This document shows, piece by piece, positions 1 through 64,000 of a stretch of DNA of 64,000 nucleotides. The notes beneath the pieces were generated by a model. It was not told where the DNA came from, did not search any database, and saw only the letters and a list, made by a program, of their open reading frames with translations. Made by a program: the position numbers and the translations under genes. Position 1 is the stretch's first letter. Every line of letters starts with the position of its first letter. This stretch comes from an uncultured Spirochaetales bacterium (GTDB taxonomy: Bacteria; Spirochaetota; Spirochaetia; Treponematales; JBGSOB01), in NCBI GenBank assembly GCA_964399285.1, contig CAYNQK010000002.1, positions 512 to 64,511 of the forward strand, given 5' to 3'.

Positions 1-585
1 CTCCGCTGGTTCCGGAAGACCGCGTCCAGCGAAATCCTCTTCTTCGGCCTCGCGCTCGCCTCCCTTTCCGTAGAAGGCCTCAGGCCCTTCCTCCTCCTCG
101 CCCGGGCGGCGCCCGGCGCGGTCATCATCCCCTCGATCCTCACCCGGGCGATACTCTCGGCGCGATGGGCGGGAACCTCCTTCCTCCTCGGGGCGAGCCT
201 GTACGCGGGCGGATTAGAGTACGGGAAGAGCGGGCAGGCCGCCCTCATCGCGGGCTTCCTCTCGATCGTCGTGGGCGGCACCCTGCCCCTCCACACGGGA
301 AGGGCGTACGAAACGTTCCTCGTGCAGTCCGGCCTCCGCGCGGCGACCGACGGCGCCATGGCGGCGATGAACGCCATGAGCGTCGTCGGGTACGTCATCG
401 CTTCGAAACGCCAGGGATCGAGGGATTACGCGTGGATGGCCGTCGGCATGGGATTGGGAATCGCGGGAAGGCTCGGGCTCCTGCACGCCGCCGATCCCGT
501 CGTCTGCGCCGCCTCCCTCGCTTCCCTGGGGGCCGGGGCATTCCTCTACCTCAGGAAGCAGTATAAACGGGCGATGTGGGGCTGA
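1..585 (+). CDS. Polytopic membrane protein, 5' end cut by the window edge
   Basis: My own translation shows frame 1 open from base 1 (LRWFRKTASSEILFFGLALASL...) to the stop at 583-585. The product is strongly hydrophobic and Ala/Gly/Leu-rich. I recognise no family. Confidence 0.45.
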   Translation, partial: LRWFRKTASSEILFFGLALASLSVEGLRPFLLLARAAPGAVIIPSILTRAILSARWAGTSFLLGASLYAGGLEYGKSGQAALIAGFLSIVVGGTLPLHTGRAYETFLVQSGLRAATDGAMAAMNAMSVVGYVIASKRQGSRDYAWMAVGMGLGIAGRLGLLHAADPVVCAASLASLGAGAFLYLRKQYKRAMWG

Positions 586-604
586 CGGCTACGCGGGGAC
601 CGCG

Positions 605-1240
605 TCAGGCGAAGAGGATCGTCGCGAAGGATCCGACCGATATCGGTATGAGGAGGTTGTCCAGGTCCTTCACGGGCAGCGCCTCGACGAGGGTGGCGAA
701 GGCGGCGACGGCGACCGAACGGCCGAACGAGCGGGTCAGGCCGAAGGTCGAGGAAAACACGGCGAGGAAACAGGCGAGGCTCCCTTCGACGCTTTTACCG
801 CCCGTGAGGGGGATGCGGACCGTGCCGAAGAGCTTGCCGACGAGGCTCGCGAGGCCGTCGCCGAAGGCCAGGGCGTAGATGGCGATGGCCGCGGCGGGAT
901 CCGGGTAGAAGCTGAGGGCGGCGAGGGCGCCGAGGCCCAGGGTGACGGGTCCGAGCACGAAACGCCCCTCGTCCCTGGTCCGCGATGCGAGGGCCGTGAC
1001 GCGCGATATCAGGATGACCTCGCGCCCGCTCAGGCGCAGGATCTCCGCGAAGGAATAAACCGCGATGCCGACGGCGAGCAAGGACATCGTGAAGGGATGG
1101 CTCAAGGTAGCGAGCGCGGGCGTAAGCCCGATGAGAAGATGGAGGGATTTCCGGATAATTTCCGTTCGAATTTCCCGTTGTCCGAGATCGACCGGCCGAA
1201 CCGCGGCTCGCGGGGCGCTTATCCTGCGTACATCGCTCAT
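605..1240 (-). CDS. CTP-dependent polyprenol/phytol/dolichol kinase-like membrane protein (phosphatidate cytidylyltransferase superfamily)
   Basis: 211-aa ORF with an ATG at 1240. It has multiple TM segments and motifs typical of the CTP_transf_1/dolichol-kinase group (KSLHLLIGL, FGDGLASLVGKLFG, GKSVEGSLACFL). Confidence 0.55.
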   Translation of the reverse strand: MSDVRRISAPRAAVRPVDLGQREIRTEIIRKSLHLLIGLTPALATLSHPFTMSLLAVGIAVYSFAEILRLSGREVILISRVTALASRTRDEGRFVLGPVTLGLGALAALSFYPDPAAAIAIYALAFGDGLASLVGKLFGTVRIPLTGGKSVEGSLACFLAVFSSTFGLTRSFGRSVAVAAFATLVEALPVKDLDNLLIPISVGSFATILFA

Positions 1241-1507
1241 AAAAACCTATTAGTCCCCTTATCGGATTCTTCTGGTATATGTATGCAGGAATAATGCCAA
1301 TATCGAAGCATCCGCTCCCCTGAGTATATTTCCATGGATTATAAGGACTTGTTTACAAGACGAAGAAAACGGGCCAAATACCGTTATTGAATCGTACGAA
1401 ATTCAATACAGGAAAAATCGAAAAAAGCTATGGCATCCCTTGATGACCGAGACAGAATCAAAGCCTATGTAGACATCGATTTTCTCGCTCCGGCCACAGT
1501 AGACGTA

Positions 1508-1579
1508 TGGGCGATATTGGATTTGAACCAATGACTTCTACCGTGTGAAGGTAGCACTCTCCCGCTGAGTTAATCGCCC
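1508..1579 (-). tRNA. tRNA-Val (anticodon CAC)
   Basis: Hand-folded 72-nt cloverleaf on the minus strand. Acceptor GGGCGAT/ATCGCCC, D stem ACTC/GAGT, anticodon stem CTACC/GGTAG with loop TTCACAC, T arm ATTGG-TTCAAAT-CCAAT, discriminator A. No CCA is encoded. Confidence 0.88.
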
Positions 1580-1648
1580 GGGAACCCGTCAGGCCCATAA
1601 AGTAAACCGTGACGGGGCATGAGGTCAAGGATCGTCCGGAACGCGTGC

Positions 1649-4600
1649 CTACATCCCGCCGTAATAGAGCATCGCGTTCACGGCGGCCTGTTCGTCGGTG
1701 TCGACGATGTCGCGGGGGATCCCCGGATAGATCTGGGGAACGAAGGACCGGGAGGGATGGAGGACGCCGTCCAGGTTGAGGTAGGCGAGGTTGGCCTGCT
1801 TGGCCCGGATCATGGTCTCCTGGTCGCGGTTCATCACGTCGAAGAGGCGCGCGGACTCCGAGAGCTCGGCCATGGCCCTGGAGCGGCGCGAGGCGTCGCC
1901 GAGCCGCGAGGAGAGCCGGTACAGGGAAACGCCGAGGTTGTTCCGGGCGGTCATGAGGAGGAGCACCACGCGGCGCTGCTGGGGCCGGTCCTGGGGATCC
2001 TCGAAGACGAAGCGATCGATCTCGTCCTGCATGCGGCGGGAAACCCGCTCGTAGTAGCCCGCGGAGGCGGCGAAGTCCTCGCGGCGGAACAGGGCGTTGG
2101 CCATGGCGTAGAGGAGATTGTCCTCCTCACGCGCTCCCAAGGACGCGGAATAGAAGTGCTCGAGGGCGGTCGCGAAGTCGCCGCGCCGGTAATCGATGTA
2201 TCCGCGGCGGTAGTCCGTGTCCCTGGAGGAGTAGCCGTTCCGCTCGGCCTTGTCGTAGAGCCCGTAGGCCCGCGACAGGTCCTCCTTGTCGTAGTAGTGG
2301 ATATCCGCGAGTCCCGCGTAGATCGCCCCGAAACGGGCCTCGGGCCTCACGAAGCGCTTGTCGAGGGCGTCCTCGTAGGCCTCGATGGCCTTCACGTAGA
2401 AGTCCGACGCCTTGGCGAAGCTGTCCTCGTCGCTGAACCGCGTCTCGCGCCAGTTCTCGAAATGCCAGCGCCCGGCCCAGTGGAGGGCGTCTATGCGCTC
2501 AGCCGCGCGCCGCTTGGTGAGGGCGGGCAGCGCGTCGTAGGAGGCGATGGCCTTCATGATCGCCTTGCGCTCCTCCTCCCTCACCCCGGTGGCGCGGAAG
2601 AAGCGCGCCAGCTGGTAATGCGTCTCGGGCAGGGCCGGATCGCGCGAGGCTCCCGCCATGAGGAGGGGCTGGACCCCGTCGAGGAGCTCGCGGTCTATGA
2701 GGTAGCCGCCGAGCTCGGCGTAGACGAGGGCGTCCACCTTGGCCTTCTTCTCGGCGAGGAGGTACTCCTTGATGGGCAGGATTTCCTTCAGCTTGTCGGC
2801 GCGGATGAAGTAACGGGCCATGCGGCCCATGTAGGCGTCCTTCCGCCCCTTCATCCGCACGAGCGAGGCGTAGGCCTTGCGCGCCGACTCGAGCCGGGCG
2901 TCGCGATCGGCGCCCGCGGGGAGGTCGTCGGCCCAGGCGAGGTAGTTGTCGCCCGAGAGGAGGATCGCGTCCGCGTCCTTGGGGCTCCAGTCGAGGATCG
3001 TGCGCTTGAGCACGGCCTCCGCCTTGGAGTAGTCCAGGAGGACCTCGGACTCCATTCGCGCGTATTCCATCGCGGCGCGCTTGTCCCGCGGATAACGGGA
3101 GAGGATCTCCTCGTACTTCTTCTCGGCGAGGAAGAACTGCTTCCTCGAAGCGTAGGCGTTCGCGTAGCGGAAGTGCCAGCCCTTTGAGCCCTGCACGCCG
3201 TAGGCCTTGTCGAAGAGGCGCTCGGAAAGGACGTAGTCCTCGTCGACGACGGCGCGGAAGCCCTCGCGGTAGATCCCTTCGGCGCGGATCGGCTTGTACA
3301 CGAAGCGGTATCCCAGGAAGCCGAGGCCGGCGAGGCCGATGATGGCGGCGGCCGCGGCCCCGAGGAGGGGCAGGATGTTCTTGCGGAAGGCGTACCAGAA
3401 GCTCCCGCGCTCCGCCTCCAGCTCCTCGCCGGTGCGGCGCTCGAAGCCCTTGGGCACGGCGATCCGCTTCCCGAGCATGCGGCCGAGCTCCTCGGCGACC
3501 CTGCGCGCGGACTCCCCGTCCACGAGGAGCTTGACGAGGGCGGCGGCCTGCTGGTCGTCCAGGGTCTCCGACGCGAAGCCCTTCTCGATCTCGAGGCGGA
3601 GATTGAGGGGATACGAGAGGAGGCTGTCCTGGAGCTTGTCGAGCTGCCGCTCGGTGAGCGCGACGCCGCCGCCGCCCTCCTCCTCGGGCTCCTCGGTTTT
3701 TTCAGCCGCGCGCTTCCGCTCCTTGCCGCGGGGGGGCTCGGGCGTGAATTCGAATTCGGCGGCCGGGGGCGGGACTGGATGCTCCTCCTCGCCCGGCATG
3801 CTCTCCTCGAAGGAGGACTCGCGCGGCGGGGGCAGGTCCTCGTCGGGGATCCGGAAACCTCCGAAGGGCTCGGAGGACGCGCCCGGCGCCTCCTCCTCTT
3901 CCCCTCCGCCCGAAAGCCTCCCGCCGCGGTCCTCGCCGCCCAGATCGAAGCCGCCCTCGTCCATGGGCGGAGGCGCGAAGCGCTCGCCGCCCCGCTCCTC
4001 GGGCAATTCGGCGGCCGTACCGCCCTCGGCGGCCGCGGATGCGCCTTCTTCGAAACCGACGGCGGATTCGCCTTCAGCGGCCATATCGGCGAAGGCGTCC
4101 TCGAAGGAGGGCATCTCCTCCTCGCGGGCAGGGGCCGCTTCCTCGGGCTCCTCGGCGGACTCGAAGCTCTCGAATCCCGCATCCTCGGAGATCGTGCCGA
4201 GCGGGGCTTCCGGTTCGGACTCGGCCTCGACCGGAGGCTCGACTTCCCGTTCCGCGCCCCCCGAAGGCTCCTCGCCGAAGTCGGGCAGCGAAATATCCTC
4301 GAATCCCGAGGACGAGGCGTCCTCGCCGCCGCCGGATCGGGGGGCCTGCGCTTCACCCGCTCCCGCCCCCAGGACGAGATCGGCGAGCGCCGAGTAATCA
4401 TCATCGCCGCCGAGCGCGGCCGGTTCCTCCGCCTCGCCCGGCGCGGACTCCGGCTCGTTCATCATGGAGGCGGCGAAATCCCCGAGGTCGAATCCTGAGG
4501 ATTCCTCCTGCGCGGACTCAAGAGCCTCGGTTTCCTCCGCGATCGCCTCTTCGGGTTCCTCGACGGCCTCGACCTCCTCGGGCGGCAGGAGGTCCTTGAG

Positions 4601-4954
4601 GAGGTCATCGGAGAATCCCGCGTCGCGGGTAAAATCGCCCGCGGCACCGAACGCGTCCGGAGGCGCGGCGGGCTCTGATCCCGCGGGTTCAGGCTCGGGT
4701 TCGACGAGTTCGGCGGGTTCCTCCTCGGGAGGGGCGTCGAGGTCGATCCCGGCGAGGAGGGACGAAAAATCGGGGACCTCGGCGAAGCCGCCGCGAGACG
4801 CGGCGCCGGCCTCCGCCCCGGGGGGAAGCGGCTTCACGGGAGGAGGCGGCGGAAGATCGACGTAGGGCTCGCCCTTCTCATCGAGGACTGAGTCCTCTTT
4901 CGCGAGGGCGCGGATGATTTTCTTGAGCCGCCCGATTTCCCGAGGATCCGGCAT
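1649..4954 (-). CDS. Large TPR-repeat protein with an N-terminal acidic Glu/Pro/Ala-rich disordered region and one TM segment
   Basis: 1101-aa ORF with an ATG at 4954. Residues up to about 520 are low-complexity and acidic. A hydrophobic helix follows (ILPLLGAAAAAIIGLAGLGFLGY). The C-terminal ~550 aa carry Tyr/Ala-rich TPR-like helical repeats. Confidence 0.7.
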   Translation of the reverse strand: MPDPREIGRLKKIIRALAKEDSVLDEKGEPYVDLPPPPPVKPLPPGAEAGAASRGGFAEVPDFSSLLAGIDLDAPPEEEPAELVEPEPEPAGSEPAAPPDAFGAAGDFTRDAGFSDDLLKDLLPPEEVEAVEEPEEAIAEETEALESAQEESSGFDLGDFAASMMNEPESAPGEAEEPAALGGDDDYSALADLVLGAGAGEAQAPRSGGGEDASSSGFEDISLPDFGEEPSGGAEREVEPPVEAESEPEAPLGTISEDAGFESFESAEEPEEAAPAREEEMPSFEDAFADMAAEGESAVGFEEGASAAAEGGTAAELPEERGGERFAPPPMDEGGFDLGGEDRGGRLSGGGEEEEAPGASSEPFGGFRIPDEDLPPPRESSFEESMPGEEEHPVPPPAAEFEFTPEPPRGKERKRAAEKTEEPEEEGGGGVALTERQLDKLQDSLLSYPLNLRLEIEKGFASETLDDQQAAALVKLLVDGESARRVAEELGRMLGKRIAVPKGFERRTGEELEAERGSFWYAFRKNILPLLGAAAAAIIGLAGLGFLGYRFVYKPIRAEGIYREGFRAVVDEDYVLSERLFDKAYGVQGSKGWHFRYANAYASRKQFFLAEKKYEEILSRYPRDKRAAMEYARMESEVLLDYSKAEAVLKRTILDWSPKDADAILLSGDNYLAWADDLPAGADRDARLESARKAYASLVRMKGRKDAYMGRMARYFIRADKLKEILPIKEYLLAEKKAKVDALVYAELGGYLIDRELLDGVQPLLMAGASRDPALPETHYQLARFFRATGVREEERKAIMKAIASYDALPALTKRRAAERIDALHWAGRWHFENWRETRFSDEDSFAKASDFYVKAIEAYEDALDKRFVRPEARFGAIYAGLADIHYYDKEDLSRAYGLYDKAERNGYSSRDTDYRRGYIDYRRGDFATALEHFYSASLGAREEDNLLYAMANALFRREDFAASAGYYERVSRRMQDEIDRFVFEDPQDRPQQRRVVLLLMTARNNLGVSLYRLSSRLGDASRRSRAMAELSESARLFDVMNRDQETMIRAKQANLAYLNLDGVLHPSRSFVPQIYPGIPRDIVDTDEQAAVNAMLYYGGM

Positions 4955-5039
4955 ATGGCTATATTAACGGATATTCCGGGGCTTTGTTAACCGAAGAAAC
5001 CGCGAACATGAGGGCTCAAGCGACGACCGCGGCGGGCCG

Positions 5040-5768
5040 ATGATGGAAAGGGCCATGGAATCTCGTTCACTGCGGCGGATAACCATACCGACTCTCCTCG
5101 TCTGCCTCGCCTGGGCATCGCCCCGCGCTGTCGCGGCCGAATCCCTGGACGAATCCCTCCATATCGCCGTCTCGTCCATCCAGAAGGCCGCCGGCCCCGT
5201 CGTCCTGCACGACGCGGCGATCTTCACCTCGGGTTTCAGGGCCAGGTCCGTGGGCGTCGCTTTCCAGCACGAGGACTTCAGGATCGTCCACCCCATGGAG
5301 ATCAACCGCTACGGGATCTTCTTCCTGGTGTACGCGCTTCCCGCCGGCGTCTCCGAGCCGCTCCGCTACCGGTTCGTCGTGGACGGCGCCTGGATCCGCG
5401 ATCCCCTGAACGATGAGACGGCCCGCGATCCCGATACCGGAGCGGCGCTTTCCGTCCTCCGCTTCGACCGCCTGAGCGAGGACGCGCCCGGATCTTACCG
5501 GATCCTCGAGGGCAGGACCGCCACTTTCACGTACAGGGCCGCCGCCGGCGACAGGGTCTACCTCTCGGGTTCGTTCAACGATTGGGACCCCTTCATGTAT
5601 CCGATGCCTGAAGTCGAACCGGGCCTCTTCAGGCTCAGCGTCGACCTGCCCCCCGGCGTCCAGCGCTACGTCTTCGTCGTCGGCGGGGAGCTTCTCCCGG
5701 ATCCGCTCAACGCGGCGAGCGCCTACTCCCGCGACGGCCTCAGGGTATCCGTCCTCACCGTGCCCTGA
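5040..5768 (+). CDS. Secreted protein with a CBM48/AMPK-beta glycogen-binding-like (E-set) domain
   Basis: 242-aa ORF with an N-terminal signal-like segment (ITIPTLLVCLAWASPRAVAA). The stretch YLSGSFNDWDP...LFRLSVDLPPGVQRYVFVVGGELLPDPLN is typical of CBM48 domains. Confidence 0.6.
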   Translation: MMERAMESRSLRRITIPTLLVCLAWASPRAVAAESLDESLHIAVSSIQKAAGPVVLHDAAIFTSGFRARSVGVAFQHEDFRIVHPMEINRYGIFFLVYALPAGVSEPLRYRFVVDGAWIRDPLNDETARDPDTGAALSVLRFDRLSEDAPGSYRILEGRTATFTYRAAAGDRVYLSGSFNDWDPFMYPMPEVEPGLFRLSVDLPPGVQRYVFVVGGELLPDPLNAASAYSRDGLRVSVLTVP

Positions 5769-5772
5769 CGGC

Positions 5773-6777
5773 CTACGCTCCCGTGGCCGCCGCGAGGAAG
5801 GAGGGATCGTCGGTCCTGGGCGACTTGGGACGGTTCACGGGATGCCTCGGAGTCGCTCCCTTGATGGCGTCGGCGGCGTTGAGCGCCACCGATCGCTTGA
5901 GGTCGACCACCGATTCCGCGCTGTAGTACGCGCTGTGGTCGGTGAGCACGACGTTGTCCATCCCGAAGAGGGGGCTGTCCTCGGGCGGTTCCCGCTCGAA
6001 GACGTCCAGGCCCGCTGCGGAGAGTTTCCCGGAGCGGAGCGCGTCCACGAGCGCCGCTTCGTCTATGACTCCGCCGCGCGCCGTGTTTACCACCACCGCT
6101 CCGTCCTTCATGCGCGCGATGGCCTCGCGGTTCAGCATTTTCCTCGTCTCGTCCTTCAAGGGAACGTGGAATGAGATCACGTCGGCGATCGAGAGGGCCT
6201 CATCCCAGGACGCCTCCCTGAGGCCGCGCGGCGGCCTCGCGGGCAGCTTCTGCTCCGCGCGCGGATCCACGATGAGCACCTCGCGGAATCCCATGCCCAT
6301 GGCCCTGGCCTGGAGGGCCGACCCCGAGGAGCCGTAGCCCACGATGGCGAGCCTGAGCCCGGCGATGCGCCGGGCCGGGGCGCGCACGTTCCATTTGCCG
6401 GCTTTAACGGCGGCGTCGGTCATGGGGATGCGCCTCAGGCAGGAGATGATGAGGCCGAGCGCGTGCTCGGCCACCTCGTCCGCGCAGTAGCCGGGAACGT
6501 TCGCCACCCAGATCCCGCGCGCCGCGGCGGCGTCGCGGTCCACGTTGTCGTAGCCGATCCCGTAGCGGGAGATCACGAGGCAGCGGTCCATCGCCTCGAT
6601 CACCGAGGCGTCCACGCGGGCCTGGTTGCAGAGCACGGCCGCGCAGCCGCGCACGAGTTCCGCGAGAGCCGCGGGGTCGTGCGCGGGCGCCACGACGATC
6701 TCGGCGCCGAGGGGGGAGAGCACGGCGGACTCCTCTTCATGGCCGCCGAACCTGTCGTCAGTGATCAAGACCCGCAC
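5773..6777 (-). CDS. D-isomer-specific 2-hydroxyacid dehydrogenase (phosphoglycerate dehydrogenase-like)
   Basis: 334-aa ORF. GTG start at 6777 with GGAGG 8 nt upstream. NAD-binding IVGYGSSGS motif and catalytic-domain stretches (NTARGGVIDEAAL, LDVFEREP). Confidence 0.85.
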   Translation of the reverse strand: MRVLITDDRFGGHEEESAVLSPLGAEIVVAPAHDPAALAELVRGCAAVLCNQARVDASVIEAMDRCLVISRYGIGYDNVDRDAAAARGIWVANVPGYCADEVAEHALGLIISCLRRIPMTDAAVKAGKWNVRAPARRIAGLRLAIVGYGSSGSALQARAMGMGFREVLIVDPRAEQKLPARPPRGLREASWDEALSIADVISFHVPLKDETRKMLNREAIARMKDGAVVVNTARGGVIDEAALVDALRSGKLSAAGLDVFEREPPEDSPLFGMDNVVLTDHSAYYSAESVVDLKRSVALNAADAIKGATPRHPVNRPKSPRTDDPSFLAAATGA

Positions 6778-6901
6778 CAGGCGATCCTCCGCTCGCGGCC
6801 CGCCGATCGGGCGCGCATGTCGATTATCGGCAGACGGCGGCCCGCGGGAAAGCCCGTATCGCCCGTCGTGAGCCGGCTGCGCCGCCGCCTATCGGGTCCC
6901 G

Positions 6902-6935
6902 TTGCCGCGAAAAGGGCTTTTCGCTACTATGGGTC
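6902..6935 (+). promoter_or_regulatory. Candidate purL promoter (TTGCCG-17-TACTAT) with a perfect inverted repeat in the spacer; the transcript may be leaderless
   Basis: TTGCCG lies at 6902-6907 and TACTAT at 6925-6930. Only GGGTC separates the -10 box from the ATG at 6936, and there is no SD. The 17-nt spacer holds the perfect inverted repeat GCGAAAAG-GG-CTTTTCGC (6907-6924). Confidence 0.4.
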
Positions 6936-9900
6936 ATGCGGATCGAGATATTCTATAAACCGGGCGTGCCCGACGGGCGCGGCGGCGGCATCGCGGGGGC
7001 CCTTCCCGAGGGGTTGAGAGGCCACATATCCCGCGTCGCGGTCGCGGACGTCATCATCACCGACGCGCGGGCGGAGAGCTCCGTCCTCCGTTCGCTCTTC
7101 GTCGATCCCGTGGTCCAGGACTGCGCGATCGACGAGCCCTTCGCGTCCCGCCCCGAGTGGAGCGGATTCGCCCTCCTCGCCGAAGTGGCCTTCAAGCCCG
7201 GCGTCACGGATACCCTCGCCATAACCGCCCGGGAGGCCATCAGCCACGAGCTCGGCGAGGAAGCCGTGAAGGGCCGGACCGTCCAGACCGCCAAGCAGGT
7301 CCTCTTCTGGATGGATCGGGCTCCCTCGGGCGAGGACATCGACGCCATACTCGCCTCGCTCCATAATCCCCTCATCCAACGCGCCCTGGCCATCGGCTCG
7401 GCGGGATGGGCGGCGGGAGAACGCCCCCTCGCCTCGTATCCGGCCGTGCACGCCGAGGCGCAAGCGGCCTGCGAGACCTTCGACCTCGCGGCGATGGACG
7501 ATTCCGCGCTCGAAGGCCTCTCGCGCGATCGGCTCCTCGCCCTCTCCCTTCCCGAGATGCGCGCGATAAAGGCCCACTTCTCGGATCCCCGGACCGCTGA
7601 GGCTCGCAAAGCGCGCGGGCTCCCGGCGGAGGCCACCGACGTCGAGCTCGAGATGATCGCGCAGACCTGGAGCGAGCACTGCAAGCACAAGCTGTTCAAC
7701 GCCCGAATCATATACCGCGAGGGCGACCGCGAGGAGACGATCGACTCCATCTTCAAGACCTACATCCGCTCCGTCACCGAGGAACTCGCTCCCCGCAAGC
7801 CCTTCCTCCGCTCCGTGTTCACGGACAACGCCGGCGTCATCGCCTTCGACGAGGAGACCCTCGTCTGCATCAAGGCCGAGACGCACAACTCCCCATCCGC
7901 CCTCGATCCCTACGGCGGCGCCATCACCGGCATCGTGGGCGTGAACCGCGACATCCTGGGCACGGGGATCGGGGCCAAGCCCATCTTCAACACGAACGTC
8001 CTCTGCTTCGGGCGACCGCGCGAAAACCGCGAAGCGGTCCCTAAGGGCGTCCTCCATCCCCGCGAGGTGATGCGCGGCGTCCACAAGGGGATCATCGACG
8101 GCGGCAACCAGTCGGGCATCCCCACGGCGGCGGGCGCCTTCCTCTTCGACGAGTCCTTCACCGGGAAGCCCCTCGTCTTCTGCGGGACGGGCGGCATCCT
8201 CCCCGCGAAGGTGAACGGCGAGGACGGCTGGAAAAAGCGCATCAGGCCAGGAGACCTCGCCATCATGCTCGGCGGCAGGATCGGAAAGGACGGTATCCAC
8301 GGCGCGACCTTCTCGAGCCTCGAACTCTCCGAGTCCAGCCCCGTCACCGCGGTGCAGATCGGCGACCCCATCATCCAGAAGAAAATGACGGACTTCCTCC
8401 TCGAGGCCCGCGACGCGGGCCTCTACGAGGGCATTACGGACAACGGCGCGGGCGGCCTCTCGTCCTCGCTCGGCGAGATGTCCGAGACATCGGGCGGCGT
8501 CCGCATCGACCTGGACTCCTGCCCCCTCAAGTATCCCGGCCTCGCCCCCTGGGAGATCCTCGTCTCCGAATCGCAGGAGCGCATGAGCCTCGCGGTCGCT
8601 CCGGAGAAGCTCGACGCCTTCATGGCGCTCGCACGCAAGCGCGATGTGGAGGCGACCGTCGTGGGGACCTTCACCGGCGACGGAGTCATAGACATCCGCG
8701 CGGGTGGAAAGGCCGTCGGCCTCCTCCCCCTCGAGTTCCTCCATCGCGGCCTGCCACGCATCGAGCTCGAAGCTCGATGGATCCCGCCCGAGGAGCGGGC
8801 GTCGGGCGCGGAGCTCGCCTCCGTCGCCGACAGGAAGGCCGTCTTCCTCGGCATCCTCGCCGATCCGAACGTCGCATCCAAGGAAGCCCTCGTCAGGCAG
8901 TACGACCACGAGGTACAGGCCCTCACCGTGGGCAAGCCCTTCGCCGGCGAACACTACGACGCGCCCGCGGACGGGGCCGTGATCAAGCCGCGCTATTCCT
9001 CATGGAAAGGCCTCACCGTGACCCACGGCATCTGCCCGCGCTTCGGCGATTGGGACACGGAACGGATGGCCCGTTGCGCGGTCGACGAGGCCTTCCGCTC
9101 GCACGTGGCGATGGGCGGCGACCCCGAGCAAGCCTCAGCGCTGGACAACTCCTGCTGGACCGATCCCGTCGCGTCGCCCTCGAATCCGGACGGCCCCTAC
9201 AAGGCGGCCCAGCTCGTGCGCGCCTGCCGCGGCCTCAAGAACGCCTGCCTCGCCTACGGCCTCCCCCTCATCTCGGGGAAGGATTCCATGAAAAACGACT
9301 CCACGCTGGGGGGGAGGCGCGTCTCCGTGCGCCCCACCCTCCTCGTGACCCTCATGGGAATCATCGGCGATGTCAGAAAGAGCCTCTCGAGCGACTTCAA
9401 GGCGCCGGGAGAACTCATCTACCTCCTCGGCTCCACGAACGGCGAGATGGGCGGGAGCGCCTATGAGCGATTCCTCCTCGACGCCGCGCGCGATCCCTCG
9501 GCCCCGACGGGCGGCTCCGTCTACGGGCCCTCCGCCCTCGGCGAATGCCCCGACGTGGATCTCGAGGCCTCCATGGCCCTCTACCGGAAATTCCACGCGG
9601 CCGCGGGAGGCCGCCTCGTGCGCTCCGCCCACGACCTCTCCGAGGGCGGGCTCGCCACGGCCGTATTCGAGTCCTGCCTCGGCGGCCGCACGGGAGCCCG
9701 TATCGACGTCGGCGCCCTGCCCGGCGACTACGAATCGAAGCGCAATCCCGCGGACGCCGTCGACCGGGCGCTCTTCTCCGAAAGCCCCGGCCGCCTCCTC
9801 GTCTCCGTTCGGCCGGAGGACCGCGAGCGATTCGAGACCACCATGGCGGGGCATCCCTGCAAGCGCATCGGGGAGACGACCGCCGAACCCGTCATAGCGT

Positions 9901-9977
9901 TCGCCGCCGGCGGGAAGACGGCGCTCTCGGTCGGCCTCGACGAGGCCGAGCGCGCGTTCAAGACGCCCATCGCCTGA
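6936..9977 (+). CDS. purL: Phosphoribosylformylglycinamidine synthase subunit PurL with an extra N-terminal PurS-like region
   Basis: 1013-aa ORF. The canonical small-PurL core starts near TDVELEMIAQTWSEHCKHKLF and carries the AIR-synthase-like repeats (SPSALDPYGGA, GGLSSSLGEM, SGKDSMKND). About 230 additional N-terminal residues precede the core. Confidence 0.93.
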   Translation: MRIEIFYKPGVPDGRGGGIAGALPEGLRGHISRVAVADVIITDARAESSVLRSLFVDPVVQDCAIDEPFASRPEWSGFALLAEVAFKPGVTDTLAITAREAISHELGEEAVKGRTVQTAKQVLFWMDRAPSGEDIDAILASLHNPLIQRALAIGSAGWAAGERPLASYPAVHAEAQAACETFDLAAMDDSALEGLSRDRLLALSLPEMRAIKAHFSDPRTAEARKARGLPAEATDVELEMIAQTWSEHCKHKLFNARIIYREGDREETIDSIFKTYIRSVTEELAPRKPFLRSVFTDNAGVIAFDEETLVCIKAETHNSPSALDPYGGAITGIVGVNRDILGTGIGAKPIFNTNVLCFGRPRENREAVPKGVLHPREVMRGVHKGIIDGGNQSGIPTAAGAFLFDESFTGKPLVFCGTGGILPAKVNGEDGWKKRIRPGDLAIMLGGRIGKDGIHGATFSSLELSESSPVTAVQIGDPIIQKKMTDFLLEARDAGLYEGITDNGAGGLSSSLGEMSETSGGVRIDLDSCPLKYPGLAPWEILVSESQERMSLAVAPEKLDAFMALARKRDVEATVVGTFTGDGVIDIRAGGKAVGLLPLEFLHRGLPRIELEARWIPPEERASGAELASVADRKAVFLGILADPNVASKEALVRQYDHEVQALTVGKPFAGEHYDAPADGAVIKPRYSSWKGLTVTHGICPRFGDWDTERMARCAVDEAFRSHVAMGGDPEQASALDNSCWTDPVASPSNPDGPYKAAQLVRACRGLKNACLAYGLPLISGKDSMKNDSTLGGRRVSVRPTLLVTLMGIIGDVRKSLSSDFKAPGELIYLLGSTNGEMGGSAYERFLLDAARDPSAPTGGSVYGPSALGECPDVDLEASMALYRKFHAAAGGRLVRSAHDLSEGGLATAVFESCLGGRTGARIDVGALPGDYESKRNPADAVDRALFSESPGRLLVSVRPEDRERFETTMAGHPCKRIGETTAEPVIAFAAGGKTALSVGLDEAERAFKTPIA

Positions 9978-9993
9978 TCGGAGGAAGGATCGA

Positions 9994-10734
9994 ATGAAGG
10001 CCATCGTCATCACGGGATACGGATTCAACTCCGACGCCGAGCTCGCCGAGGCGTTCTCGCTCGCGGGCGCGGACGCCCGCCGCGTCCACGTCGCGGACCT
10101 GGTCGAGCGTCCCGAGCTCATCAGGGACGCGGGCGTGCTCGGATTCCCCGGGGGCTTCTCCTTCGGCGACCACCTCGGCTCGGGGAAGGAGATCGCGAAC
10201 CTCCTCAGGAAATCCGCGAAGGAAGAGCTCGAGCGCTTCGTGGGCGAAGGCAAGCCCCTCATCGGGATCTGCAACGGCTTCCAGGTCATCGCCAAGCTCG
10301 GGATCGTGCCGAACGCCTCGGGGAACTGGGAGCCCGAGGCGTCGCTCATCCACAACGAGGGCGGCGCCTTCATCGACGACTGGATCCGCGTCGAGGCCGA
10401 GCCCGGGAGCCCCTGCGTCTGGACGGAGGGCCTTCCGCCGCTCGAGCTCCCCATCCGCCACGGGGAGGGCCGCTTCGTCGCCGCGGACGAGGCACGCCTC
10501 GACGCGCTCGAATCGCGAGGCCTCGTCGCGCTCCGCTACGCGGGGCGAAACCCGAACGGCTCCAGCCGCGCGATCGCCGGCGTCACCGATCCCTCCGGCA
10601 TGGTCCTGGGCCTCATGCCCCATCCGGAATGCTTCATCTGGCCGGAGCACCATCCGCGCTGGCGCCGAGAGCGGATCCTCGCCACCGGGCTCGAGATCTT
10701 CAAGCGCGGCGTGGCGCGCGCTAAACGGGGCTGA
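9994..10734 (+). CDS. purQ: Phosphoribosylformylglycinamidine synthase glutaminase subunit PurQ
   Basis: 246-aa ORF with GGAGGAAGG upstream. Class-I amidotransferase triad context (GICNGFQ, MPHPE). It lies immediately downstream of purL. Confidence 0.93.
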   Translation: MKAIVITGYGFNSDAELAEAFSLAGADARRVHVADLVERPELIRDAGVLGFPGGFSFGDHLGSGKEIANLLRKSAKEELERFVGEGKPLIGICNGFQVIAKLGIVPNASGNWEPEASLIHNEGGAFIDDWIRVEAEPGSPCVWTEGLPPLELPIRHGEGRFVAADEARLDALESRGLVALRYAGRNPNGSSRAIAGVTDPSGMVLGLMPHPECFIWPEHHPRWRRERILATGLEIFKRGVARAKRG

Positions 10735-10876
10735 TCGCCGTCCGGACCGCGCCGCCGCCGCCCCGTAGGCCGTCACGGGCGCCGACCGCCCGCGAGCGGC
10801 CCGTGAACCCGCCGAAAGGCCGTCCGGCCGGCTCGGGGTCTCCGGGCGAGGCCCGGAAATCCTCCCGGAACCGGGC

Positions 10877-12064
10877 ATGACAGACCGCCGGGGAAGGGTT
10901 ATAATGCTCTCCAGCGGAAGACGGATGGAAGAAGACAAGAAACCCTCGGAAGAAGGCGAGCCCGTCAGCGAGGGCCTATTCGATGACGCTTCCCCGACGG
11001 CCGTCGGCGACGAGGCTATCCAGAGCCTCTGTGACGCCTACGAGAAGCAGATATTCGATCTCAAGCAGCTCCTCGAGATCTCGAAGAGCCTCAACTCCAC
11101 CCTGGACTACAATATCCTCATCGACTCGATCCTCTACACCATCATGGGGCAGATGAAGGTCCTCAAGGCCGGGCTCTTCGCCAAGAAGGGGCTGGATTCT
11201 CCCGTCTTCACCCTCCATCGCAATTACAAGGGCTTCGAGCTCGCGCACGACGTCGAGTACCACATCGACGAGGAGCATCCGCTCATCCGCCTCTTCCAGC
11301 AGGATTACGCCTGCTACACCATGGAGGACCTCCGCGCGAAGCTCGGCTCCTTCGACGGCCTCGACTCCCTCGCGGGGCTGGAACCCACCCTGATCGTCCC
11401 GCTCAAGGCAAAGGGCTCCATCAACGGCATCATCGTCCTCGGGGAGCAGATCGAGACCGACGTCTTCACCGAGTACGAGAAGGAGTACGTGCTCAACATC
11501 GCGGTGCTCGCGGCCATCGCCATAAACAACGCCTTCCTCTTCGAGATGACCACCACCGACATGATGACCAAGCTCCGCATGAAGCACTACTTCTACACCG
11601 TGCTCCTAGAGCGGATGGAGCAGTCGGTGGGATCGGGCCTCCCGCTCTCCGTCATCATGATGGACATCGACTACTTCAAGAAATTCAACGACACCTACGG
11701 GCATTCCTGCGGCGACGCCGTCCTCAAGCAGGTGGCGAAAATCGTCCAGTCCGTCATCCGCTCCAACGATCTCGCCGCGCGCTACGGCGGCGAGGAGTTC
11801 GTCGTCCTCCTCCCGGAGACCGATCTCGGCGACGCGGGCCTCATCGCCGAGCGCATCAGGGTCGCCATCCAGGATTTCGTGCTCGATTACGAGGGGCTCT
11901 CGCTCTCCATAACCATCTCCCTCGGCGTCGCCCAGTACGACGCCGCCCGCGACATCACCGGGAAGTCCGTCATCGACAGGGCGGACAGGGCCCTCTACAT
12001 GTCGAAATCCGCGGGCCGCAACAGGGTGAGCCTCGCGGACGAGACTTCCTACTCCCGCTCCTGA
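10877..12064 (+). CDS. GAF-domain diguanylate cyclase (GGDEF)
   Basis: The 395-aa ORF has a GAF-like N-terminal half and a GGDEF domain with an intact GGEEF active site. An RxxD I-site (RSND) lies 5 residues upstream of GGEEF. An alternative ATG at 10904 has a better SD (GGGAAGGG). Confidence 0.88.
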   Translation: MTDRRGRVIMLSSGRRMEEDKKPSEEGEPVSEGLFDDASPTAVGDEAIQSLCDAYEKQIFDLKQLLEISKSLNSTLDYNILIDSILYTIMGQMKVLKAGLFAKKGLDSPVFTLHRNYKGFELAHDVEYHIDEEHPLIRLFQQDYACYTMEDLRAKLGSFDGLDSLAGLEPTLIVPLKAKGSINGIIVLGEQIETDVFTEYEKEYVLNIAVLAAIAINNAFLFEMTTTDMMTKLRMKHYFYTVLLERMEQSVGSGLPLSVIMMDIDYFKKFNDTYGHSCGDAVLKQVAKIVQSVIRSNDLAARYGGEEFVVLLPETDLGDAGLIAERIRVAIQDFVLDYEGLSLSITISLGVAQYDAARDITGKSVIDRADRALYMSKSAGRNRVSLADETSYSRS

Positions 12065-12078
12065 GACGGGGCCGTTCC

Positions 12079-13644
12079 ATGGAATCTTGGACCGTCCAGA
12101 CGCTCGATGAAGACCCGAGGGCCGCCGCCGCCGCCGCCGCGCTCGGGCGGGGCCTCGCCCTCCTCGGCGCGTCCATCGCCGCCGCCCCCTCCTCAGGCGA
12201 CGGACCCGTCGCCATCCTCAACTTCGGATCGGGCGCGGAGCATGCATGGTCATGGCGCAGGTCGCCCGATCGCATCGAGATCTTCTCGGATTCCATCGAC
12301 GCCCTGCCCTGGGCCGTCTACGATTTCCTCGAGGCGTCCGGCCTGGCCCTCCCCCTCGAGAACGCGAAACCCCGAACGAGCGGACCCGCTTTCGACAAGG
12401 CGAGCGCGCGGAGGATAGCGGCGGCTCCCGAACGGATCGCCGTCTTTTCCTCTGACGCCGAGGGCGACCTCGTCGAGCGCGCGGAATCGCGGGCCTTCTC
12501 CGCCATCGCCACGGAGGGCACGGAGCTCGATCTCGGCGACTACGGGGAACCGTCCGATATCCTCGAGCGGCTCGAAGCGGAAGCGCGCGCCGACGCATGC
12601 CCCGCGGCTACGATCCTCTGCGATCCCGAAACGGCGGTTCGCATCGTGGGCGCGGCCAGCTCGGCGTCCGAAGGACGGTGGGCGATGGCGATCCGCGGGC
12701 TCAGGCTCGCCATCGACGACAGGTGCCGGTGCCGCGGGCACGCCCTCGGCGACGCGACCTGCGAACGCAACGCCCCGTTCAGGAGCGCGGCGCTCCGCGA
12801 GGCCCTTCGCGGCTGGAACGCGGTCGGCGGCGGGAGCGCGGCGATCCGGCTCGGTTACGGCGACGAACGGGCGTTCGGCGTCCAGCCCCCGCTCCTTCCT
12901 TCGCTCGCGGGCGCGGACGTCGAGCACGCGATATCGATGGGCTTCGACGGCGCGGAGCTCCGCATGCCCTCGCGCTCCGTCGACCGGCCGGACGCCAACG
13001 CCTGGGCCTTCTCGCGCGCCTGCTTCTCTTCCCCCCGCGACCTCCGCGAATTCGTCCGATCATCATTCGGTACCGCCTCCTCGGCCGATTCCGAGGACGC
13101 GATGATCTCCTATTACCGGGACATCGAGGAAGCCTGGCGCCTCGTCCTCGCCCGCGACAGCGCTCCAGAGGGAGAGGAGCGGTCGCTCCGGACGAGCCCG
13201 CTGGATCCGCGCGGCGACCCCGGGCCCTTCCATCGAATCGCCGCCGAACGTTATGACCGCGTGTACGCCTTCCTCGACTGCGCGAAGGCCTCGCTAGAAA
13301 AGTCCAGCGCTGAATACTCGGGTAGGCGCGGATGGGAAGCGGAGCGGTCGGCCTTCGTCCTCGCCTCCGCGGCCATAGAGGCCGCCGGAGCGCTCCGCGC
13401 GCTCTACGCGGGGATCGCATCGGACGAAGGGATCTCGAGGGACGTCTTCCTCATCGCGGACGAGACCGAACGGAGGCTCGAAGCCGCCGCGAGGGGGGCC
13501 GGAGGCGGTAAGGCCTACCTGGACCTCGCGAGGCGGACCTTCCGCCCTCCGCTCGAGGAAGCGCGGGAACTCCTGCCGAAGGGCCCCCTGGGAAGGATCG
13601 CCGCGGCCCTACGCCGCGCCGCGCGCGGGTCCGAGCCCTCCTGA
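12079..13644 (+). CDS. Hypothetical protein (Ala/Arg-rich, no recognisable domain)
   Basis: 521-aa ORF that starts 15 nt after the GGDEF stop. Coding status rests on length and position only. Its 3' end overlaps the convergent ykgJ-like gene by 36 nt. Confidence 0.45.
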   Translation: MESWTVQTLDEDPRAAAAAAALGRGLALLGASIAAAPSSGDGPVAILNFGSGAEHAWSWRRSPDRIEIFSDSIDALPWAVYDFLEASGLALPLENAKPRTSGPAFDKASARRIAAAPERIAVFSSDAEGDLVERAESRAFSAIATEGTELDLGDYGEPSDILERLEAEARADACPAATILCDPETAVRIVGAASSASEGRWAMAIRGLRLAIDDRCRCRGHALGDATCERNAPFRSAALREALRGWNAVGGGSAAIRLGYGDERAFGVQPPLLPSLAGADVEHAISMGFDGAELRMPSRSVDRPDANAWAFSRACFSSPRDLREFVRSSFGTASSADSEDAMISYYRDIEEAWRLVLARDSAPEGEERSLRTSPLDPRGDPGPFHRIAAERYDRVYAFLDCAKASLEKSSAEYSGRRGWEAERSAFVLASAAIEAAGALRALYAGIASDEGISRDVFLIADETERRLEAAARGAGGGKAYLDLARRTFRPPLEEARELLPKGPLGRIAAALRRAARGSEPS

Positions 13645-14310
13645 GAGCGGGCCCTCGCCGCCCGGATCGTTTCCCGGGCTTCCGCCGAACCTGAGGATGA
13701 GCGTCAGCTTGGCGAGCGCCTTCGCTACGGCTCCGCCCAGGCCCTCGCGGCCTCCCCCCGGCGAGAGCGCCGCGACGCGCGCGCCGTAGTCCGCCATGAC
13801 GGGAGGATCGGCGATCTCGAAGAAATCGCCATCCCCCTCGCGCCATTTCCGCGGCCCGGAGTGGCTCCTGTCCATCGCGAAGCAGAGCGCGAAGCTCTTC
13901 TCGCCGTCCGCCCCGCGAAGCGCGGAGAACCCGAAGAGGCGGCAGATGAGGCCGCGTCCAGGATAGACCTTGCATCGCCCGGAACCGGACCGGTCCCAGA
14001 ATGGACATCCCGCCCCGTCGGGCGATCGGTACTCTCCGTCGGCGGTCCCTCGCGGAATCGCCGCTTCCGGGTCCGCTCCCGATTCGATGATCCAAGCGGC
14101 CAGGTACAGCGCCTCCGCCTCGGTCGCGTCCGGTTCGAAGCCCTTGCAGCAGACGCCTCCGCAATCGGAGGAGCAGGCGATGCCGCTCATGAGCGAGAAG
14201 CGCGCGGTCGCGGCTTCCGCCTCGAGGTATATCCCGTGGAGGGCGTTTATCGTCTCGGCCGCCGAGCTGCCGCGGAGGCGCTCGATGAGCGGGGGGTCCT
14301 TCGCTACCAT
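13609..14310 (-). CDS. YkgJ-family cysteine-cluster protein (putative Zn/Fe-chelating, UPF0153)
   Basis: 233-aa ORF with ACSSDCGGVCCKGF plus downstream CPF...GRCKVY...ICRLFG cysteines, characteristic of the CxxCxxCC family. It is the last gene of the long minus-strand operon. Confidence 0.7.
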   Translation of the reverse strand: MVAKDPPLIERLRGSSAAETINALHGIYLEAEAATARFSLMSGIACSSDCGGVCCKGFEPDATEAEALYLAAWIIESGADPEAAIPRGTADGEYRSPDGAGCPFWDRSGSGRCKVYPGRGLICRLFGFSALRGADGEKSFALCFAMDRSHSGPRKWREGDGDFFEIADPPVMADYGARVAALSPGGGREGLGGAVAKALAKLTLILRFGGSPGNDPGGEGPLSGGLGPARGAA

Positions 14311-14317
14311 GCCGTCC

Positions 14318-15658
14318 TCAAAACTCCGCCGAAATCCCGAGTCCGATGCCGGCGCCGAAACCGAAGGCCGAGAGGAAGGAGGCGCGCTCGTCGTCCTCCT
14401 CGAACTTTTCCTGGTAGTACTCTCGGTTGCGGCCGTAGTTCACCGGGAAGGCGAGGTTGAGCTTAACGTGGTTCCAGAGCGGATGGCTGAAGCCCGCCTG
14501 GGCGCTACCGGATGCCTCGGTGAAGGAATGGGCCCAGCGGAGGCCGAAATCCAGGTCCCCGATCAGGTTGGCCCAGGCGAACTGCACGCAGGCCGCGTGG
14601 TTGTATCCCGCCTTCTCGTACGAGGCGGGGTCGGCGGCCCAGAGGAGATATCGTTCCGAATCGAAGAGGTATTCCGCGTTGAGGATGATTCCCGGGCCCT
14701 TCCATTCCTTGAAGAATCCCGCCATGGCCGCGGGGAAGAAGACCGCGCCCCCGACGTCCTTGTAGCCGAGCGACGCCTCTCCCACCAGGTCCACGCCCAT
14801 GATCACGGTCTTGAGGCTCATGGCCGCCCTCGCGCCGAGGTTCATCTGGGCGCCGCCCATGACGGAGAGCTGAACGCCGCCGAGCACGATATCGAGCTTC
14901 GCCGCTGAATACAGCATTTCTAGGCTCGGCGAATCGTAGAGGGCGGTGTTCGCGGCGACGATCCCCGTGAGCCCGCCGAGCAGGGTGGGAAAGGCGAGCC
15001 GCGCGTTCACGGTACCGTCCGCCCAAGACGCGAGGTTGGCGGGGGAGAAGATCCTTCCGTTCCCCCACGTGACCTTGCTCTGCCCGATGCGGAGCAGGGC
15101 GATGTCGCCGAGCGAGACGTCCGCGAAGAGCTCCTTGAGATAGAACTCCGTAAAGGAGAATTCCGATCCCAGGCGGGCTCCGACCTGGGCGTAGAAGCGG
15201 AAGTCGGGGTCGGGACTCGCGTCGATGCCGAGGAGCGCCTCCATGCTCGCTCCCGGTTGGTAGAAGAACCCGTTCGAGAGGTCGTTGAAATCGGGGACGT
15301 CCGTCCATCCGCAGGTCAAGCCCGCGGATGAATAGAACGAACCTCGGAAACTGATCCCCTTCTTCTCCTTGAGCCGGTCGAGGACGCTGCCGCCTTCGCC
15401 GTCCCCCGCGGCCTGGCCGTCGTCAGCGGGCTTCCCGTCCGCCGGTTCCTCGGCCTCGCCGCCTTCCGCGGAAGAATCGGCGGGATCGTCGAAGAGCCCG
15501 TCCAGGCCATCATCCGCGGAAACGGCGGGCGTTCCGTCCGCTGCCGGAGCCGGCTCCTCAGCCGGCGCGCGACCCGCCGCGACTACGATGAGCGCCGCGA
15601 TGAGCGCGAACGCCCTGGCGCGCGGGAGCCGCCCCGCCGCGGCTATTCTCCCGATCAT
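14318..15658 (-). CDS. Predicted outer-membrane beta-barrel protein (alginate-export/Wzi-like signature)
   Basis: I place the start at the ATG at 15658, giving an ATGA overlap with the upstream stop. Signal peptide (RARAFALIAALIVVAAGRAPA), an acidic linker, alternating beta-strand-like sequence, and a C-terminal aromatic residue (ISAEF). The motif LLRIGQSKVTWGNGRIFSPANL resembles the RxGRQxxxWGxGR motif of AlgE/Wzi-type barrels. Confidence 0.6.
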   Translation of the reverse strand: MIGRIAAAGRLPRARAFALIAALIVVAAGRAPAEEPAPAADGTPAVSADDGLDGLFDDPADSSAEGGEAEEPADGKPADDGQAAGDGEGGSVLDRLKEKKGISFRGSFYSSAGLTCGWTDVPDFNDLSNGFFYQPGASMEALLGIDASPDPDFRFYAQVGARLGSEFSFTEFYLKELFADVSLGDIALLRIGQSKVTWGNGRIFSPANLASWADGTVNARLAFPTLLGGLTGIVAANTALYDSPSLEMLYSAAKLDIVLGGVQLSVMGGAQMNLGARAAMSLKTVIMGVDLVGEASLGYKDVGGAVFFPAAMAGFFKEWKGPGIILNAEYLFDSERYLLWAADPASYEKAGYNHAACVQFAWANLIGDLDFGLRWAHSFTEASGSAQAGFSHPLWNHVKLNLAFPVNYGRNREYYQEKFEEDDERASFLSAFGFGAGIGLGISAEF

Positions 15659-16446
15659 CGGTTCACCTTCTCGAGGTATTCCTTCGTGAACATGATGTCG
15701 GGGAGCTTCTCGAGGGAAATCTTGCTGAGAGTCACCGTCGTCCTCTCGTATTGGGTCTTCCCGTTGACGACTTTCGACTTGAGGTGATCGAGCACTACCA
15801 GGGTCGAGGGGACCTGCGTCGCTCCCTTCTTCTGATACGCCGGTATCGCCGTCGTCCTCATGAGCTTCCCGGAGAGGCTGTAGTCCTCGTATTTCCTGAG
15901 GAGGCCGTCCGTCGAAATCCAAATCCGCTTCTTGGGGTAGGCGACGCGGTCGTTCCGCGCCTCGAGGTCGAGCACGTCGCATTCGTAGGCGCCCAGCTTC
16001 TCCCGCTTCGAGGCCGCGACCCGGTAATCCTTGGCGAGCGTCGATCCCGAGAAATCGGAGTTGCTCGCGCCCGTCCCCTCGAAGCGCTCCTTGGCGCTCG
16101 AGAAGGTGAACCGCCTGCCGACGGGATCGTAGAGCCAGACCGAGTCGTCCATCTTGAGATAGCCCTTGCCCTTGTCGATCTCGGGTTCTAGGACGAGGAT
16201 CAGGTACTGCCCCTTCCTGTCGCGCCTGAACAGGGCGGCGACGGTCGTGGACGTTCCGCCTCCGGGGCTCGACTGCTCCACCCGGATCTCGGCCGAGAGA
16301 TCCTCGGCGTCGAAGGTGAGGAGGTCGTCGACGGCCGCGAGGAGCTTGGCCCGATCGTCCGGCCCGTCCTGCGCCGAGAGCGCCGCGCTTCGCGCCGAGA
16401 GCGCCGCGCAGATGAGCGCGGTCGCCGCTATCCTGATCGCTTTCAT
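15655..16446 (-). CDS. LolA-like outer-membrane lipoprotein-sorting protein family
   Basis: Start at the ATG at 16446 (ATGA overlap with the upstream stop). Signal peptide MKAIRIAATALICAALSA. A ~240-aa body resembles the LolA_like/DUF4367 family (DDSVWLYDP, RIWISTDGLLRKYEDYS). That family is usually found next to FtsX-type permeases. Confidence 0.65.
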   Translation of the reverse strand: MKAIRIAATALICAALSARSAALSAQDGPDDRAKLLAAVDDLLTFDAEDLSAEIRVEQSSPGGGTSTTVAALFRRDRKGQYLILVLEPEIDKGKGYLKMDDSVWLYDPVGRRFTFSSAKERFEGTGASNSDFSGSTLAKDYRVAASKREKLGAYECDVLDLEARNDRVAYPKKRIWISTDGLLRKYEDYSLSGKLMRTTAIPAYQKKGATQVPSTLVVLDHLKSKVVNGKTQYERTTVTLSKISLEKLPDIMFTKEYLEKVNR

Positions 16447-17729
16447 GATGCCCCCGTACCCATAGCGAGCGCCGGTTCCGTTCGAGCGGCCTTGAGCGCC
16501 GGCCCGGTCGACGCTAGGAGCGAAATCGCCGTGATGATGGCGGCGTTGAGGGCCAGGAGGCCCGTATCGAGCTGGAAGCGGACGCGGCCCTTCTCCAGGA
16601 ACATGGCCGCGCCCTGAATCGACCCCAGGTCGATGGCGGAGAACCCCGCGAGCGCGAGGCATCCCAGCGCCAAACCGGCCGCCAGGCTCGCCGCCGTCAG
16701 GAAGAGCGTTTCCATGAGGAAGAGCCCCGCCACGGCCGGCCTCGTGGCGCCGAGGGCGCGCATCGCGCCGATCTCCCTGGTCCGTTCCCGCACGAGAATC
16801 CTGATGGTATTGGAAATTCCCACGGCTATGATCACAAGAAACACCACGAGGACGACGTACGTTACCCCGAGGAAGGCCCCGATGATGTCTCGCACCTGCT
16901 TCAAGTGGGCGTCCACCGCGATGACCGGAAGGTGGTAGCCCGTATTCGCGCGAATCGAATTCGAAAGCTCCTCCTTCGAGCGGATCGGGTCCATGAGGGG
17001 GAGCCAGGACGCCGCCCGCTTCCTCACCGCCGATTCCGCCGCGCCCGAGCCCGTGCCGGGCCGCGCGAAGAGGGCGAGCTCGGTGACGAGATCCGGGTCG
17101 ACGCCCATGGCCTCGTTGAGCGCCCGCCTGTCGACATAGGACGCGTAGCCGAAGATCGCCGATTCGTCGAACACGCCGGAGACTACGAAGACCGCGAGGT
17201 TGTTCTGCCCGGATTTCGTAGTGATGAAGAGCGTCACGTCGTCGCCCGGCCCGGCCCTGAGCACCCGGGCGGCTTCCGCGCTGATGAGGATGCCGTCGGA
17301 GCGGGCGAGCCCCGAGGCGTCGCCCGCGAGGAATCGCATGCGTTCGAATTCCGCCTTCTCGAACGGGTAATCCACGCCGATGAGCCGCCGCTGGCGCATC
17401 GAATTGCCGTTGAAGTAGAGCTTCGCCTCCGTCTCGTACGAGACCGATCGCGGCGCGGCTCCCCGGAGCGCTCCTCCCGCGCTGCCGAGCCGCGCGATCA
17501 CGCCGAGGGAATCCCGGAGCCCGACGTCCCAGCCGTCGTACCCGAGGAGGGTCACGTGCCCGGAGAAGTAGCGCGCGGCCTTGTCGCTCATCGCGCCGAT
17601 CATGGAGCTCGCGGCGCCCGTTATGAGCGTCATGATCGCCATGGCGATGACCATCGCGGCGGCGATGAAGGAGTACTTCTTCCTCTGGGCGACGACGTTG
17701 CGCGCCGCGATCATCGCGTGGGCCCTCAT
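16443..17729 (-). CDS. ABC transporter permease, FtsX/MacB/LolC-E type
   Basis: Start at the ATG at 17729 (ATGA overlap). N-terminal TM, a ~250-aa periplasmic domain, then the FtsX signature VRERTREIGAMRALGATR and 3 C-terminal TMs. Confidence 0.85.
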   Translation of the reverse strand: MRAHAMIAARNVVAQRKKYSFIAAAMVIAMAIMTLITGAASSMIGAMSDKAARYFSGHVTLLGYDGWDVGLRDSLGVIARLGSAGGALRGAAPRSVSYETEAKLYFNGNSMRQRRLIGVDYPFEKAEFERMRFLAGDASGLARSDGILISAEAARVLRAGPGDDVTLFITTKSGQNNLAVFVVSGVFDESAIFGYASYVDRRALNEAMGVDPDLVTELALFARPGTGSGAAESAVRKRAASWLPLMDPIRSKEELSNSIRANTGYHLPVIAVDAHLKQVRDIIGAFLGVTYVVLVVFLVIIAVGISNTIRILVRERTREIGAMRALGATRPAVAGLFLMETLFLTAASLAAGLALGCLALAGFSAIDLGSIQGAAMFLEKGRVRFQLDTGLLALNAAIITAISLLASTGPALKAARTEPALAMGTGAS

Positions 17730-19228
17730 TCCTCTCTCATCGCCCTTCCGGGCTCGATGCCCGACGCGAGCCTCACGGGCACGATCCACGAGAGCGCCGC
17801 CACGGCGGCCACGAGCCCGGCCGCGAGCGCCGCGGAGGCCGGACCGATGGCGGGCATCAGGCGGCGGCTGCCGAACAGGGTCGCGAGGAGCTCGTTTTCG
17901 AGCGCTATCCCGCCCGATGCCCTGATCGCGAGCATGATCATGAGTCCGATGACGGCGCCCGCGAGGCCGGCCGCGACGGCGAGGAGCCCGGCTTCCGCGG
18001 CGAACTCGAGGGCCACGAAGGAACGCCGGGCGCCGAGGGCGCGCATCGTCCCGATCTCCTTGGTGCGCTCGATGACGGCGATGAAGAGGCTATTCATGAG
18101 GATGAGGGCCACGCCCGCCATGACGAAGGCGAGCCCGCCCGAGAGGAAGGCCTGGAGGATGAAGACCGTCTGCGCGGACATGCCGGCCGCCTTCCTCCAG
18201 CCGAGGAGGCGGTATTCCGTCCCGAGCCCCGCGAGGGCCTCTCGCGCCGCGTCGCGCAAAGCGCTCCGCGACGCGCCATCCTTCGCCCGGAGGATCACGT
18301 AGTTCCACGCGGAGTCGTCCGTCAGGCTCAGCTCCTCCCGCGCTTCGGAATCGGCGAGCCTCGCCTCCACGTCGGTTACGACGCTCACCTCGCCGCCTGC
18401 CGCTTCGGGGCCGCCCGATCCGGCCGGCGCCGCGCCCGAGAACAAATCATCAAGATCGTCCGCGCTCATTCCGCCCGGGCTCTCTTTCTGCGTCGCTTCT
18501 CCCGCGGGCGCTTCTCCTGCTCCGGTCCTCGAATACCCGAGGGTGAAGCCCGAGAGCGAACGGGCCGTCGTGGGATCGCAGAGAACGACCTTCTCGAAGC
18601 CCGAGGCCGGAGCCTCGTACTCGAATACCCCGGCGAGCCGCACCGGGCGGAGCTTGAAGCCCGTGTTGGAGAAGACGCTCAGCTGGAGGGTTTCGCCTAT
18701 AGAGAGCTCGCGGCCGAGGGCTCCGTTGGCTTCCCTCCACTTCGCCGCGTTCAGGAGCACCCAGCGTTCGTCGACGCCGGGCAGGGCTCCCGAGACGAGC
18801 CTGAGCCCGCGAAGCGCCCGGAAGTAGGCGCGAGCATCCGCGCCGAAAGCGAAGACCTGGCTATTGAAGCCTTCCGACTGCAGCACCGCCTGGGTCCCGA
18901 GGGCGGGAACCCTTTCCGCGATCCCGTCGACGCCCGAGAGGGCGGCGTCCAGCTCCCGATATCCCTCGAGGGCGGGCATGACGGCGTAGTCGCTCACGAT
19001 GGGCGTCTCGTCGCCGAACAGCCCCGATCCGGCTCCGGCGGCGGGGAGAACGGCGAAATCGCCCGTGAGCCCTCCCGCGTAGGCGGCCTCGAGCCGTTCG
19101 CTCGACGTCTCCATCAGTCCCGCGGAGAGCACGACGACCGAAGTCCCGGCGGCCATGATGGCGCCGATGAGGAGGCTCCGTACCTTGTTACGCCCCAGAT
19201 TGAGCAGGGCGAACCTGAGTATCCTCAC
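17726..19228 (-). CDS. ABC transporter permease, FtsX/MacB/LolC-E type
   Basis: 500-aa ORF with a GTG start at 19228 (GTGA overlap). N terminus LLNLGRNKVRSLL, a large periplasmic domain, then IERTKEIGTMRALGARR and C-terminal TMs. Confidence 0.85.
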   Translation of the reverse strand: MRILRFALLNLGRNKVRSLLIGAIMAAGTSVVVLSAGLMETSSERLEAAYAGGLTGDFAVLPAAGAGSGLFGDETPIVSDYAVMPALEGYRELDAALSGVDGIAERVPALGTQAVLQSEGFNSQVFAFGADARAYFRALRGLRLVSGALPGVDERWVLLNAAKWREANGALGRELSIGETLQLSVFSNTGFKLRPVRLAGVFEYEAPASGFEKVVLCDPTTARSLSGFTLGYSRTGAGEAPAGEATQKESPGGMSADDLDDLFSGAAPAGSGGPEAAGGEVSVVTDVEARLADSEAREELSLTDDSAWNYVILRAKDGASRSALRDAAREALAGLGTEYRLLGWRKAAGMSAQTVFILQAFLSGGLAFVMAGVALILMNSLFIAVIERTKEIGTMRALGARRSFVALEFAAEAGLLAVAAGLAGAVIGLMIMLAIRASGGIALENELLATLFGSRRLMPAIGPASAALAAGLVAAVAALSWIVPVRLASGIEPGRAMREE

Positions 19229-20073
19229 GAGGCTCCCTTGCGGTCCTTCCGGCCGAGCGCGTCCCTGAGCTTTCTCCTATTGTCCTCATTCTTGAGGAAT
19301 CCCTGGAACCAGGTCAGGGCGAAGGCGGCGAAGACGGAGAGGCAGAAGACGGCGGCGACGAAGGTGATGAGGGAACGGACGCTGGGGAGAGAATGGCCGG
19401 TAGCGATCTTCCGGGTTTCCGAAGGCCTAGACTCCCAAACGACGATCTGCTTCAGCGCGAGCGAACGCGCGAAGGCCTCGATAGAGACCGGATCACCCGG
19501 ATCCACGCCGATTTGCTCCGTGAGGCTTTCCTTGATCGCCGCGTTATACTCGCGCAATTCCTTATTCAACAGCGAAACGGCGAGCTCGGCCGCGAGCGCC
19601 GCCGAAGCTTCGCTCTCCGCTCCGATGACGACGCTGAGATCTCGCGACCCCACCTCGTCCTTCCATCTCGAAGTCCTCACGCGGATGAAACGTTCTCCGC
19701 CGATCCGCCTTTGAATCGAGTCTCGGTCAACCTTTTCCACTGGTTGAGCGGCGATGACTTCCGCCGACGGCCGCTCTCCGGAGCCCCCGATGAAAATCGA
19801 TCCAGCGATCTCAGGCGAAACCAGCAATTCCGCTACTCTAGCCCTCGTATCGTTCGCGGAGACGAGGAAGAGGGACGCCTCGTACGCCTCGGGCTCCTCG
19901 CCGGCGCGCGATCGCGCGAGCCCGAAAGCGTAATATCCCGCGGCGATGATCGCGGCTACGGCGACGGAAATTATTATAAGCCACCGCCACCGCAGCAAGA
20001 CCGCGATAAGGTCGGCGATACCGATTTCCTCTCGAGGCGGCGAAGCCTCGTGATTCCGTTCGACTTCCATCAT
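19225..20073 (-). CDS. Wzz-like polysaccharide co-polymerase (chain-length determinant family)
   Basis: 282-aa ORF with the N-terminal Wzz motif context (IGIADLIAVLLRWRWLIIISV). A periplasmic helical region and a C-terminal TM follow (LITFVAAVFCLSVFAAFALTWF). Confidence 0.65.
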   Translation of the reverse strand: MMEVERNHEASPPREEIGIADLIAVLLRWRWLIIISVAVAAIIAAGYYAFGLARSRAGEEPEAYEASLFLVSANDTRARVAELLVSPEIAGSIFIGGSGERPSAEVIAAQPVEKVDRDSIQRRIGGERFIRVRTSRWKDEVGSRDLSVVIGAESEASAALAAELAVSLLNKELREYNAAIKESLTEQIGVDPGDPVSIEAFARSLALKQIVVWESRPSETRKIATGHSLPSVRSLITFVAAVFCLSVFAAFALTWFQGFLKNEDNRRKLRDALGRKDRKGAS

Positions 20074-21143
20074 CCTTCACGCCTCCACATCGTCAGGCCT
20101 CCATACACGTCGAGGTAGCCCTTGACCATATTCTCCATTGTATACCTTTTTTCCCATGTCGACCTCGCCGCGGCTCCCGCCGATTCCAACGCCGCGCGGC
20201 TCTCCATGTACGCCGAGATCCTCCGCGCGAAACTCTCCGCCTCATTGACGCAAGCATGGCCGTTCTCGCCATCGAGCATGTCGGGGATGGCTCCGACCGC
20301 CGAGGCCACGACTGGCTTCCCGCAGGACATCGCCTCGATGATGGAAATCGGCATGCCCTCGTAGTCGCTCGGAAGAACGAAGACGTCGGCGTAATGGATC
20401 AGGTCGCCCGCATCCTCCCGCTCCCCGATGAAATACGCATTCGCCGGCGCGCCTTCCACCGGATCCTTGTTCCCGATCCAGACGAAGGCGGCGTCCGTTC
20501 CCTCGAACCTACGGGCTATTTCCTTGAAAAGGCCGTCGAGTTTTTGCGGCCCCGTCCGCGCAACGCACATGGCCAAGAATCCGTGCCTCCCCCGGATATC
20601 ATCGAGCGCGGCATCGCGCCTTGACGAGAGGCTTCTGTCCGGCGAACCATTCTCGACGAGAACGGCGTTCATGATGCCGTTCGCGTTCATATTCCGAAGG
20701 TCATACGCGCTCACCGGCACGATCGTTTCCGCGAGGGATTTCAGCGCTTTCTCGATGAAGAAGAATTTACGATTCGCCCTGAGGATCGAATCGAATCCAT
20801 GTACGGTATAAACGACTCCTCGGCGATTCGGGAACAAGGCGATCCTGCCGAGCGCGCCTGCCTTGGATGAATGCAGATGGACGATGTCAGGAGTCAGCGC
20901 CTTGACGGCGGCTCGTATGGCCCGGAGCGCCGCGAGATCATCGCGGACGCTGATTTCCCTTTTTAGGGAGGCGCAAGGGAGTCGCCTCACCCCGGGGCTA
21001 AGGGCGTCCCACATTTTTCCGCCAGGATCGGACATGACGGCGACCTCGTGCCCGAGCCCCGCGAGCGCGTTCGATAGGCTCGCGACGACTGATTGCGCGC
21101 CGCCCAGTTCAGAGAGGGTTATTATTTGGAGAATTCTCATCAT
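20070..21143 (-). CDS. Glycosyltransferase family 4 (GT-B, GT1 clan)
   Basis: N terminus MMRILQIITLSELGGAQSVV and C-terminal EGMPISIIEAMSCGKPVVAS (EX7E region). The ATG at 21143 has GGAG 5 nt upstream. The start given in the ORF track (21176) is a TTG. Confidence 0.85.
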   Translation of the reverse strand: MMRILQIITLSELGGAQSVVASLSNALAGLGHEVAVMSDPGGKMWDALSPGVRRLPCASLKREISVRDDLAALRAIRAAVKALTPDIVHLHSSKAGALGRIALFPNRRGVVYTVHGFDSILRANRKFFFIEKALKSLAETIVPVSAYDLRNMNANGIMNAVLVENGSPDRSLSSRRDAALDDIRGRHGFLAMCVARTGPQKLDGLFKEIARRFEGTDAAFVWIGNKDPVEGAPANAYFIGEREDAGDLIHYADVFVLPSDYEGMPISIIEAMSCGKPVVASAVGAIPDMLDGENGHACVNEAESFARRISAYMESRAALESAGAAARSTWEKRYTMENMVKGYLDVYGGLTMWRREG

Positions 21144-22404
21144 CACGCTCCGGGATGGATAATCCGATGAACTCAAGGGGGAAAAAGCGGGAATTCATGA
21201 TATCCGGAATGAAGAAGGACCCGATGATCCCGCAGAGGATGGCGGCCCGCTCAGCGCCCACGCGGCTTCGATGACGCGCTTTCCGGTAAAGCGCGATCAC
21301 GAGCGCCGTGAAGGACGCCGCGCCCAGGACTCCCGTCTGGGCGAGCAGCTGAAGCAGCGTGAAGTGGGGAAATTCCGCTTCAGTATACGGGGAGCTCGCG
21401 TAATTCTCGATCCCGAGCCCCGTTCCGAACAAGGGGGAATGGAGGAAGTTATTCCACCCCGACCGGAATGTGGCGATGCGTCCGTTATCGGCGAAAAACG
21501 ACTGCCCCCCGCGAGCGCCGGCGGTGATCCCGAGCGCCAATAGCGCACCCGCGCCTATGACGCCCAGGATAATCAAATAGGCTGGCTTGAATTTTTTCCC
21601 GGCTCGGACCGCGATCATCGCCATCGCGGTAGCCGCGATGGAAATCACCCCGGTTCTCGCCGTAGTCAGCATCGACGCTCCGAGGAGCATGGCCGCTACG
21701 ATCGCGCCCGCGGTCCCCCGGGCGAAAACCGCGAAACAAGCCGCTGAGGCGAAATAAAGCGAGGCGAAACTATAATCGCTGAATAGCCCCGCGTAAGCGG
21801 TCCGAGCGGGGAATTCCACCATCGTACCGAATCTATTCCCTGTCATTTTGAAGACGCAGATTTGCGTCGCGAGGATTATGGCGGCGCCGAAGGCGGAAGC
21901 GGTCCAAGCCAGACGATACCGCTCGCGATCCACCTTGAACGTCGATCCTCCGACCGCTATGACGATGAACGCAGACACGTTCGCGAAATCCTTCAGCCCG
22001 TCCATGATATGGCGCGATAGCATCGTGGAGATGAACATCGCCAGTATCGCGAGGAAGCCGAAAACGAGCGGAGCGAGGGATCCGGATCGCGACGCGCCGC
22101 CTTTCGTCGTCGACTCGAGCAGTATGACGATGCAGAACGAAGCGAAAAAAAGATTGAACCAGGAGATAGGCAGAGCGCCGTAAGATCCGCCCGTCACGTT
22201 CATGTACGAAACCGGGACTGACCATACCATCAAGTGCGAGAGAACGTCCCGCCCCGATAACCCGCCGGATCGCATCCACGCGATCAACACGGCGCACGCG
22301 GCGCAGAAAACCACGGGCGCGGCGGGAACGCGGAAGAGATAGAGAAGGTAGCTGGAGTAAAACGCGATCGCGACTCCGGCGTACGCGAGATCCCTGGATT
22401 TCAC
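21109..22404 (-). CDS. O-antigen ligase/polymerase family membrane protein (Wzy_C domain)
   Basis: Polytopic membrane protein with the Wzy_C-like motif PLFGTGLG...PHFTLLQLLAQTGVLG. I place the start at the GTG at 22404, which gives a GTGA overlap with the upstream stop. The ORF-track start at 22440 is a TTG. Confidence 0.7.
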   Translation of the reverse strand: MKSRDLAYAGVAIAFYSSYLLYLFRVPAAPVVFCAACAVLIAWMRSGGLSGRDVLSHLMVWSVPVSYMNVTGGSYGALPISWFNLFFASFCIVILLESTTKGGASRSGSLAPLVFGFLAILAMFISTMLSRHIMDGLKDFANVSAFIVIAVGGSTFKVDRERYRLAWTASAFGAAIILATQICVFKMTGNRFGTMVEFPARTAYAGLFSDYSFASLYFASAACFAVFARGTAGAIVAAMLLGASMLTTARTGVISIAATAMAMIAVRAGKKFKPAYLIILGVIGAGALLALGITAGARGGQSFFADNGRIATFRSGWNNFLHSPLFGTGLGIENYASSPYTEAEFPHFTLLQLLAQTGVLGAASFTALVIALYRKARHRSRVGAERAAILCGIIGSFFIPDIMNSRFFPLEFIGLSIPERDDENSPNNNPL

Positions 22405-23495
22405 GTTTCCCCCCGGGCCTGACCGTAGACGCGGATCCAATCGTCCGCGATCCTTTCCGCATCGAATCGTTCCTTACTATATTTCCGATGCGTCTCCCGC
22501 GGCAAGTGCTCGCTATCGAGGAATTCCCTCATTCCGCTCAGGAGGGCCTCCGGATCATCGCGCTGGACGATCTTCCCGTATTCGCCATCCGAGAGGATTT
22601 CCCTCGGGCCCGGACAGTCGGCGGCTATCACGTCGATCCCCGCCGCGAGGGCCTCCGCGATGGCGAGGCCGAAACCCTCGTGCCGTGAGGGCACCAGGAG
22701 GCAATCAGCCGCGTGGTGATACCGTTCGGGCGCGTCCGTGGGACCTATCCAATGGATGCTGGGTTCGGCGTACGAAGCCATGAGGCCGACTCTTTCAGTC
22801 CCTTCTCCGACCATGAGGAGATGGACGTCCGCCCGCTCGCCTTCAAGCGCACGGAACGCCGACAAGGCGATATCGGGCCCCTTGATCGGCTCCATGCGGC
22901 CCATGAAGAGGAAAACGCGTTCTTCGGGACCGATCCCGAGCTCATCCCTCACTACCATCCTATGCCGATCGCGTCCGGTCGCGAACCGTTCCCATTCGAT
23001 TCCGTTATGGACGGCGACGATGCCTCGAGGCCCCCGTATGCCTATCTCCGCGTACCGCGCGGCCGCCGCTTCGCTCACGTGCGTGAAAACGTCGCACTTT
23101 CTCGATAAGGCTCGATACAGCGCCAGAAGCAGCGGACTCTCCGTCTCCGCGTCGCTATGCGCCGTGCAAACGAGGCGCGGCATGCGCCGCACGAACCGCG
23201 TCGCGCAGGCGAGCATATTCGCATGAATCATGTGGGAATGGACTACGTCGGGCTTGAAAGCGCCGATTTCCCTTGATAACCGGAGAATCGCCATCGGGCC
23301 GGCGCGGCCGCGGCTCATGCCCAGATCCGACACCTTGATGCGCGGGTCGAACCGGACTCCTCCGGAGAGAGGCGGGGGTATGAGGCTCACGACCATGACT
23401 TCATGTCCCCGCGACGCCATGATCCCGGACATGAGAGCGAGCTGCCGTTCCGCTCCTCCGAGCGATAGACCGGTCGTGACGTAAAGGATCTTCAT
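22401..23495 (-). CDS. Glycosyltransferase family 4
   Basis: 364-aa ORF. N terminus MKILYVTTGLSLGGAERQL and C-terminal HEGFGLAIAEALAAGIDVIA. ATGA overlap with the upstream gene. Confidence 0.85.
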   Translation of the reverse strand: MKILYVTTGLSLGGAERQLALMSGIMASRGHEVMVVSLIPPPLSGGVRFDPRIKVSDLGMSRGRAGPMAILRLSREIGAFKPDVVHSHMIHANMLACATRFVRRMPRLVCTAHSDAETESPLLLALYRALSRKCDVFTHVSEAAAARYAEIGIRGPRGIVAVHNGIEWERFATGRDRHRMVVRDELGIGPEERVFLFMGRMEPIKGPDIALSAFRALEGERADVHLLMVGEGTERVGLMASYAEPSIHWIGPTDAPERYHHAADCLLVPSRHEGFGLAIAEALAAGIDVIAADCPGPREILSDGEYGKIVQRDDPEALLSGMREFLDSEHLPRETHRKYSKERFDAERIADDWIRVYGQARGET

Positions 23496-24472
23496 ACCGA
23501 CATGATCCTCTTGGCAAAACGTTTCAAGCCCTTATACGCGGCGAACGCGATAAGCGAACGCTGGAAAAGAAACCATAGGCCGTCGCGGGGATTCATTCGG
23601 CGCTCAAGCGCCGAGGCCCTCATTAAGGTCGCGGCCTTTCCCGAATCGCCCTTCGCCCGCGCGTTATAAGCCGCCGTCACGAGGGCTTTCGCCTTCAAGC
23701 CAGAGTAAGCTCGGCGCAGGACGCCATCTATCTCCCGGCCCGCCAAGAGCTCTTTGTCGATGACGTCGAAATACACGGGCAATTCGTCGCGCGCATCCCA
23801 AAAAGCCGACCCTTGACCCGCGCTCCGCCTATATAAGAATAGCCTCCGTTTCACGATCGTCAGGCGATGACCGGCCTTCAAGTACCGTATCCACAAGTCG
23901 AGATCCTCGTTCGATGGATAACGATCCGTGAAAGAGCCGAGCTCGAGGAGCGTCCGCTTGTACGTGAGGAGGGTCGGGCAGGCGAATGGGTTGCCCCTCG
24001 AGAGGAGGACGGGCAGGAATTCCTCGAGTCCGCCCGAGAACCAATTCGATCCCGCATCGAAGGAAGGTTCGACGGGATACGGACTCGATTTGGAAGGATT
24101 GCCGAAGAACTGCCGATACGACGAGAACGCCGCCGCTGCGCCGCTCCCCTTCAGGGCCTCGTATTCCGCCCGGACAAGACCCGGGAGATAGACGTCATCA
24201 CCGTGAAAGACGCTCACGATATCGGTTTCCGCCCGTTCTACGACAGCGCGGATGTTGCGGCAGTATCCCAGATTCTCCGCGTTCACGCGAAGGTCGACGC
24301 GCGGATCCCGCGCTGCTATCTTCCTTACGATATCAGCCGTTCCGTCCGTGGACGCATTGTCCTGGACGAGGACGCGCAGATCGGGCCAGTCCTGGGACAG
24401 GATCGATGAGAGCGTCGCCTCGATGAAAGGCGCGGCGTTGTAGACGGGCACGCAGACGCTTATCGTTTCCAT
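23492..24472 (-). CDS. Glycosyltransferase family 2
   Basis: Starts at METISVCVPVYNAAPFIEATLSSILSQ...QDNASTDGT (GT-A DxD context). The ATG at 24472 overlaps the wzx stop by 13 nt. Confidence 0.85.
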   Translation of the reverse strand: METISVCVPVYNAAPFIEATLSSILSQDWPDLRVLVQDNASTDGTADIVRKIAARDPRVDLRVNAENLGYCRNIRAVVERAETDIVSVFHGDDVYLPGLVRAEYEALKGSGAAAAFSSYRQFFGNPSKSSPYPVEPSFDAGSNWFSGGLEEFLPVLLSRGNPFACPTLLTYKRTLLELGSFTDRYPSNEDLDLWIRYLKAGHRLTIVKRRLFLYRRSAGQGSAFWDARDELPVYFDVIDKELLAGREIDGVLRRAYSGLKAKALVTAAYNARAKGDSGKAATLMRASALERRMNPRDGLWFLFQRSLIAFAAYKGLKRFAKRIMSV

Positions 24473-26007
24473 AAAACCTTCAGTATCTTGGCCCTCGCGG
24501 CGTTCAAATCGCCCTTCATGTCGGCCGGCCACGAAACGATGGTGGCGGCGACATAAGCCGCAGTGATGGCGAAACCCGCCCCGATCCTGGCAAATGGATG
24601 ATTAATGCGGGCCTGAACGAGGAATCCTATCGTCCCGAGCGGGAGGAGGATGAGCGCGAAGTGCGCCACGGTCCTTCGCCAAGGGAATATCAATCGCCCG
24701 CCGCTTCTTCCCTTGAGTATCAGCGGGCATATCCAGGTCGGAGCGAGAAGCGAACCCAACATCGTGCCGGCCGCTATTCCCGCGAGCCCGAACGCCTTGC
24801 CGAGCAGCAAGGACGCTCCGATCTTGATCCCGCCCTCAAGGAACGCGAAAGCCCAGGTGCCTTTCGTGTAATTGAAGGTATTGATCATCCCGGAATTGAA
24901 GTTCACCATCGACAAAAGGTATGAATAGGTTCCGAGGCACGCCATGACCCCTATTCCGGCGTAACCCTTTTCGCCGGTCCAGAGGAGCACGAAATCGTGG
25001 CCGAACGACAATCCGCCGATCAGCGCGAGGCCGCCGAGCGATGAACCGATGGTGGAAAAGCGCATGAAATTTTTCTTGATCCATTCCCAGTTTCCCGCCC
25101 CGAATTCTTTGGCCATGAGGGGGAGAAGGGAATTATTGACTATGAAGATCGCGGTGAAAAGCAAATTATAGAACTTGAAGGTTATGGAGTATGGCGTCAC
25201 TTCCTTCAGGCCGATCACGTTCGAGACGACGAAATTGTCGGTATTCCACACGAGAGTCGCCGCGAGCCAGATCAGGAAAAAACGCGCGCTCGTAGCGAGG
25301 AGAGTTCGGTATTCGGTATCAGACGCCTTGTCCGCATCATTGCTTTCCTCAGCCTCGCTCCCTGCTCTCAATATCGACCTCTTCCCTGAAAAAGCGATCG
25401 CCACCTTTATAAGGTTCAGTCCAAGCGATAATACCCCATTAAATATCGCGTACCAGGGCAGCGCGAGCTTCAGGAGCACTACGGATATGAGGCCGATGAA
25501 ATTGACGATCGTCCCGCCTATCTGGAAGAGGTTTTCAATATACGCACGTTGAGTTCCTATCAAGGCGCTCGAAGCTAGAGTAAACGGGAGATTAACGAAG
25601 AAGAACAAAATGATAAATAAGCTCGTATCCCTGGCTTCGGTTTCAAGCCGTATCGGGATTTTTCCCAGGGCCTTGTGCCAATCAGGAAAGATCAAATTTA
25701 TAACTAGCAGCGATATGACACTGATCGCGATCGAACTCGCGAGGCATATGGCGGCTCGAAACAGTATCTTCCGCTTGTTATTGAAGAGATTGTTCTTTCC
25801 AACCAATGTAGTCGCGGCTTGTCCGATACCGAAATTGGAAACGCTCAGGTACGATAGCACGGATAATAGAATTGCCCATAAGCCGTAACGCTCTTCGCCC
25901 CAATACGACAAAGAGATTGGGGCTGAGATCAAACCGAGCGTCGTCGATACGGCGGCACCGCCGAATCCACTCAGAAACGTCACGAAGTAATTCTTTTTCC
26001 AGTTCAT
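24460..26007 (-). CDS. wzx: Wzx-type oligosaccharide flippase (polysaccharide biosynthesis protein, MOP superfamily)
   Basis: 515-aa ORF with about 12-14 TM segments and no soluble domain. Its position in a Wzy-type locus supports the call. GC content is visibly lower than in the flanks. Confidence 0.75.
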   Translation of the reverse strand: MNWKKNYFVTFLSGFGGAAVSTTLGLISAPISLSYWGEERYGLWAILLSVLSYLSVSNFGIGQAATTLVGKNNLFNNKRKILFRAAICLASSIAISVISLLVINLIFPDWHKALGKIPIRLETEARDTSLFIILFFFVNLPFTLASSALIGTQRAYIENLFQIGGTIVNFIGLISVVLLKLALPWYAIFNGVLSLGLNLIKVAIAFSGKRSILRAGSEAEESNDADKASDTEYRTLLATSARFFLIWLAATLVWNTDNFVVSNVIGLKEVTPYSITFKFYNLLFTAIFIVNNSLLPLMAKEFGAGNWEWIKKNFMRFSTIGSSLGGLALIGGLSFGHDFVLLWTGEKGYAGIGVMACLGTYSYLLSMVNFNSGMINTFNYTKGTWAFAFLEGGIKIGASLLLGKAFGLAGIAAGTMLGSLLAPTWICPLILKGRSGGRLIFPWRRTVAHFALILLPLGTIGFLVQARINHPFARIGAGFAITAAYVAATIVSWPADMKGDLNAARAKILKVLWKR

Positions 26008-27878
26008 TTCAACCGCCTGAGCAGATTCCTGGCGCTCCTTTTAATTATCCTACCCAGGGGAAGCACCATGCCCCTGAACCGGTTGTAGTATCGGAAAAAG
26101 AAATGGGCGCAGGCAGCCGGCGCCGCGTACCCAATCGCATCCGAAAGGTAATAGAGATATGCGATGAGTTTCTTCTCGATCTTTAGCGGCGCCTTTTCAA
26201 AAGGTGCTCGCTCCCTCCTCACGGTGATGGCAGACCCCCTCCTCGAGAACACGCACACTCCGTCCCTCGCGCGCGTATGCATCGGGACCATACCGTACAT
26301 ATGGCCGTAATTCGTATGTTTCATCCTGGCCGCCAAATCCAGGTCGAACTCGTCCTTCCGGAACACGTTCGCGGTTATCAATGAATGGCTCCATGCGAAG
26401 GTCATATCTCTAGGGATATAATACCTGAGGGCCTCCTTATACGTATTGAACGACATCGACCGCGATGATTTGCTCGAACAAATGAGAAGGGCGGGAGATT
26501 GCCGCTCGAGAACGCGCAGGACTCTTGAGACCCCGTTATCCGAGATGAGGTCGTCATCGCCGAAAAGCCATACGTACTTCCCGAAGGATCGTTCTATGCA
26601 AAGGAGGAAATTCGCATCCCCGCCTACGTTCACTTCATTCCGATGATAAACGAGCCATGGCCTTCCATTAGAAAAAGCGTTGACAATTTTGGGCGTGCCA
26701 TCGAGCGAGCAATTATCGCTGATAAGGAGCTGCACCCTTTCCACTTTCCGATTCGCACGGTCTATTTGGGGAACTATCGAACCAAGGAGTTCTTCGAGGT
26801 ATTTCGCTCGATTGAAAGTGGGGATGGCTATGGTGAGCAGATATTTTCCACGCTCGTCTTTTCCAAGCATTTCTAAGACCATTCGCGCCATTTCATCGAC
26901 GAAATTCTCGGTACGGAAAACTCTAGAAGCATCGCTATTTAAAAAATTCCTTATCCGGTCACGATAGTTTTCATGAGAATTATTATTAATTTTGACAAGG
27001 AAGCGGTACATCTCCTCTTCGCTTGAAAATTTGCGCCTGTCGATGAAGCAATCCGACGGTACGAAGTCCGAGACGTTCGGCGCGCCCCAATAGATGGGCA
27101 CGCATCCGGAGAGCATGGCGTCGAGCAGTTTTTCCGTGATGTATCCAGGGATATCGCGGATATTCTCATAACAGAGAGCGAACCGGTATCTTCCGAACAC
27201 GCTTCTTTTATCGTCGGCCTTGCCCCGGTAGCTCGACCGCTTGTCCCTCACGAACGCCTTCCTCGCCGCGCCTATCCTGTTCAAGGCCCGCACGATCTTA
27301 GGCCCCCGGAAGACGCGCTCGTTCCACCCGAATCCGTAGAGATCCAGTTCTTCCGGATGGTTCTCCTCATACCATTTGATTGTCCTGAGGCGTTCGGAGT
27401 AGAGTTCGAGCGGATGCATACTGCTCTTGTTGCCTGCGATGACGCACATGAACTTCTCAGGCGCGGGTCTCAAATGGAAATCGAGGGAATCGGGAAACCG
27501 CTGCGTATAAAAGAGCTTGCGATATTTCTTACCATCCACGAGGCGGTCGTCGTAGGTATAGACCCTCTCGAACCGAGCATGCGAATCACGGTCGAAATTC
27601 TGCGGCTTGACGAGCGGGCTCTCCCACGCCAGCAACACGGATTTTCGCGCGTCGGCCGGGTCGGGCAACGCCGCCGGTATGTCGTTGTAAAGGACGAGGC
27701 ATGACTCCGATGGCGTATTGATGTCGTTCGTCGAGAGGTCGTAACCCATTTCGGCGCACCTGCGCTTGAGCGCGTAGAAGGGATACATGCAATCGTCGCG
27801 GTTGACCTTCGGATCGGAGAGGTCGAAGAGCCGATTCTTCTGGTAGTACTTGTCGACGACTATGGATATTTTTTTCAT
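26004..27878 (-). CDS. Bifunctional glycosyltransferase: N-terminal GT10 alpha-1,3/4-fucosyltransferase-like domain fused to a C-terminal GT2 domain
   Basis: RFALCYENIRDIPGYITEKLLDAMLSGCVPIYWGAPNVSDFVPSDCFI matches the GT10 FucT motif (xCFENSxxxGYxTEKxxDA...IPIYWG). From about aa 345, LLTIAIPTFNRAKYLEELLGSI...ISDNCSLDGT is a GT2 N terminus. Confidence 0.8.
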   Translation of the reverse strand: MKKISIVVDKYYQKNRLFDLSDPKVNRDDCMYPFYALKRRCAEMGYDLSTNDINTPSESCLVLYNDIPAALPDPADARKSVLLAWESPLVKPQNFDRDSHARFERVYTYDDRLVDGKKYRKLFYTQRFPDSLDFHLRPAPEKFMCVIAGNKSSMHPLELYSERLRTIKWYEENHPEELDLYGFGWNERVFRGPKIVRALNRIGAARKAFVRDKRSSYRGKADDKRSVFGRYRFALCYENIRDIPGYITEKLLDAMLSGCVPIYWGAPNVSDFVPSDCFIDRRKFSSEEEMYRFLVKINNNSHENYRDRIRNFLNSDASRVFRTENFVDEMARMVLEMLGKDERGKYLLTIAIPTFNRAKYLEELLGSIVPQIDRANRKVERVQLLISDNCSLDGTPKIVNAFSNGRPWLVYHRNEVNVGGDANFLLCIERSFGKYVWLFGDDDLISDNGVSRVLRVLERQSPALLICSSKSSRSMSFNTYKEALRYYIPRDMTFAWSHSLITANVFRKDEFDLDLAARMKHTNYGHMYGMVPMHTRARDGVCVFSRRGSAITVRRERAPFEKAPLKIEKKLIAYLYYLSDAIGYAAPAACAHFFFRYYNRFRGMVLPLGRIIKRSARNLLRRLK

Positions 27879-28948
27879 GCCGGGCCCAGCTCCTCGAATA
27901 TGGCCTTGAAACGATCCGCGTAGGAGTACTTCTCCGATCGCGCGTATCCCCCTCGGCAGATCGCGATCCGCGCGTCATCGTTATTGAGGTAGTACTTCGT
28001 CTGAGCGATGAGCTCGTCGATCGTCGCGAACAAGGCGATCTCCTTCCCCGGGACGAAGTAATCGTCGATCTCGAGGGCGAAATGGCTGAGCTGGAATCCG
28101 CCCGCGGCGGGTATCTCGAAATTGCGGGCTTTGATGGACTCGCGCCGTTTCTCGCTGAATACCGACGCATATATGTTCGACAATCCTTTCTTGATGCTTC
28201 TTCCCCAGGAACCGTACCGCCCAGCGTTCAGGCCGAACAGCGCCCGTAGGGCATCGATCGCGAGGAATCGCCTGAACGAGGGCAGGGAAGGAATAGAATT
28301 GGTGAGGTTCAGGTTGATCTTCGACGTATGGAATATTTTTTCCATCTGCGCGATGGTAAGGCGCCCGTTCTGCCAGCCGTAGCCGAAGCATTCCACTTTT
28401 ATTCCGGCTTTCTCGAGCTCGCGGACGATCCATTCGCGCGTCGCGTTCCTTCCGCCCACGAAACTGATGTCGTAAAGGTAATCCACCTTTTCGACGTCCA
28501 GCCCCGGCACGTATCGCGGGCTGGCCCATTGCGTCCGAACGACCCGGCATCCGAGCGCGCGATATTCATGCACCTTGTATTTATCCACCGTGATCGACGC
28601 CCCGAGGTGGGGAGCGATATGACGGGAGTAGCCCTCGAATCTCCATTGATCGTCGCAGAACCAATTGACGGCGAAGCACTTAGGCTTCAACGCGTCGAAA
28701 GTATCATTCGACACCTCGTTCCGCATGAGCTGGAAATACGCCAGGTCCGGCTTAGCGACGTCAACGGCTTCGATTATTTTACGCTGCAGGCCCCCGAGAT
28801 CCTCGGGGTACCCGTTATCTTCGAGCCAGAACGGAATGACGTCGGCGCCGGCGGCCACCATCGCCGGGACCATGATGAGTTTCTCACCGGAGTCGCCGCG
28901 CGCCGGGACGCCGTAATCGTACTTAAGGAGGCAGGCGAGGACCTTCAT
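27875..28948 (-). CDS. CgeB-family glycosyltransferase-like protein (Glyco_trans_1_2 / DUF3880 type)
   Basis: Start at the ATG at 28948 (ATGA overlap). The C-terminal FEIPAAGGFQLSHFALEIDDYFVPGKEIALFATIDELIAQTKYYLNNDDARIAI is typical of the CgeB-like family. Confidence 0.65.
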   Translation of the reverse strand: MKVLACLLKYDYGVPARGDSGEKLIMVPAMVAAGADVIPFWLEDNGYPEDLGGLQRKIIEAVDVAKPDLAYFQLMRNEVSNDTFDALKPKCFAVNWFCDDQWRFEGYSRHIAPHLGASITVDKYKVHEYRALGCRVVRTQWASPRYVPGLDVEKVDYLYDISFVGGRNATREWIVRELEKAGIKVECFGYGWQNGRLTIAQMEKIFHTSKINLNLTNSIPSLPSFRRFLAIDALRALFGLNAGRYGSWGRSIKKGLSNIYASVFSEKRRESIKARNFEIPAAGGFQLSHFALEIDDYFVPGKEIALFATIDELIAQTKYYLNNDDARIAICRGGYARSEKYSYADRFKAIFEELGPA

Positions 28949-29610
28949 GCCGCGTCGCCATCGAAGAACGCCGCGATGCCGGCCGGATCGTCGACGACCG
29001 ATACGCACCTCACGTCCGACACGCCAGTCCCGGGCTTGAATCCGAACCCGTACGTCACCGCCATGAAATCGATCCCGATCGATTGCGCGCTTTGGGCGTC
29101 AGAAAGAGTATCGCCGACGTAGATGACGCGATGCGGATCGCTTATCCCCATCTCCTTCATCGTGAGTCCGATGATGTCCTTCTTCCTGAGCTTGTTCTCG
29201 TTATCGGCGCCGTTTATCGACTCGCACAGGGCGCCGAAGCCGAAATGGTTCACGATCTCGACCGCGTAATCTGCCCGCTTGTAGGTGGCTATGCCGAGGC
29301 GCGATCCCGCCCTCTTGACGCTCCCCAGGGCCTCCATGATGCCCGCGTAAGGCTCCGCCTCTAGGAGATGCTCGCCTTTGTACCGTTTTCTGAAAATCTC
29401 GGCTGCCGCCTGCGCGTCCACCGCGTTCATGCCGTATTCCCTGGCGAATGACTCCTGTACCGGCGGGCCTATGAAGGTCATGAGCTTCTCCGGGCTCAGG
29501 GGAGGCAGGCGCATCTCCTCTATAGTATCCCTCACGGAAGCCGTGATGCCCGCGGTCGTGTCGAGGAGAGTCCCGTCAACGTCGAAAATGACGGAGTCGT
29601 ACTTCCTCAT
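28945..29610 (-). CDS. HAD-superfamily hydrolase (phosphoglycolate-phosphatase-like, subfamily IA)
   Basis: 221-aa ORF with motif I VIFDVDGTLLDT, motif II IATYK and motif IV YVGDTLSD. Confidence 0.8.
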   Translation of the reverse strand: MRKYDSVIFDVDGTLLDTTAGITASVRDTIEEMRLPPLSPEKLMTFIGPPVQESFAREYGMNAVDAQAAAEIFRKRYKGEHLLEAEPYAGIMEALGSVKRAGSRLGIATYKRADYAVEIVNHFGFGALCESINGADNENKLRKKDIIGLTMKEMGISDPHRVIYVGDTLSDAQSAQSIGIDFMAVTYGFGFKPGTGVSDVRCVSVVDDPAGIAAFFDGDAA

Positions 29611-31214
29611 GCGTTTCCTTTGCAGTAGGCGGAGGGAGTAATGAAATCCACCTTTATGCGGTCGCCGAGCCGCTGGAGCTCCGCCTTAACCGCGTCGTTC
29701 CGCTTCATCACGTCATCGTCGCAATACAGGTACTTTACGTAGTTCGAGCTGTAATCCGATCCTCCGCTGGAAGAATACCCGTCGAATCCCGCGACGGAAA
29801 CCCTGTCCTTTCCGACCTTGAGAAGGGCCTTGAGAAGCATCAGTGCCGGGTTGTCCCGCACGACTTTCTCCTCGCACATGAGGGACTTGAAATCGAGGAG
29901 ATAATCGATGCCTTCGCCCGCGTCGCCGATGTTGGACGTGCAAATGATTTTTTCCTTCCTCCCAGGCTCATGAATCCTATCGTAGAACTGGTTGTACCTC
30001 TTCGGATTCCCCATGAAGACGAAATCGACGTCGAATTCGTCGGGAACGAAATTTATGGAAAATACGAGAGGGCGCGCAGCCTTCAGGAATCGATCAATAT
30101 CATCCCGGTTCCTCTCGAGCGTCGCTCCCGGCGCGAGCACCAGGACTTCCCTACTGGCCACTTCCGTTCCGAGCCTCTCATAGGCGTCCCTGTCATCGAA
30201 GGAACGCTGCTGGAATTCCGCGGCGAGGCGCTCGATCAAGTCCTTCTTATACGCGAGGCGCTCCGGAACGGGGATCCTCTGGAGGATCGCGTTGATGGAC
30301 TTCACCGAGAAAGTCTTCCGCGAGATGAGGTCCTTGACGTAGTCCGGATGGCAATCGTTGAGGGCGGAAATGTAATGCTGGAGCGAATAACCCCAATACC
30401 GCTTCTCGTACTCCTTCATGATGTCCACGTCGATCGTCTCGAGCAGCTGGTCTATGTCGTAATGGCCGCCGTGAGCGCGGTTCATGTTCATGGCCAGGAG
30501 CTCGGTATTCGCGTTTCCGGCCCCCTTTCCCATACCGTACAGCGATCCGTCCAGCATGAGGACGCGGTTCGAGTCCGTTTTCGCGAGCTCAATGCAGTTT
30601 GAATAAGCGAGCTGAAAATTGTTGTGCGAATGGTACCCGATCATGGTTTCCGGGGACAGCGCCCCGTTCATCAGCTCGAAGAAGTGCATCATCTGTTCTT
30701 TATGCATGAGCCCGTACGTATCAACGACTGATACCGAGAACGGGTTTATCGATTCCAGCATTCCAAGCAAGGAGGCCATTTCCTCATCGGAGTAGCTCGT
30801 CACGGAGACCGGCTGCGCGAAGACGCGATATCCCCTGTCGCGGATTCCCGCGCAGAACTCCACGGCGGCCGTCATATCCTTCTTCTTGAAAATGACGCGT
30901 ATACCGTCGAAGATCGTCTCGGCGGCGGGCTGGACCCGCTCGATCGGACAGGTTCCGAAATCGATCATGCCGACGATCATCGAGTTTTTCTTGTCCACGT
31001 TCTTCATCACGGGATTGAAGGACGCGGGATCGGGCCTGATGCTGCGGTCGGGATCGTATTCCACGCGCGCGTCGATGAATCCGAGCTCAATCACGTCGAT
31101 GCCCGCCCTCGCGAGCCGCGATATCACGCTTTTAATGCTTCCGAGGCCGAAGTTCCAATCATTGACGAAACCGCCGTCGCGCAAAGTACAATCAAGGATT
31201 TTGATCGATTTCAT
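29607..31214 (-). CDS. DRE-TIM (HMGL-like) aldolase domain fused to a C-terminal domain of uncertain function (possibly DUF115/MptE-like)
   Basis: 535-aa ORF. The N terminus KILDCTLRDGGFVNDWNFG...IDVIELGF...HSHNNFQLAYSN is the pyruvate-carboxyltransferase/aldolase fold. The ~220-aa C-terminal part (VLVLAPGATL...VFSINFVPDEFDVDFVFMGNPKRY...VAGFDGY) is only tentatively assigned. Confidence 0.6.
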   Translation of the reverse strand: MKSIKILDCTLRDGGFVNDWNFGLGSIKSVISRLARAGIDVIELGFIDARVEYDPDRSIRPDPASFNPVMKNVDKKNSMIVGMIDFGTCPIERVQPAAETIFDGIRVIFKKKDMTAAVEFCAGIRDRGYRVFAQPVSVTSYSDEEMASLLGMLESINPFSVSVVDTYGLMHKEQMMHFFELMNGALSPETMIGYHSHNNFQLAYSNCIELAKTDSNRVLMLDGSLYGMGKGAGNANTELLAMNMNRAHGGHYDIDQLLETIDVDIMKEYEKRYWGYSLQHYISALNDCHPDYVKDLISRKTFSVKSINAILQRIPVPERLAYKKDLIERLAAEFQQRSFDDRDAYERLGTEVASREVLVLAPGATLERNRDDIDRFLKAARPLVFSINFVPDEFDVDFVFMGNPKRYNQFYDRIHEPGRKEKIICTSNIGDAGEGIDYLLDFKSLMCEEKVVRDNPALMLLKALLKVGKDRVSVAGFDGYSSSGGSDYSSNYVKYLYCDDDVMKRNDAVKAELQRLGDRIKVDFITPSAYCKGNA

Positions 31215-33010
31215 AGCCTTCCCTCCTTGTATTTGTTCGCGGAGTGCTCTTCCTCGGACAGGAAGGGATGCATCTCATCGAGCGGCGCCGATACCATCCT
31301 GCCGTCGGGGAGGAGCTTCGAGGCCGATTTCGGGGAGAACGGCTGAGCCTTGTCGACGAGCACCTCGCAAAGGACGGGCGTATCGTCCGCGAGCAGCCTC
31401 TCAGCGAGGCCGTCGGCCTCCGTCATATCCGCGACCCGCGCGTACGCGAGACCGTATGCCGTCGCCAATGCCTTGAAATCCGGGAATCCGAGCCCTGAAG
31501 CGGCGTCGATGCCGGCGTATCTTCCCATAAAGAAATTCCCCTGGGTCTGCCTGATAGAATGGTATCCTTCGTTATTGATCACGATGAGCTTGAGCGGAAG
31601 CCGGTTGCGCGCAACCGTGGCGAGCTCCTGTACGTTCATCTGGAGGCTTCCATCGCCCTCGATGCAGACGACCTTGCGCTCGCCGAGCGCCCTGCAGGCG
31701 CCGATAGCCGCCGGAAGGCCGTATCCCATGGAGGCGCAGCCGGAATTCGTGAAGATCCTCTGGCCCCGCTTAATCCGGGCTGTCTGGAACGGGATGACGC
31801 ATGCCGATCCGTTGGAGCACACGGTCGTCTGGCCTTCGGGGAGGTCTCCGAGGAAGCCATCGAAGAACGCGTAGGGATTCAATCGATCCGTTCTCGACGC
31901 CTCCGCCGCGGCAGGGTATTTACGGCTTATCTTCCTGCACCAATCGAGCCAGCCGGATCCGCTCCCGTACTCCTTCCGGTACCCGGCGGCGAGAACGGCC
32001 TTCATGAAAAGCCCGCAATCGGATATGACGGGCATGTCGACGCGGAAGGTCTTTTTCCGGGTCTCGGCCTCGTCTATGTCGACCATGACCTTGAAGGCGT
32101 TCGGCGCCACCTCGTCCCAGGCGTAGCCGATCTGCCGGAGATTCATCCTGCAACCGAGCACGAGAAGGAGGTCGCAGTCCTGGAATACGTAATTCCCTCC
32201 GCGCGTCCCGATCGTGCCGGGGCGTCCGGCGTAGAAAGGATCTTCGTCTTCCATGAGATCGTGCGAATTCCAGGCAGTCATCGCGGGGACATTCAAGGTC
32301 CTGGCGAATTCCGGAAAAAGCTCTGCGTTTCCCGACATCCTCACCCCGGAACCGCCGATGATCGCAGGCCGCTTCGAAGCGCGAAGACGCTCCAGGAAGG
32401 CGGCGACTTCGCTCGCGGACGGCGCCTTCGGTCCAGAAGGAACCGCTTCAGCGTCCGGGAGCGATGGCATGGCGTCGAGGTCGACCTGCGCCGCCTGGAC
32501 GTTGAGCGGAATGTCGATCCAGACGGGGCCGGGCCGGCCGGAACGCGCGATCGCCAGAGCGCGCTCGAGGCTCCTGCGGATTTCAAGGGGCTCCGTGACC
32601 ATCTCGGCCCGCTTCGTCATCGCCCGCACCGCGTCAACGATATTGAATTCCTGATCGCCGAGCTGACGCAGTCCCGATCCCGGCACGGAGGCGAGCGTGC
32701 ACTCGAATTTCACCTGTCCTGATATGACGAGCATCGGGATGAAGTCGAGCCAGGCCCCCAAAACCCCGGTCAGGGCGTTCGTGCCCCCCGGTCCCGTCGT
32801 GACGCAGACGGCTGGCATTCTGCCCGAGGCCTTGAAATACCCCTCGGCGGCTATGGCCGCCGCCTGCTCGTGATGGAAGTACGTGCACCGAAGCCGTTGA
32901 TGGCTACCGAAGGCGTCGTTGAGGTGCATGGCGCCGCCGCCCGTCACCGTGAAAATATCAGTGACGCCGTTCTCAACGAGAAAATCGGCGATGAAATCCG
33001 CGAGTCTCAT
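31211..33010 (-). CDS. Thiamine-diphosphate-dependent enzyme, acetolactate-synthase-like (YerE-like candidate)
   Basis: 599-aa ORF with a TPP_enzyme N domain (FTVTGGGAMHLNDA...VCVTTGPGGTNALTG), a central domain and a C-terminal TPP-binding GDGSLQMNVQEL...NNEGY motif. ATGA overlaps on both sides. Confidence 0.85.
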   Translation of the reverse strand: MRLADFIADFLVENGVTDIFTVTGGGAMHLNDAFGSHQRLRCTYFHHEQAAAIAAEGYFKASGRMPAVCVTTGPGGTNALTGVLGAWLDFIPMLVISGQVKFECTLASVPGSGLRQLGDQEFNIVDAVRAMTKRAEMVTEPLEIRRSLERALAIARSGRPGPVWIDIPLNVQAAQVDLDAMPSLPDAEAVPSGPKAPSASEVAAFLERLRASKRPAIIGGSGVRMSGNAELFPEFARTLNVPAMTAWNSHDLMEDEDPFYAGRPGTIGTRGGNYVFQDCDLLLVLGCRMNLRQIGYAWDEVAPNAFKVMVDIDEAETRKKTFRVDMPVISDCGLFMKAVLAAGYRKEYGSGSGWLDWCRKISRKYPAAAEASRTDRLNPYAFFDGFLGDLPEGQTTVCSNGSACVIPFQTARIKRGQRIFTNSGCASMGYGLPAAIGACRALGERKVVCIEGDGSLQMNVQELATVARNRLPLKLIVINNEGYHSIRQTQGNFFMGRYAGIDAASGLGFPDFKALATAYGLAYARVADMTEADGLAERLLADDTPVLCEVLVDKAQPFSPKSASKLLPDGRMVSAPLDEMHPFLSEEEHSANKYKEGRL

Positions 33011-34071
33011 TCTTTCTCCCGCGCAGCGACGCGTTCCGCGCCGTTCCCGCGCTCATCCTTGTGATAATCCCTCGTTCGCGCGATCGCCTCGGACAGGGAC
33101 CTATTTCTTATTTCAGGGAGTTCCGTCTCGATCTTCGAGATATCTGGCAGGTAATCCTGGTTCCTGTCCGTCGGCCTCGACTGCCCGAGGACTTCGACGG
33201 GAACCGCTCCGAACGCGTTCGACACCGCGCCGCCGAGCTCGGCGATGGAGACGGCTTCCCCGGAACCGACGTTGTACGCCTCTCCGGGCTTCCCGTCGAT
33301 CAAGAGAAACAACAGCGCCTTCGCCATATCCGCGGCGTACTGGTAGCTCCTCCTCGGCTTTCCGTCGCCGTTGATCCTGATCGCCTTGCCGTCGAGCCCG
33401 TCGCGGATGAAATTCCCGATGGCGAAATGCGCGTCGAGCGGCAAGTACGGGCCGACGAAGGCGAAGCAACGAGCGATGACGGCATCGCAGCCGTTCTTCT
33501 TAGCGGCGCATACGGTATAGAGTTCGGCGAGGCGCTTCGCGACGCCGTAAGCCTGCGCCGGATCTAGCGAAGACGGAGCGCCCTCGTAATCCTCGCAGAA
33601 TGCTCTTAAGCCCGTCGGCGGCTTCCCGTACACGGCGCCTGAGCTGATGAAGAGCGATCTCTCGGCGTTCACAGCGCAAACACGCCGCGCGCCATCCACG
33701 ATGGTGTCCATCATGAGGAGCGGCGCCTCGGCGTTGAGCGCCGCGCTCGCTTCCGTGGCGCCGTTCACGACGAGGTCCGCCTCTATTCCAGCGGGATCGA
33801 AAGTCCTGACGTCGCCCTTGATGAATTCTACGTCGCCGAGCGAGGCGATCTCGGGCCGCTTCCGCTTGAAGGCTTCGGGATCGCGGCTCAAGAGGGTCAA
33901 CCGCATTCCGAGCCGCGCTTCCCGATTGGCCCACAGCAAGGCCCCCGTGAGCCAAGAGCCGATGAAGCCCGTGCCCCCGGTCATGAAGACGCGCTTTCCG
34001 CGGAACGCGTCCGAGCGCCCTTCGAGGGAGGTTAAGATATCCTGGAAGTCCTCTCGCAGGATCCGGTTCAT
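33007..34071 (-). CDS. NAD(P)-dependent epimerase/dehydratase-family SDR (candidate sugar keto-reductase, YerF-like)
   Basis: Start at the ATG at 34071 (ATGA overlap). Rossmann motif VFMTGGTGFIGSWL and catalytic YGVAK (YxxxK). Confidence 0.75.
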   Translation of the reverse strand: MNRILREDFQDILTSLEGRSDAFRGKRVFMTGGTGFIGSWLTGALLWANREARLGMRLTLLSRDPEAFKRKRPEIASLGDVEFIKGDVRTFDPAGIEADLVVNGATEASAALNAEAPLLMMDTIVDGARRVCAVNAERSLFISSGAVYGKPPTGLRAFCEDYEGAPSSLDPAQAYGVAKRLAELYTVCAAKKNGCDAVIARCFAFVGPYLPLDAHFAIGNFIRDGLDGKAIRINGDGKPRRSYQYAADMAKALLFLLIDGKPGEAYNVGSGEAVSIAELGGAVSNAFGAVPVEVLGQSRPTDRNQDYLPDISKIETELPEIRNRSLSEAIARTRDYHKDERGNGAERVAAREKE

Positions 34072-35150
34072 TCCTTTTCTCCGGCCTCCGCGTACTCGCC
34101 GATCTGCCTCGCGCATACGCTCGCGGGAGGCTCTCCGGACAACCGCGCTTTTTCCCAAGCGACGCTCTTCTCGAGGGCGGTGGCGAGGTCCCATCGAGGC
34201 TTCCAGCCGATCCGCGACCTGATCTTCGAGCAATCGAGCTTGAGGTAATTCGCCTCGTGCGGGTGGGGTCCCTTATCGATCTCGTATTCCGCGTTTTCGC
34301 CCCAGAGGTCCTTGAGCCTCTGTACGATCCATCCGACGGGCCTCGCGTCCTCGTCGTTCGGTCCTACGTTCCACCCCTCGGCGCAGTCGTTGCTCCCGTA
34401 CAAGCGCTCCGCGAGCTCGATATACGCGGAGAGCGGCTCGAGGACGTGCTGCCAGGGGCGCGTCGACTCGGGATTCCTGATCCGGACCTTCTCGCCCTTT
34501 CCGAAGGCCCTGAGGCAATCGGGCACGAGGCGGTCCGGGGCCCAATCCCCTCCGCCGATCACGTTCCCCGCCCGGGCCGTCGCTATGGCGGCATGGTGGC
34601 TCTGCCCGTACTCCGCGACGTTGAAGAATGAATTGCGATAGGACGCGGCGACGATCTCGGCGCAGGCCTTGGACGCGGAATACGGATCGTATCCCCCGAA
34701 GGCCTCGTCCTCGCGGTACCCCCAGGGCCATTCCCTGTTTTCATAGACCTTATCCGTCGTGATCACGAGAATCGACCGCAGCTCGGGGCAGGAACGCGCG
34801 GCTTCGAGGACGTTCGCCGTGCCGATGACGTTCGTCTGGTACGTGCCGAGCGGATCCTTGTAGGATTCGCGCACTATGGGCTGCGCGGCGAGATGCATGA
34901 GGACGTCCGGCTTGAAGGCCTTCATCGAGGTCCTGAGCGCGTTCAAGTCGCGGATGTCGCCGATCGCATGTTCCATGCGGCGGTCCAGGCCGAGCAGGAC
35001 GAAAAGACTCGGATCCGTCGCGGGACCGAGGGAATATCCGCGGATCTCCGCCCCCATGGAGAGCAGCCATTCGCAGAGCCAGCTCCCCTTGAATCCGGTA
35101 TGCCCCGTCACGAAGACGCGCTTTCGGCGCCAGAACGCCGCGCCTTTCAT
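34068..35150 (-). CDS. rfbG: CDP-glucose 4,6-dehydratase
   Basis: Start at the ATG at 35150 (ATGA overlap). [27 protein letters not shown] and YSASKACAE are hallmarks of RfbG/DdhB. It is adjacent to rfbF. Confidence 0.9.
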
Positions 35151-35923
35151 TTCCAAGCCCTCCAGGGCGCCTTGCCCTCGGCCCAGAGCCGTTCGAGCTC
35201 CTGTTTGTCGCGGAGCGTGTCCATGGGCCGCCAGAATCCCTCGTGCCGGTAGGCGCCGAGTTGCCCGTCGCGCGCGAGGCCCTCGAGCGGGCCGCGCTCC
35301 CACACCGTCATGTCGCCGTCATTGATATAGTCGAAGACTCCGGGTTCGCAGACGAAGAATCCCGCATTGATCCAAGCGCCCTCGCCCGCGGGCTTCTCCT
35401 TAAAGGACACGACCGCGCTGTTCGCCGCCATGTCGATCGCCCCGAATCGTCCATGCGGCTGGACGGCGGTCAGGGTGGCGAGCCGCTTCGATTCCTCATG
35501 GAACCTGAGGAGGGCCGGGATATCGACGTCTCCGACCCCGTCCCCGTACGTGAGCATGAAAGGTCCGCCGTCGACGTATTCGCGGATCCTCGCGATCCTG
35601 CCGCCCGTCATCGTATCGAGCCCCGTGTCTACGAGGGTGACGCGCCACGGATCCGCGTGCTTGTGATGGACCTCCATCTCGTTATTGGCCATGTCGAAGG
35701 TTACGTCCGCCATGTGCAGGAAGTAGTTGGCGAAGTATTCCTTGATGACGTAGCCCTTATAACCGCAACAGATCACGAAGTCGTCGAATCCATGGCTCGA
35801 GTAAATCTTCATGATGTGCCAGAGGATCGGTTTACCGCCGATCTCCACCATCGGCTTGGGCCGGAGTTCAGTCTCTTCGGACAAGCGCGTACCGTATCCG
35901 CCGGCGAGAATAACAACTTTCAT
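35147..35923 (-). CDS. rfbF: Glucose-1-phosphate cytidylyltransferase
   Basis: 258-aa [67 protein letters not shown] matches RfbF/DdhA throughout. Confidence 0.92.
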
Positions 35924-37224
35924 AGAATCCTCCTATGCGGATCGGTTTCAAATATCTGTTCTACCGACTTTTTCAGAAGGGTGAAAAGGATCATAAAAGT
36001 CATGATTGCCAAATTGATCGGAACGTTGATGCTAAGGCCGCCGATTATTATTACGTAATCTTTGGGTATGAATAATAAACCATAACATATCGAGTAAATC
36101 ATAATCACTCTTTTTCCTAGATCACCTGTATCATAGATGAACATGAAAAACGGTATAAGGAAGCATATTAATTTGTAATCGTAGGACACATAAGGGAAAA
36201 GCACGAGGATGCTTACGAGGACTTGGGCAATTTCGAATGTTCGCAAGTCTTTCTTCACAAAAATAACGATGCATATGGCCAGAAAGAGAACAATCACTAT
36301 AGCCGCGTACGGTTTGGACATCGCAAGCTCTATCGCCCTTGAAGGCACGTAGCCCGGAGCCGATTTTCCTAGAATCCCGAGATAGGAAAGAACGATAAGC
36401 TTGATTACGCCGAACAATGTAGGGCTGTACTGGATTCCGTTGACATCGAACGACCTACCAAAAAATTTTCTGAACTCATGGAGCATGGAAAGAATATTAT
36501 TGATGACTCCTCCCTTGAAAGCGAGGAGTGGCAGGATGAAAAACGCGACGCATAATCCTAAGGCGAGTAATATTAATTTTACTTTTTTGTCTTTCACCAG
36601 GATAAGGATGAAAATGCCTGGGTAGATCTTCATTGATATTGCTATACTCAGGCAGATCACGCTAAGGATATGCCGATCCGTATAATAAAAATAGAAAAAA
36701 GCACCGACAAACAGGAATAAGTAAATCTCGATATTTCCCCTGTCGATGGAAAAAAGCAAGGGGTAAGCACAGCAGGCGATAACGAGAATGGAGAGGGCCT
36801 TTTCTTTATTGGCGAAGCATAACGACCCTATAAATAACGCGTAAACAACAAGGAAAATCCCTAAAAAAAGCGATAATGACAAATATTTACTCGGGATGAC
36901 GGAAAAAAACCAAAATAATAAATTCGGCAATGGCAGATAGTTGCTTTGAAAGAAATGGTTTGAGTTGTAAGGGGACCGGTCACCAGAAATCCCGTACATA
37001 TTTGAAAAGTCCCGAAAACAATTATCCGGCCGGAAAAGGAACGTGCTAAAAGGATACCCGAGGCCGAAGTACGAAGCCAACGCATAATGGAATGCCACTG
37101 CGCAAAAAAAACCGCAGAACACTATGATGGCGGTGACATTGAGCGCCTCTGCCCTGAGCATGGGTATTCCGAGAAGCCTTCGCACATCCGCTCTTTGGTT
37201 CCAGAGCGTGTTCTGACCTTCCAT
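35920..37224 (-). CDS. AT-rich polytopic membrane protein, putative repeat-unit polymerase (Wzy-like) or GT-C glycosyltransferase
   Basis: 434-aa ORF with about 10-12 TM segments and a Phe/Ile/Leu/Tyr-rich composition. It sits between rfbH and rfbF with TAA-ATG abutment upstream and an ATGA overlap downstream. I recognise no soluble domain. Confidence 0.5.
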
Positions 37225-38565
37225 TTAGCTTTTCCATCCCATCTTCAGGAACTCGCCGATCGCTGAAAGCGCGTATACAATGCGCGCCTCATCCAATCCC
37301 GGGAACGCCCCCAAAAAGAAGGTATCGTTCATAGCGATGTCCGTGTTCGGGAGGCCGCCGGGCGCCATGCGGTGCGCGATGCCCTCGTACGCCGGCTGCC
37401 TCAGGATGTTCCCCGCGAAAAGGTTCCTCGTCTCCACGCGATGCGCGTTCAGGTAGTCCGTGAGCTCGGTCCTCGTGAACCCGGCATCGGGCTTGACGGT
37501 GACGGGATACGCGAACCAGGAGGGGTCGGATTTCGCCGTCGCTCGGGGCAGTATGAAATACCGCTCGTACTGCCCGAAACCTTCGGTCCATCGCTTGAAG
37601 TTCTCCTTGCGCCGCGCGATGAATTCCGGAAGCTTCTTCATCTGCTCCACTCCGATCGCGGCCTGGATGTCCGTGACCTTGAGGTTGTACCCGATGTGGG
37701 AGTACACGTACTTGTGGTCGTAGCCCGCGGGGAGCGTCCCGTACCGTCCGGTGAAGCGCTTGCCGCAGGTATTGCTCTCCCCGCCCGAGCAGTAGCAATC
37801 GCGTCCCCAGTCGCGGATTGACCGGGCCGCTCGCGCGAGAATCTCGTCGTTCGTGAAGACGCAGCCTCCCTCGCCCATGGTGATGTGGTGAGCGGGATAG
37901 AAGGAACAGGTGGCGATGTGCCCGAAAGTGCCGACCTTCCTGCCCGCGTACGTCGATCCCAGGGCGTCGCAGCAATCTTCCACGAGCCAGAGCCCCTTCT
38001 CCTCGACGACCTCCATGACCGCGTCGAGGTCGTAGGGATTCCCGAGGGTATGCGCGAGGAAGACGGCCTTCGTCTTCGGCCCGATCGCCTTCCTGAGCTG
38101 TTCGACGTTGACGTTGTACGTGCCGATATCGATATCGACGAAAACCGGGACCATGCCGTTCTGGATGACGGGATTGACCGTGGTCGGGAAGCCGGCCGCC
38201 ACGGAAATCACCTCATCGCCCGGCTTCAAGGCCTTTTCGCCGAGGAGCGGGGAGGTCAAGGCGCTGAAAGCGACGAGATTCGCGGAGGACCCCGAGTTCA
38301 CGAGGAAGGCGAACTCGCTCTCGACGAAGTCCGCGAACGCGCCCTCGAATTCCTCGGAGAACCTGCCCGAGGTGAGCCAGAAATCCAGGCACGCGTCCAC
38401 GCCGGCCTGAAGCTCCTTCTCGTCGAAGACCCTTCCCGCGTAACGGACCATGTCCTTTTCCGCGTCGAAGGCCTTCACCGGGAATTTGACCCGATAATAT
38501 TCCGCCACGAGCGAGGCGATTTCTTCCCTGAGCCGTTTCTCATCCTTCACGTTCGTCACTCCCAT
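37225..38565 (-). CDS. rfbH: CDP-6-deoxy-L-threo-D-glycero-4-hexulose-3-dehydrase (E1, PMP-dependent)
   Basis: 446-aa DegT/DnrJ-fold protein. The E1-specific FYPAHHITMGEGG has His in place of the PLP lysine. The Cys-rich DWGRDCYCSGGESNTCGKRF segment is the Fe-S site. Confidence 0.9.
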   Translation of the reverse strand: MGVTNVKDEKRLREEIASLVAEYYRVKFPVKAFDAEKDMVRYAGRVFDEKELQAGVDACLDFWLTSGRFSEEFEGAFADFVESEFAFLVNSGSSANLVAFSALTSPLLGEKALKPGDEVISVAAGFPTTVNPVIQNGMVPVFVDIDIGTYNVNVEQLRKAIGPKTKAVFLAHTLGNPYDLDAVMEVVEEKGLWLVEDCCDALGSTYAGRKVGTFGHIATCSFYPAHHITMGEGGCVFTNDEILARAARSIRDWGRDCYCSGGESNTCGKRFTGRYGTLPAGYDHKYVYSHIGYNLKVTDIQAAIGVEQMKKLPEFIARRKENFKRWTEGFGQYERYFILPRATAKSDPSWFAYPVTVKPDAGFTRTELTDYLNAHRVETRNLFAGNILRQPAYEGIAHRMAPGGLPNTDIAMNDTFFLGAFPGLDEARIVYALSAIGEFLKMGWKS

Positions 38566-39281
38566 TCGTCGATTCTCACGTTTTCCGGCTTCACGCCGCA
38601 GGCGACCAGTCCGCCCTTGAACGCCTTGATCATGGCGGGGGGGCCGGAGAGAAAATAAAGCGGATCTTCCAAGTCGGCGGTCTCGTCCCGTATCGAACGG
38701 ATATCCAGCATGCCGCCGCGCATCCCGGCGCTTCTCTCGGGATCCTCCACGAAGAGGCTATATGTGAAATCCTTGCAAGAAGAGCCGCATCCGCGGATTT
38801 CGTCCAAGAAGAGCAGCTGATCTTCCTTCCTGGCTCCGTAATACAGCCTCACGGGAGCGGCGGCGCTTCCGAGCCCGGCGATCTCCTCAATGAACGGAAC
38901 GTAGGGCGAAACCCCCGTCCCGCCCGCTACGAGAACCACGCCCCGTCCGGCGTTCAAATCGATATGGAATTCCCCGTAAGGCAGTTTCAGCCATACGGTT
39001 TTCCCGACATCGAGCTCGGCCTCCATCCTGCGCGTATACGCGCCCTTCACGCTGTATACGATCGCGATCTCGTCGGCGCCGTAGCGCGACGCGATAGAGA
39101 AAACGCGCGATTCGGGCCAGAAGCCCCCGGCCGGATCGTAGTCCTCGAGGGTCATATGCAGGAATTGGCCGGACTTGAACCGCGGCACGCGCCCCTCGGG
39201 CTTGAGGCCGATTTCATACACTCCCTCGCCGTGGGGATCGATGCGGGACACCGCCGCTCGAAGCTTAACGGGATTGGCCAT
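38556..39281 (-). CDS. FNR-like FAD/NAD(P)H oxidoreductase (E3-like reductase lacking the ferredoxin domain)
   Basis: Start at the ATG at 39281. FAD motif RVFSIAS and NAD motif VLVAGGTGVSP. No N-terminal CxxxxCxxC 2Fe-2S domain. It lies directly upstream of rfbH with a 10-nt overlap. Confidence 0.7.
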   Translation of the reverse strand: MANPVKLRAAVSRIDPHGEGVYEIGLKPEGRVPRFKSGQFLHMTLEDYDPAGGFWPESRVFSIASRYGADEIAIVYSVKGAYTRRMEAELDVGKTVWLKLPYGEFHIDLNAGRGVVLVAGGTGVSPYVPFIEEIAGLGSAAAPVRLYYGARKEDQLLFLDEIRGCGSSCKDFTYSLFVEDPERSAGMRGGMLDIRSIRDETADLEDPLYFLSGPPAMIKAFKGGLVACGVKPENVRIDEWE

Positions 39282-40995
39282 CGCGCCATCCTTTCCCACC
39301 GAGCGCGCCCATCGCCTCATCGAACACGATCGCGCGGTCGAGGCTGGTTCCTTGATACGGAATACTCTTCATCAATTCGCCCTTGAGCAGGATCTCGCCC
39401 CCGGTCTCGAGCGCGATTCCCGCACCGCAGAGAGTCGCCATGGTAGGGGCCACGTCGACCAAGGATACGGCCTTCGCGCCAATGATCGCTGAACCCGGAG
39501 CTATGCCTTCTCCGAGGATGAACAAAGGAACATACCTCACGATATTCTGCCCGATGCGAATTTGAGAGCTCCGGTAAACCGGCTTCTCTATGAACGCCGG
39601 ATGATCCCCGTAAATGCAGACGATCGCGTCAGGAGCGATCTTCCTCAGCTCTTCGACGAAAACCCCGAGGCAGCCGTCGACGTAGGCCAGTGACCCGAAA
39701 TACGAGTCGACGAACGCGTCTCCCGTCCGTATCCCTCCCGCCGCCCGGACCTCGGGAGGGAGGAGATCGAAGGGATTGTGCGATGACATCGTGATGATAT
39801 AAGCGAGGAAGGGCCCCGTCGAAGCCCGCATCTTCTCGAGGGCGAAGGAGAAGGTGTCCTTATCCTCGGAACCCCACTTATACGTGCCCCCGCCGATATC
39901 CTTCTTGTCGTAGAACGCGTCGAATCCCATTCGCCTGTATACGCGATTCCTCGAGTAGAAAGTGCCGCTATTGCCGTGAAAAGCCATCGTCGAATAGCCC
40001 GCGCGCTTCAGCGCCGCGGCCAGGGAATTCGGATAATCGTGGTTCGGCGGCATCGGCCCGTCGGGAACGAATGAATTTATGACGCAGATTTCGCTATTGA
40101 GGGTTCCCGCTCCGGTATTGACGACCATCACCGGCGCGTAGAAGCCCTCATCGGCCGCGGAATCGAGGAACGGCGTCACGGGCTTGCCGCCTACCCGCGA
40201 CCCTCTCAGGCCCGAATCGAGCGACTCGACCTGGATGAACACCAAGCTCCTGGGCTTCGCGGCCGATTCCGTCTCATACCGGTCCAGGCCGGCATAATAA
40301 TCCTTTTGGCCGGGATTGAAGAGGACTCCGTGGAAGAACTGTATGAAAAGATTGGCGGCCGCGCCGTATTTGAGTACCGAGGAGTAATAATAGGGATCCC
40401 CGTACCTCAGCAAATGGCATATCGACACTCGCTTGGTCGCGTTATACGCCTCGGCGCTCAATAAGCCCGCGCATGACGCGATGACTACCGCCCGTCGAGC
40501 TACGATCGCCGGCTTCCATCGCAATCCATGGAACCACTCCTTGATTCGGCCCGACAGGAGGAACGCCGCGACGGACAAAGGAACCTCGAGGAGATGGGAG
40601 AATATCCTCCGAGTCGCCTCTCCGGTCCACTTATACATCCCCGACGCTATCATTCCTTCGAGGAAAAACGTTTTCACGATGTCGACGGTTATGAAATCCG
40701 CGAAGTGGGCGAAATAGAGGGCCGAAGCCACGCTCCAAACGGACCTCGCTCCTTGAAGAGCGAGAAGGATCCATGCGGGGCATTTTTTCATGAGCAGCAC
40801 GCGCGCGCACAACACCGCGCCGAGGGCGGTGTACGCGACCTTATACAGGACGTTCCTCGGATTCAAGAAGCCCGTGAACCAAAAGCCCGTCATGGAGATG
40901 TTAAAGATTATGAGGAGCAGATAGACTCCGGCGATCGTTAAGCCGAAGACCGGCGGCCCGTGCGGCCCGGCCTTTTCCGCGCCCTTCGCTTCCAT
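39265..40995 (-). CDS. LTA-synthase/sulfatase-family membrane transferase (phosphoglycerol or phosphoethanolamine transferase-like)
   Basis: Five or so N-terminal TMs precede an alkaline-phosphatase-superfamily domain (LVFIQVESLDSGL, MAFHGNSGTFYSRNRVY, ITMSSHNPF, IYGDH). I prefer the ATG at 40995, 1 nt past the fcl stop. The ATG at 41061 is an alternative. Confidence 0.75.
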   Translation of the reverse strand: MEAKGAEKAGPHGPPVFGLTIAGVYLLLIIFNISMTGFWFTGFLNPRNVLYKVAYTALGAVLCARVLLMKKCPAWILLALQGARSVWSVASALYFAHFADFITVDIVKTFFLEGMIASGMYKWTGEATRRIFSHLLEVPLSVAAFLLSGRIKEWFHGLRWKPAIVARRAVVIASCAGLLSAEAYNATKRVSICHLLRYGDPYYYSSVLKYGAAANLFIQFFHGVLFNPGQKDYYAGLDRYETESAAKPRSLVFIQVESLDSGLRGSRVGGKPVTPFLDSAADEGFYAPVMVVNTGAGTLNSEICVINSFVPDGPMPPNHDYPNSLAAALKRAGYSTMAFHGNSGTFYSRNRVYRRMGFDAFYDKKDIGGGTYKWGSEDKDTFSFALEKMRASTGPFLAYIITMSSHNPFDLLPPEVRAAGGIRTGDAFVDSYFGSLAYVDGCLGVFVEELRKIAPDAIVCIYGDHPAFIEKPVYRSSQIRIGQNIVRYVPLFILGEGIAPGSAIIGAKAVSLVDVAPTMATLCGAGIALETGGEILLKGELMKSIPYQGTSLDRAIVFDEAMGALGGKGWRDGQSR

Positions 40996-40996
40996 C

Positions 40997-41950
40997 TTAT
41001 GCCCGCCCGCCGCTCCCGAACCTCTCGAGGAAATCCGCATACGCGATCGGAATCCCCTCATCGAGCCCGACGAGCGGCTTCCATCCGAGAGCGGCGAGCC
41101 TCGATGAGTCCATGAGCTTCCGGGGCGTACCGTTCGGCTTGCTCGCGTCCCAGACGATTCTTCCCGTGAAGCCGATCACCTTGGCGACTTTCGCCGCCAG
41201 CTCCGCTATGGTGAGTTCGCTCTGCGACCCCACGTTGATGAAATCGCCCGTATCCGCGTAGGAAGCCTTCTCCATGAGAAAAACGATCGCGCGGGCGAGG
41301 TCGTCGGAAAAGAGGAATTCCCGGTAGGGGGTTCCGTCCCCCCAGAGAGTCGCGTCGGTCCCCGCGGCCTTGGCCTCGTGGATTTTGCGGATCATCGCCG
41401 GCAGGACGTGGCTCCCCGTCGGGTGATAGTTGTCGCCGGGGCCGTACATGTTGGTGGGCATGGCGCTTAAGAATTCGGCCCCGTACTGCTCGTGGTAATG
41501 CTTGCAGAGCCTGAGCGCCGCGATCTTCGCCACCGCGTACGCCTCGTTCGTCGGCTCGAGCGGTCCCGTGAGGAGGTACTCCTCCTTGAGCGGTTGGGGC
41601 GCCATCTTCGGATATATGCACGAGGAACCGAGGTTGAGGAGCTTCTTCACGCCGTACCGGTACGCGGAATTGATGACGTTGGATGCTATCATGATGTTGT
41701 CGTAGAGGAACTCGGCGGGGAAGGAGGAATTCGCCGCGATGCCGCCCACCTTGGCCGCGGCGAGAATGACGTACTCGGGGCGCTCGCTCTCGAAGAAGGC
41801 CTCGGCGTCGGCCTGGCGGCGGAGGTCGAGCTCCTTGATGCCCCTCGTCACGATGTTCGCGTAGCCCGCGGCGCGCAACGCCCGGAAGATGGCCGAGCCG
41901 ACGAGGCCGTCGTGCCCGGCGAGGTATATCTTCGAATTCCTTTCTATCAC
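40997..41950 (-). CDS. fcl: GDP-L-fucose synthase (GDP-4-keto-6-deoxymannose 3,5-epimerase/4-reductase)
   Basis: 317-aa ORF with a GTG start and GAGGGG 4 nt upstream. IYLAGHDGLVGSAI, LGSSCIYP and YAVAKIA are typical Fcl/WcaG motifs. It is adjacent to gmd. Confidence 0.92.
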   Translation of the reverse strand: MIERNSKIYLAGHDGLVGSAIFRALRAAGYANIVTRGIKELDLRRQADAEAFFESERPEYVILAAAKVGGIAANSSFPAEFLYDNIMIASNVINSAYRYGVKKLLNLGSSCIYPKMAPQPLKEEYLLTGPLEPTNEAYAVAKIAALRLCKHYHEQYGAEFLSAMPTNMYGPGDNYHPTGSHVLPAMIRKIHEAKAAGTDATLWGDGTPYREFLFSDDLARAIVFLMEKASYADTGDFINVGSQSELTIAELAAKVAKVIGFTGRIVWDASKPNGTPRKLMDSSRLAALGWKPLVGLDEGIPIAYADFLERFGSGGRA

Positions 41951-41957
41951 GTTCCCC

Positions 41958-43043
41958 TCACTCGAACCTGTTGCGCGTCTCGAAGCCGCCGTCCCGGAGG
42001 TGGACCTCGCGCTCCGCGTCCTTCAGGTCCGCTTCGACCATCATCTTGACGAGGCCCGCGAGGTCGACGCGGGGCTTCCATCCCAGCTCGCGCATCGCCT
42101 TGGAGGGATCTCCGATGAGGAGATCCACCTCGGTGGGCCGGAAGTAGCGCGGATCGACCTCCACGACGGTTTTTCCGGTCTTCTTGTCCAGGCCCTTCTC
42201 GTCGACGCCCGCGCCCTTCCACTCGAGCTCGATGCCCGCTTCCCGGAAGGCCATCCCGGTGAAATCGCGCACGGTCGTCGTGACGCCGGTGGCCATCACG
42301 TAGTCGCCGGGCTTTTCCTGCTGGAGCATGAGCCACATGAGCTCGACGTAATCGCCCGCGAAGCCCCAGTCCCGCTTGGCGCCGAGGTTGCCGATGAAGA
42401 GCTTTTCCTGGAGACCGTTCCTGATGCGGGCCGCGGCCCTCGTTATCTTCCTCGTCACGAAGGTCTCGCCGCGGCGAGGGCTCTCGTGGTTGAAGAGGAT
42501 GCCGTTGTTCGCGTGGATCCCGTAGGCCTCGCGGTAATTGACCGTGATCCAGTAAGCGTAGAGCTTGGCGCAGGCGTAGGGGCTCCTCGGATAGAAGGGC
42601 GTCGTCTCCTTCTGGGGCACCTCCTGGACGAGGCCGAAGAGCTCCGACGTGGAGGCTTGGTAGAACCGCGCTTTCTTCTCCAGGCCCAGGATCCTGATGG
42701 CTTCGAGGATGCGGAGCGTTCCGATCCCGTCCACGTCCGCGGTGTACTCCGGCTCCTCGAAGGAGACCTGGACGTGGCTCTGCGCCCCGAGGTTGTAGAT
42801 CTCGTCGGGCTGGATCTTCTTGATCAGCCGGATAATGGCGCTGGATTCGGAGAGATCGCCGTAGTGGAGGAAGAATCTGGCTCCTGAATCGTGGGGATCC
42901 TCGTAAATATGGTCTACCCGGTCGGTGTTGAAGGAAGACGCGCGGCGCTTGATGCCATGGACTTCATACCCTTTGGCGAGGAGGAATTCCGCGAGGTAGG
43001 AACCATCCTGTCCGGTGATGCCTGAAATAAGCGCTTTCTTCAT
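41958..43043 (-). CDS. gmd: GDP-mannose 4,6-dehydratase
   Basis: Start at the ATG at 43043 ([22 protein letters not shown]). Near-complete match to the conserved Gmd sequence ([35 protein letters not shown]). Confidence 0.95.
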
Positions 43044-43233
43044 AATCCGACGCCTCTCTGGATCATGCCTCTCTCCCATACACCGCCGCGTTGGGGCGGA
43101 TTCTCTATATTCGTCGGATTCTCCTATAAAGCTTTCTATTTCTTTATATCAGATGTATTGCGCATAAGTCTTTCTCCGGGCTCGCCATATTCCGTGCAAT
43201 CTTCGTATTCCCATGCATCGAAGGCAAGCCCAG

Positions 43234-43279
43234 ATGTTCAGTTATTGAACATTATAGCACGCGGTTTATTGGGTATCAA
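43234..43279 (-). promoter_or_regulatory. Promoter of the 25-gene glycan operon (TTGATA-17-TATAAT) with an overlapping TGTTCA-N5-TGAACA operator
   Basis: The minus strand reads cTCTATTGATAcccaataaaccgcgtgcTATAATGTTCAATAACTGAACATctg. The -35 box is at 43274-43279, the -10 box at 43251-43256 and the palindrome at 43234-43252. This lies about 200 nt upstream of the gmd ATG, in an AT-rich gap. Confidence 0.7.
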
Positions 43280-43319
43280 TAGAGGAATCCGATGTGTATG
43301 TAGAGAAAGGATCGGGTTT

Positions 43320-43350
43320 CAGCGCGAGCATACCCCGATCGGTAACGCGA
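43320..43350 (-). terminator. Possible uvrC terminator hairpin
   Basis: GATCGGG / CCCGATC arms (43320-43326 and 43344-43350) with a 17-nt loop, 14 nt after the uvrC stop. On the minus strand a CTTTCTCT tract follows. The loop is long, so this is weak. Confidence 0.25.
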
Positions 43351-43363
43351 TATCCGCGGAATA

Positions 43364-45178
43364 CTACGCCTTCCCCTCGAATGCCTCCTTCACCTTCACC
43401 GCCACCTCGTAGGGGATGCCGGCCCGCTCGGCGACGGCCTCAGCGGCGGCCGACCTGAGGGCGGTGATCGAACCGAAGGCCGTGATGATCTTCTTGGCCC
43501 GGGCGGGCCCCACTCCCTCCACTTCCTCGAGCCGTTCGAGCCTCAAGGCCTTGGCCCTGAGCCGCTGGTTGAGCCCGGTGGCGAAGCGGTGGGTCTCGTC
43601 GCGAACGCGCTGGAGAAGGCGGAGGGCGGGCGAGTGGCGAGGAAGGACGATCGGCGTCGAGGCCCCGGGGAGCCAGAGCTCCTCGTCCCGCTTGGCGAGG
43701 CCGACGAGGTCCGCGTCGATCTCGAGGAGGTCGAAGACGCCCTTGGCGGCGTTCACCTGCCCGATGCCGCCGTCGATCAGGACGAGGTCCGGGAGTTCGG
43801 AGCCCTCGTTGAGGAGGCGGGAATAGCGGCGGCTCACGGCTTCGCGCATGGACTCGAAGTCGTCGATCTTCCCGTCGAGGCTCTTCAGGCGGAAGTAGCG
43901 GTAGTTCTTCTTGTCGGGCACGCCGTTCAGGAAGGACACGAGGGAGGCCACGGGATAGAGGCCGGAGAGTTGGGCGATGTCGAAGCCCTCGATCCGCATC
44001 GGGGAGCGGTCCAGCGAGAGCGCGGCCTTGAGGGCCTCGACGGCCTCAGGGTCTCCGCCCTCGCGGAGCCGCCGCGCGATGTCCTCGCGGGCGTTCTGCG
44101 CGGCCAGGTCGAGGGCGGCGCGGTGGCGCTTCTCGTCGGCGGGCGGGAAGGACGCGGCGGCGCCGAGCTCCTTCTGGAACCATTCGCCCGCGAGGGCGGC
44201 GTCCGGCGGGCGATCGCCTTCGCCGGCCATGAGGTAGACCGCGGGAGGGGGTTTCCGGTCGGGGCCGTAGTAGGAGAGGAGGAAATCATGGAGGGTCTCG
44301 GCCTCGTCGGAAAGCGAGCGGGACCGGAACACGTCCCGGCCGGACATCCTTCCCCCGCGCATCTGGATGGCCACGAAGCTCACGAGGGGCCCGTCGGATG
44401 CCCAGGCGATGTAGTCGCGGTCGGCGGGATCGAAGTCGTAGACCTCGTTCTCGGGCTTGAAGGTCCTGATGGCCTTGATGGCGTCGCGGAGCTCGGCGGC
44501 GGCCTCGAAGCGCTTGGCCTCGGCCTCGGCCGCCATCCGCGCCTCGAGCTCGGCCACGAGGGCGTCGGCATCGCCGCCCAGGAGCTTGGCCGCCCGCTCC
44601 ACGATGACGGCGTAGTCCTCCTTGGAGATCTTCCCCGCGCAGGGGCCGGAACAGCGCCCGATGTGGTAGTACATGCAGGGCGACTCGCGCTTGCGCATGA
44701 CCCTGCAGCGCCTGAGGGGGAAGAGCTTCTCCACGAGCTTCAGGTAGGCGTCGATGACCTGGGCGCCGGCGAAGGGCCCGAAATACCGGGACCCGTCCTG
44801 GATCACCCGCCTGGTACGGAAGATCCGGGGGAATTCCTCGCCGGTGATCCTGATGGACGGGTAGGTCTTCCCGTCCTTGAGGTTGATGTTGTAGCGGGGG
44901 GAGTGCTGCTTGATGAGGGTGTTCTCGAGGAGCAGGGCTTCATACTCGTCCTTGGTGACGATATACTCGATCTGCTCGATGCGGGAGACGAGGACCCTCG
45001 TCTTGACGTCCTTCTGGCCCGTGAAATACGAGGAAAGGCGGTCCCGGAGCGTCTTGGCCTTGCCGATGTAGATGATCGCCCCGTCGCCGTCCCGCATCAC
45101 GTAGACCCCGCTCGAGGCGGGGGCCGAGCGGGCGACGGCCTTGAGGCGGGCTAATTTTCCTGTGTCGGCTTCAGCCAT
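43364..45178 (-). CDS. uvrC: Excinuclease ABC subunit C
   Basis: 604-aa ORF with a GIY-YIG N terminus (GVYVMRDGDGAIIYIGKAKTLRDRLSSYF), a UVR domain, an endonuclease V-like domain and a C-terminal (HhH)2 motif (LEEVEGVGPARAKKI). Confidence 0.95.
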   Translation of the reverse strand: MAEADTGKLARLKAVARSAPASSGVYVMRDGDGAIIYIGKAKTLRDRLSSYFTGQKDVKTRVLVSRIEQIEYIVTKDEYEALLLENTLIKQHSPRYNINLKDGKTYPSIRITGEEFPRIFRTRRVIQDGSRYFGPFAGAQVIDAYLKLVEKLFPLRRCRVMRKRESPCMYYHIGRCSGPCAGKISKEDYAVIVERAAKLLGGDADALVAELEARMAAEAEAKRFEAAAELRDAIKAIRTFKPENEVYDFDPADRDYIAWASDGPLVSFVAIQMRGGRMSGRDVFRSRSLSDEAETLHDFLLSYYGPDRKPPPAVYLMAGEGDRPPDAALAGEWFQKELGAAASFPPADEKRHRAALDLAAQNAREDIARRLREGGDPEAVEALKAALSLDRSPMRIEGFDIAQLSGLYPVASLVSFLNGVPDKKNYRYFRLKSLDGKIDDFESMREAVSRRYSRLLNEGSELPDLVLIDGGIGQVNAAKGVFDLLEIDADLVGLAKRDEELWLPGASTPIVLPRHSPALRLLQRVRDETHRFATGLNQRLRAKALRLERLEEVEGVGPARAKKIITAFGSITALRSAAAEAVAERAGIPYEVAVKVKEAFEGKA

Positions 45179-45193
45179 GGGTTCCGATATTCA

Positions 45194-46720
45194 ATGTACA
45201 GGGAAACCGTGGGAAAGATAAACCGTCCGCCCCTTCGCGGGATCGCCGCCGCCTGCGCCCTCCTCCTCTCCGGGGGGGCGCTCTCCGCGCAGGAGACGAC
45301 CGCCCGCATGGTTCCGGGCCAGCGCCCTCCCCGCGCCCTGTCCGACTGGGAGGCCCGGAACGCCGTCTTGAGGCCCTCGCCCGCCGGAGGCTCGGAATAC
45401 ATCGTCGGCGGCGCCTCCTACGAAGCGGACGAGTCCACGGATCTCCTCCTCCATTTCGAGGACGCGAAGGCCTTCGGCCCGTACGCGGCGGCGAGCGTGG
45501 CCTCCTTCGAGCGCGGCCCTGGCAGGATCGGCGCCGGAGCCGCCCGCTTCAAGGGACCGGGCGGAGGCGTCTCCCTGGCGCCGGGCCGCGGCGCCCTCCT
45601 CTCCGCGGGCTCCGAGCCCGGCTCCTTCAGCCTGGAATTCTGGATCCGTCCCGCCAACGCGGAGGACGGGGACGCGGTCCTCTCGTGGAGCGCCGGGCGC
45701 TGGATCGGCAAGCGGCAGGAGGTCCAGTCGATCGGCGCGGAATTCGACGGCGGCAGGCTCGTCTTCTCCGTCAAGAACGTCTTCACGTCGCGCAAGGGCG
45801 CGGGATTGTCCGTCATCCTACGGGGCAGGACCCTCCTCGTCCCGGGTTCCTGGAGCCACCACCTCCTCCGCTTCGACTACGAGACGGGCCTCGTGGAATA
45901 CCTGATGAACGGCAGGCCCGAGGCGATCGCCCACGCGACGGAAACGGGCGACGAGAGCTCCGCGGTCTGCGAGCCCGCCATAGGAGGCACCGGCCTCCTC
46001 GTCCTCGGCCCCTCCTTCCGGGGATCGATGGACGAATTCCGGATCAGCCGGGCCTTCGTCGAGAAGCCGGCGCTCAAGGCGTTCAGGAGCGAGGGCGCGG
46101 AGATCCTCTCCCCCATCCTGGACCTCGGGAGCTCCGGCTCGCGCCTCGTCTCGGCCGACGTGAAGCGGATCGTCGAGGGCACGCAGGGAGCCGAATACTT
46201 CTACCGCCTCGCGGAGGATTATGCGGGCTGGACCGACGACATGCCGGCCTGGACGCCCTTCGAGCCGGGCGCCGCGGCGCCGCTCGACGCGACGGGCCGC
46301 TACGCGCAGGTCTCCGTACGGCTCTATCCGGACGGCTCCGGCGAAACCTCGCCCGCGCTCAGGGCGATCGACCTCCGCTACCGGCCGGATCCGCCGCCGC
46401 CGCCGCCCGCCCGCGTCATCCTGGTCCCGGGGGACGGCGAGATCCTCGTCTCCTGGACGCGCGTCCCCGAGGCCGACGTGGCGGGGTATCGCGTCTACTA
46501 CGGCGAGGGATCGCGTTCCTACGGCTCCTCCGACAGCGCGCAGGGCCGGAGCCCGATCGACGCGGGGAACGCGACCTCGATCAGGCTCACCGGCCTCGTG
46601 AACGGCAAGCTCTATTACGTTTCCGTGGCGGCGTACGAGCTCGGCGGCGGCTCGGCCCCCTTCGAAGAGGGCGAATTTTCCATGGAGGCGAACGCCCGGC
46701 CTCTCAGGAAGGCCCGGTAG
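45194..46720 (+). CDS. Secreted LamG-like (concanavalin-A-type) jelly-roll plus fibronectin-III domain protein
   Basis: 508-aa ORF with a signal peptide (GIAAACALLLSGGALSA). The LamG-like segment reads FSLEFWIRP...DEFRISRAF. After a poly-Pro linker there is an FN3-like segment (VSWTRVPEADVAGYRVYYG...KLYYVSVAAY). Confidence 0.6.
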   Translation: MYRETVGKINRPPLRGIAAACALLLSGGALSAQETTARMVPGQRPPRALSDWEARNAVLRPSPAGGSEYIVGGASYEADESTDLLLHFEDAKAFGPYAAASVASFERGPGRIGAGAARFKGPGGGVSLAPGRGALLSAGSEPGSFSLEFWIRPANAEDGDAVLSWSAGRWIGKRQEVQSIGAEFDGGRLVFSVKNVFTSRKGAGLSVILRGRTLLVPGSWSHHLLRFDYETGLVEYLMNGRPEAIAHATETGDESSAVCEPAIGGTGLLVLGPSFRGSMDEFRISRAFVEKPALKAFRSEGAEILSPILDLGSSGSRLVSADVKRIVEGTQGAEYFYRLAEDYAGWTDDMPAWTPFEPGAAAPLDATGRYAQVSVRLYPDGSGETSPALRAIDLRYRPDPPPPPPARVILVPGDGEILVSWTRVPEADVAGYRVYYGEGSRSYGSSDSAQGRSPIDAGNATSIRLTGLVNGKLYYVSVAAYELGGGSAPFEEGEFSMEANARPLRKAR

Positions 46721-49700
46721 ATGGCCGAGCGCAGGACGGGCAGGAACGCCTTCGCGACCGCGCGGCAGGCGTTCAGGACCGGGGACTTCGAGAGCGCCGA
46801 GCGGACGCTCCGCGCCCTCGTCCAGGCGGAGCCTAAGAATTCCGACGCCCGCCTCCTCCTCGGGCAGTGCTACCTCAAGCAGGATAAATTCGACGCGGCC
46901 ATCGCCGCGTTCGCGGCCCTCCTCTCGCTCCAGAACGAGAACGTGGAAGCCCTGCTCCAGCTCGGCATCCTCTACCGCCTCAAGGGCAGGCTCGGCGACG
47001 CCGCGAACGCGCTCCAGCGCGGCATCCAGCTCGATCCCAAGCGCGCGGACCTCCATTACCACCTCGGATCAGTGCACCGCCAAGGGGGGCGGCTGGAGGA
47101 GGCGAGGACCTGCTTCGAGCGCGCCATCAAGCTCGATCCGCGGGAAGCCCTCTCGTACAACGCCCTCGGCTCGGTCCTCTGCAAGCTCGGCCGCCGGGAC
47201 GAGGCCATCCAGGTCTTCTGGCGCGGCCTCCAGTCGGACCCGAACAACCCAGCCCTCCATTACGCCTTCGGCCTCGTGCTCGAGTCCTCGGGCAGGCTTG
47301 AGGAGGCCATAGCCGAATACGAGTCCGCGGTCAGGATCAGGCCCTCGTGGAAGGACGCGGTGAACGTCCTGGGCACGGCGTACCGCAAGTCGGGGAATCC
47401 GGCCAAGGCGGTGGAGATCCTCGCGCGCCTCGTGAGCCTCGATCCCCGCAATCCGGGCGCCCTCACCGAGCTCGGCCTCGCCTACGACGAGCTCGGGAAG
47501 AAGGACGAGGCGGTCGCGTATCTCCGCAAGGCCATCGAATCCGACCCCGCCCACGCGCAGGCCTCCCTCGGCCTCGAGCGCATCCTCGAGAATTCCGGCG
47601 CCCTCACCGACGCGCTCGAGGAGCTGAGGCGCCTCTCCCTCGTCCTCCCCGGCAACGACGACGTCGGCGTCCACCTGGGGCGCCTCCTCTTCACGCTCGG
47701 CCACTACCCCGAGGCGGCCGCCGCGCTCAAGGCGGTCGTCAAGCGCGATGCCTCCAACATCGAGGCGCTCCGCGCCCTCGGGACCGTCTACCAGAAGAGC
47801 GGCAACGCCCGGGCGGCCATGGAGTGCTTCAAGCGGATCCTCGCCGTGGATCCCTCCGCCCTCGCGTTCCGGCTCGACCTCGCGGAGCTCCACAAGCAGG
47901 CGGGCGATTGGAAGGCCGCCGAGACCGAGCTCAAGGCCTACCTCTCCCAGCGCCCCGAGGACAAGGCCGCGCGGCTCGAGCTCGGCAGGGTCTACGCCCT
48001 CTGGGGCGCGCACGACCACGCCCTCCAGATCTTCAGGCAGCTCGAGCGCTCGGGAGGCGGCCCAGAGGTCCTCGCGGAGCTCTCCGCGCTCTACCAGGCG
48101 ATGGGGGACAAGGAGAAGGCCGTGCAGGCCATCGACGCCCTCATCAACCTCCGGGGCGGCCGCGGCAGGCCCGAGGACATCGAGGACATCAACGAGAGCC
48201 TCAAGCGCTACGAGAGCGCGGTGAAGGTCTACTCGAAGGACGTCCGCGCCGCTTGGGACCGGAACCTCCGCATCCTCAAGAACGCCTTCCGCCTCAAGGA
48301 AGAGCTGGAGCGCGGCGAGGGAGCGGCCGATGCGCGGCCCGAGCCCGCCCCCGTGCTCGAGGCGAGCAGCGGGCCAAAGCCCGTGGAGGAGGAGGCCGAG
48401 CAGGTATTCCTCGACGAGCGGGAGGAAGAACTCGCCAAGGAGGACGATTTCTACGACGGCGAGCTCGGCCTCAGCGACGGCCAGGACGAGCTGCTCGAGG
48501 ACGAGGAGCCCGCGGAGACCCTGCTCAGGCTCGGAGGCGGCGGTTCCGACGCGGACTCCAAGCCCATGGATCGCCTCCTCGACGGACAGGAGCTCTATGG
48601 CGAGCAGGATACGCGGAGGCCCGCCGAACAGCCGCAGTACCCGCAGGGCGGAGGGCAGGAACGGCAACCGCGAAGGGAGCCTGAGCCCCCCTTCTATCCC
48701 GAAGAGCCGCCCGAGTGGCTCAAGGAATTCGGACGCCTTCCCCGCGCCGCCGAACCCTTCCGCGACGCGTCATCGCCGCAGTACCAACCGCCTCCGCCTC
48801 CGCAGTACCAGCAGCCCGCGCCCCCGCCCTATCAGCAGCCCTTCCCGCCGCCGTACCAGCAGCCCGCTCAATATTCGCCTCCGCCGTATCAGCCTTTCCC
48901 GGGTTATCACCAGCCCGGGTACCAGGGCCAACCGCCCTACCAGAGCCAACCCTCCTATCCGCCCGCGGACCGGGGCCCGGCGCGTCCCGTCGATTACGAC
49001 ACATCCCTGCAGCCGAATCCCCCCGCGGACCGGGGCCCGGCGCGTCCCGTCGATTACGACCCCTCGCTGAAGCCGAAGCCCCCCGCCGAGGAAACGCCCC
49101 AGATGCCGAGCCCGGACGAAATAGACCTCGACATGCTCGACAGCCTCGAGGAAGCCATTCTCGCCACGGACGACGAGATGGAGGACATCGTCCCCGAGGG
49201 CGAGCTCGTTCCGGAGGAGGCCGGCCCCGAAGAAGCGGCCGAGGAGATTTTCCCGCTACCGGAAGAGGGCGAAGGCGATACCGCCGTCGAGGCCGCCGCG
49301 TCAGAGCCCTCCGGCGACGAGACCGCGGAATCCGCGGCGGAGCTCGCGGATGGAGAGCCCTCGGAACCGGTCGACGAAGCGGAGGAATTGCCCGAGGAGT
49401 CCGAAGCCGAGGAAGAAGAGGCGGAAAACGTCATTCCGAAATTCCTCCCGCTCGAGAGCGAGATCGAGGAACCAGTCGAGATAGAAGAGGGCGAGGAGGA
49501 CATCTTCTCGGAAGAGGGCTCGGAGGAAGAGGAGGTCATCCTCAACCCCGAAGAGGCCGCGGACGCGGCCATCGCCGAATTGGCCGCCGGTGCGGTTCCG
49601 GGGACCGGATCGGACGCGGGCCCGTCGACCGAGACGACCACTGCCCGCGATCCCGTCATCGGCCCGCATACGATCAAGCTCCTCGAATACCTGAAATCCC

Positions 49701-50053
49701 TCGTGCGCGAATTGCCGGACGCGCACCGTCGGCCCGAACCCATCGCCGAGGCCGAGCAGCGGATCGACGACGTCATGTCCAGGCTGGAGCGGACGGTCGC
49801 GAAATCCTCCGCCCCGCTCCCGGGCGGACCGGGCGACCGCGCCGATAAGGCGCTTGCGGATTCCGCGGATTCCGAGCTACAAATGTACGCGGAGCCCCCG
49901 CCCTCCGGTCCCCGCGCGGGAAAAAGCGGCAAAGGCGCTCGCGATCGACACGCCCCCGTCAGCGAGATGGAGAGCATCGCCCTCTCGCAGGGGCTCCAGG
50001 TGAGCGGCAAGATGGCCCGCTTGTTGAAATTCCTCAAGCGCGATAAAGAGTGA
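46721..50053 (+). CDS. Giant TPR-repeat protein with a C-terminal Pro/Gln/Tyr-rich and acidic disordered region
   Basis: 1110-aa ORF whose ATG directly abuts the preceding TAG. At least 12 canonical TPR units fill the first ~480 aa (ALLQLGILYRLKGRLGDAANALQRGIQLDPK and similar). A PQY-rich segment with a 20-aa tandem repeat follows, then Glu-rich tracts. Confidence 0.8.
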   Translation: MAERRTGRNAFATARQAFRTGDFESAERTLRALVQAEPKNSDARLLLGQCYLKQDKFDAAIAAFAALLSLQNENVEALLQLGILYRLKGRLGDAANALQRGIQLDPKRADLHYHLGSVHRQGGRLEEARTCFERAIKLDPREALSYNALGSVLCKLGRRDEAIQVFWRGLQSDPNNPALHYAFGLVLESSGRLEEAIAEYESAVRIRPSWKDAVNVLGTAYRKSGNPAKAVEILARLVSLDPRNPGALTELGLAYDELGKKDEAVAYLRKAIESDPAHAQASLGLERILENSGALTDALEELRRLSLVLPGNDDVGVHLGRLLFTLGHYPEAAAALKAVVKRDASNIEALRALGTVYQKSGNARAAMECFKRILAVDPSALAFRLDLAELHKQAGDWKAAETELKAYLSQRPEDKAARLELGRVYALWGAHDHALQIFRQLERSGGGPEVLAELSALYQAMGDKEKAVQAIDALINLRGGRGRPEDIEDINESLKRYESAVKVYSKDVRAAWDRNLRILKNAFRLKEELERGEGAADARPEPAPVLEASSGPKPVEEEAEQVFLDEREEELAKEDDFYDGELGLSDGQDELLEDEEPAETLLRLGGGGSDADSKPMDRLLDGQELYGEQDTRRPAEQPQYPQGGGQERQPRREPEPPFYPEEPPEWLKEFGRLPRAAEPFRDASSPQYQPPPPPQYQQPAPPPYQQPFPPPYQQPAQYSPPPYQPFPGYHQPGYQGQPPYQSQPSYPPADRGPARPVDYDTSLQPNPPADRGPARPVDYDPSLKPKPPAEETPQMPSPDEIDLDMLDSLEEAILATDDEMEDIVPEGELVPEEAGPEEAAEEIFPLPEEGEGDTAVEAAASEPSGDETAESAAELADGEPSEPVDEAEELPEESEAEEEEAENVIPKFLPLESEIEEPVEIEEGEEDIFSEEGSEEEEVILNPEEAADAAIAELAAGAVPGTGSDAGPSTETTTARDPVIGPHTIKLLEYLKSLVRELPDAHRRPEPIAEAEQRIDDVMSRLERTVAKSSAPLPGGPGDRADKALADSADSELQMYAEPPPSGPRAGKSGKGARDRHAPVSEMESIALSQGLQVSGKMARLLKFLKRDKE
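48963..49060 (+). repeat. In-frame 60-nt tandem duplication inside the TPR gene
   Basis: The 38-nt string ccgcggaccggggcccggcgcgtcccgtcgattacgac occurs identically at 48963-49000 and 49023-49060. It encodes PPADRGPARPVDYD(T/P)SL(Q/K)P(N/K) twice. Confidence 0.9.
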
Positions 50054-50060
50054 AGCTGAC

Positions 50061-50918
50061 ATGAACAGCCTGGACCGCGTGAAAAGCTATATCAACTCCA
50101 TGCCGGCCCTGCCGACCACCGTGACCAAGGTCCTGGAGATCTGCAACAACCCGCGCACCTCGCCCACGGACCTGAACCGCGTCATTTCCCTGGACCCCGT
50201 CCTCATGGGACGCGTCCTCAAGCTCATCAATTCCGCGTACTACGGCCTCGGACAGCAGATCACGAGCCTGGTGCGCGCCATCATCATGCTCGGGATAAAC
50301 ACCGTGAAGAACCTCGCGCTCTCCACGGCCATCCTGGACAAGCTCGGCAAGTCCGGGCAGTTCCGCGCCCTGAACATGGAAGGCTTCTGGCGGCATTCGC
50401 TCGCCGTCGGCTCCACCGCGCGCCTCATCGCGCGGAGGCGCGGGATCAATCAGCTCAAGCACGAGGAGTACTTCGCCGCGGGCCTCCTCCACGACATCGG
50501 CAAGATTCCGCTCAACAACGTCCTCTCGGCCGAGTACGTCGCCGCGATGTCGCTCTCCGACCTCGAGCGCATCCCCCTCTACCTCGCCGAAAAGCGCGGA
50601 CTCGACGTGGACCACGCCGAGGTCGGCGGCATCATAGCCGACGCGTGGAAGCTGGACCGGTCCATCGCGGACGCGATCCGCTTCCACCACGGGCCCGAGC
50701 TCTATCCGGGAAATTCCGTCGACGTCCTCTATACGGTGATCGTCGCCGATTATTACGTTAATAGGGAGGAGATCGGTTTTTCCGGCAACCGGTACCCCGA
50801 AAAGCCCTCTCCCGCCGTCTACGAGGCGCTCTCGCTCGGGAAGGAGACCCTCGAGGAGATCGCGGACGAGGTCAACGCGGAAGTCGAGAAGGCCAAGGTC
50901 TTCCTGAAAATCGCCTAG
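50061..50918 (+). CDS. HDOD-domain signalling protein
   Basis: 285-aa ORF. LPALPTTVTKVLEICNNPRTSPTDLNRVISLDPVLMGRVLKLINSAYYG...GLLHDIGK is a typical HDOD domain. It starts 8 nt after the TPR gene stop. Confidence 0.85.
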   Translation: MNSLDRVKSYINSMPALPTTVTKVLEICNNPRTSPTDLNRVISLDPVLMGRVLKLINSAYYGLGQQITSLVRAIIMLGINTVKNLALSTAILDKLGKSGQFRALNMEGFWRHSLAVGSTARLIARRRGINQLKHEEYFAAGLLHDIGKIPLNNVLSAEYVAAMSLSDLERIPLYLAEKRGLDVDHAEVGGIIADAWKLDRSIADAIRFHHGPELYPGNSVDVLYTVIVADYYVNREEIGFSGNRYPEKPSPAVYEALSLGKETLEEIADEVNAEVEKAKVFLKIA

Positions 50919-50984
50919 CGGGGCGCCTTAAGGCCCAGGGTCTTCGGCCGGATCGCGAGGCATAGGCCGGGAGGGAGCGAGAGC

Positions 50985-51914
50985 ATGTTCCAAGTCACCA
51001 TCTGGGGCGATCGCGGCTCCATGCCCTGCCCCGGCCCCGACACGGTGGTCTTCGGCGGGAACACCTCCTGCATCGAGATCCGCGTGGGCGACCCCGCGGC
51101 CCCGCGCATCATCATCCTTGACGCGGGCTCGGGCATCCGCCAGCTCGGCGACCACCTCATGCGCAACGACTTCAAGCGCGGCCCCCTGGACCTGGACATG
51201 TTCCTCACGCACACGCACTGGGACCACATCATGGGCTTCCCCATGTTCACGCCCATCTACGTCCCCGGCACCAAGCTCAGGATCCACGGCGCGGTGACCT
51301 ACGAGGAGGACACCCTCAGCGACATCATCGGGAACCAGCTCTCGTACAAGTACTGGCCCGTGCGCCAGTCCGAGCTCTCGGCCAAGATCACCTACGAGCA
51401 CCTCAAGGAGACGAGCATCGACATGGGAGGCGGCCTTACCCTGAGGACCAAGTACCTGAACCACCCCATCGTCTGCCTCGGCTACCGCTTCGAGTACGAG
51501 GGCCGTTCCTTCGTCAGCGTCTACGACCACGAGCCCTTCCAGAACATCTTCCCGACCGACCCCTCGAACCCGGACTACGACGAGATGGCGGCCGAGGAGG
51601 GCGAGAAGGTCGCGCGCGAGGAGAACGACCGCATCCTCCAATTCATGAAGGGCGCCGACTTCCTCATCCACGACGCCCAGTACACGGAGAAGGAATACAA
51701 GGCCTCGAAGCTCGGCTGGGGTCACTCGAGCCACGAGCGCGTCATCAACGCGGCGCACAGGGCCGGCGTGAAGCGCCTCGCGCTCTTCCACCATGACCCC
51801 AACAGGACCGACGCCGAGCTCGCGGAGCTCGAGCTCCGCTACAAGGCGATGATCGAGGGCAAAACCTCCCTCCAGGTCGACATGTCCCGCGAGGGCATGA
51901 CCGTGCAGGTCTAG
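50985..51914 (+). CDS. MBL-fold metallo-hydrolase
   Basis: 309-aa ORF with GGGAGGGAG upstream, the HTHWDH zinc motif and downstream His/Asp ligands (HDAQY, LFHHD). Confidence 0.8.
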   Translation: MFQVTIWGDRGSMPCPGPDTVVFGGNTSCIEIRVGDPAAPRIIILDAGSGIRQLGDHLMRNDFKRGPLDLDMFLTHTHWDHIMGFPMFTPIYVPGTKLRIHGAVTYEEDTLSDIIGNQLSYKYWPVRQSELSAKITYEHLKETSIDMGGGLTLRTKYLNHPIVCLGYRFEYEGRSFVSVYDHEPFQNIFPTDPSNPDYDEMAAEEGEKVAREENDRILQFMKGADFLIHDAQYTEKEYKASKLGWGHSSHERVINAAHRAGVKRLALFHHDPNRTDAELAELELRYKAMIEGKTSLQVDMSREGMTVQV

Positions 51915-51918
51915 GCCC

Positions 51919-52539
51919 ATGGGAAGCGAGCACTACAAGAAGCCCGATCACTGGGCGCTCAAGGCCAAGGAAGACGGCTACCCGGCCCGCTCCGTCTACA
52001 AGCTCAAGGAGATCGACGAGAAATTCCGCCTCCTCAGGCGGGGCATCCGCGTCCTCGACCTCGGCGCCGCGCCCGGATCGTGGACCGCCTACGCGCTCGA
52101 GCGCGTAGGGCCCTCCGGCTTCGTGGCCGCGATCGACCTAGCGCCGCTCGCCCAGGCCTCGGCGTCCGCGAAGATGTCCCTCGCCTCGGGCGACGCTTTC
52201 TTCTTCATCAAGGGCGACCTTTACGACCCGGCGAACAGGGCGGCCCTCCTCGAGCGCGGCCCCTACGGCATCGTCATGTCGGACGCCGCCCCCTCCACGA
52301 CGGGAAACGCCATCGTGGACTCGGGGAGGTCCGAGGAGCTCGTCAACGCAGCCGCGTCCTACGCGCGAGAGGCCCTCGCACCCGGAGGAGCCTTCATCGC
52401 CAAGCTCTTCCAGGGAAGCGCGGGCGCGGAGATACTCAAGTCCCTCAAGGGCGAGTACGCGGACGTCCGCGGATTCAAGCCCAAGGCCTGCCGGAACGAA
52501 TCCTTCGAGATGTACATCGTGGCGACGGGAAAGCGCTGA
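51919..52539 (+). CDS. rlmE: 23S rRNA (uridine2552-2'-O)-methyltransferase RlmE/FtsJ
   Basis: 206-aa ORF. GYPARSVYKLKEIDEKF, the SAM motif VLDLGAAPGSWT, and MSDAAP...KLFQG are the FtsJ catalytic K-D-K-E context. Confidence 0.88.
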   Translation: MGSEHYKKPDHWALKAKEDGYPARSVYKLKEIDEKFRLLRRGIRVLDLGAAPGSWTAYALERVGPSGFVAAIDLAPLAQASASAKMSLASGDAFFFIKGDLYDPANRAALLERGPYGIVMSDAAPSTTGNAIVDSGRSEELVNAAASYAREALAPGGAFIAKLFQGSAGAEILKSLKGEYADVRGFKPKACRNESFEMYIVATGKR

Positions 52540-52636
52540 GCGTCCGTACACCCTGTCAACGCCTTGCGCCCTCCCCGCGTCCCCGCTAAGATCCACGGCG
52601 CTCGCCTAGAGTCGGACGAGACGGAGGAATGGAACC

Positions 52637-53659
52637 ATGCGTAGACCGAAATCGTTCGCCGCGCTGGCCGCGGCCGCCCTCCTCGCGCTCCTCTCCGCGG
52701 CTTCCTGGGCGCAGGACGCTCCCGCGCCGCTACCGTACGCCCCTCGCCCCGCCGACGCCTGGGGCGCCCTCAGGATCGAGAACGGCAGGATCGTCTCTAA
52801 CGCCGGAGCGCCCGTGGCCCTACGCGGCATGAGCCTCTTCTGGAGCCAGTGGGACCCCGGATTCTACCGCGCCGAAACCGCGGAATTCCTCGCGCGCGAG
52901 TGGAAATGCGCCGTCGTGCGCGCGGCCCTCGGCGTGGATCCGGGCGGCTACCTCGCGAAGCCGGCTGCCGAGGAGGCCAAGGTCCTCGCCGTCGTGGACG
53001 CCGCCATAAGCGAGGGCATTTACGCCATCATCGATTGGCACGATCACAAGGCGAGCGAGCGGACCGAGCGCGCCGCCGAGTTCTTCGGGCGCATGGCGGA
53101 GAAGTACCGCGGCGTCCCCAACGTCATCTTCGAAATCTACAACGAGCCTCTCAAGAACGAATCCTGGGAAAGCGTGAAGGCCTACGCGGAGGAAGTCATC
53201 CGGGCGATCCGCGCCAAGGGCAACGGCAACCTCGTCATCGTGGGCTCGCCGTCCTGGTCGCAGGACGTCGACGACGCGGCCTCCGACCCCCTCGATCCCG
53301 CCCGCTTCGGAAACGTCGCCTACGCCCTCCACTTCTACGCGGGCACGCACAAGGGGTGGCTCCGCTCGAGGGCGATCTCCGCCATGGAAGAGGGGATCGC
53401 TATTTTCGTGAGCGAATGGGGCACCTGCGACGCTTCCGGAAACGGCGGGTTCGATCCGGATTCCTCGGACGACTGGCTCGACTTCTGCGACGAGTACGGC
53501 CTCTCCTGGTGCAATTGGTCCTTCAACAACAAGGACGAGACCGCCTCGGCGCTCAAGCGGACCGCGCGTCCGGGGAAAAGTTCATGGACCGACGCCGACC
53601 TGAGCCCGTCCGGCCTTTACGTCCGGGGCAGGCTCCTTAAGGCGGCCGCCGCGAAATGA
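52637..53659 (+). CDS. Secreted glycoside hydrolase family 5 (endoglucanase/mannanase-like)
   Basis: 340-aa ORF with GGAGGA upstream and a signal peptide. GH5 catalytic motifs are present: VIFEIYNEP (acid/base Glu) and FVSEWG (nucleophile Glu). Confidence 0.85.
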   Translation: MRRPKSFAALAAAALLALLSAASWAQDAPAPLPYAPRPADAWGALRIENGRIVSNAGAPVALRGMSLFWSQWDPGFYRAETAEFLAREWKCAVVRAALGVDPGGYLAKPAAEEAKVLAVVDAAISEGIYAIIDWHDHKASERTERAAEFFGRMAEKYRGVPNVIFEIYNEPLKNESWESVKAYAEEVIRAIRAKGNGNLVIVGSPSWSQDVDDAASDPLDPARFGNVAYALHFYAGTHKGWLRSRAISAMEEGIAIFVSEWGTCDASGNGGFDPDSSDDWLDFCDEYGLSWCNWSFNNKDETASALKRTARPGKSSWTDADLSPSGLYVRGRLLKAAAAK

Positions 53660-53662
53660 AAA

Positions 53663-53684
53663 CGGGCGCCCGGAGGGGCGCCCG
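53663..53684 (-). terminator. Intrinsic terminator hairpin between the convergent GH5 and hsp20 genes
   Basis: CGGGCGCCC-GGAG-GGGCGCCCG forms a 9-bp GC stem. On the minus strand GTTTTCATTT follows. On the plus strand there is no U tract, so it is best assigned to hsp20. Confidence 0.65.
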
Positions 53685-53740
53685 CATCGTTCCACTCTAC
53701 TTCGACCGGCCTCCGCCGCGCGACGCGGCGGCCCGCTTCC

Positions 53741-54256
53741 TCACTCGCCTTCCTTGACGATCTCGATCTTCACGCCCTCGGCTGTCTCGGGCTGGACGCG
53801 GGCGGGAACGGTGACCCTGAGGATGCCGTTCCTGAAGAGCGCCTTCACCTTGGACTGGTCGAACTTGTCCGCGGGGACGAAGTACTTCTGCTTCTCGACG
53901 TCCTTCATCTTGAGCCTGCGCTTCAGGTAGCGCACTCCCTCGTCCGACTCCTGGCGCTTCTCCATGGTGGCGGAGAAGGTCATGTAGTCGCCCTGGAAAG
54001 AGAGCTGGATGTCGTTCTCCTCGAAGCCCGCCACGGCGAACTCGAAGATGAGGGTCCTGTCCTTGGTCATGAAGAGGTTCATGGGCGGATAGGAGTAGTT
54101 GGGATAATAATCGACGTTCTCGTCGCCGAAGGGCGCGAACGGGCCGTCCTTACCGAACTGCAGGTCGGCGGCGACGTTCTCCGAGAAGCTGCGCGCGGCC
54201 TCGAAGATGTCGTCGAAGAGCGATCCCAGGTCGAAATAGATCTTGTTTCCCTTCAT
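53741..54256 (-). CDS. Small heat-shock protein, Hsp20/alpha-crystallin family
   Basis: Start at the ATG at 54256 with AAGGAGG 8 nt upstream. The alpha-crystallin domain reads IFEFAVAGFEENDIQLSFQGDYMTFSA...ALFRNGILRVTVP. The upstream part of the 234-aa ORF is non-coding. Confidence 0.88.
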   Translation of the reverse strand: MKGNKIYFDLGSLFDDIFEAARSFSENVAADLQFGKDGPFAPFGDENVDYYPNYSYPPMNLFMTKDRTLIFEFAVAGFEENDIQLSFQGDYMTFSATMEKRQESDEGVRYLKRRLKMKDVEKQKYFVPADKFDQSKVKALFRNGILRVTVPARVQPETAEGVKIEIVKEGE

Positions 54257-54450
54257 AGGCGTACCCTCCTTTAAGGGCAGGTCCGGATCGCCCGTCCCCC
54301 GCGGGGGCCTGGCGGTCCAAGGTTCTCTCGGCCCTCCGTACGGAGCGGCCTCCGCCGGTCGCCTCCCGGGCGCACCGGCCGTATCCACCGTCAAAGATAT
54401 CTTGATTACCGCCAGTCGACAAGGGCGAACCGGCGCGGATATCATGGGCC

Positions 54451-56250
54451 ATGGAGCTCGCCGCGTCCTTCCTGCCCGTCACGCGCGACGACATGGCCGC
54501 CCGGGGCTGGGACGCCTGCGATTTCGTCCTCGTGACCGGGGACGCGTACGTCGACCATCCGTCCTTCGGAGCGGCCATCGTCTCGCGCCTCCTCGAATCC
54601 GAAGGGTACCGCGTCGGGATCATCGCCCAGCCGGAGTGGAAGGATCCCGCTTCCTTCGCGGCCCTCGGCCGGCCGCGCCTCGCCTTCCTCGCTACCGCGG
54701 GCAACCTGGATTCCATGGTCGCTAAATACACGGCCAACAAGAAGCCGCGATCGGAGGACGCGTACTCCCCCGGAGGCGCGTCCGGGCTCAGGCCGGACCG
54801 GGCCCTCGTCGCCTACTGCAACGGCATCCGCGCCGCCTTCCCCGGAGCGACCATCGTGGTCGGGGGCATCGAGGCCTCGCTCCGCAGGCTCTCCCATTAC
54901 GACTACTGGTAGGATACGGTGAAGAAATCCGTCCTCCTCGACGCCAAGGCGGACCTCCTCGTCTACGGCTTGGGCGAGCGCGCGCTGAAATCGATCGCCG
55001 ATCGGCTCGCCTCGGGATGCGGCGTCCGGGAGATCCGCGACGTGCCGGGCACCGTCTGGCGCACCGGGAAGGAAGCGGAGCTGCCGGCGAACGCCCGGAG
55101 GCTCCCCGCGCACGAGGTCCAGGCGAAGGACAAAGCCGCCTTCGCGGAGGCCTTCATGATCCAGTACCGCGGCGCCGACGACGAGACCGCTCCGCCCCTC
55201 GCGGAGCACTCGGCCGCGGGTTGGGCGGTGCAGAATCCCCCCTCGCCGCCGCTCTCCCCCGACGAGCTCGACGCGGTCTACGCCCTTCCCTTCGCGCGCG
55301 ATTCGCACCCGTCGTACCGCGACAGGGGCGGCGTCCCGGCCCTCGAGGAGGTGCGCTTCTCCATCGCGTCCTCGCGGGGCTGCTTCGGCTCATGCTCGTT
55401 CTGCGCCCTCTCCTTCCACCAGGGGAGGCGGGCGCGCGGCAGAAGCGAGAGGAGCATCGTCGAGGAGGCGCGGCTCCTCTCCTCCATGCCGAGCTTCAAG
55501 GGGATCATCTCGGACGTCGGCGGCCCCACGGCGAATTTCCGCGAGGCCCCCTGCGAGCGCCAACGCGGCGATCCGCCCTGCCCCGACAGGCGCTGCCTCG
55601 CCCCCGAGCCCTGTTCCGCCATCCGGGCGGACCATTCGGGGTACCTCTCGATACTCCGCGCGATCCGCGCCCTCCCCGGCGTGAAACGCGTCTTCGTCCG
55701 GTCGGGCCTCAGGTTCGATTACGTCATGCTGGACGCGAAGAGCCCCTTCCTCGCGGAGCTCTGCGAGCACCACGTCTCCGGGCAGCTCAAGGTCGCGCCC
55801 GAGCACGTATCGGACCGCGTGCTGAAAGCGATGGGGAAGCCCGGAAGGGCCGTTTACGAAGCGTTCGAGAAGGCCTTCCGGAAGGCGGCCGCGAACGCGG
55901 GCAAGAAGCTCTACCTCCTCCCCTATTACATCTCCGCCCATCCGGGATCGGGGCTCGAGGAGGCGATCGAGCTCGCCCTCGCGCTCAAGAAGGCGGGCTT
56001 CGTCCCGGACCAGGTCCAGGACTTCTATCCGACGCCGGGAACCCTCTCCACCTGCATGTACCATACGGGAATCGATCCGCTCTCGGGCGAGCCTATCCAT
56101 GTAGCGAGGGGCGAGCGCGAGCGGAGGCTCCAGCGGGCCCTCGTCCACTTCCACAAGCCCGAGAACGCGGCCCTCGTCCGCGAAGCCCTGCGGGAGGCGG
56201 GGAGGGAGGACCTCATCGGCCACGGCGGGGATTGCCTCGTCGATCGATAG
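54451..56250 (+). pseudogene. ygiQ: YgiQ-family (UPF0313) radical SAM protein interrupted by one in-frame TAG
   Basis: The ORFs 54451-54912 and 54919-56250 are in the same frame. Read together they give [33 protein letters not shown], colinear with E. coli YgiQ HYDYWSDTVRRSVL. The radical-SAM CxxxCxxC (CFGSCSFC) is intact downstream. Confidence 0.8.
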
Positions 56251-56312
56251 CGCCGGGCGAGCGGCTCCGTCCCGGATGGCGCAAACGGTTTTTTCCCCTT
56301 ATACTTGCCCGC

Positions 56313-57464
56313 ATGGAATCAAAAAAGAAGATCCTCTTCCTCTACCTCGACTCAGGCGGCGGCCACAAGGCGCCCGCCATGGCGGTGGCCGACTGGATCA
56401 ACAAGCACGAAGGGCATAGGGCCGAGGCCATCGTGGCCAACGGGGTCTCCCCGAAGAATTTCATAACCGCCGCCCTCCTCGAGCAGGGCTATCGCGTCAT
56501 CACGACCCGCTTCCCCGCGATCTGGAAGACCTTCTACGATATGTCCCTCCCGAGGGTTTCCCTCTTCCTCAATTCGATCTCCATCCTCCTCAACTCGCTC
56601 ACGCACCTCGCCATCCTCCTCAGGCGGGAGCGCCCCGACGTGGTGGTCAACTGCCACTTCCTCCTCAACTCGCCCCTCAAGGTCCTCCACCGGTCGCCCG
56701 GTTGCAGCTTCAAGCTGCTCACGCTGTGCACGGACCCCTTCACCATCCATCCCTTCTGGTTCTACAAGCAGTACGGCACCGTGCTCCTCTTCTCGCGCAT
56801 CGCGCGCGAGGAGATCATGGCCTCCTACCGGATCCCCCCCGAGCGCGTGCCCATCTTCCCCTGGGTCCTCCAGGAGCGCTACTCGGCCGCGCTCCCGAAG
56901 GAGCGGGTGATCGAGCTCAAGCGGGAGTTCGGGCTCGATCCAGAGGGCCGCGTGGTCCTCATCGCGGGCGGGGGCGAGGGCCTCCCGCACACGGAGAACT
57001 ACTTCAGCTCCCTCCTCGACTCATGGGCGGAATTCGATCTCGTGGTGGGCTGCGGGAAGAACGAGGCCATCAAGCGGCGATGCGAGGAGATCCTCCGCCG
57101 GAAATATCCCCGGCGGACGGTGAAGATCCTGGGCTTCACCAAGCTCATGTACGAATACATCAACTGCGCGGATCTCGTCATCTCGAAGGCGGGGACCTCG
57201 ACCGTCATGGAGACCCTGAGCCAGGGAAAGCCCCTCCTCATCGCCCAGTACCTCTACGGACAGGAATTCGGGAACGCGGCCTTCGTGGTCAGGAAAGGGC
57301 TCGGAGTGTACGCGCCCAAGCCGGCGGACATGCGCTCGACCGTCGAACGCTTCCTCTCGGATCCGAAGGCGTACCGCCGCGTGAAGGAGCGGATCGCCAA
57401 GGCGGACATCAGGAACGGAACGCCGGAGGTCGCCTCGTACATCCTTAATAAGGCGGGAGCCTAG
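56313..57464 (+). CDS. GT28-family glycosyltransferase (monogalactosyl/diglucosyl-diacylglycerol synthase-like)
   Basis: I place the true start at the ATG at 56313 (MESKKKILFLYLDSGGGHKAPAMAV...). The MGDG_synth N-terminal motif and the C-terminal ISKAGTSTVMETLSQGKPLL GT-B motif are present. The upstream 430 codons of the 815-aa ORF are an out-of-frame overlap with ygiQ. Confidence 0.8.
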   Translation: MESKKKILFLYLDSGGGHKAPAMAVADWINKHEGHRAEAIVANGVSPKNFITAALLEQGYRVITTRFPAIWKTFYDMSLPRVSLFLNSISILLNSLTHLAILLRRERPDVVVNCHFLLNSPLKVLHRSPGCSFKLLTLCTDPFTIHPFWFYKQYGTVLLFSRIAREEIMASYRIPPERVPIFPWVLQERYSAALPKERVIELKREFGLDPEGRVVLIAGGGEGLPHTENYFSSLLDSWAEFDLVVGCGKNEAIKRRCEEILRRKYPRRTVKILGFTKLMYEYINCADLVISKAGTSTVMETLSQGKPLLIAQYLYGQEFGNAAFVVRKGLGVYAPKPADMRSTVERFLSDPKAYRRVKERIAKADIRNGTPEVASYILNKAGA

Positions 57465-58550
57465 CGCGGGCCGGGGCCCGCGCCGTCCCTTCCCCCGGCG
57501 CCGGTTCTTGAGGCAATGGAGCGCTATGAATCCCGAGAGGGCGACCGTCCACGACGCCGCCACGAGCGCCAGGAACCATCCGCGCGGTAGATACGACGAG
57601 AGCACGTTGACGGCGCCGAGGGCCATGGTCGACGCGTAGATCATGCCCAGGATCGCCCTCGTCCCCAGCCCCAGCTTGAGCAGCTTGTGGTGCAGGTGCC
57701 AATCGTCCGGTGACATGATCGACTTCCCGGCGCGGAGCCGCCTCCAGATGGCGGCGAAGGTGTCGAAGATCGGAATGACGATGACGGTGATGCCCAGATA
57801 CGGCTGGATGTCGAGGTAGGCCCCGTTCCTCGAGATGAGGGGGAGGAGGGCGACCATGAAGCCCAGATACGTCGACCCCGAGTCGCCCATGAAGATCTTG
57901 GCCGGAGGGAAGTTATAGAAGAGGAAACCGGCGAGCGATCCCACGAGCGCGAAGGAGAAGAGGGCCGGCATGGCCTCCCCGCGCGCGACGTAGAGGATGC
58001 CGTAGGTGCAGGCGGCGATGATGGAGATCCCTCCGCAGAGCCCGTCCATCCCGTCGATGAAGTTTATCGCGTTGATGATGCCCACGATCCAGAGCACGGT
58101 GAGCGGCCAGGAGATCCAGGCGGGGATGGACAGCGCCCCGAGGCCGGGAAGCCAGATGGAATGGAAGCGGAAATCGAAGAAGCAGAGCGCCACCGACACG
58201 AGGACCTGCACGGCGAAGCGGAGCTTCGCGGATATGTTCCTGAAGTCGTCCACGAGCGAAAGGACGTTCACGATGAGCATCCCGGCGAGGAGCGGCAGGT
58301 AGTCGATCCCGGAGCCGCCCGACGGATTGAAAACGGGGATGAGCGCGAGAAGGGCGATGGGCAGGAAGGACGTCCAGAAGATGCCGATCCCGCCGAGCCT
58401 GGGCACGTTGCCCCGGTGTATCTTCCTCGGATCCAGGGGATCGAACCACTTGCGCCTATGGGCGATATAGATGACGAGGGGGGTGAAGGCCAGATTCAGG
58501 ATGCACGAGATGAGGGCGGTGAGGAGCGGGTACATGCTTTCGATGTTCAC
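57021..58550 (-). CDS. Polyprenyl-phosphate HexNAc-1-phosphate transferase (WecA/MraY family, GT4 of the PNPT superfamily) with an anomalous 157-aa C-terminal extension
   Basis: GTG start at 58550 (GTGA overlap with the manC stop). About 350 aa of typical PNPT sequence (VPRLGGIGIF, NAINFIDGMDGL, IFMGDSGSTYLGF). The ORF has no stop until 57021. The last ~157 codons are antisense to the GT28 gene and look non-native. Confidence 0.75.
   Translation of the reverse strand: MNIESMYPLLTALISCILNLAFTPLVIYIAHRRKWFDPLDPRKIHRGNVPRLGGIGIFWTSFLPIALLALIPVFNPSGGSGIDYLPLLAGMLIVNVLSLVDDFRNISAKLRFAVQVLVSVALCFFDFRFHSIWLPGLGALSIPAWISWPLTVLWIVGIINAINFIDGMDGLCGGISIIAACTYGILYVARGEAMPALFSFALVGSLAGFLFYNFPPAKIFMGDSGSTYLGFMVALLPLISRNGAYLDIQPYLGITVIVIPIFDTFAAIWRRLRAGKSIMSPDDWHLHHKLLKLGLGTRAILGMIYASTMALGAVNVLSSYLPRGWFLALVAASWTVALSGFIALHCLKNRRRGKGRRGPRPALGSRLIKDVRGDLRRSVPDVRLGDPLLHAAVRLRIREEAFDGRAHVRRLGRVHSEPFPDHEGRVPEFLSVEVLGDEEGLSLAQGLHDGRGPRLRDDEIRAVDVFVHELGEAQDLHRPPGIFPAEDLLASPLDGLVLPAAHHEIEFRP
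57464..57483. terminator. Perfect GC hairpin at the junction of the convergent GT28 and wecA-like genes
   Basis: GCGCGGGCC-GG-GGCCCGCGC (9-bp arms) starts at the last base of the GT28 TAG stop. There is no flanking U tract on either strand. The wecA-like ORF reads straight through it. Confidence 0.4.
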
Positions 58551-59611
58551 GATGGCATCCTACCATCGCCCTCGGGGCGATGCAACGGTTCGAGTTCGGA
58601 GAGGGCGCGGACCGCGTCCTTCACGCGCTGCCCCGAGCCCCGCCTCGCGACGAGGAGGGCGTCCTCGGTGTCGACCACCATCATATCATCCGCGTCGATG
58701 AGCACCACGGCCTTCTTCCCGTTCCGCTCGATCACGAGGCAGCCCGAGGAATCGAGGAAGAGGGGCTCCTTCTCGGCGTAGGCGGCGTTCCCCGCCGCTC
58801 CGCCGGCCGACAGCGCGTAGAGGCTTTCATAGCTCCCGACGTCGCTCCATCCCATGTCGCAGGCGACGACGGCCATCCTGTCGGATTTTTCCATGACAGC
58901 GTAATCGAGGGAGATGGAGGGCGCGATGGCCATGTCCTCAGCCCGCGGCTCTATCCGCGCCCCTCCGCGCGCGGACGCGTAAGCGGCGCGGCAGGCCTTG
59001 AGCGTCTCGGGCGAATGCTTTCCGAGCTCCTCGAGGAAAACGCCTGCCTTGAAACAGAAGATCCCGGAATTCCAGAGGTGCTTCCCTCCGGCGCAGTATT
59101 CCGCTGCCACCGCGGCCGAGGGTTTTTCGGTGAAACGGACGACTCGATCCCCGTCGCGCTCGATGTAGCCGTATCCGGTCTCGGGATATCCGGCCTTCAC
59201 CCCCAGGGCGACGATAAAGCCCTCGCGGGCCAGGGCGGCCGCCCGGTCCACGGCGTTCCGATACGCCGCCTCGTCGCGGATCAGGTGGTCCGCGGGACTG
59301 ACGAGCACGATCTCCTCTGGATCGAGCGCGAGGACGGCGAGGGCGGCCGCGGGCGCGGTGTTCCTGGGCAGCGGCTCGAGGACGAGGGGCCGGACCTCGA
59401 TCCCGGCTTCCGCGAACGCGGGGAGCGCGAGGCCCGCGTGCTCCTTTCCGATGGCGAGCGCGAAGGTTCCGCAGACGCCGGCGTTCCGCGCGATCGTCGC
59501 GGCGAAGAGGGTTCCGCCCCGGAACAGGGGCACGAAGGGCTTAGGCAGGGCGGGCAGGGAAATGGGCCAGAGCCGCGTGCCCGAACCGCCGGACAGGATG
59601 AGGCAGGTCAT
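58547..59611 (-). CDS. manC: Mannose-1-phosphate guanylyltransferase
   Basis: 354-aa ORF. CLILSGGSGTRLWPIS...PKPF is the nucleotidyltransferase N terminus. FCFKAGVFLEEL and WSDVGSYESL are typical of ManC/CpsB (short form without the PMI domain). Confidence 0.85.
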   Translation of the reverse strand: MTCLILSGGSGTRLWPISLPALPKPFVPLFRGGTLFAATIARNAGVCGTFALAIGKEHAGLALPAFAEAGIEVRPLVLEPLPRNTAPAAALAVLALDPEEIVLVSPADHLIRDEAAYRNAVDRAAALAREGFIVALGVKAGYPETGYGYIERDGDRVVRFTEKPSAAVAAEYCAGGKHLWNSGIFCFKAGVFLEELGKHSPETLKACRAAYASARGGARIEPRAEDMAIAPSISLDYAVMEKSDRMAVVACDMGWSDVGSYESLYALSAGGAAGNAAYAEKEPLFLDSSGCLVIERNGKKAVVLIDADDMMVVDTEDALLVARRGSGQRVKDAVRALSELEPLHRPEGDGRMPS

Positions 59612-59617
59612 GCCGGA

Positions 59618-60613
59618 TCACTCCGTCCTGAAGACATAGCCGTCGCCTCCCTTTCCCTCGCCGAGGAATTCGAAGCCCACCGTCCGGGATATCCCCTCCT
59701 CGAGGCTCGCGGGGGGGCGGAAGCCCGACGCCATGGCCTTGTCCGCCGAGAAGCTCGTGGTAGCGCAGAATTTCTTGATCCTGATGGAACTCACGGGGAA
59801 GCGCTTCCCCGTCACCGCGGAGAGCGCGTCGAAGCAGAGGCCGCCCAGGTATCCGAGGAAGTACGGGAACCGCGGACCCACGCGGTCACCCCGGCCGAGG
59901 AGCGCGTTGACCTTCCTCACGAGGCGGTTCATGTCGAAGTCGGGCTTGTCCACGTAATTGAAGAGATGCTCGCCCGGCCCGAAGCCCATGCAGTGCTCCA
60001 GGAAGGCGGCCACGTTCTCCACGTAGGCCATGCTCTTCGTGTTCGTCCCGTTCCCGACCATGACGAAGTGGCGCGAGGCGATGAAGCTGAGCAGGTTGTA
60101 GACGTTCCCGCGATTCCGCTCGCCGAAGACCACGGTCGGCCGGACGATGGCGAGGGAGCGGTCCGCGCCGCCCGAGAGCCATGCCCGGTACGCGCCCTCG
60201 GCGGCGAGCTTGGTCTTCCCGTACTCGTTGAAGGGGGCGCAGGCGCCGTCCTCGGCGGTTCCGGCGGGCGCGAAGCCGTAGACCGCCACCGAGCTCGTGA
60301 AGACGATCTTCCCGATGCCGAGGCGTTCCGCGGCCCGGCAGACGTTCACCGCTCCGCCCACGTTGACGTCGGCGTAGAGGCTGAGCGGGCGGACGTCGTC
60401 GCGGTGCTGGGCCGCGAGGTTCACGACGAGGCCGCAGCCCCGGAGGCCCGCTTCGAGCGAGGCGGGGTCGCGCACGTCGGCCGCCTCCCATCGATCGGGG
60501 AAGAAATGGCTCTTGGCGATGTCGAGGATCTTGAAGTCCCTGCCGGCCCGCCGGAGCCGCTCCGCGAGCCGCGTGCCGATGAAACCGGAACCGCCGATGA
60601 TCGCGATGCGCAC
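59618..60613 (-). CDS. NAD-dependent nucleotide-sugar epimerase/dehydratase (SDR)
   Basis: Rossmann motif IAIIGGSGFIGTRL and catalytic YGKTK. I prefer the GTG at 60613, which has GGGAG 6 nt upstream. The 54 upstream codons of the ORF (to 60775) are Arg/Pro/Gly-rich and probably non-coding. Confidence 0.75.
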   Translation of the reverse strand: MRIAIIGGSGFIGTRLAERLRRAGRDFKILDIAKSHFFPDRWEAADVRDPASLEAGLRGCGLVVNLAAQHRDDVRPLSLYADVNVGGAVNVCRAAERLGIGKIVFTSSVAVYGFAPAGTAEDGACAPFNEYGKTKLAAEGAYRAWLSGGADRSLAIVRPTVVFGERNRGNVYNLLSFIASRHFVMVGNGTNTKSMAYVENVAAFLEHCMGFGPGEHLFNYVDKPDFDMNRLVRKVNALLGRGDRVGPRFPYFLGYLGGLCFDALSAVTGKRFPVSSIRIKKFCATTSFSADKAMASGFRPPASLEEGISRTVGFEFLGEGKGGDGYVFRTE

Positions 60614-60781
60614 GCTACGCTCCCTGGCGGGCGTCGCCCGCGCGCGAGGCGCTCCGAGCGCCCCGCGGCCCGGCGTTTCCCGCCGCGGCCGGCCGTACGC
60701 CGGCTCCTGACGGGGGGTTCCGCGCCGGTCCGCCGGATTCCCGATGCGCCCGGGCGGCGCGAACGCCAACGCCAACGCCCG

Positions 60782-61330
60782 TCATCGTGAAAAAACCTCC
60801 GCCAGGTAGGCGGTATCCGGCTCGGACCCTTGAGGGACCGGCCGCGGCTCGTTCTCCGAGACGAGGTACAGGTAGCGGCCCTTCAGGGGCCGGGTCCGCG
60901 CCGATCGGATGTCGGCCGACCTCACGAAAAGCAGTTCGTATTTCTGGCAGGCGTACTCCACGATGAACTCGAGGTCGCTCGGCCCGGCGAGGAGGACGCC
61001 CGAGTAGCCCTCGCGTTTCTTGGCGGCGATCAGCGCCTCGACGAGGTCCTTGTAGACGGAGACGTTGGTGATCGTCCGCTTGAAGTACCGGAAGGTCCGC
61101 GCCGCGATCTCCTTCACGCCCTCCGGCGTGACGAGGTATTGGATGTTCCGGGGATTGATCCGCCGAATGGTTACCCAGCCCTTTTCGATGAAGCGCTTGA
61201 GGAGCATGTTGGTCATGCCCAGTGAGAGGCTCGCCGCGCGGGCGAGCTCACGCTGTTTGACGTCCTCGTCGCGCTTTTGGGAGTGATAAATGGTTTCTAG
61301 GATCGATAACTCGGAATCCTGGGTGTCCAT
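60782..61330 (-). CDS. Winged-helix (MarR-like) transcriptional regulator with a C-terminal domain of unknown function
   Basis: The wHTH segment reads KQRELARAASLSLGMTNMLLKRFIEKGWVTIRRINPRNIQYLVTPEGV. I take the ATG at 61330 as the start, because the ORF-track start at 61339 is a TTG. It is the first gene of the regulator-epimerase-manC-wecA operon. Confidence 0.75.
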   Translation of the reverse strand: MDTQDSELSILETIYHSQKRDEDVKQRELARAASLSLGMTNMLLKRFIEKGWVTIRRINPRNIQYLVTPEGVKEIAARTFRYFKRTITNVSVYKDLVEALIAAKKREGYSGVLLAGPSDLEFIVEYACQKYELLFVRSADIRSARTRPLKGRYLYLVSENEPRPVPQGSEPDTAYLAEVFSR

Positions 61331-61378
61331 AGTGTTCAACCATTGAACACTATATCACGAACGTGCTTCCTCCACAAG
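61329..61378 (-). promoter_or_regulatory. Promoter of the wHTH regulator operon (TTGTGG-17-TATAGT) with an overlapping 11-bp-arm palindrome containing TGTTCA-N5-TGAACA
   Basis: The minus strand reads ccTTGTGGaggaagcacgttcgtgaTATAGTGTTCAATGGTTGAACACTATGgac. The palindrome ATAGTGTTCAA-TGG-TTGAACACTAT spans 61329-61353. It covers the -10 box and runs into the ATG. Confidence 0.65.
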
Positions 61379-62278
61379 GAGATCCTGCGCGTACGAACAG
61401 AGGATGAGGGGGCCGCGAGAACGGGAGCGCGCCTCTTTAAGCAGAATCGCGTCGATCCCGGCCTCGAGGTACTCCGGGAAGGTGAGAAGAAAGAAGACGA
61501 GGAGTCCCGAGGCGCCGCCGGGGAGCTGGAGGCGTTCGCCGAGGAGGAGGGCGAGGCTGTCCGCCTCCCCCGGGGAATCCTCCATTCCCGGAATCCTGGC
61601 CTCCAAAATGAGGGCCTTGTCCGACTTCACGGCCCGGTCCAACCGCCCCGCGCATTCAGCGTAGAGGAGATTCCGGTACTCCCGCTCGGAGAGCAGGCCC
61701 GCTCCGCGGGAGGGAAGGAGGGCGTCGAGCAGGCGGAGCGCCCGGTCATGCCCGGTCTCGCGGAGCTCGCAGGCGGCGACGTCCGAAAGGAAGGGGTCCA
61801 GGTCCTCGACGCCGCCCCCGCCCTCGCCCGCGGAAGGAACGGTGCCGGGACGCGGAGGCTCTTCCGCGAGGAGGTTGCGGTACCAACGCCCGATGACCCG
61901 TATCATCTCGAGGTCCTTGAAGTGGAAAAAGCGCGCCTCGAGCTCGGGAAAGGCGGAGAGCGATTCCTTGAACGCCTTGAAGACGCCCCGCCGGGACGAG
62001 AGCGCCTCCCCCATCGCCGTCCGCGCGGCTTCATTGCGCTGGGCCGAGGCGAAGCGCTCCATGAGCTTGAATCCGTCCGCGCTCGACCAAGCGGGGAGGG
62101 AGGCCCAGCGCCCCGCGTCCGCGGTCTCGGGGTCCTCGTCGTCGGCGCCCTCGGGGAAATCGGGATCGAGGCCGGGACTCGCGATCCGCCCCGTCTCCAC
62201 GTTTATGAGGGCGTCGTCGTCCTGGTCCTCCATCGCGAAGGCGATCTCGGATGCGATCCGCTCGTCCAGGGAAAACAT
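61355..62278 (-). CDS. Hypothetical protein with an N-terminal UPF0158-like region
   Basis: 307-aa ORF. The acidic N terminus (AFAMEDQDDDALINVETGRI...) and the FKAFKESL...FPELEARFFHFK segment resemble the UPF0158 family. The C-terminal half is unassigned. Confidence 0.5.
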   Translation of the reverse strand: MFSLDERIASEIAFAMEDQDDDALINVETGRIASPGLDPDFPEGADDEDPETADAGRWASLPAWSSADGFKLMERFASAQRNEAARTAMGEALSSRRGVFKAFKESLSAFPELEARFFHFKDLEMIRVIGRWYRNLLAEEPPRPGTVPSAGEGGGGVEDLDPFLSDVAACELRETGHDRALRLLDALLPSRGAGLLSEREYRNLLYAECAGRLDRAVKSDKALILEARIPGMEDSPGEADSLALLLGERLQLPGGASGLLVFFLLTFPEYLEAGIDAILLKEARSRSRGPLILCSYAQDLLVEEARS

Positions 62279-62285
62279 GGCGCTA

Positions 62286-63278
62286 TTATACCCGCTCGCC
62301 CGGGTACTTCACGCCCCAGGCCTTCCTGAGGTCGTCCATGATGCCCATGATAGCGCAGGACTCCGCGATGGGCATGACCGGGCTGTCCGTGACGCCGCGG
62401 GAGACGCAGAGGGCGGCGTGGGCGGCCTCGTGCTGGTAGCCCATGCCCGGGCTCGGGTCGCGGTATTCCTCCACGACGCGGTCCTCCTCCGTGATCCGCC
62501 AGCCCTTGCTCATCCAGAAGCGCTCGAGCCGGGCGCTCCGCTTCTTCCCGTACACGAGCCCGTCCTTGTGGCCCTCTCCCGCGAAACCGCAGGAGAGGCT
62601 CGCGAGGAGGCCGCCCGGGAAGGAGAGGGTCATGGCCGCCGCCTCGTCCACGCCCGTGGGCGCGAGGCGGGCGACGCCGCTCCACGACGAGGGAAGTCTC
62701 CCCGCGGCCATGACGGCGAAGCCGATGGGGTAGATGCCCACGTCCAAGAGGGAACCTCCCGCGAGAGCGGGATCGAAAAGCCTGCTCGCTGGATCGTAAT
62801 CCCGCCTGAAGGAGAGGTCCGCCACGATCATCGATGGCTCGCCGAGCTCGCCGCCCCGGAGCCGCTCCATGAGGCTCACGGAGGCGGGGAGGAAGCGCGT
62901 CCAGAAGGCCTCCATGGCGAAGAGCCCGCGCCGTTTCGCCTCGGCCGCGATCTCCTCCGCCTGGGCGCGGTTGAGCGCGAGGGGCTTCTCCACGAGGACG
63001 TGCTTCCCGGCGCGGAGGCAGAGGAGGGCGTCGTCCCGGTGGCGGTTGTGGGGCGTGGCTATGTAAACGATGTCCACGTCCCTGGATGCCGCGAGCTCCT
63101 CGTAGGAGCCGAAGGCCGCGGGGCGCTGGACGCAGGCCTCCGCGAAGGCCTTCGCCTTGGCGAGGTCCCGCGAGCCCACGGCCGCGAGGGAGCAGCCCTC
63201 CGCGTGGGCGAGGTCGTCCGCGAATTTGCGGGCGATCCAGCCCGCACCGACGATGCCGAACCGCAGCGTTCCGCCCAT
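62286..63278 (-). CDS. Gfo/Idh/MocA-family NAD(P)-dependent oxidoreductase
   Basis: 330-aa ORF with the N-terminal Rossmann LRFGIVGAGWIARKF and the EKP motif context (HVLVEKPLALN). Confidence 0.85.
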   Translation of the reverse strand: MGGTLRFGIVGAGWIARKFADDLAHAEGCSLAAVGSRDLAKAKAFAEACVQRPAAFGSYEELAASRDVDIVYIATPHNRHRDDALLCLRAGKHVLVEKPLALNRAQAEEIAAEAKRRGLFAMEAFWTRFLPASVSLMERLRGGELGEPSMIVADLSFRRDYDPASRLFDPALAGGSLLDVGIYPIGFAVMAAGRLPSSWSGVARLAPTGVDEAAAMTLSFPGGLLASLSCGFAGEGHKDGLVYGKKRSARLERFWMSKGWRITEEDRVVEEYRDPSPGMGYQHEAAHAALCVSRGVTDSPVMPIAESCAIMGIMDDLRKAWGVKYPGERV

Positions 63279-63293
63279 GGCCCCCTCCTCCGT

Positions 63294-63968
63294 TCAGTCC
63301 TCCGCGCCGTATTCGCGGCGATACGCCGCGGCGCGTTCCAGTATGGAATCTTCCAGGCCCAGGGCCGCGCGGTTCTCGCGCGAGCCGAGGAACTCCATGA
63401 TGTCGTCGATGGAGACGATGGACGCGGTCTCGATGCCGTAGAGGTCCCGCACCTCGCGGAGCGCGGACTTTCCGGAGTCGAGGCGCTCGCGCCGGTCCAC
63501 CGCGATGACGAGGCCGACGAGGCGTGCCATGGGGAAGCGCTTCAGCGTCTCGAAGGTCTCGCGCACGGAGGTGCCCGCCGTGATGACGTCCTCGACGATG
63601 AGGACGCGCGTCTCCTCCGCGTAGGAATCGCCCACGAGGATCCCGCCCTCGCCGTGGTCCTTGGCCTCCTTGCGGTTGTAGGTGAAGCTGGGATCGATGG
63701 CGTGGAGGCGGTTGAGGGCGGCCGCGACCGTGGCGCAGAGCGGAATGCCCTTGTAGGCGGGCCCGAAGAGGTTGTCGAAGCGTCCGCGGAATTTTTCCTC
63801 GATGAGGGCGGCGTAGGCCTCCGAGAGGCGCTGGATGGAGGAACCCGAGCTGAACATGCCCATGTTCACGAAATAGGGCGTCTTCCTTCCGCTCTTGGTG
63901 GTGAAATCCCCGAAGCGCAGGGCCCCGACCTCAGCGAGGAAGCGCACGAAGGCGCTCTTGTCGATCAT
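63294..63968 (-). CDS. pyrE: Orotate phosphoribosyltransferase
   Basis: 224-aa ORF with GGGGAGGG upstream. ALRFGDFTTKSGRKTPYFVN and the PRPP-binding VLIVEDVITAGTS motif are present. Confidence 0.9.
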   Translation of the reverse strand: MIDKSAFVRFLAEVGALRFGDFTTKSGRKTPYFVNMGMFSSGSSIQRLSEAYAALIEEKFRGRFDNLFGPAYKGIPLCATVAAALNRLHAIDPSFTYNRKEAKDHGEGGILVGDSYAEETRVLIVEDVITAGTSVRETFETLKRFPMARLVGLVIAVDRRERLDSGKSALREVRDLYGIETASIVSIDDIMEFLGSRENRAALGLEDSILERAAAYRREYGAED

Positions 63969-64000
63969 CGTCCCTCCCCGCCGGCCGGAGCCGGCGGCCC

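Follow-up and report, generated by a model that had tools for sequence, protein, structure and literature searches.

A probable operon for a CDP-linked 4-C-branched 3,6-dideoxyhexose with an uncharacterised aldolase–phosphatase donor module in an uncultured spirochete

Main finding

The product of a glycan operon in the 64-kb window (the whole stretch of 64,000 nucleotides that was analysed) is, with somewhat better than even probability, a 3,6-dideoxyhexose that is CDP-activated and bears a long, hydroxylated branch at C-4; this sugar would be built into a Wzx/Wzy-type surface polysaccharide also containing fucose. The most likely source of its branch-donor acid is an uncharacterised aldolase together with a phosphatase. 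The general scheme, in which an aldolase, a ThDP enzyme and a reductase act in turn to give a branched sugar, is already published and is not new in principle; the enzyme set of the window represents a version of it that is new and occurs widely, and the novelty lies in the donor module.

Organisation of the operon

All the pathway genes lie on the minus strand, where the original prediction had placed them (Table 1), inside a Wzx/Wzy glycan operon of about 24 kb and about 20 genes (19225-43079). Nine junctions in a row, the first being GT87/rfbF and the last GT10-GT2/Wzx, show ATGA start/stop overlaps. Among them, the overlaps said to join the extended SDR with the 599-aa ThDP enzyme, and the DRE-TIM aldolase fusion with the HAD phosphatase, were read directly; the SDR gene is coupled in this way at both ends, and the HAD gene is also coupled to the gene of a Glyco_trans_1_2-type glycosyltransferase, which had no match in the NCBIfam search and is a candidate for transferring the branched sugar. 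Since the HMM E-values go down to 1e-203, chance is excluded for the gene identities. At the head of the operon the TIGR01472 match reaches 605.9 bits (cut-off 415), and the GDPFucSynFcl match, at 445 bits, is under its cut-off of 500.

The GT87-like gene is inserted between rfbH and rfbF and has a GC content of 42%, against 61-64% in the adjoining genes. The operon was compared with 83 tabulated related loci, which are 81 non-redundant loci after removal of two duplicates. The GT87-like gene is homologous to that of one of them, L002 (31-34% identity), and related GT-C genes directly adjoin the ThDP or aldolase gene in at least 9 related loci.

Table 1. Positions of the pathway genes and their neighbours in the window
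Feature	Position	Strand	Match
Rest of operon: GT10-like/GT2 fusion, Wzx-like flippase, GT2, GT4, Wzy_C polymerase/ligase-like, GT4, Wzz-like	19225..27878	-	
Glyco_trans_1_2-type glycosyltransferase	27875..28948	-	Pfam annotation (JGI gene call)
HAD-IA phosphatase (phosphoglycolate-phosphatase-like)	28945..29610	-	HAD_2, E 6e-32
Aldolase fusion, 535 aa	29607..31214	-	HMGL-like on residues 4-255
Aldolase C-terminal Rossmann-like domain, residues 335-535	29607..30212	-	conserved, no Pfam match
Aldolase N-terminal DRE-TIM (HMGL-like) metallolyase barrel, about residues 1-330	30225..31214	-	PF00682, E 3.9e-22
ThDP-dependent carboligase, JanthE-like (YerE-like) group, 599 aa	31211..33010	-	three ThDP domains, E 1e-29 to 1e-37
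Extended SDR, 354 aa	33007..34071	-	PF01370, E 2.7e-34
rfbG/ddhB, CDP-glucose 4,6-dehydratase	34068..35150	-	TIGR02622, 478.8 bits, cut-off 278
rfbF/ddhA, glucose-1-phosphate cytidylyltransferase	35147..35923	-	TIGR02623, 433.5 bits, cut-off 300
GT87-like (GT-C type) polytopic membrane glycosyltransferase	35920..37224	-	PF09594, E 2.4e-11
rfbH/ddhC (E1), CDP-6-deoxy-D-xylo-4-hexulose 3-dehydrase	37225..38565	-	NF011936, 673.8 bits, cut-off 423
FNR-like flavin reductase	38556..39320	-	PF00175 NAD_binding_1
Head of operon: gmd, fcl (GDP-L-fucose synthesis), LtaS/sulfatase-family membrane transferase	39265..43079	-	TIGR01472, PF00884

Synthesis of the acceptor sugar

In the first step of the proposed pathway, RfbF, RfbG and RfbH with the FNR-like reductase would convert glucose-1-phosphate into CDP-4-keto-3,6-dideoxy-D-glucose, and the chemistry of this step is that of the established Asc/Ddh/Rfb pathway. 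The three Rfb enzymes, which had been recognised from hallmark motifs, all pass their curated equivalog cut-offs, and both E1-specific marks of RfbH are in place: FYPAHH from residue 222 is the His-for-Lys substitution, and the Cys cluster C-x-C-x7-C starts at residue 257. The FNR-like reductase gene is indeed beside rfbH, but the protein has no [2Fe-2S] ferredoxin domain, and the GT87-like gene splits rfbH from rfbF. The alignment with BenC-type reductases is limited to their residues 102-325 (the FAD/NAD part), and the true start may alternatively be Met14 at 39281. The classical E3 (AscD), as in the yersiniose A system, carries the [2Fe-2S] domain that the window reductase lacks. The reductase is the probable E3-like electron donor for E1; of the 83 tabulated loci, only 2 have a homologue of it next to rfbH.

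The ThDP-dependent enzyme

The ThDP enzyme reaches none of the equivalog cut-offs for AHAS/ALS (its highest score is 321 bits, where the cut-off is 738), and its best solved relative is JanthE (8RPH), with 370 bits and 33% identity over 580 residues. The original prediction had called for comparison with YerE and with true AHAS/ALS enzymes; by sequence the enzyme is no closer to PpYerE (5AHK; 242 bits, 28% identity), the only YerE-type structure available, than to E. coli AHAS I (244 bits, 29% identity). The NJ tree of the enzyme was built with a single AHAS outgroup. JanthE, from Janthinobacterium sp. HH01, is a YerE-like carboligase that takes long alpha-keto acids, including 4-hydroxy-2-oxovalerate, as well as ketone acceptors, and its physiological substrates and pathway are unknown (PMC12188165). 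The C-terminal extension FSPK...DG..VS.PL is common to both enzymes, and the Lys within that of JanthE is a residue mutated in its engineering (PMC12188165); the ThDP motif is CDG in JanthE and the canonical GDG in the window enzyme.

A housekeeping role for the enzyme as acetolactate synthase, or one as phosphonopyruvate/sulfopyruvate decarboxylase, with a merely accidental place in the island, is extremely unlikely. Acetolactate synthase models do head its NCBIfam list and the JGI annotation agrees, but the scores are as low as given above, a PEP mutase, an AHAS small subunit and ilv genes are all missing from the operon, the gene is ATGA-coupled to those of the SDR and the aldolase, and a protein of 599 aa with three domains is not Ppd-like.

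The extended SDR

The extended SDR remains under every NCBIfam cut-off, and in the PDB it comes closest to UXS and to SDRs of the dTDP-glucose dehydratase type. It is proposed as the branch ketoreductase, that is, the counterpart of YerF/ErwF. An extended SDR adjoins the ThDP enzyme in most related loci, where the SDRs differ and are non-orthologous. It could also be a C-4 ketoreductase giving an unbranched paratose- or abequose-like sugar, with the ThDP enzyme, aldolase and HAD phosphatase making a separate substituent, e.g., an acyloin or a decarboxylated aldehyde attached later. Such a role would suit an SDR that belongs to no curated family and resembles sugar-nucleotide-modifying SDRs generally, in an operon without a separate RfbS/RfbJ-type reductase, but it is improbable, because E1/RfbH orthologues occur only in ThDP-positive loci (28 of 40 full-length ones, against 0 of 5 full-length ThDP-negative ones), the nearest characterised relative of the ThDP family is a ketone-accepting carboligase, and the non-orthologous SDRs adjoin the ThDP enzyme as yerF and erwF do. 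The original prediction of a yersiniose-like 4-C-branched 3,6-dideoxyhexose is supported as to branching, as far as sequence and gene context go, by the failed AHAS cut-offs, the match to JanthE and the distribution of RfbH, but the sugar itself is probably not yersiniose and probably has a longer branch.

The aldolase and its phosphatase

Among PDB structures the aldolase barrel matches 3DXI best, which is the N-terminal domain of Bacteroides BVU_2661, and DmpG/BphI-type aldolases come next. D8, R12, E43, H195 and H197 do not vary within the family, and the equivalent of the catalytic His21 of DmpG is Phe. The protein scores far under the NCBIfam aldolase cut-offs. It reaches 47 bits to DmpG-type enzymes and has no DmpG communication domain. 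Because the catalytic His is replaced and the scores are so low, pyruvate-aldolase chemistry is an assumption taken from the nearest family. In the C-terminal domain, for which the Pfam search returned nothing even at E<=10, the AF2 model has a pLDDT of 87.9, and 31 positions are invariant in an alignment of 34 sequences and 41 in one of 13; its only structural match is SteA, which is weak and not significant (Foldseek E 3.8e-3, TMq 0.47; HMM E 0.21). The uncharacterised aldolase family, of about 531 aa, was found in 484 species genomes; cultured carriers include Murimonas intestini DSM 26524, Sporofaciens musculi, Trichlorobacter lovleyi and Treponema sp. Marseille-Q4523. The HAD phosphatase has the DVDGT motif, stays under all NCBIfam cut-offs, and is proposed to dephosphorylate the aldolase product.

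The donor module in related loci

The ThDP enzyme is present with the aldolase in 68 of the 81 non-redundant loci; in most of these 68, the aldolase, the accessory gene or genes and the ThDP gene are contiguous in either gene order, and an accessory gene often lies between the other two. Next to the aldolase lies a HAD phosphatase of one or another of three non-orthologous kinds (24, 11 and 7 loci, the orthologues of the window HAD being the 24), or alternatively an AroB-related sugar-phosphate phospholyase (TIGR04425, 422.5 bits, cut-off 400) with a short SDR (21-23 loci); in about 17 loci neither a phosphatase nor an AroB-like gene is nearby. Such phosphatase or phospholyase partners beside the aldolase are evidence for a phosphorylated intermediate. 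In all seven long ThDP-negative loci a KdsB-like (203.5 bits, cut-off 193) or PseF/NeuA-like cytidylyltransferase stands beside the aldolase and HAD genes, and one of the seven has a polysialyltransferase-like domain. No ulosonic-acid cytidylyltransferase was found anywhere in the 64-kb window, and therefore the acid has no activation route there except use by the ThDP enzyme. We infer that the aldolase and the phosphatase make a 3-deoxy-2-ulosonic acid, which would be used in the window as the branch donor.

Plain yersiniose-type chemistry, in which the ThDP enzyme takes pyruvate to form a C2 acetyl branch that the SDR reduces, while the aldolase and HAD make an unrelated ulosonic acid or modify the same glycan elsewhere, is unlikely. 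Pyruvate is the substrate of YerE (PMC9306805) and is also accepted by JanthE, and in other loci the aldolase and HAD clearly feed a CMP-activation route and not a ThDP enzyme; against this stand the missing cytidylyltransferase, the contiguity in the ThDP-positive loci, and the fact that ErwE, which also has an aldolase in its cluster, rejects pyruvate (PMC9306805). The original prediction saw no place for the aldolase and HAD in the yersiniose route, and this is true, as YerE needs neither; that they supply a different acyl donor is supported by the tight linkage in related loci and by the match to the published erwiniose/caryophyllose/gastriose scheme (PMC9306805).

It is highly unlikely that the aldolase acts after branching or on the CDP-keto-sugar, with pyruvate enolate adding to the C-4 ketone or acetyl branch, the ThDP enzyme then decarboxylating and the C-terminal domain holding CDP. 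The conserved Rossmann-like domain with its SteA-type (possibly nucleotide-binding) fold would agree with this, and an alternative order of steps was considered by Steitz et al., who rejected it for ErwE (PMC9306805). However, the SteA match lacks significance, the phosphatase and phospholyase partners would be left without a role, and the aldolase–HAD pair occurs without rfbH or ThDP but with CMP-transferases, which fits a free ulosonic-acid product.

Proposed pathway and comparison with known systems

With the ulosonic acid as branch donor, the DRE-TIM aldolase would condense pyruvate and an aldehyde, most likely a phosphorylated aldose, into a 3-deoxy-2-ulosonate phosphate, from which the HAD phosphatase would free the alpha-keto sugar acid. 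The JanthE/YerE-like ThDP enzyme would then decarboxylate the acid and join the acyl-anion equivalent so formed to the CDP-sugar at its C-4 ketone, a step suggested by the family of the enzyme, by its gene context and by the scheme published for erwiniose-type sugars. The branch carbonyl would be reduced by the coupled SDR, and the sugar would be installed by the downstream glycosyltransferase or the inserted GT87-like GT-C enzyme. Since the donor would be made by an aldolase, as in the erwiniose-type scheme, the product is probably a longer-branched sugar and not yersiniose with its C2 branch; the identity of the aldehyde would determine the branch length.

In the scheme of Steitz et al. (2022), a hydroxylated alpha-keto acid formed by an aldolase is joined to CDP-4-keto-3,6-dideoxyglucose through a YerE-like ThDP enzyme; after the action of a reductase, the finished sugar is erwiniose, caryophyllose or gastriose (PMC9306805). 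The erwiniose pathway of Pectobacterium atrosepticum consists of ErwE (ThDP enzyme), ErwF (reductase), ErwI (aldolase) and ErwJ (acetaldehyde dehydrogenase) (PMC9306805). The window shares with it the CDP-4-keto-3,6-dideoxyglucose genes, an adjoining DRE-TIM/HMGL-superfamily aldolase, a YerE-like ThDP enzyme and an NAD(P)H reductase, as well as, by proposal, an aldolase-made gamma-hydroxy alpha-keto acid in place of pyruvate as donor. However, ErwI is of BphI/DmpG type and paired with an acylating acetaldehyde dehydrogenase, whereas the window aldolase is of the separate ~531-aa family, with a novel C-terminal domain, a HAD phosphatase partner and no dehydrogenase partner; these differences imply a different aldehyde, probably phosphorylated and longer. 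Yersiniose A of Yersinia pseudotuberculosis (DdhA-D/AscA-D, YerE, YerF) has the same acceptor sugar pathway and the same ThDP-dependent C-4 branching followed by reduction, but there YerE acts on pyruvate and no aldolase or phosphatase is needed.

Caryophyllose, gastriose, 'ropiose' and aurantose (MMAR_2331/2332, MygI/MyGE, RhopE, SpirE) have in common a 3,6-dideoxyhexose whose 4-C branch is long and polyhydroxylated, as proposed here; a phosphatase or AroB-like partner is not described for them in the cited literature, and MMAR_2331 is an HpcH/citrate-lyase-type aldolase, unlike the DRE-TIM aldolase of the window. Aurantose is a C-branched sugar reported from Spirochaeta aurantia (PMC12247030), a spirochete and hence of the same phylum as the window host. 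The host is an uncultured spirochete from an anaerobic digester.

The donor module also resembles the KDO, KDN and sialic acid routes (KdsA/KdsC, or a NeuB-type synthase with a HAD enzyme, then a CMP-transferase) in the proposed condensation of a three-carbon unit with a phospho-aldose and the subsequent HAD dephosphorylation, and the sister loci share with these routes the KdsB-like or NeuA/PseF-like cytidylyltransferases and the polysialyltransferase-like domain. The known synthases of these routes, however, take PEP and differ in fold and family, whereas the window aldolase, as a DRE-TIM metallolyase, would take pyruvate; its acid is not CMP-activated and would instead be consumed by the ThDP enzyme.

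Organization of the glycan operon

The dideoxy sugar genes lie in a single long glycan operon at about 19.2-43.1 kb, which comprises about 20 genes, all on the minus strand (see the table below). The GC content of this island is 42-64%, against 67.5% in the rest of the window, and the gene calls are concordant across identical JGI contigs, the ORF list and the HMM scans. The identical sequence is present on JGI metagenome contigs and in runs whose label is anaerobic digester metagenome, and the UvrC encoded beside the island has 59-62% identity to MAG proteins of Treponema, Rectinemataceae, Treponemataceae and Spirochaetaceae, which makes the host an uncultured spirochete.

Features of the glycan operon in transcription order, followed by two features outside it
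Order	Feature	Position	Strand	Curated model (score; cut-off)
1	gmd		-	TIGR01472 (606 bits; 415)
2	fcl		-	
3	LtaS/sulfatase-family membrane protein	39265-40995	-	
4	FNR-like reductase	38556-39320	-	
5	rfbH		-	NF011936 (673.8 bits; 423)
6	GT87-like membrane protein	35920-37224	-	
7	rfbF		-	TIGR02623 (433.5 bits; 300)
8	rfbG		-	TIGR02622 (478.8 bits; 278)
9	Extended SDR	33007-34071	-	
10	Three-domain ThDP enzyme	31211-33010	-	
11	HMGL-like aldolase, 535 aa	29607-31214	-	
12	HAD phosphatase	28945-29610	-	
	GT10-GT2 fusion protein, 624 aa	26004-27878	-	
Tail	Glycosyltransferases, Wzx-like flippase, Wzy_C protein, Wzz-like protein		-	
	TPR/repeat protein, 1110 aa	46721-50053	+	
	tRNA-Val (CAC)	1508-1579	-	

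RfbH, the 3-dehydrase (E1) of the pathway, carries FYPAHH at residue 222, with His in place of Lys, and the [2Fe-2S] Cys motif C-x-C-x7-C at residue 257; ATGA overlaps occur at nine successive junctions, from GT87/rfbF through GT10-GT2/Wzx. The original prediction had described rfbF, rfbG and rfbH together with an FNR-like reductase, an SDR, a ThDP enzyme, an aldolase and a HAD phosphatase, and the equivalog scores, the RfbH motifs and the overlaps therefore confirm this description in every particular.

The reductase is a 254-aa FAD/NAD module alone, aligned to residues 102-325 of BenC, so that the combination of plant-type [2Fe-2S], FAD and NAD(P)H domains expected of E3, the reductase partner of RfbH, was not found in it. 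That is to say, it differs from AscD-type E3 in having no [2Fe-2S] ferredoxin domain, and neither a ferredoxin domain nor a ferredoxin gene was found elsewhere in the operon. Homologues of this reductase accompany rfbH in only two of the 83 tabulated related loci, and therefore most such clusters encode no dedicated E1 reductase. As for the last step of the common dideoxyhexose routes, no gene of the window matched the models of terminal C-4 reductases or epimerases (RfbS/RfbJ/RfbE type); the extended SDR, which is the sole candidate C-4 reductase, scores below every NCBIfam cut-off.

The rfb genes are interrupted by a GT-C-type, GT87-like gene of 42% GC, compared with 61-62% for rfbH and rfbF and about 67% for the genome. 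It abuts the upstream gene (TAA-ATG) and overlaps the downstream gene (ATGA), and it looks like a recent insertion; homologous GT-C genes directly adjoin the ThDP or aldolase gene in at least nine related loci. Between fcl and the reductase gene, a polytopic protein of the LtaS/sulfatase family is encoded, which may add phosphoglycerol or a similar substituent, and no homologue of it was seen in the 83 tabulated loci. The operon that holds gmd and fcl also encodes a fusion of a GT10-like domain (fucosyltransferase family) and a GT2 domain, whose gene has, like the adjoining Wzx gene, a low GC content of 52%.

The ThDP enzyme

The ThDP enzyme (599 aa) consists of PF02776, PF00205 and PF02775, and the motifs GDGSLQMN...NNEGY and HHEQ can be seen in its translation, so that it has the GDG...NN motif and the catalytic Glu of such enzymes. 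Its top NCBIfam models are acetolactate synthases, all of them far below their cut-offs (best 320.9 bits against 738). Among all PDB sequences it is most similar to JanthE (8RPH; 370 bits, E 2e-109, 33% identity); the scores of E. coli acetohydroxyacid synthase (AHAS) I (6LPI; 29% identity) and PpYerE (5AHK; 28%) are 244 and 242 bits. JanthE is a YerE-like enzyme that joins ketones to alpha-keto acids, 2-oxovalerate and 4-hydroxy-2-oxovalerate among them (PMC12188165, PMC12247030). The alignment to JanthE runs through the C-terminal FSPK...DG..VS.PL segment, which is absent from AHAS and PpYerE, and in a neighbour-joining tree with a single AHAS outgroup the window family forms one clade, with JanthE as its sister. 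Of the two YerE-like enzymes, JanthE scores clearly above AHAS I, and PpYerE about the same as AHAS. Given this score and a tree with one AHAS outgroup, the sequence is placed beside one characterised YerE-like carboligase, which does not prove membership of the YerE clade.

The same matches could be read as a housekeeping AHAS, or the protein as a phosphonopyruvate decarboxylase, and both readings were rejected because of the curated cut-offs, the genes around it and its domain architecture. Neither an equivalog score nor a small subunit or ilv context of AHAS was found; the neighbours are the SDR and the aldolase, and the gene is translationally coupled in the same operon as the CDP-4-keto-3,6-dideoxyglucose genes. 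The family comprises thousands of proteins, with identities above 50% in Treponema, Lachnospiraceae and Desulfobacterales. Its phylogeny does not track the type of accessory module, and the tree is therefore unusable for inferring the donor.

The aldolase and the published donor scheme

Yersiniose, erwiniose, caryophyllose and aurantose are examples of branched higher-carbon sugars, which bacteria display on their surfaces as rare antigenic determinants and whose ThDP enzymes are wanted as biocatalysts for chiral tertiary alcohols. In Pectobacterium atrosepticum, the BphI-like aldolase ErwI and the acetaldehyde dehydrogenase ErwJ make 4-hydroxy-2-oxopentanoate, which is used by ErwE as the donor instead of pyruvate, and reduction by ErwF gives erwiniose (PMC9306805). 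Analogous clusters account for caryophyllose (the aldolase MMAR_2331 and MMAR_2332), gastriose and a Rhodopseudomonas sugar (PMC9306805). In Spirochaeta aurantia, the presumed enzyme for the C-branched sugar aurantose is SpirE (2025 review, PMC12247030); the literature on aurantose/spirochaetose and on TIGR04425 yielded nothing usable. The gene set of Steitz et al. 2022, namely an aldolase, a ThDP enzyme and a reductase clustered with the keto-sugar genes, is present in the window. The proposal that the additional genes provide another acyl donor therefore agrees with an accepted scheme (PMC9306805) and is not new in itself. What is new is a distinct and widespread module, putatively donor-generating, in which a third, uncharacterised type of aldolase appears to have been recruited to the scheme.

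The aldolase family is conserved over its full length of about 531 aa and is named "aldolase catalytic domain-containing protein" at NCBI. A scan of GTDB species-representative genomes matched 505 stretches, 484 of which encode a relative, and among the hosts are Smithella, Geobacter, Treponema, Lachnospiraceae, Bacteroidales, Fusobacterium and Melainabacteria. The barrel retains the metal/enolate residues of DRE-TIM enzymes (D8, R12, E43, H195 and H197), which are invariant and aligned to the DmpG motifs. The reading as an ordinary enzyme of the DmpG/BphI/ErwI type was rejected: the protein reaches only 77.9 bits against TIGR03217 (cut-off 286), it has RDGGF opposite the RDGSH of DmpG, so that Phe occupies the place of the catalytic His21, and there is no match to the communication domain PF07836. 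Furthermore, no acylating dehydrogenase partner was found in the window operon, and the different C-terminal domain also counts against it.

Among known structures, the N-terminal domain of Bacteroides BVU_2661 (3DXI) comes closest to the aldolase. Conservation is also strong in the C-terminal 200 residues, which are modelled as a Rossmann-like fold (pLDDT 88) and for which Pfam gave nothing at E<=10 and the profile search of the PDB only SteA (E 0.21). SteA was also the best Foldseek match of this domain (E 3.8e-3, not convincing), and the matches of the full-length protein were dominated by the TIM barrel. A suspected likeness of the C-terminal motifs to DUF115/GT42 (MptE-like) proteins was not supported: when compared by hhalign with a neighbouring family that is truly MptE-like (PF01973, E 1.2e-12), the domain reached a probability of 3.4%, and only the first strand and a GxGPS-like motif were aligned.

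Partners of the aldolase in related loci

Eighty related genomic loci, together with further loci from metagenomes, were fetched and their ORFs classified; 81 non-redundant loci were analysed, and the counts of accessory genes are drawn from 83 tabulated loci, including two duplicates. A JanthE-like ThDP enzyme occurs in 68 of the 81, nearly always contiguous with the aldolase. Of the 40 full-length ThDP-positive loci, 28 have an RfbH orthologue no more than 10 kb away, and of the five full-length ThDP-negative ones none has.

The remaining partners alternate. The HAD phosphatase of the window type adjoins the aldolase in 24 loci, a second phosphatase of HAD-IA type in 11 (mostly Treponema) and one of HAD-IIA type in seven. 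In the locus L002 (13475-15180) and about 20 others, the HAD gene is replaced by an AroB-related phospholyase and a 221-aa SDR; the former stands beside the aldolase in 21 loci, the latter in 23, and the AroB-related gene is assigned by TIGR04425 as a "sugar phosphate phospholyase (cyclizing)" (422.5 bits; cut-off 400). The two alternatives almost never occur together in one locus, and about 17 related loci have neither nearby.

In all seven long ThDP-negative loci (L048, L053, L068, L074, L075, L080 and L082), a cytidylyltransferase stands directly beside the aldolase and HAD genes, as also in L040 and L047. The cytidylyltransferases of ThDP-negative loci are KdsB-like (203.5 bits; cut-off 193) or PseF/NeuA-like, and the hosts are Firmicutes, Fusobacterium and Melainabacteria. 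A fusion of a GT2 with a polysialyltransferase-like domain is additionally encoded in L053, and an MptE-like/DUF115 protein in L074 and L082. Neither KdsA nor NeuB genes were seen in these loci, which may represent a non-canonical ulosonic-acid pathway. A CMP-ulosonate cytidylyltransferase was searched for throughout the 64-kb window and not found, which fits use of the acid by the ThDP enzyme there.

In 32 loci (L002, L027, L032 and L033 among them), the ThDP/aldolase cassette is accompanied by a PgfS/ArnC-like polyprenyl-phosphate glycosyltransferase (GT2), often joined by GtrA-like and GT-C genes, which suggests that the branched sugar is often delivered by a lipid-linked, Gtr-like route. 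The window, however, has a GT-C gene without a GT2 of that kind or GtrA; it was searched for these two, for the AroB-like gene and for the short SDR, and none was found.

Proposed pathway and its implications

RfbF, RfbG, RfbH and the FNR-like reductase would form CDP-4-keto-3,6-dideoxyglucose, and the operon very probably makes this keto-sugar. The aldolase and the HAD phosphatase would supply an alpha-keto sugar acid, which the ThDP enzyme would decarboxylate and ligate to C-4 of the CDP-keto-sugar; branching at C-4 by this putative carboligase is probable, with less assurance than the first step. That the donor is derived from the aldolase rather than from pyruvate appears somewhat favoured by the gene context, and a phosphorylated aldose as the acceptor of the aldolase is a plausible choice at slightly under even chance. 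The coupled SDR would then reduce the branch carbonyl, and a transferase would add the sugar to a Wzx/Wzy polysaccharide that contains fucose, as gmd, fcl and the GT10-like domain of the operon suggest. The branched dideoxy sugar of the original prediction is supported: the feature is real, and the pathway is probably of the acyl-branched-sugar type with a distinct, putative donor module.

From the alternating partners, we infer that the aldolase and phosphatase constitute a module that converts pyruvate and a phosphorylated aldose into a 3-deoxy-2-ulosonic acid in free form, that the AroB-like enzyme and SDR would be another route of phosphate removal, possibly leaving an omega-deoxy end, and that the acid is CMP-activated in some bacteria and passed to the ThDP enzyme in most. 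The same alternation (phosphatase, AroB-like phospholyase, CMP-transferase) gives a testable hypothesis, in which the aldolase may be an entry point to ulosonic acids, and the donor module may be a new route to these acids as well.

A wider reading, in which the family makes 3-deoxy-2-ulosonic acid phosphates with two uses, a new sugar and a wide spread, is offered tentatively, as its joint truth is rather doubtful. The pyruvate-dependent aldolase would be a third route beside the PEP-dependent synthases of KdsA type and NeuB type, and its product would be freed by HAD or reworked by the AroB-like phospholyase and SDR. The acid would then either receive CMP, like sialic acid or KDO, or pass, in the window, to the JanthE-like ThDP enzyme, which would put a polyhydroxyalkyl chain on CDP-4-keto-3,6-dideoxyglucose and so form an undescribed higher-carbon branched sugar. 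Gut Lachnospiraceae, Bacteroidales, Treponema and syntrophs would commonly carry sugars of this kind.

The cassette occurs in hundreds of anaerobe species, among them cultured gut Lachnospiraceae, Treponema, Geobacter/Trichlorobacter and Bacteroidales. Cultured carriers of the aldolase/ThDP pair are Murimonas intestini DSM 26524, Sporofaciens musculi WCA-9-b2, Maccoyibacter intestinihominis, Geobacter sp. AOG1, Trichlorobacter lovleyi and Treponema sp. Marseille-Q4523. If confirmed, the pathway would lead one to expect new monosaccharides in bacteria of the gut and of digesters and provide new donor-generating enzymes for ThDP biocatalysis; annotation would also be improved, because the genes are now labelled acetolactate synthase and 4-hydroxy-2-oxovalerate aldolase.

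Other features of the window

Away from the island, tRNA-Val is the sole Rfam/ARAGORN match in the window. The 1110-aa protein has an N-terminal TPR region followed by PPPYQQP-like repeats rich in proline and glutamine and a long acidic tail, and the AT skew peaks over its gene (0.27 at 48-50 kb).

What the first reader, a model, noticed from the sequence alone, without database searches (positions are those of the whole stretch)
43234..43279. Near-consensus promoter of the 29-kb glycan operon carries a TGTTCA-N5-TGAACA palindrome fused to its -10 box
**Seen in the sequence**
- The minus strand of the AT-rich gap between uvrC and gmd reads TTGATA-17 nt-TATAAT, followed immediately by GTTCAATAACTGAACA.
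- The palindrome ATGTTCA-ATAAC-TGAACAT therefore overlaps the -10 box and the expected transcription start, which is the classic geometry of a repressor operator.
- The same arrangement recurs 18 kb away in front of the wHTH regulator gene (61329-61378).
- Aligned from the -10 box, TATAATGTTCAATAACTGAACAT and TATAGTGTTCAATGGTTGAACAC are identical at 18 of 23 positions.
- A 12-nt specified core is expected only about once per 1.7e7 positions under uniform composition.
- I saw no third copy by eye, but that was not an exhaustive search.

**Inference**
- Both transcription units appear to form one regulon.
- The unit that encodes the regulator also supplies ManC (GDP-mannose for Gmd/Fcl) and the initiating WecA-like transferase.
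Basis: partly seen in the sequence, partly recalled or inferred. Interest (0 to 1): 0.78.

Follow-up and report, generated by a model that had tools for sequence, protein, structure and literature searches.

The report
Conserved repressor operator on glycan-operon promoters
Two promoters in this spirochaete genome carry the same 17-bp palindrome on top of their -10 box, and comparison with hundreds of other bacteria indicates it is the docking site of a small MarR-like regulator that switches off its own gene and a large cell-surface sugar operon.

Summary
TGTTCA-N5-TGAACA occurs exactly twice in 64 kb (none in 100 shuffles). Each copy is fused to the last T of a -10 box: the gmd promoter (TTGATA-17-TGcTATAAT, 11 of 12 consensus) and the promoter of the wHTH gene, whose ATG follows 2 nt later.

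- All seven independent spirochaete lineages of the wHTH protein (43-86% identity) keep promoter and palindrome while flanks and spacer diverge.
- The sister species keeps the site before gmd in an otherwise unrelated intergenic region.
- A metagenome scan for the motif found a wHTH-family gene directly downstream in 67 of 120 loci.
- Other adjacent genes there are mostly sugar-nucleotide or glycan genes, including another gmd.

The short (~100 aa) relatives are NCBIfam TIGR04176, "MarR family EPS-associated transcriptional regulator". The window protein is a longer relative below that model's cut-off, with an extra C-terminal alpha/beta domain of unknown fold.

Plasmid-borne TIGR04176 genes of cultured Rhodobacterales carry GTTCA-N4-TGAAC instead.

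Most likely mechanism: a dimeric autorepressor occluding -10 and +1. I found no published operator for this family. Binding, transcription start and ligand remain untested.

The parts
43274..43279 (-). -35 hexamer TTGATA of the gmd-operon promoter
   Evidence: 17-nt spacer to the -10 box, 11 of 12 consensus matches.
43251..43259 (-). Extended -10 element, TGc + TATAAT
   Evidence: The last T (43251) is also the first base of the palindrome.
43235..43251 (.). Operator 1: TGTTCA-ATAAC-TGAACA (as read on the minus strand), overlapping the -10 box and the expected +1
   Evidence: An orthologous site is kept in the sister species (L134). A strain variant in run X4 differs at 5 listed flanking positions between 43273 and 43343 and at none within the hexamers or the palindrome.
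43044..43234 (-). gmd leader of about 190-200 nt; no Rfam family, no ops-like element
   Evidence: The sister species has an unrelated 47-nt leader.
41958..43043 (-). gmd (GDP-mannose 4,6-dehydratase, 361 aa), first gene of the array
13609..41950 (-). Co-directional glycan gene array with no gap above 10 nt. In order: fcl-like, sulfatase-like transferase, NAD_binding_1 reductase, DegT, GT87-like membrane protein (GC 0.40), NTP transferase, two SDRs, TPP enzyme, HMGL-like, HAD, GT10/GT2, MatE-like flippase, GT2, GT4, Wzy_C, GT4, unknown, two FtsX, LolA-like, unknown, CxxCxxCC
   Evidence: A single transcript is inferred from the spacing only.
61372..61377 (-). -35 hexamer TTGTGG of the wHTH promoter, lying inside the last codons (L-V-E) of the upstream gene
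   Evidence: TTGTAG and TTGTCG sit at the same place in L002 and L003.
61349..61357 (-). Extended -10 element, TGA + TATAGT. The TGA is also the stop codon of the upstream gene (61358-62278)
61333..61349 (.). Operator 2: TGTTCA-ATGGT-TGAACA (as read on the minus strand), ending 2 nt before the ATG of the regulator gene
   Evidence: Arms are kept and the spacer varies in L002, L003, L008, L011, L142 and L143.
60782..61330 (-). wHTH regulator, 182 aa: MarR-like winged helix (residues 3-67), a 38-residue helix (69-106) and a small alpha/beta domain (111-181)
57021..60775 (-). Rest of the regulator's unit: SDR epimerase-like (59618-60775), ManC-type GDP-mannose pyrophosphorylase (58547-59611), Glycos_transf_4 WecA/MraY-family transferase (57021-58550)
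   Evidence: Gaps between the genes are 6, 6 and -4 nt.

Best explanation
The 17-bp palindrome TGTTCA-N5-TGAACA is the operator of the 182-aa winged-helix protein encoded at 60782-61330.

That protein is a long-form relative of the MarR family EPS-associated regulators (TIGR04176).

Proposed mechanism:
- A dimer places its two recognition helices in successive major grooves. The half-site centres are 11 bp apart.
- The left half-site shares its first base with the last T of the -10 hexamer, and the site covers the expected start point. Bound protein and sigma-70-type RNA polymerase should therefore exclude each other.
- The protein would then repress its own four-gene unit (wHTH, SDR, ManC, WecA-like transferase). 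That unit is translated from a 10-15-nt leader without a Shine-Dalgarno sequence.
- It would equally repress the strong promoter of the gmd-led glycan array.
- An unknown signal, possibly sensed by the C-terminal alpha/beta domain, would release it.

Shown here:
- the sequences and their non-random occurrence;
- the conservation of both sites;
- the cross-lineage coupling of the motif to the protein family and to glycan genes.

Inferred, not shown:
- binding;
- the dimeric state;
- the start site;
- repression rather than activation;
- the ligand;
- the extent of the operon.
For: 1. Non-random occurrence. Two exact copies in 64 kb against 0 in 100 shuffles, with only the N5 spacing present.

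2. Promoter quality. 11 of 12 consensus, a 17-nt spacer and a TG extension suggest no activator is needed.

3. Phylogenetic footprint at the regulator gene.
- Seven spirochaete lineages found by protein similarity keep -35, 17 nt, TGn, TATAnT and GTTCA-N5-TGAACA.
- These are the window, L002 (86%), L003 (65%), L008 (54%), L011 (51%), L143 (46%) and L142 (43%).
- Their spacers and flanks differ.
- The arms are invariant rather than covarying.

4. Footprint at gmd.
- The sister species (Gmd 88% identical, same sample as the 86% wHTH locus) has TTGTAG-17-TATCAT-GTTCAATGTCTGAACA 47 nt before gmd.
- Its intergenic region is otherwise unrelated.

5. Motif-first test.
- In 67 of 120 metagenome loci matching TATANTGTTCA-N5-TGAACA, a wHTH-family gene is the first ORF downstream of a palindrome.
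- The -35 element, which the search pattern did not impose, is enriched: T at -28 in 51 of 72 sites and T at -27 in 58 of 72.

6. Start-codon position.
- In 44 of 72 unique sites the start codon lies inside the right half-site (aTGAACA = Met-Asn, 16 loci) or at most 5 nt after it.
- This forces the start site to lie between the -10 box and the ATG.

7. Regulon content elsewhere.
- Gmd (L059, 67% identical), NeuB in 4 loci, Polysacc_synt_2 in 3, UDP-glucose dehydrogenase in 3, DegT in 2.
- Also GT2, an epimerase, an AsnB-like amidotransferase, a CBS-NTP transferase and HMGL-like genes.

8. Check in cultured bacteria, ascertained by protein rather than motif.
- 9 of 9 plasmid-borne TIGR04176 genes have GTTCA-N4-TGAAC (Rhodobacterales) or GTTCA-N5-TAAAC (Aliarcobacter).
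- These lie 57-118 nt upstream of the gene, next to gmd, wecB, PGM and glycosyltransferase genes.
- Spacing therefore tracks the protein lineage.

9. Fold. The model (pLDDT 88) has a wHTH domain matching MarR-type repressors such as MepR and HcaR.
Against: - There is no binding, footprint or expression data. No RNA run holds this sequence.
- The metagenome scan imposed the -10 box and exact arms, so invariance within that set is partly by construction. Only the protein-ascertained sets are unbiased.
- Autoregulatory placement is the usual guide for pairing a regulator with a motif, but it does not prove which protein binds.
- The sigma-70-like promoter reading is assumed for this spirochaete.
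- The window protein scores below the TIGR04176 cut-off (49.4 against 88 bits).
- More distant Treponema gmd genes sit inside clusters without the palindrome.
- The C-terminal domain has no significant structural match (best E 0.12), so no ligand can be proposed.
Confidence: 0.72

Rival explanations
1. The wHTH protein binds the palindrome but acts as an activator or a dual regulator rather than as a repressor. Examples would be remodelling the promoter or counteracting a silencer, as some MarR/SlyA-type proteins do.
For: - The sign of regulation was not tested.
- Some MarR-family regulators of polysaccharide genes are activators (ExpG/WggR of Sinorhizobium, from my own knowledge).
- The regulator is co-transcribed with ManC and the initiating transferase. 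A positive loop would therefore be coherent.
Against: - The site covers -7 to about +10 of a near-consensus, TG-extended promoter with optimal spacing. That is the position of steric repression.
- In 20 of 72 unique wHTH-upstream sites (all with short-form genes) a second palindrome fills the -35/-10 spacer. This is hard to reconcile with activation.
Confidence: 0.13
2. The palindrome is bound by another, unidentified regulator. The wHTH gene would merely be one of its targets, together with the glycan genes.
For: - No binding data exist.
- 53 of the 120 motif-ascertained loci show no wHTH gene next to the site.
Against: - 16 of those 53 loci have the site within 330 nt of a contig end. Most of the others are glycan-gene promoters expected for regulon members.
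- The motif accompanies the family across spirochaetes, low-GC marine bacteria, Rhodobacterales and Campylobacterota.
- The spacing shifts (N5 to N4) together with the protein lineage.
- No other regulator gene is a constant neighbour.
Confidence: 0.08
3. The inverted repeat works as a nucleic-acid hairpin rather than as a protein site. It could be a 5' stem-loop, a translational occluder just before the AUG on read-through transcripts, or a terminator of the upstream gene.
For: - The wHTH promoter lies inside the 3' end of a conserved upstream gene. Read-through RNA would then carry a 7-8-bp stem ending 1-2 nt before the AUG.
- The base flanking each arm is complementary in the sites compared by eye (A..T, G..C, T..A).
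Against: - The predicted stems are weak and not better than shuffles (z -0.7 and -0.8).
- No U-tract follows the repeat.
- The arms are invariant in sequence across lineages, with no compensatory changes.
- The left arm is half inside the -10 box. In many loci the start codon lies inside the right arm, so promoter-derived RNA cannot contain the whole stem.
Confidence: 0.04
4. The match is coincidental: two AT-rich promoter regions happen to share a palindrome.
For: Both sites lie in AT-rich promoter DNA, where such words are more likely than in the 65-70% GC bulk of the window.
Against: - 0 of 100 shuffles give even one match.
- The expectation is 0.0007 per window.
- Both sites are conserved in relatives.
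Confidence: 0.01

Closest known systems
NCBIfam TIGR04176, 'MarR family EPS-associated transcriptional regulator'
   Same: - The wHTH domain is homologous (E 3.7e-13).
- Both lie at the head of sugar-nucleotide or polysaccharide gene clusters.
- True members (about 100 aa, 134 bits) carry the same GTTCA-N5-TGAAC operator fused to their -10 box. This holds in low-GC marine contigs, with N4 spacing in Rhodobacterales plasmids.
   Different: - The window protein scores 49 bits against a cut-off of 88.
- It is 182 aa, with an added 38-residue helix continuation and a C-terminal alpha/beta domain.
- The family is defined by genome context only. I found no paper on its operator or function.
Canonical MarR-type repressors (MarR, MepR, HcaR)
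   Same: - The winged-helix fold is shared (Foldseek E 6e-4 to 1e-3).
- The inferred logic is shared: a dimer on a 16-20-bp palindrome overlapping the core promoter of its own operon, i.e. autorepression.
   Different: - Canonical MarR proteins dimerise through N- and C-terminal helices that flank the wHTH and bind small phenolic ligands there.
- This protein has the wHTH at the N-terminus, then one long helix and a separate alpha/beta domain.
- Its Pfam MarR scores are below the gathering threshold (22.0 against 24.6).
ExpG/WggR of Sinorhizobium meliloti (MarR-type regulator within an exopolysaccharide cluster; from my own knowledge, not checked here)
   Same: It is a MarR-family protein encoded inside a polysaccharide cluster that binds conserved palindromes in several promoters of that cluster.
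   Different: - ExpG is described as an activator.
- No sequence relationship or operator similarity was tested here.
RfaH/ops and UpxY-type NusG paralogues (the other known dedicated control of long glycan operons; ops sequence quoted from memory)
   Same: - Both are dedicated control elements placed at the 5' end of long polysaccharide operons.
- In Rhodobacterales plasmids the MarR_EPS leader also carries an ops-like GCGGTAGC, with RfaH/NusG-family genes next door.
   Different: - They act on elongation, not initiation.
- The window has no NusG/RfaH paralogue and no ops-like element in either leader.

Membership tests
MarR-like winged-helix transcription factors (broad sense) | Winged helix-turn-helix DNA-binding fold | tested here: met
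   - The AlphaFold model (pLDDT 88) shows H-H-H-beta-beta at residues 3-67.
- Foldseek top hits are MarR-type regulators (HcaR, MepR), E 6e-4 to 1e-3.
- Pfam HTH_24 scores 23.4 bits against a cut-off of 21.9.
MarR-like winged-helix transcription factors (broad sense) | Pfam MarR (PF01047) or MarR_2 (PF12802) score above the gathering threshold | tested here: not met
   The scores are 22.0 against 24.6 bits and 22.7 against 27 bits.
MarR-like winged-helix transcription factors (broad sense) | Binds a palindromic operator overlapping the promoter of its own transcription unit | tested here: inconclusive
   The site exists, is conserved and is correctly placed. Binding itself cannot be tested with these tools.
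MarR-like winged-helix transcription factors (broad sense) | Ligand- or signal-dependent release from DNA | not testable with these tools
   The C-terminal alpha/beta domain has no significant PDB match (best E 0.12), so no ligand can be inferred.
NCBIfam TIGR04176 MarR_EPS (equivalog) | Whole-protein score at or above the curated cut-off of 88 bits | tested here: not met
   The window protein scores 49.4 bits. Short forms from the metagenome loci score 134 bits.
NCBIfam TIGR04176 MarR_EPS (equivalog) | Single-domain protein of about 100-120 aa (profile length 105) | tested here: not met
   The protein has 182 aa and an extra C-terminal domain. Long forms make up 1412 clusters at 50% identity with E <= 1e-3.
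NCBIfam TIGR04176 MarR_EPS (equivalog) | Located in or at the head of an exopolysaccharide or sugar-nucleotide gene cluster | tested here: met
   - In the window it is followed by SDR, ManC and a WecA-like transferase.
- Relatives are followed by rmlABCD, PGM/ManC/UGDH, DHQS-like/UGDH/Wzi, or PAPS genes.
Sigma-70-type promoter | -35 and -10 hexamers with 16-18-nt spacing | tested here: met
   - gmd promoter: TTGATA-17-TATAAT, 11 of 12, with a TG extension.
- wHTH promoter: TTGTGG-17-TGA-TATAGT.
Sigma-70-type promoter | Transcription starts 6-8 nt downstream of the -10 hexamer | not testable with these tools
   - No RNA runs hold the sequence.
- Indirect support: in relatives the start codon lies 10-22 nt after the -10 box.

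The most novel reading that the evidence does not exclude
One almost invariant module gates surface-glycan gene islands in very distant bacteria.
- The module is -35, 17 nt, TATAnT fused to GTTCA-N5-TGAAC, with the regulator's start codon inside or just after the right half-site, giving a leaderless or near-leaderless mRNA.
- It is found in anaerobic-digester spirochaetes and in very abundant low-GC marine bacteria.
- The uncharacterised MarR_EPS proteins and their long-form relatives would be its dedicated repressors.
- Operator spacing (N5 against N4) and operator number (one or two) would track the protein lineage.
- The long forms would add a previously undescribed sensor domain.
Probability: 0.45. 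Interest if true: 0.7.

Novelty: new member of a known kind. Interest (0 to 1): 0.6.

Why it matters
Surface glycans decide phage sensitivity, grazing resistance, immune recognition and aggregation, yet little appears to be known about how spirochaetes and most uncultured marine bacteria control these long operons.

- This work assigns a concrete DNA site and a testable mechanism to a regulator family that so far has only a context-based name. The short form alone has at least 8000 clusters at 90% identity.
- The operator can serve as a sequence tag to find the promoters of glycan islands and to predict regulons in metagenome-assembled genomes.
- Members exist in culturable bacteria, so the prediction can be tested directly. 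Examples are Gracilinema caldarium for the long form and Sulfitobacter or Roseivivax plasmids and Aliarcobacter for the short form.
- For this window, it explains how precursor supply (ManC), initiation (WecA-like transferase) and the 29-kb assembly array could be switched together.

Tried and rejected
- **RNA evidence for the start sites.** No RNA run holds the window. Only low-coverage DNA or unknown-type contigs exist, and none spans site 2. A marine locus could not be submitted.
- **Further copies in the window.** There are none at up to 2 mismatches or at other spacings.
- **Everted repeat TGAACATGCCCATGTTCA at 63851.** It is produced by the coding sequence for the peptide NMGMF. It is not kept in the sister species.
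- **RNA element in the gmd leader.** Rfam gives no match. There is no ops-like GCGGTAGC and no GTTTCGGCYGC motif.
- **SOS or LexA box for uvrC.** Rejected on geometry. The site lies downstream of the uvrC stop codon and co-directional with it. In the sister species another gene separates the two.
- **Hairpin function.** The stems are weak and show no covariation.
- **C-terminal domain.** There is no Pfam, PDB-sequence or Foldseek match. My initial idea of a Rex-like or CoA-binding Rossmann sensor is not supported.
- **Literature.** Five full-text searches for the family name, TIGR04176, the motif in several notations and related terms found nothing relevant. Subscription journals are not covered.
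- **Long form on plasmids.** There is no match in PLSDB.
- **More distant Treponema gmd loci.** Their gmd genes lie inside clusters and carry no palindrome.

Full report
**1. The observation**

At the gmd promoter the minus strand reads as follows:
- -35 TTGATA at 43279-43274;
- a 17-nt spacer ending in TGc;
- -10 TATAAT at 43256-43251;
- GTTCAATAACTGAACA at 43250-43235.

The palindrome TGTTCA-N5-TGAACA therefore shares its first T with the last base of the -10 box. The consensus scan scores this promoter 11 of 12 with a TG extension. It is one of only two promoter-like hits in 7 kb.

At the second site the minus strand reads TTGTGG-17-TGA-TATAGT-GTTCAATGGTTGAACA-CT-ATG. That ATG (61330) opens the wHTH gene.

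Several tests argue against chance:
- The pattern has exactly two matches at 0-1 mismatch and none in 100 dinucleotide shuffles.
- No further copy appears at up to 2 mismatches.
- No copy exists at spacings 0-12 other than 5.
- The composition-based expectation is 0.0007 per window.

One annotation changes: gmd most likely starts at 43043, because homologues are 361 aa and the sequence there reads [14 protein letters not shown] behind GAGAGG. The leader is then about 200 nt.

**2. The surroundings**

The window comes from a Spirochaetales/Treponematales genome of 65-70% GC found in anaerobic digesters.

uvrC (43364-45178) lies upstream of the promoter and runs in the same direction. The site is therefore not a uvrC control element.

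Downstream of the promoter the genes run without any gap above 10 nt from 43043 to 13609. In order they are:
- gmd, fcl-like, a sulfatase-like transferase, a NAD_binding_1 reductase and DegT;
- a low-GC GT87-like membrane protein, an NTP transferase and two SDRs;
- a TPP enzyme, an HMGL-like protein and a HAD hydrolase;
- a GT10/GT2 fusion, a MatE-like flippase, GT2, GT4, Wzy_C and GT4;
- an unknown gene, two FtsX permeases, a LolA-like protein, another unknown gene and a CxxCxxCC protein.

This is a Wzx/Wzy-type surface-glycan cluster with fucose and dideoxy or branched sugar branches. That it forms a single 29-kb transcript is plausible but rests on spacing alone.

The regulator's unit is wHTH, SDR, ManC and a Glycos_transf_4 (WecA/MraY family) protein. 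Its promoter lies inside the last codons of a conserved upstream gene, which is 51% identical in the sister species. That gene's TGA stop codon doubles as the TGn of the extended -10 element.

**3. The protein**

The 182-aa product has weak Pfam HTH_24 and MarR hits and no PDB relative by sequence.

An AlphaFold model (pLDDT 88) shows three parts:
- an N-terminal winged helix (residues 3-67);
- a 38-residue helix (69-106);
- a small four-stranded alpha/beta domain (111-181).

Foldseek matches only the winged helix, to MarR-type repressors such as MepR and HcaR. The C-terminal domain, modelled alone, has no significant match, with a best E of 0.12.

NCBIfam relates the wHTH to TIGR04176, "MarR family EPS-associated transcriptional regulator". 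The score is 49 bits, below the cut-off of 88.

An exhaustive search of cluster representatives finds 1412 long-form clusters at E <= 1e-3 and 420 at E <= 1e-10. The listed close homologues are named Spirochaetes or Treponema.

**4. Conservation of the two sites**

Loci of the regulator were fetched by protein similarity and are therefore unbiased with respect to the DNA motif. All keep a -35, a 17-nt spacer with TGn, a TATAnT-like -10 and TGTTCA-N5-TGAACA, while the N5 spacer and the flanks differ. The lineages are L002/L004 (86%), L003 (65%), L008 (54%), L011 (51%), L143 (46%) and L142 (43%).

For gmd, the sister species has a Gmd 88% identical to the window's. It comes from the same JGI sample as the 86% wHTH locus. 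It carries TTGTAG-17-TATCAT-GTTCAATGTCTGAACA 47 nt before gmd. Its intergenic region is otherwise unrelated and even holds an extra gene.

More distant Treponema gmd genes (78% identical) sit inside clusters and have no palindrome.

A strain variant in a digester metagenome (run X4) differs at 5 listed positions between 43273 and 43343. None falls within the hexamers or the palindrome.

**5. A motif-first test**

The metagenome collection was scanned for TATANTGTTCA-N5-TGAACA.

- An iterative profile search on the first ORF downstream of each palindrome shows a wHTH-family gene in 67 of the 120 loci. Of the other 53, 16 have the site within 330 nt of a contig end.
- Two size classes appear. 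Forms of about 100 aa are true TIGR04176 members (134 bits). Forms of 170-210 aa carry a C-terminal domain.
- In an alignment of 72 unique regulator-upstream sites, the -35 element was not imposed by the search yet is enriched: T at -28 in 51 sites and T at -27 in 58.
- In 20 sites, all with short-form genes, a second GTTCA-N5-TGAAC lies exactly 23 bp upstream, inside the -35/-10 spacer.
- The start codon lies inside the right half-site in 16 sites (aTGAACA = Met-Asn). It lies 0-5 nt after the palindrome in 28 more.

The start-codon positions pin the transcription start between the -10 box and the ATG. They imply leaderless or near-leaderless regulator mRNAs.

**6. Regulon content elsewhere**

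Genes next to palindromes that are not the regulator are mostly sugar-nucleotide or glycan genes:
- Gmd, NeuB (4 loci), Polysacc_synt_2 (3), UDP-glucose dehydrogenase (3), DegT (2) and Gfo/Idh/MocA (3);
- a CBS-NTP transferase, an HMGL-like protein, an AsnB-like amidotransferase, GT2 and an epimerase.

L059 has a Gmd 67% identical to the window's, directly behind cTTTACA-17-TATAGT-GTTCAATGTTTGAACA.

A marine short-form locus fetched by protein (L140/L141) sits in a glycan island. It has the double operator plus a further site before an HMGL-like gene.

**7. Cultured bacteria**

A tblastn search of the short form against PLSDB gives 20 plasmids. They come from Sulfitobacter, Roseivivax, Marivivens, Loktanella, Pacificitalea, Aestuarium, Limimaricola and Aliarcobacter. 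All hits are annotated as MarR family EPS-associated regulators.

In the regions inspected, most of these genes lie next to gmd, wecB, PGM, DegT or glycosyltransferase genes. The Aliarcobacter copy lies next to tet(H).

All nine inspected have a related palindrome 57-118 nt upstream of the gene:
- cGTTCA-N4-TGAACg in Rhodobacterales (6 exact, 2 with one mismatch);
- GTTCA-N5-TAAAC in Aliarcobacter.

The core half-site is therefore family-wide, and the spacing varies with lineage. This is the pattern expected if the family's own members bind the site.

**8. Mechanism**

The best reading is a dimeric autorepressor whose operator overlaps -10 and +1. It would compete with RNA polymerase at two intrinsically strong promoters. 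It would thereby couple precursor supply and initiation (ManC, WecA-like transferase) to the assembly array led by gmd.

The rivals are ranked lower, for these reasons:
- An activator role fits poorly with the site's position and with the spacer operators seen in relatives.
- A different binding protein is unlikely given the cross-phylum coupling of the motif to this family.
- A hairpin role is unlikely because the stems are weak, the arms do not covary, and promoter-derived RNA cannot contain the whole stem.
- Chance is excluded by the conservation data.

The signal and the role of the C-terminal domain are unknown.

**9. Novelty**

The kind of system, a MarR-like autorepressor with a palindromic operator, is classical. 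The family has a context-based name.

I found no paper describing its operator, regulon or mechanism. The library searched lacks most subscription journals.

I therefore file this as a new member of a known kind. The wider conservation of the promoter-operator-start-codon module is the most interesting and still partly open aspect.

Noticed in passing
metagenome loci, e.g. L031:993, L083:1517, L054:2299, L045:1297, L104:2342: In 16 of 72 unique sites the regulator's start codon lies inside the right half-site (aTGAACA read as Met-Asn-Thr/Asn/Lys). The operator therefore also encodes the N-terminus 'MN..', and the mRNA must be leaderless or have a leader of at most 4 nt.
   Followed up: partly
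low-GC marine loci, e.g. L122:5948-5987, L025, L056, L140:9962-10001: Short-form (TIGR04176) genes often have two operators 23 bp apart. One fills the -35/-10 spacer (cTTTAC-n-GTTCA-N5-TGAAC) and one lies over -10 and +1. The window's two promoters have only the latter.
   Followed up: partly
L144, L147-L152 (Rhodobacterales plasmids), 15-35 nt before the MarR_EPS start codon: Seven of eight leaders carry (G/A)TGCGGTAGCC, which resembles the RfaH ops element (GGCGGTAGCGTG, quoted from memory). RfaH/NusG-family genes are divergent neighbours in L147 and L149. The regulator gene thus appears to be the first gene of RfaH-dependent operons there.
   Followed up: partly
L008 (~9850), L142 (~9900), L143 (~9000): Three spirochaete lineages with long regulator leaders share GTTTCGGCYGC about 30-40 nt after the palindrome. 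L011 and L142 also have a NusG paralogue about 7 kb upstream. The window has neither the motif nor a NusG paralogue.
   Followed up: partly
window 63851-63868: There is a perfect everted repeat, TGAACATG-CC-CATGTTCA, inside the phosphoribosyltransferase gene. It results from coding for F-V-N-M-G-M-F and is degraded in the sister species (TCAACATGGGCATGTTCG). I do not consider it an operator.
   Followed up: yes
window 57021-57464: The WecA-like gene (57021-58550, minus) and the MGDG-synthase-like ORF (55017-57464, plus) converge and overlap by 444 nt. This is unusually long and may reflect a frameshift or assembly error, or an over-extended ORF in high-GC DNA.
   Followed up: no
window 35920-37224: A GT87-like membrane-protein gene has a GC of about 0.40 inside a cluster of about 0.60-0.65 GC. 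This is typical of a horizontally acquired polymerase or transferase in O-antigen-like clusters.
   Followed up: no
window 28945-33010; also L029, L049, L052, L140:7231: The cluster holds a TPP enzyme, an HMGL-like protein and a HAD hydrolase in a row, which may make a branched or acylated sugar. HMGL-like genes 23-28% identical to the window's are recurrently the gene next to an operator in marine loci.
   Followed up: no
window 61355-61377: The wHTH promoter is embedded in the 3' end of a conserved gene of unknown function (61358-62278, no Pfam hit, 51% identical in the sister species). The -35 element lies in its L-V-E codons, and its TGA stop codon is the TGn of the extended -10 element.
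   Followed up: partly
window 43261-43377 (run X6): A 4-kb contig of a bioreactor metagenome joins the uvrC end directly to the -10/palindrome segment, skipping 115 nt. It then diverges downstream of 43228. A related organism thus keeps the core promoter and operator in a shorter intergenic region.
   Followed up: no
L145 (Aliarcobacter butzleri plasmid p63_DSM_105472): Here the MarR_EPS gene sits directly upstream of a predicted tet(H) tetracycline efflux gene rather than glycan genes. This context is unusual for the family.
   Followed up: no

What the first reader, a model, noticed from the sequence alone, without database searches (positions are those of the whole stretch)
61329..61378. 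Autoregulatory-looking operator: 25-nt perfect palindrome spanning the -10 box and start codon of the wHTH regulator
- The 24-nt gap between the stop of the upstream hypothetical gene (61355) and the regulator ATG (61330) is almost entirely one perfect palindrome, ATAGTGTTCAA-TGG-TTGAACACTAT, with 11-bp arms.
- Reading upstream on the minus strand gives TTGTGG-17 nt-TATAGT, so the -35 box lies inside the preceding gene.
- The transcript would carry only about 10 nt of leader and no SD sequence.
- No U tract follows the palindrome, so it is unlikely to act simply as a terminator.
- Its core is the same as the operator at the glycan operon promoter (43234-43252).
- This suggests the regulator represses itself and the big operon through the same site.
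Basis: partly seen in the sequence, partly recalled or inferred. Interest (0 to 1): 0.7.

Follow-up and report, generated by a model that had tools for sequence, protein, structure and literature searches.

The report
Self-operator of a glycan-operon regulator
The palindrome is real and is very probably the binding site through which a MarR-like regulator of an uncultured spirochaete controls its own promoter and a 29-kb sugar-nucleotide/glycan operon, an ordinary kind of switch whose site is unusually well conserved across phyla.

Summary
Window 61329-61353 is a perfect 25-nt palindrome with 11-bp arms. It fills the 24-nt gap between the stop of the upstream gene and the regulator ATG at 61330. 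On the minus strand it follows TTGTGG-17-TGaTATAGT directly.

The conserved core is T-GTTCA-N5-TGAAC-A (61333-61349). It occurs exactly twice in the 64 kb. The second copy (43235-43251) sits in the same register behind TTGATA-17-TGcTATAAT, upstream of a GDP-mannose dehydratase/epimerase/aminotransferase/glycosyltransferase operon.

The same -35/extended -10/core block precedes the regulator homologue in 77 of 79 assessable genome loci (40-99% protein identity), and nine of its ten core bases never vary. A metagenome scan for '-10 plus core' returned 124 sites. About 55% lie directly upstream of a relative, including true TIGR04176 (MarR_EPS) proteins. Others precede glycosyltransferase or sugar-nucleotide genes.

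Best reading: this is the regulator's own operator, overlapping -10/+1, so it most likely represses. Binding, the direction of control, the transcription start, the short SD-less leader and the ligand are all inferred. No usable RNA data exist.

Kind: a textbook autoregulated winged-helix repressor. What is new is the operator consensus and the GDP-mannose-glycan regulon of an uncharacterised family.

The parts
61329..61353 (.). Perfect 25-nt palindrome (11-bp arms, 3-nt spacer).
61333..61349 (.). Conserved operator core T-GTTCA-N5-TGAAC-A (site 1, at the regulator's own promoter).
   Evidence: Exact match. Nine of the ten core bases are invariant in all 79 aligned sites and the fifth is A in 63 and G in 16; the flanking T and A are each kept in 78 of 79.
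61349..61357 (-). Extended -10, TGaTATAGT. Its TGA (61357-61355) is also the stop codon of the upstream gene. Its last T is the outermost base of the operator.
   Evidence: TGnTAnnnT sits directly before, or 1-3 nt before, the core across the family.
61372..61377 (-). -35-like TTGTGG, 17 nt upstream of the -10, inside the 3' end of the upstream gene.
   Evidence: The TTG aligns with the family's conserved cTTGa column. It is kept in L001-L003 although the overlapping protein diverges to 36% identity.
60782..61330 (-). Regulator gene (182 aa). It has an N-terminal MarR-like winged helix, a long helix, and a small C-terminal alpha/beta domain with a conserved GxSDL[DE]F[IL][VI]E..C motif.
61355..62278 (-). 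Upstream gene (307 aa, weak UPF0158-like match). It carries the -35 and ends in the extended -10. It is syntenic in L001-L003.
43235..43251 (.). Operator core, site 2 (TGTTCAGTTATTGAACA), at the glycan-operon promoter.
43251..43279 (-). Near-consensus promoter TTGATA-17-TGcTATAAT. Its -10 abuts site 2 in the same register as at site 1.
   Evidence: 11 of 12 matches, TG present.
14318..43043 (-). Glycan / sugar-nucleotide operon downstream of site 2. It encodes GDP-mannose 4,6-dehydratase, epimerases, a sulfatase-like protein, a DegT aminotransferase, GT87, a nucleotidyltransferase, a TPP enzyme and more. Only the first ten genes, down to 29607, were annotated; the rest of the extent, down to 14318, is taken from the run of same-strand ORFs. 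The likely gmd start is ATG 43043, which implies a leader of about 200 nt.
   Evidence: The start codon is inferred from the sequence ([15 protein letters not shown]).
57021..60613 (-). Genes directly downstream of the regulator on the same strand: an NAD-dependent epimerase, mannose-1-phosphate guanylyltransferase (ManC) and a GT4 initiating transferase. They may be co-transcribed from the site-1 promoter.
   Evidence: The regulator-ManC adjacency recurs in at least 10 related loci.

Best explanation
The palindrome is the regulator's own operator.

A dimer of the adjacent winged-helix regulator (a MarR_EPS relative) binds the 17-19-bp core TGTTCA-N5-TGAACA. The left edge of the core shares a base with the -10 hexamer and the core covers the predicted transcription start. 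An occupied operator should therefore exclude RNA polymerase or block promoter opening or escape, which means autorepression.

The same core sits in the same register behind the strong promoter of the 29-kb GDP-mannose-derived glycan operon. One protein would then set the level of both units. These are (i) regulator, epimerase, ManC and GT4, and (ii) gmd and the rest.

An unidentified signal, perhaps sensed by the C-terminal alpha/beta domain, would release the protein.

Shown: the sequence anatomy, the two sites and the conservation.
Inferred: binding by this protein, repression, a start near 61342, a leader of about 12 nt without SD, co-transcription of the downstream genes, and the ligand.
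For: - Exactly two core sites lie in 64 kb, each abutting a -10 with a -35 17 nt upstream.
- Of 79 assessable homologous loci (40-99% protein identity), 77 carry the core upstream of the gene, 73 of them within about 325 nt. Nine of the ten core bases are invariant; the fifth is A in 63 and G in 16 of 79. The conserved cTTGa -35 and TGnTAnnnT -10 sit in near-fixed register, the -10 ending 0-3 nt before the core.
- Other core-like hits in 706 kb of those loci are few, all carry a mismatch, and lack the promoter context.
- In L001-L003 the overlapping upstream protein drops to 51% and 36% identity. The 27-nt TGA-to-ATG block changes only in the operator spacer.
- A blind metagenome scan for TGNTATNNTGTTCANNNNNTGAACA gave 124 sites. 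Of these, 68 have a family-HMM-positive ORF just downstream. They include true TIGR04176 proteins at 113-145 bits against a cutoff of 88.
- Sites that are not in front of a regulator precede GT2, GT8, UXS-like, epimerase and nucleotidyl- or cytidylyl-transferase genes (the proteins tested were picked by hand). Several loci hold two sites.
- Regulator-ManC and regulator-gmd-fcl adjacency recur.
- The protein has a MarR/MepR-like winged helix.
- The promoters are near consensus, the kind that needs turning down rather than up.
Against: - Nothing here is experimental: there is no binding, expression or 5'-end data. Public runs that hold the window are DNA or too thin to use.
- The site-1 -35 is weak (3 of 6) and the tool's promoter scan did not call it.
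- Two homologous loci (L060, L063) lack the site, and four have it 700-1800 nt away.
- Some 'other' metagenome hits precede IclR or Rex genes and may be chance or belong to other proteins.
- Some MarR-family proteins activate transcription.
Confidence: 0.8

Rival explanations
1. The palindrome acts as an RNA hairpin. In transcripts reading through from the pyrE / oxidoreductase / UPF0158-like genes, the 11-12-bp stem would sequester the regulator's AUG, or act as a terminator, processing or stability element. DNA binding would be secondary or absent.
For: The stem appears in the predicted minimum-free-energy fold of the 81-nt region. The AU of the start codon lies in the 3' arm. The upstream genes are on the same strand, tightly packed, with no terminator between them.
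Against: - The fold of the whole region is not exceptional (z = -1.65; 11 of 200 shuffles fold as well).
- No U-tract follows the stem.
- Across 79 sites the half-sites are invariant rather than co-varying, and the spacer is free. That is the signature of sequence-specific protein recognition, not of a stem.
- The motif keeps a near-fixed register (within 3 nt) to the -35 and -10 even where no gene lies upstream.
- A start about 7 nt after the -10 would leave the 5' arm out of the regulator's own transcript.
- Site 2 has arms of only 7-8 bp.
- The long arms are clade-specific.
Confidence: 0.07
2. The site is a real protein-binding site, but either the regulator activates or anti-represses from it, or a different conserved factor binds it.
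For: Some MarR/SlyA-type proteins activate transcription (established knowledge). A few metagenome sites precede unrelated regulator genes such as IclR and Rex.
Against: - A site spanning roughly -7 to +10 is incompatible with the known activator positions at sigma-70 promoters.
- Both promoters carry an extended -10, and site 2 matches 11 of 12, so they need no activator.
- The motif tracks this one protein family across phyla. That is most simply explained by cognate recognition, given the shared SLG(M/K)T.. recognition-helix segment.
Confidence: 0.1
3. It is a chance AT-rich palindrome in a short intergenic gap, with no function.
For: Perfect 11-bp-arm inverted repeats are only about four times commoner in the window than in shuffles (2 against 0.5).
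Against: There is a second exact core at another promoter (0 of 100 shuffles had any exact match). The core is conserved in 77 of 79 assessable loci.
Confidence: 0.01

Closest known systems
TIGR04176 / NCBIfam 'MarR family EPS-associated transcriptional regulator' (MarR_EPS, about 105 aa)
   Same: The winged helix is homologous (49.4 bits, E = 4e-13). The gene neighbourhood is also glycan/EPS. As found here, true TIGR04176 genes carry the same promoter-plus-TGTTCA-N5-TGAACA block directly upstream, and some are followed by gmd, fcl or manC.
   Different: The window protein scores below the curated cutoff (49.4 against 88). It has an extra C-terminal alpha/beta domain of about 80 aa that the roughly 105-aa family lacks. 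I found no paper describing an operator or a tested function for TIGR04176.
Classical autoregulated MarR-family repressors (E. coli MarR at marO, S. aureus MepR)
   Same: Both have a winged-helix fold; the top Foldseek hits are HcaR, MepR and MarR. Both use a palindromic operator overlapping the -10/+1 of their own promoter, and one regulator controls its own gene plus a target operon (established knowledge of the family).
   Different: The Pfam MarR and MarR_2 scores are below gathering; only HTH_24 passes. Only the roughly 85-residue winged helix superposes well (rmsd 2-3 A); the rest does not. The operator sequence is unrelated. The ligand and dimer interface are unknown.
Rex-type repressors (winged helix plus C-terminal nucleotide-binding alpha/beta domain, palindromic box at promoters)
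   Same: The resemblance is architectural only: an N-terminal winged helix, then a small alpha/beta domain that starts with a Gly-containing beta-loop-alpha, and a palindromic box at promoters (recalled from memory, not tested as homology).
   Different: There was no Pfam or NCBIfam hit to Rex domains. The C-terminal domain has no PDB fold match with E < 0.1. The Rex box as I recall it (TTGTGAA..TTCACAA) is a different sequence. This protein is not a member.

Membership tests
MarR family (Pfam PF01047 / PF12802; winged HTH PF13412) | Sequence match at or above the Pfam gathering score | tested here: inconclusive
   HTH_24 scores 23.4 against a cutoff of 21.9 (passes). MarR scores 22.0 against 24.6 and MarR_2 scores 22.7 against 27 (both fail).
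MarR family (Pfam PF01047 / PF12802; winged HTH PF13412) | Winged-helix fold like that of solved MarR proteins | tested here: met
   The AF2 model has pLDDT 85. The top PDB hits are HcaR, MepR, MarR, AdcR and ZitR (prob 1.0, E about 4e-4 to 5e-3), with rmsd of about 2 A over about 86 residues for MepR. The match covers the winged helix only.
TIGR04176 MarR_EPS (equivalog) | Score at or above the curated cutoff of 88 bits | tested here: not met
   The score is 49.4 bits. It is the only NCBIfam hit, so the protein is a relative, not a member.
TIGR04176 MarR_EPS (equivalog) | Location in an exopolysaccharide / glycan biosynthesis neighbourhood | tested here: met
   The regulator is followed by an epimerase, ManC and GT4, and a 29-kb sugar-nucleotide operon lies 18 kb away. 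The same theme appears in relatives.
Autoregulatory repressor operator | Dyad-symmetric site overlapping the regulator's own core promoter | tested here: met
   The core at 61333-61349 shares its last base with the -10 (61349-61354) and covers the predicted +1.
Autoregulatory repressor operator | Site conserved with the regulator gene in other genomes | tested here: met
   The site is present in 77 of 79 assessable loci, and 68 of 124 pattern-selected metagenome sites are followed by a family member.
Autoregulatory repressor operator | The regulator binds the site, and occupancy lowers transcription | not testable with these tools
   This needs EMSA or footprinting and reporter or knock-out data.
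Intrinsic (Rho-independent) terminator | G+C-rich stem followed by a U-tract | tested here: not met
   The stem is A+T-rich and is followed by AUGGACACCC. The scan does not call it.
Leaderless / very-short-leader mRNA | Mapped 5' end at, or within a few nt of, the start codon | not testable with these tools
   No RNA runs cover the window. The prediction is a start near 61342, a 12-nt leader and no SD. One 151-nt metatranscriptome read in a homologous locus ends in the operator spacer (L159:1522). That is an anecdote only.

The most novel reading that the evidence does not exclude
This would be an ancient regulator-operator pair, kept almost letter for letter from Proteobacteria to Spirochaetota, that gates GDP-mannose-derived surface-glycan synthesis.

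In several lineages the operator has fused with the start of the regulator's own message. The transcript would begin inside the operator spacer, making it leaderless or nearly so. In some genes the right half-site itself supplies the start codon (nTG-AAC read as Met-Asn).

In this clade the arms have grown to 11 bp. Read-through transcripts from the upstream operon would then fold over the AUG and stay untranslated, and only transcripts from the regulator's own repressible promoter would make protein. One 25-nt element would work at both the DNA and the RNA level.
Probability: 0.15. Interest if true: 0.6.

Novelty: new member of a known kind. Interest (0 to 1): 0.4.

Why it matters
MarR_EPS-type regulators are catalogued next to exopolysaccharide loci in many phyla. 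I found no described binding site or tested function for them in the held literature.

A near-invariant 17-bp operator fused to the -10 gives a simple, searchable handle. It can be used to predict which surface-glycan operons these regulators control in uncultured spirochaetes and marine bacteria, and it makes their ligand (perhaps a GDP-sugar) testable in vitro.

For this window, it links two separate gene sets into one regulon: ManC with the initiating transferase, and the gmd-led 29-kb operon. As a mechanism it is textbook.

Tried and rejected
- RNA evidence for the start site. Runs holding the window are DNA metagenomes or thin fragments. There are no RNA runs for the Gracilinema locus L035. 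The 'RNA-Seq' sludge runs for L159 behave like DNA assemblies, with 5-11-kb contigs. The true metatranscriptomes give only single reads.
- Rfam. There is no RNA family at either site or in the leaders; the window holds only a tRNA.
- Terminator reading. Rejected: no U-tract.
- Terminator-like hairpin at the regulator's 3' end (60799-60813). Its T-run is not kept in L001/L002, so it probably reflects coding sequence only.
- Extended 25-nt palindrome as the functional unit. Beyond the 7-bp half-site, complementarity is only weakly enriched (rings 2-3, and marginally 5-6), and long arms occur in a few clades.
- C-terminal domain identity. There is no sequence hit in the PDB and no fold hit with E < 0.1. 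The Rex idea is not supported.
- Literature. Four searches found nothing on this family's operator or on a spirochaete MarR-EPS regulator. The two papers opened were false hits in reference lists.
- The out-of-frame ATG in the operator spacer (61343-61341). It is not conserved in L002 and was discarded.

Full report
**1. The observation**

On the minus strand the region reads TTGTGG-aggaagcacgttcg-TGa-TATAGT-GTTCA-ATGGT-TGAAC-ACT-ATG-GAC.

- ATAGTGTTCAA / TGG / TTGAACACTAT is a perfect palindrome with 11-bp arms at 61329-61353.
- The upstream 307-aa ORF stops with TGA at 61357-61355. The regulator ORF starts with ATG at 61330. The gap is 24 nt.
- TTGTGG (61377-61372) lies 17 nt upstream of TATAGT (61354-61349). 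The stop codon TGA also provides the TG of an extended -10.
- No T-run follows the palindrome, and the terminator scan calls nothing there.
- No purine-rich SD precedes the ATG.
- The window is 64% G+C. Perfect inverted repeats with arms of at least 11 and loops of at most 8 occur twice, against a mean of 0.5 in shuffles. The palindrome alone is only mildly unusual.

**2. The second site**

TGTTCAN5TGAACA has exactly two matches in the window, at 61333-61349 and 43235-43251, even with two mismatches allowed. No exact match occurred in 100 shuffles.

Site 2 sits immediately after TTGATA-17-TGcTATAAT on the minus strand, which matches 11 of 12 positions and has the TG. The register is the same as at site 1: the last T of the -10 is the outermost base of the core.

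Aligned on the minus strand, the two promoters share CGTGnTATArTGTTCAATnnnTGAACA.

**3. The genes**

- *Regulator.* The protein is 182 aa. It matches HTH_24 above the Pfam cutoff, matches MarR and MarR_2 just below it, and matches TIGR04176 MarR_EPS at 49 bits against a cutoff of 88.
- *Structure.* AlphaFold (pLDDT 85) gives a winged helix (residues 1-67), a long helix (69-106) and a small alpha/beta domain (111-182). Foldseek matches only the winged helix, to HcaR, MepR and MarR. The C-terminal domain modelled alone (pLDDT 86) has no PDB match with E < 0.1.
- *Family.* It is large and almost entirely spirochaetal (Treponema and relatives, mostly MAGs). The window itself comes from an uncultured Spirochaetales bacterium found in anaerobic-digester metagenomes (L001 is 99% identical).
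- *Downstream of the regulator, same strand.* An epimerase, mannose-1-phosphate guanylyltransferase (ManC) and a GT4 initiating transferase.
- *Downstream of site 2.* After a leader of about 200 nt (my reading of the gmd start at ATG 43043, [15 protein letters not shown]), the first ten genes were annotated. They include GDP-mannose 4,6-dehydratase, epimerases, a sulfatase-like protein, a DegT aminotransferase, GT87, a nucleotidyltransferase, a TPP enzyme and an HMGL-like protein. The run of same-strand ORFs continues over about 29 kb in all. uvrC lies upstream of site 2.

**4. Comparative test in genomes**

A scan of one genome per species returned 80 loci encoding a relative (40-99% identity).

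- In 77 of the 79 with upstream sequence, GTTCA-N5-TGAAC (0 or 1 mismatch) lies upstream on the coding strand. In 73 it lies within about 325 nt of the aligned start.
- Aligning the 77 sites with the two window sites gives cTTGa, 17 nt, TGnTAnnnT, then GTTCA-N5-TGAAC-A (in a minority of loci the -10 ends 1-3 nt before GTTCA).
- G, T, T, C and TGAAC are invariant in all 79. The fifth base is A in 63 and G in 16. The flanking T and A are each present in 78 of 79.
- The few other core-like hits in the 706 kb all carry a mismatch and lack the promoter context.
- L060 (Breznakiella homolactica) and L063 lack the site. L028, L055, L059 and L078 have it 700-1800 nt upstream.
- In most loci the site is 130-320 nt from the aligned start of the gene; part of that distance may be N-terminal extension, so the leaders are probably long. 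In the window clade (L001-L003) and in L032, L034, L037, L039, L051, L057 and L081-L083 it lies within about 25 nt of the start codon.

**5. Selection on the DNA**

In L001-L003 the upstream UPF0158-like gene is syntenic. Its protein identity to the window copy falls to 94%, 51% and 36%. The 27 nt from TGA to ATG change only in the operator spacer, and the TTG of the -35 is retained.

The half-sites never co-vary; they simply do not change. The spacer is free. This pattern fits base-specific recognition by a dimeric protein, not an RNA stem.

Outside the 7-bp half-site, complementarity is only weakly enriched. Ring 2 gives 46 of 77 against 40 expected, ring 3 gives 32 against 22, and rings 5-6 are marginal. 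Arms of at least 10 bp occur in nine loci from a few clades.

The conserved unit is therefore 17-19 bp. The 25-nt perfect palindrome is a clade-specific extension in which the right arm mirrors the -10 and supplies the AT of the ATG.

**6. A wider family**

- In 68 sites an ORF matching the family HMM lies just downstream on the same strand. Many of the remaining sites sit on contigs that end too soon to judge.
- About 35 of these ORFs are short (roughly 105-125 aa) proteins. They come from contigs whose G+C ranges from 0.21 to 0.65, mostly below 0.5. The four that were scanned are true TIGR04176 members, scoring 113-145 bits. The four 176-205-aa forms that were scanned score 54-72 bits, below the cutoff like the window protein.
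- Ten downstream proteins that are not regulators were tested. I chose them by eye, so they are not an unbiased sample. They were two GT2, one GT8, one UXS-like dehydratase, one epimerase, one sugar-phosphate nucleotidyltransferase, one cytidylyltransferase, one methyltransferase, one aspartate-semialdehyde dehydrogenase and one unknown.
- Eight loci hold two sites that fit this family. In L120 one precedes a GT2 gene and one precedes the regulator. L100, L179 and L138 have tandem sites 83-89 nt apart. A ninth locus, L145, has two overlapping cores in front of an IclR-type gene and probably does not belong here.
- Regulator-ManC adjacency recurs in at least 10 spirochaete loci. TIGR04176 followed by gmd, fcl or manC occurs in L112, L144, L196 and L131.
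- The window's two-site layout, and its link to GDP-mannose-derived glycans, is therefore the family's norm.

**7. Mechanism**

A core that runs from the last base of the -10 to about +10 cannot be occupied together with RNA polymerase, and both promoters have an extended -10. I therefore infer repression.

Taking +1 at about 7 nt after the -10 gives 61342 at site 1. That leaves a 12-nt leader, TGGTTGAACACT, without SD. At site 2 it gives 43244 and a leader of about 200 nt.

The family alignment supports ATG 61330 as the start (MDTQDSELSILE; P0002 and L003 begin at the same point). The in-frame TTG at 61339, inside the right arm, remains possible.

In L112, L123 and L144 the first in-frame start codon after the -10, and the only one before the conserved region, is the nTG of the right half-site. 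Very short or absent leaders are therefore a recurring feature of this family.

None of this could be checked with RNA. The only hint is a single 151-nt metatranscriptome read in the homologous locus L159. It ends at 1522, in the operator spacer, 2 nt from the predicted start.

**8. Rivals**

- *RNA hairpin.* The stem is in the predicted fold, but the region's stability is not exceptional (z = -1.65). The stem lacks a U-tract. Its 5' arm would be missing from the regulator's own transcript. The invariance without covariation argues against a structural role. It could still occlude the AUG in read-through transcripts from the upstream genes in this clade; I rate that as a secondary possibility.
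- *Activation, or binding by another factor.* The position argues against the first, and the motif's strict association with this one protein family argues against the second.
- *Chance.* Conservation excludes it.

**9. Comparison and novelty**

The element works like the classical MarR or MepR autoregulatory operators.

The protein is a relative of TIGR04176, not a member: its score is below the cutoff and it has an extra C-terminal domain.

Four literature searches found no description of this operator or of a tested function for the family. That is not proof that none exists.

I file it as a new member of a known kind. The useful by-products are an operator consensus and a predicted GDP-mannose-glycan regulon for an uncharacterised, cross-phylum regulator family.

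Noticed in passing
window 52088-52109: This is the only other perfect inverted repeat in the window with arms of at least 11 bp: CCTACGCGCTCGAGCGCGTAGG, G+C-rich, with no spacer. It lies within the span of the ORF listed at 51919-52539 (+); that ORF was not annotated.
   Followed up: no
window 60789-60813 (minus strand): A terminator-like hairpin, CCGCCTACCTGGCGG followed by AGGTTTTTTC, lies inside the last 10 codons of the regulator gene. The T-run is broken in L001 and the hairpin is absent in L002, so it may be coding sequence only. It leaves open whether the regulator is co-transcribed with the epimerase, ManC and GT4 genes.
   Followed up: partly
window 43044-43244 (minus strand): A leader of about 200 nt lies between site 2 and the probable gmd start (ATG 43043, not the longest-ORF start at 43079). 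It contains a G+C-rich hairpin, CCGCCCCAACGCGGCGG (43083-43099). There is no Rfam hit. In most homologous loci the site also lies 130-320 nt from the aligned start of the regulator gene.
   Followed up: no
L112, L123, L144 (metagenome contigs, G+C about 0.65): In these true TIGR04176 genes the first in-frame start codon after the -10, and the only one before the conserved region, is the TTG formed by the last spacer base plus the TG of the right half-site (TTG-AAC-AAC-GTA, read as MNNV...). The start codon therefore lies inside the operator, and the mRNA would be essentially leaderless.
   Followed up: partly
L100 517-630; L179 4836-4957; L138 4257-4372: Two complete operator cores lie in tandem, 83-89 nt apart, upstream of a single TIGR04176 gene; in L100 and L179 each core has its own -35/-10.
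   Followed up: no
L060 (Breznakiella homolactica RmG30, complete genome) and L063: These two regulator homologues have no recognisable TGTTCA-N5-TGAACA site within 6 kb upstream. They are the only two exceptions among 79 assessable loci.
   Followed up: no
L081-L083 1080-4469: In the locus of the abundant digester relative P0045, the regulator lies in a cluster that opens with a NusG-family paralogue, followed by CapD-like (Polysacc_synt_2) and DegT genes. This suggests a dedicated antitermination factor for the glycan operon.
   Followed up: no
window 60755-60781: Immediately after the regulator's stop codon, the minus strand reads cgGGCGTTGGCGTTGGCGTTcgcg, three tandem GGCGTT units. L001 has a shorter, different version. 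The following epimerase ORF, as listed, probably over-extends by about 55 codons at its 5' end; the Pfam match starts at residue 57.
   Followed up: no
L093 and L092, L145: The '-10 plus core' pattern also precedes a Rex-like gene (L093) and two IclR-type genes (L092, L145; L145 has two overlapping cores). These may be chance matches or sites of other regulators with similar half-sites.
   Followed up: no
window 1508-1579 (minus strand): A tRNA gene, the only Rfam match in the window.
   Followed up: no
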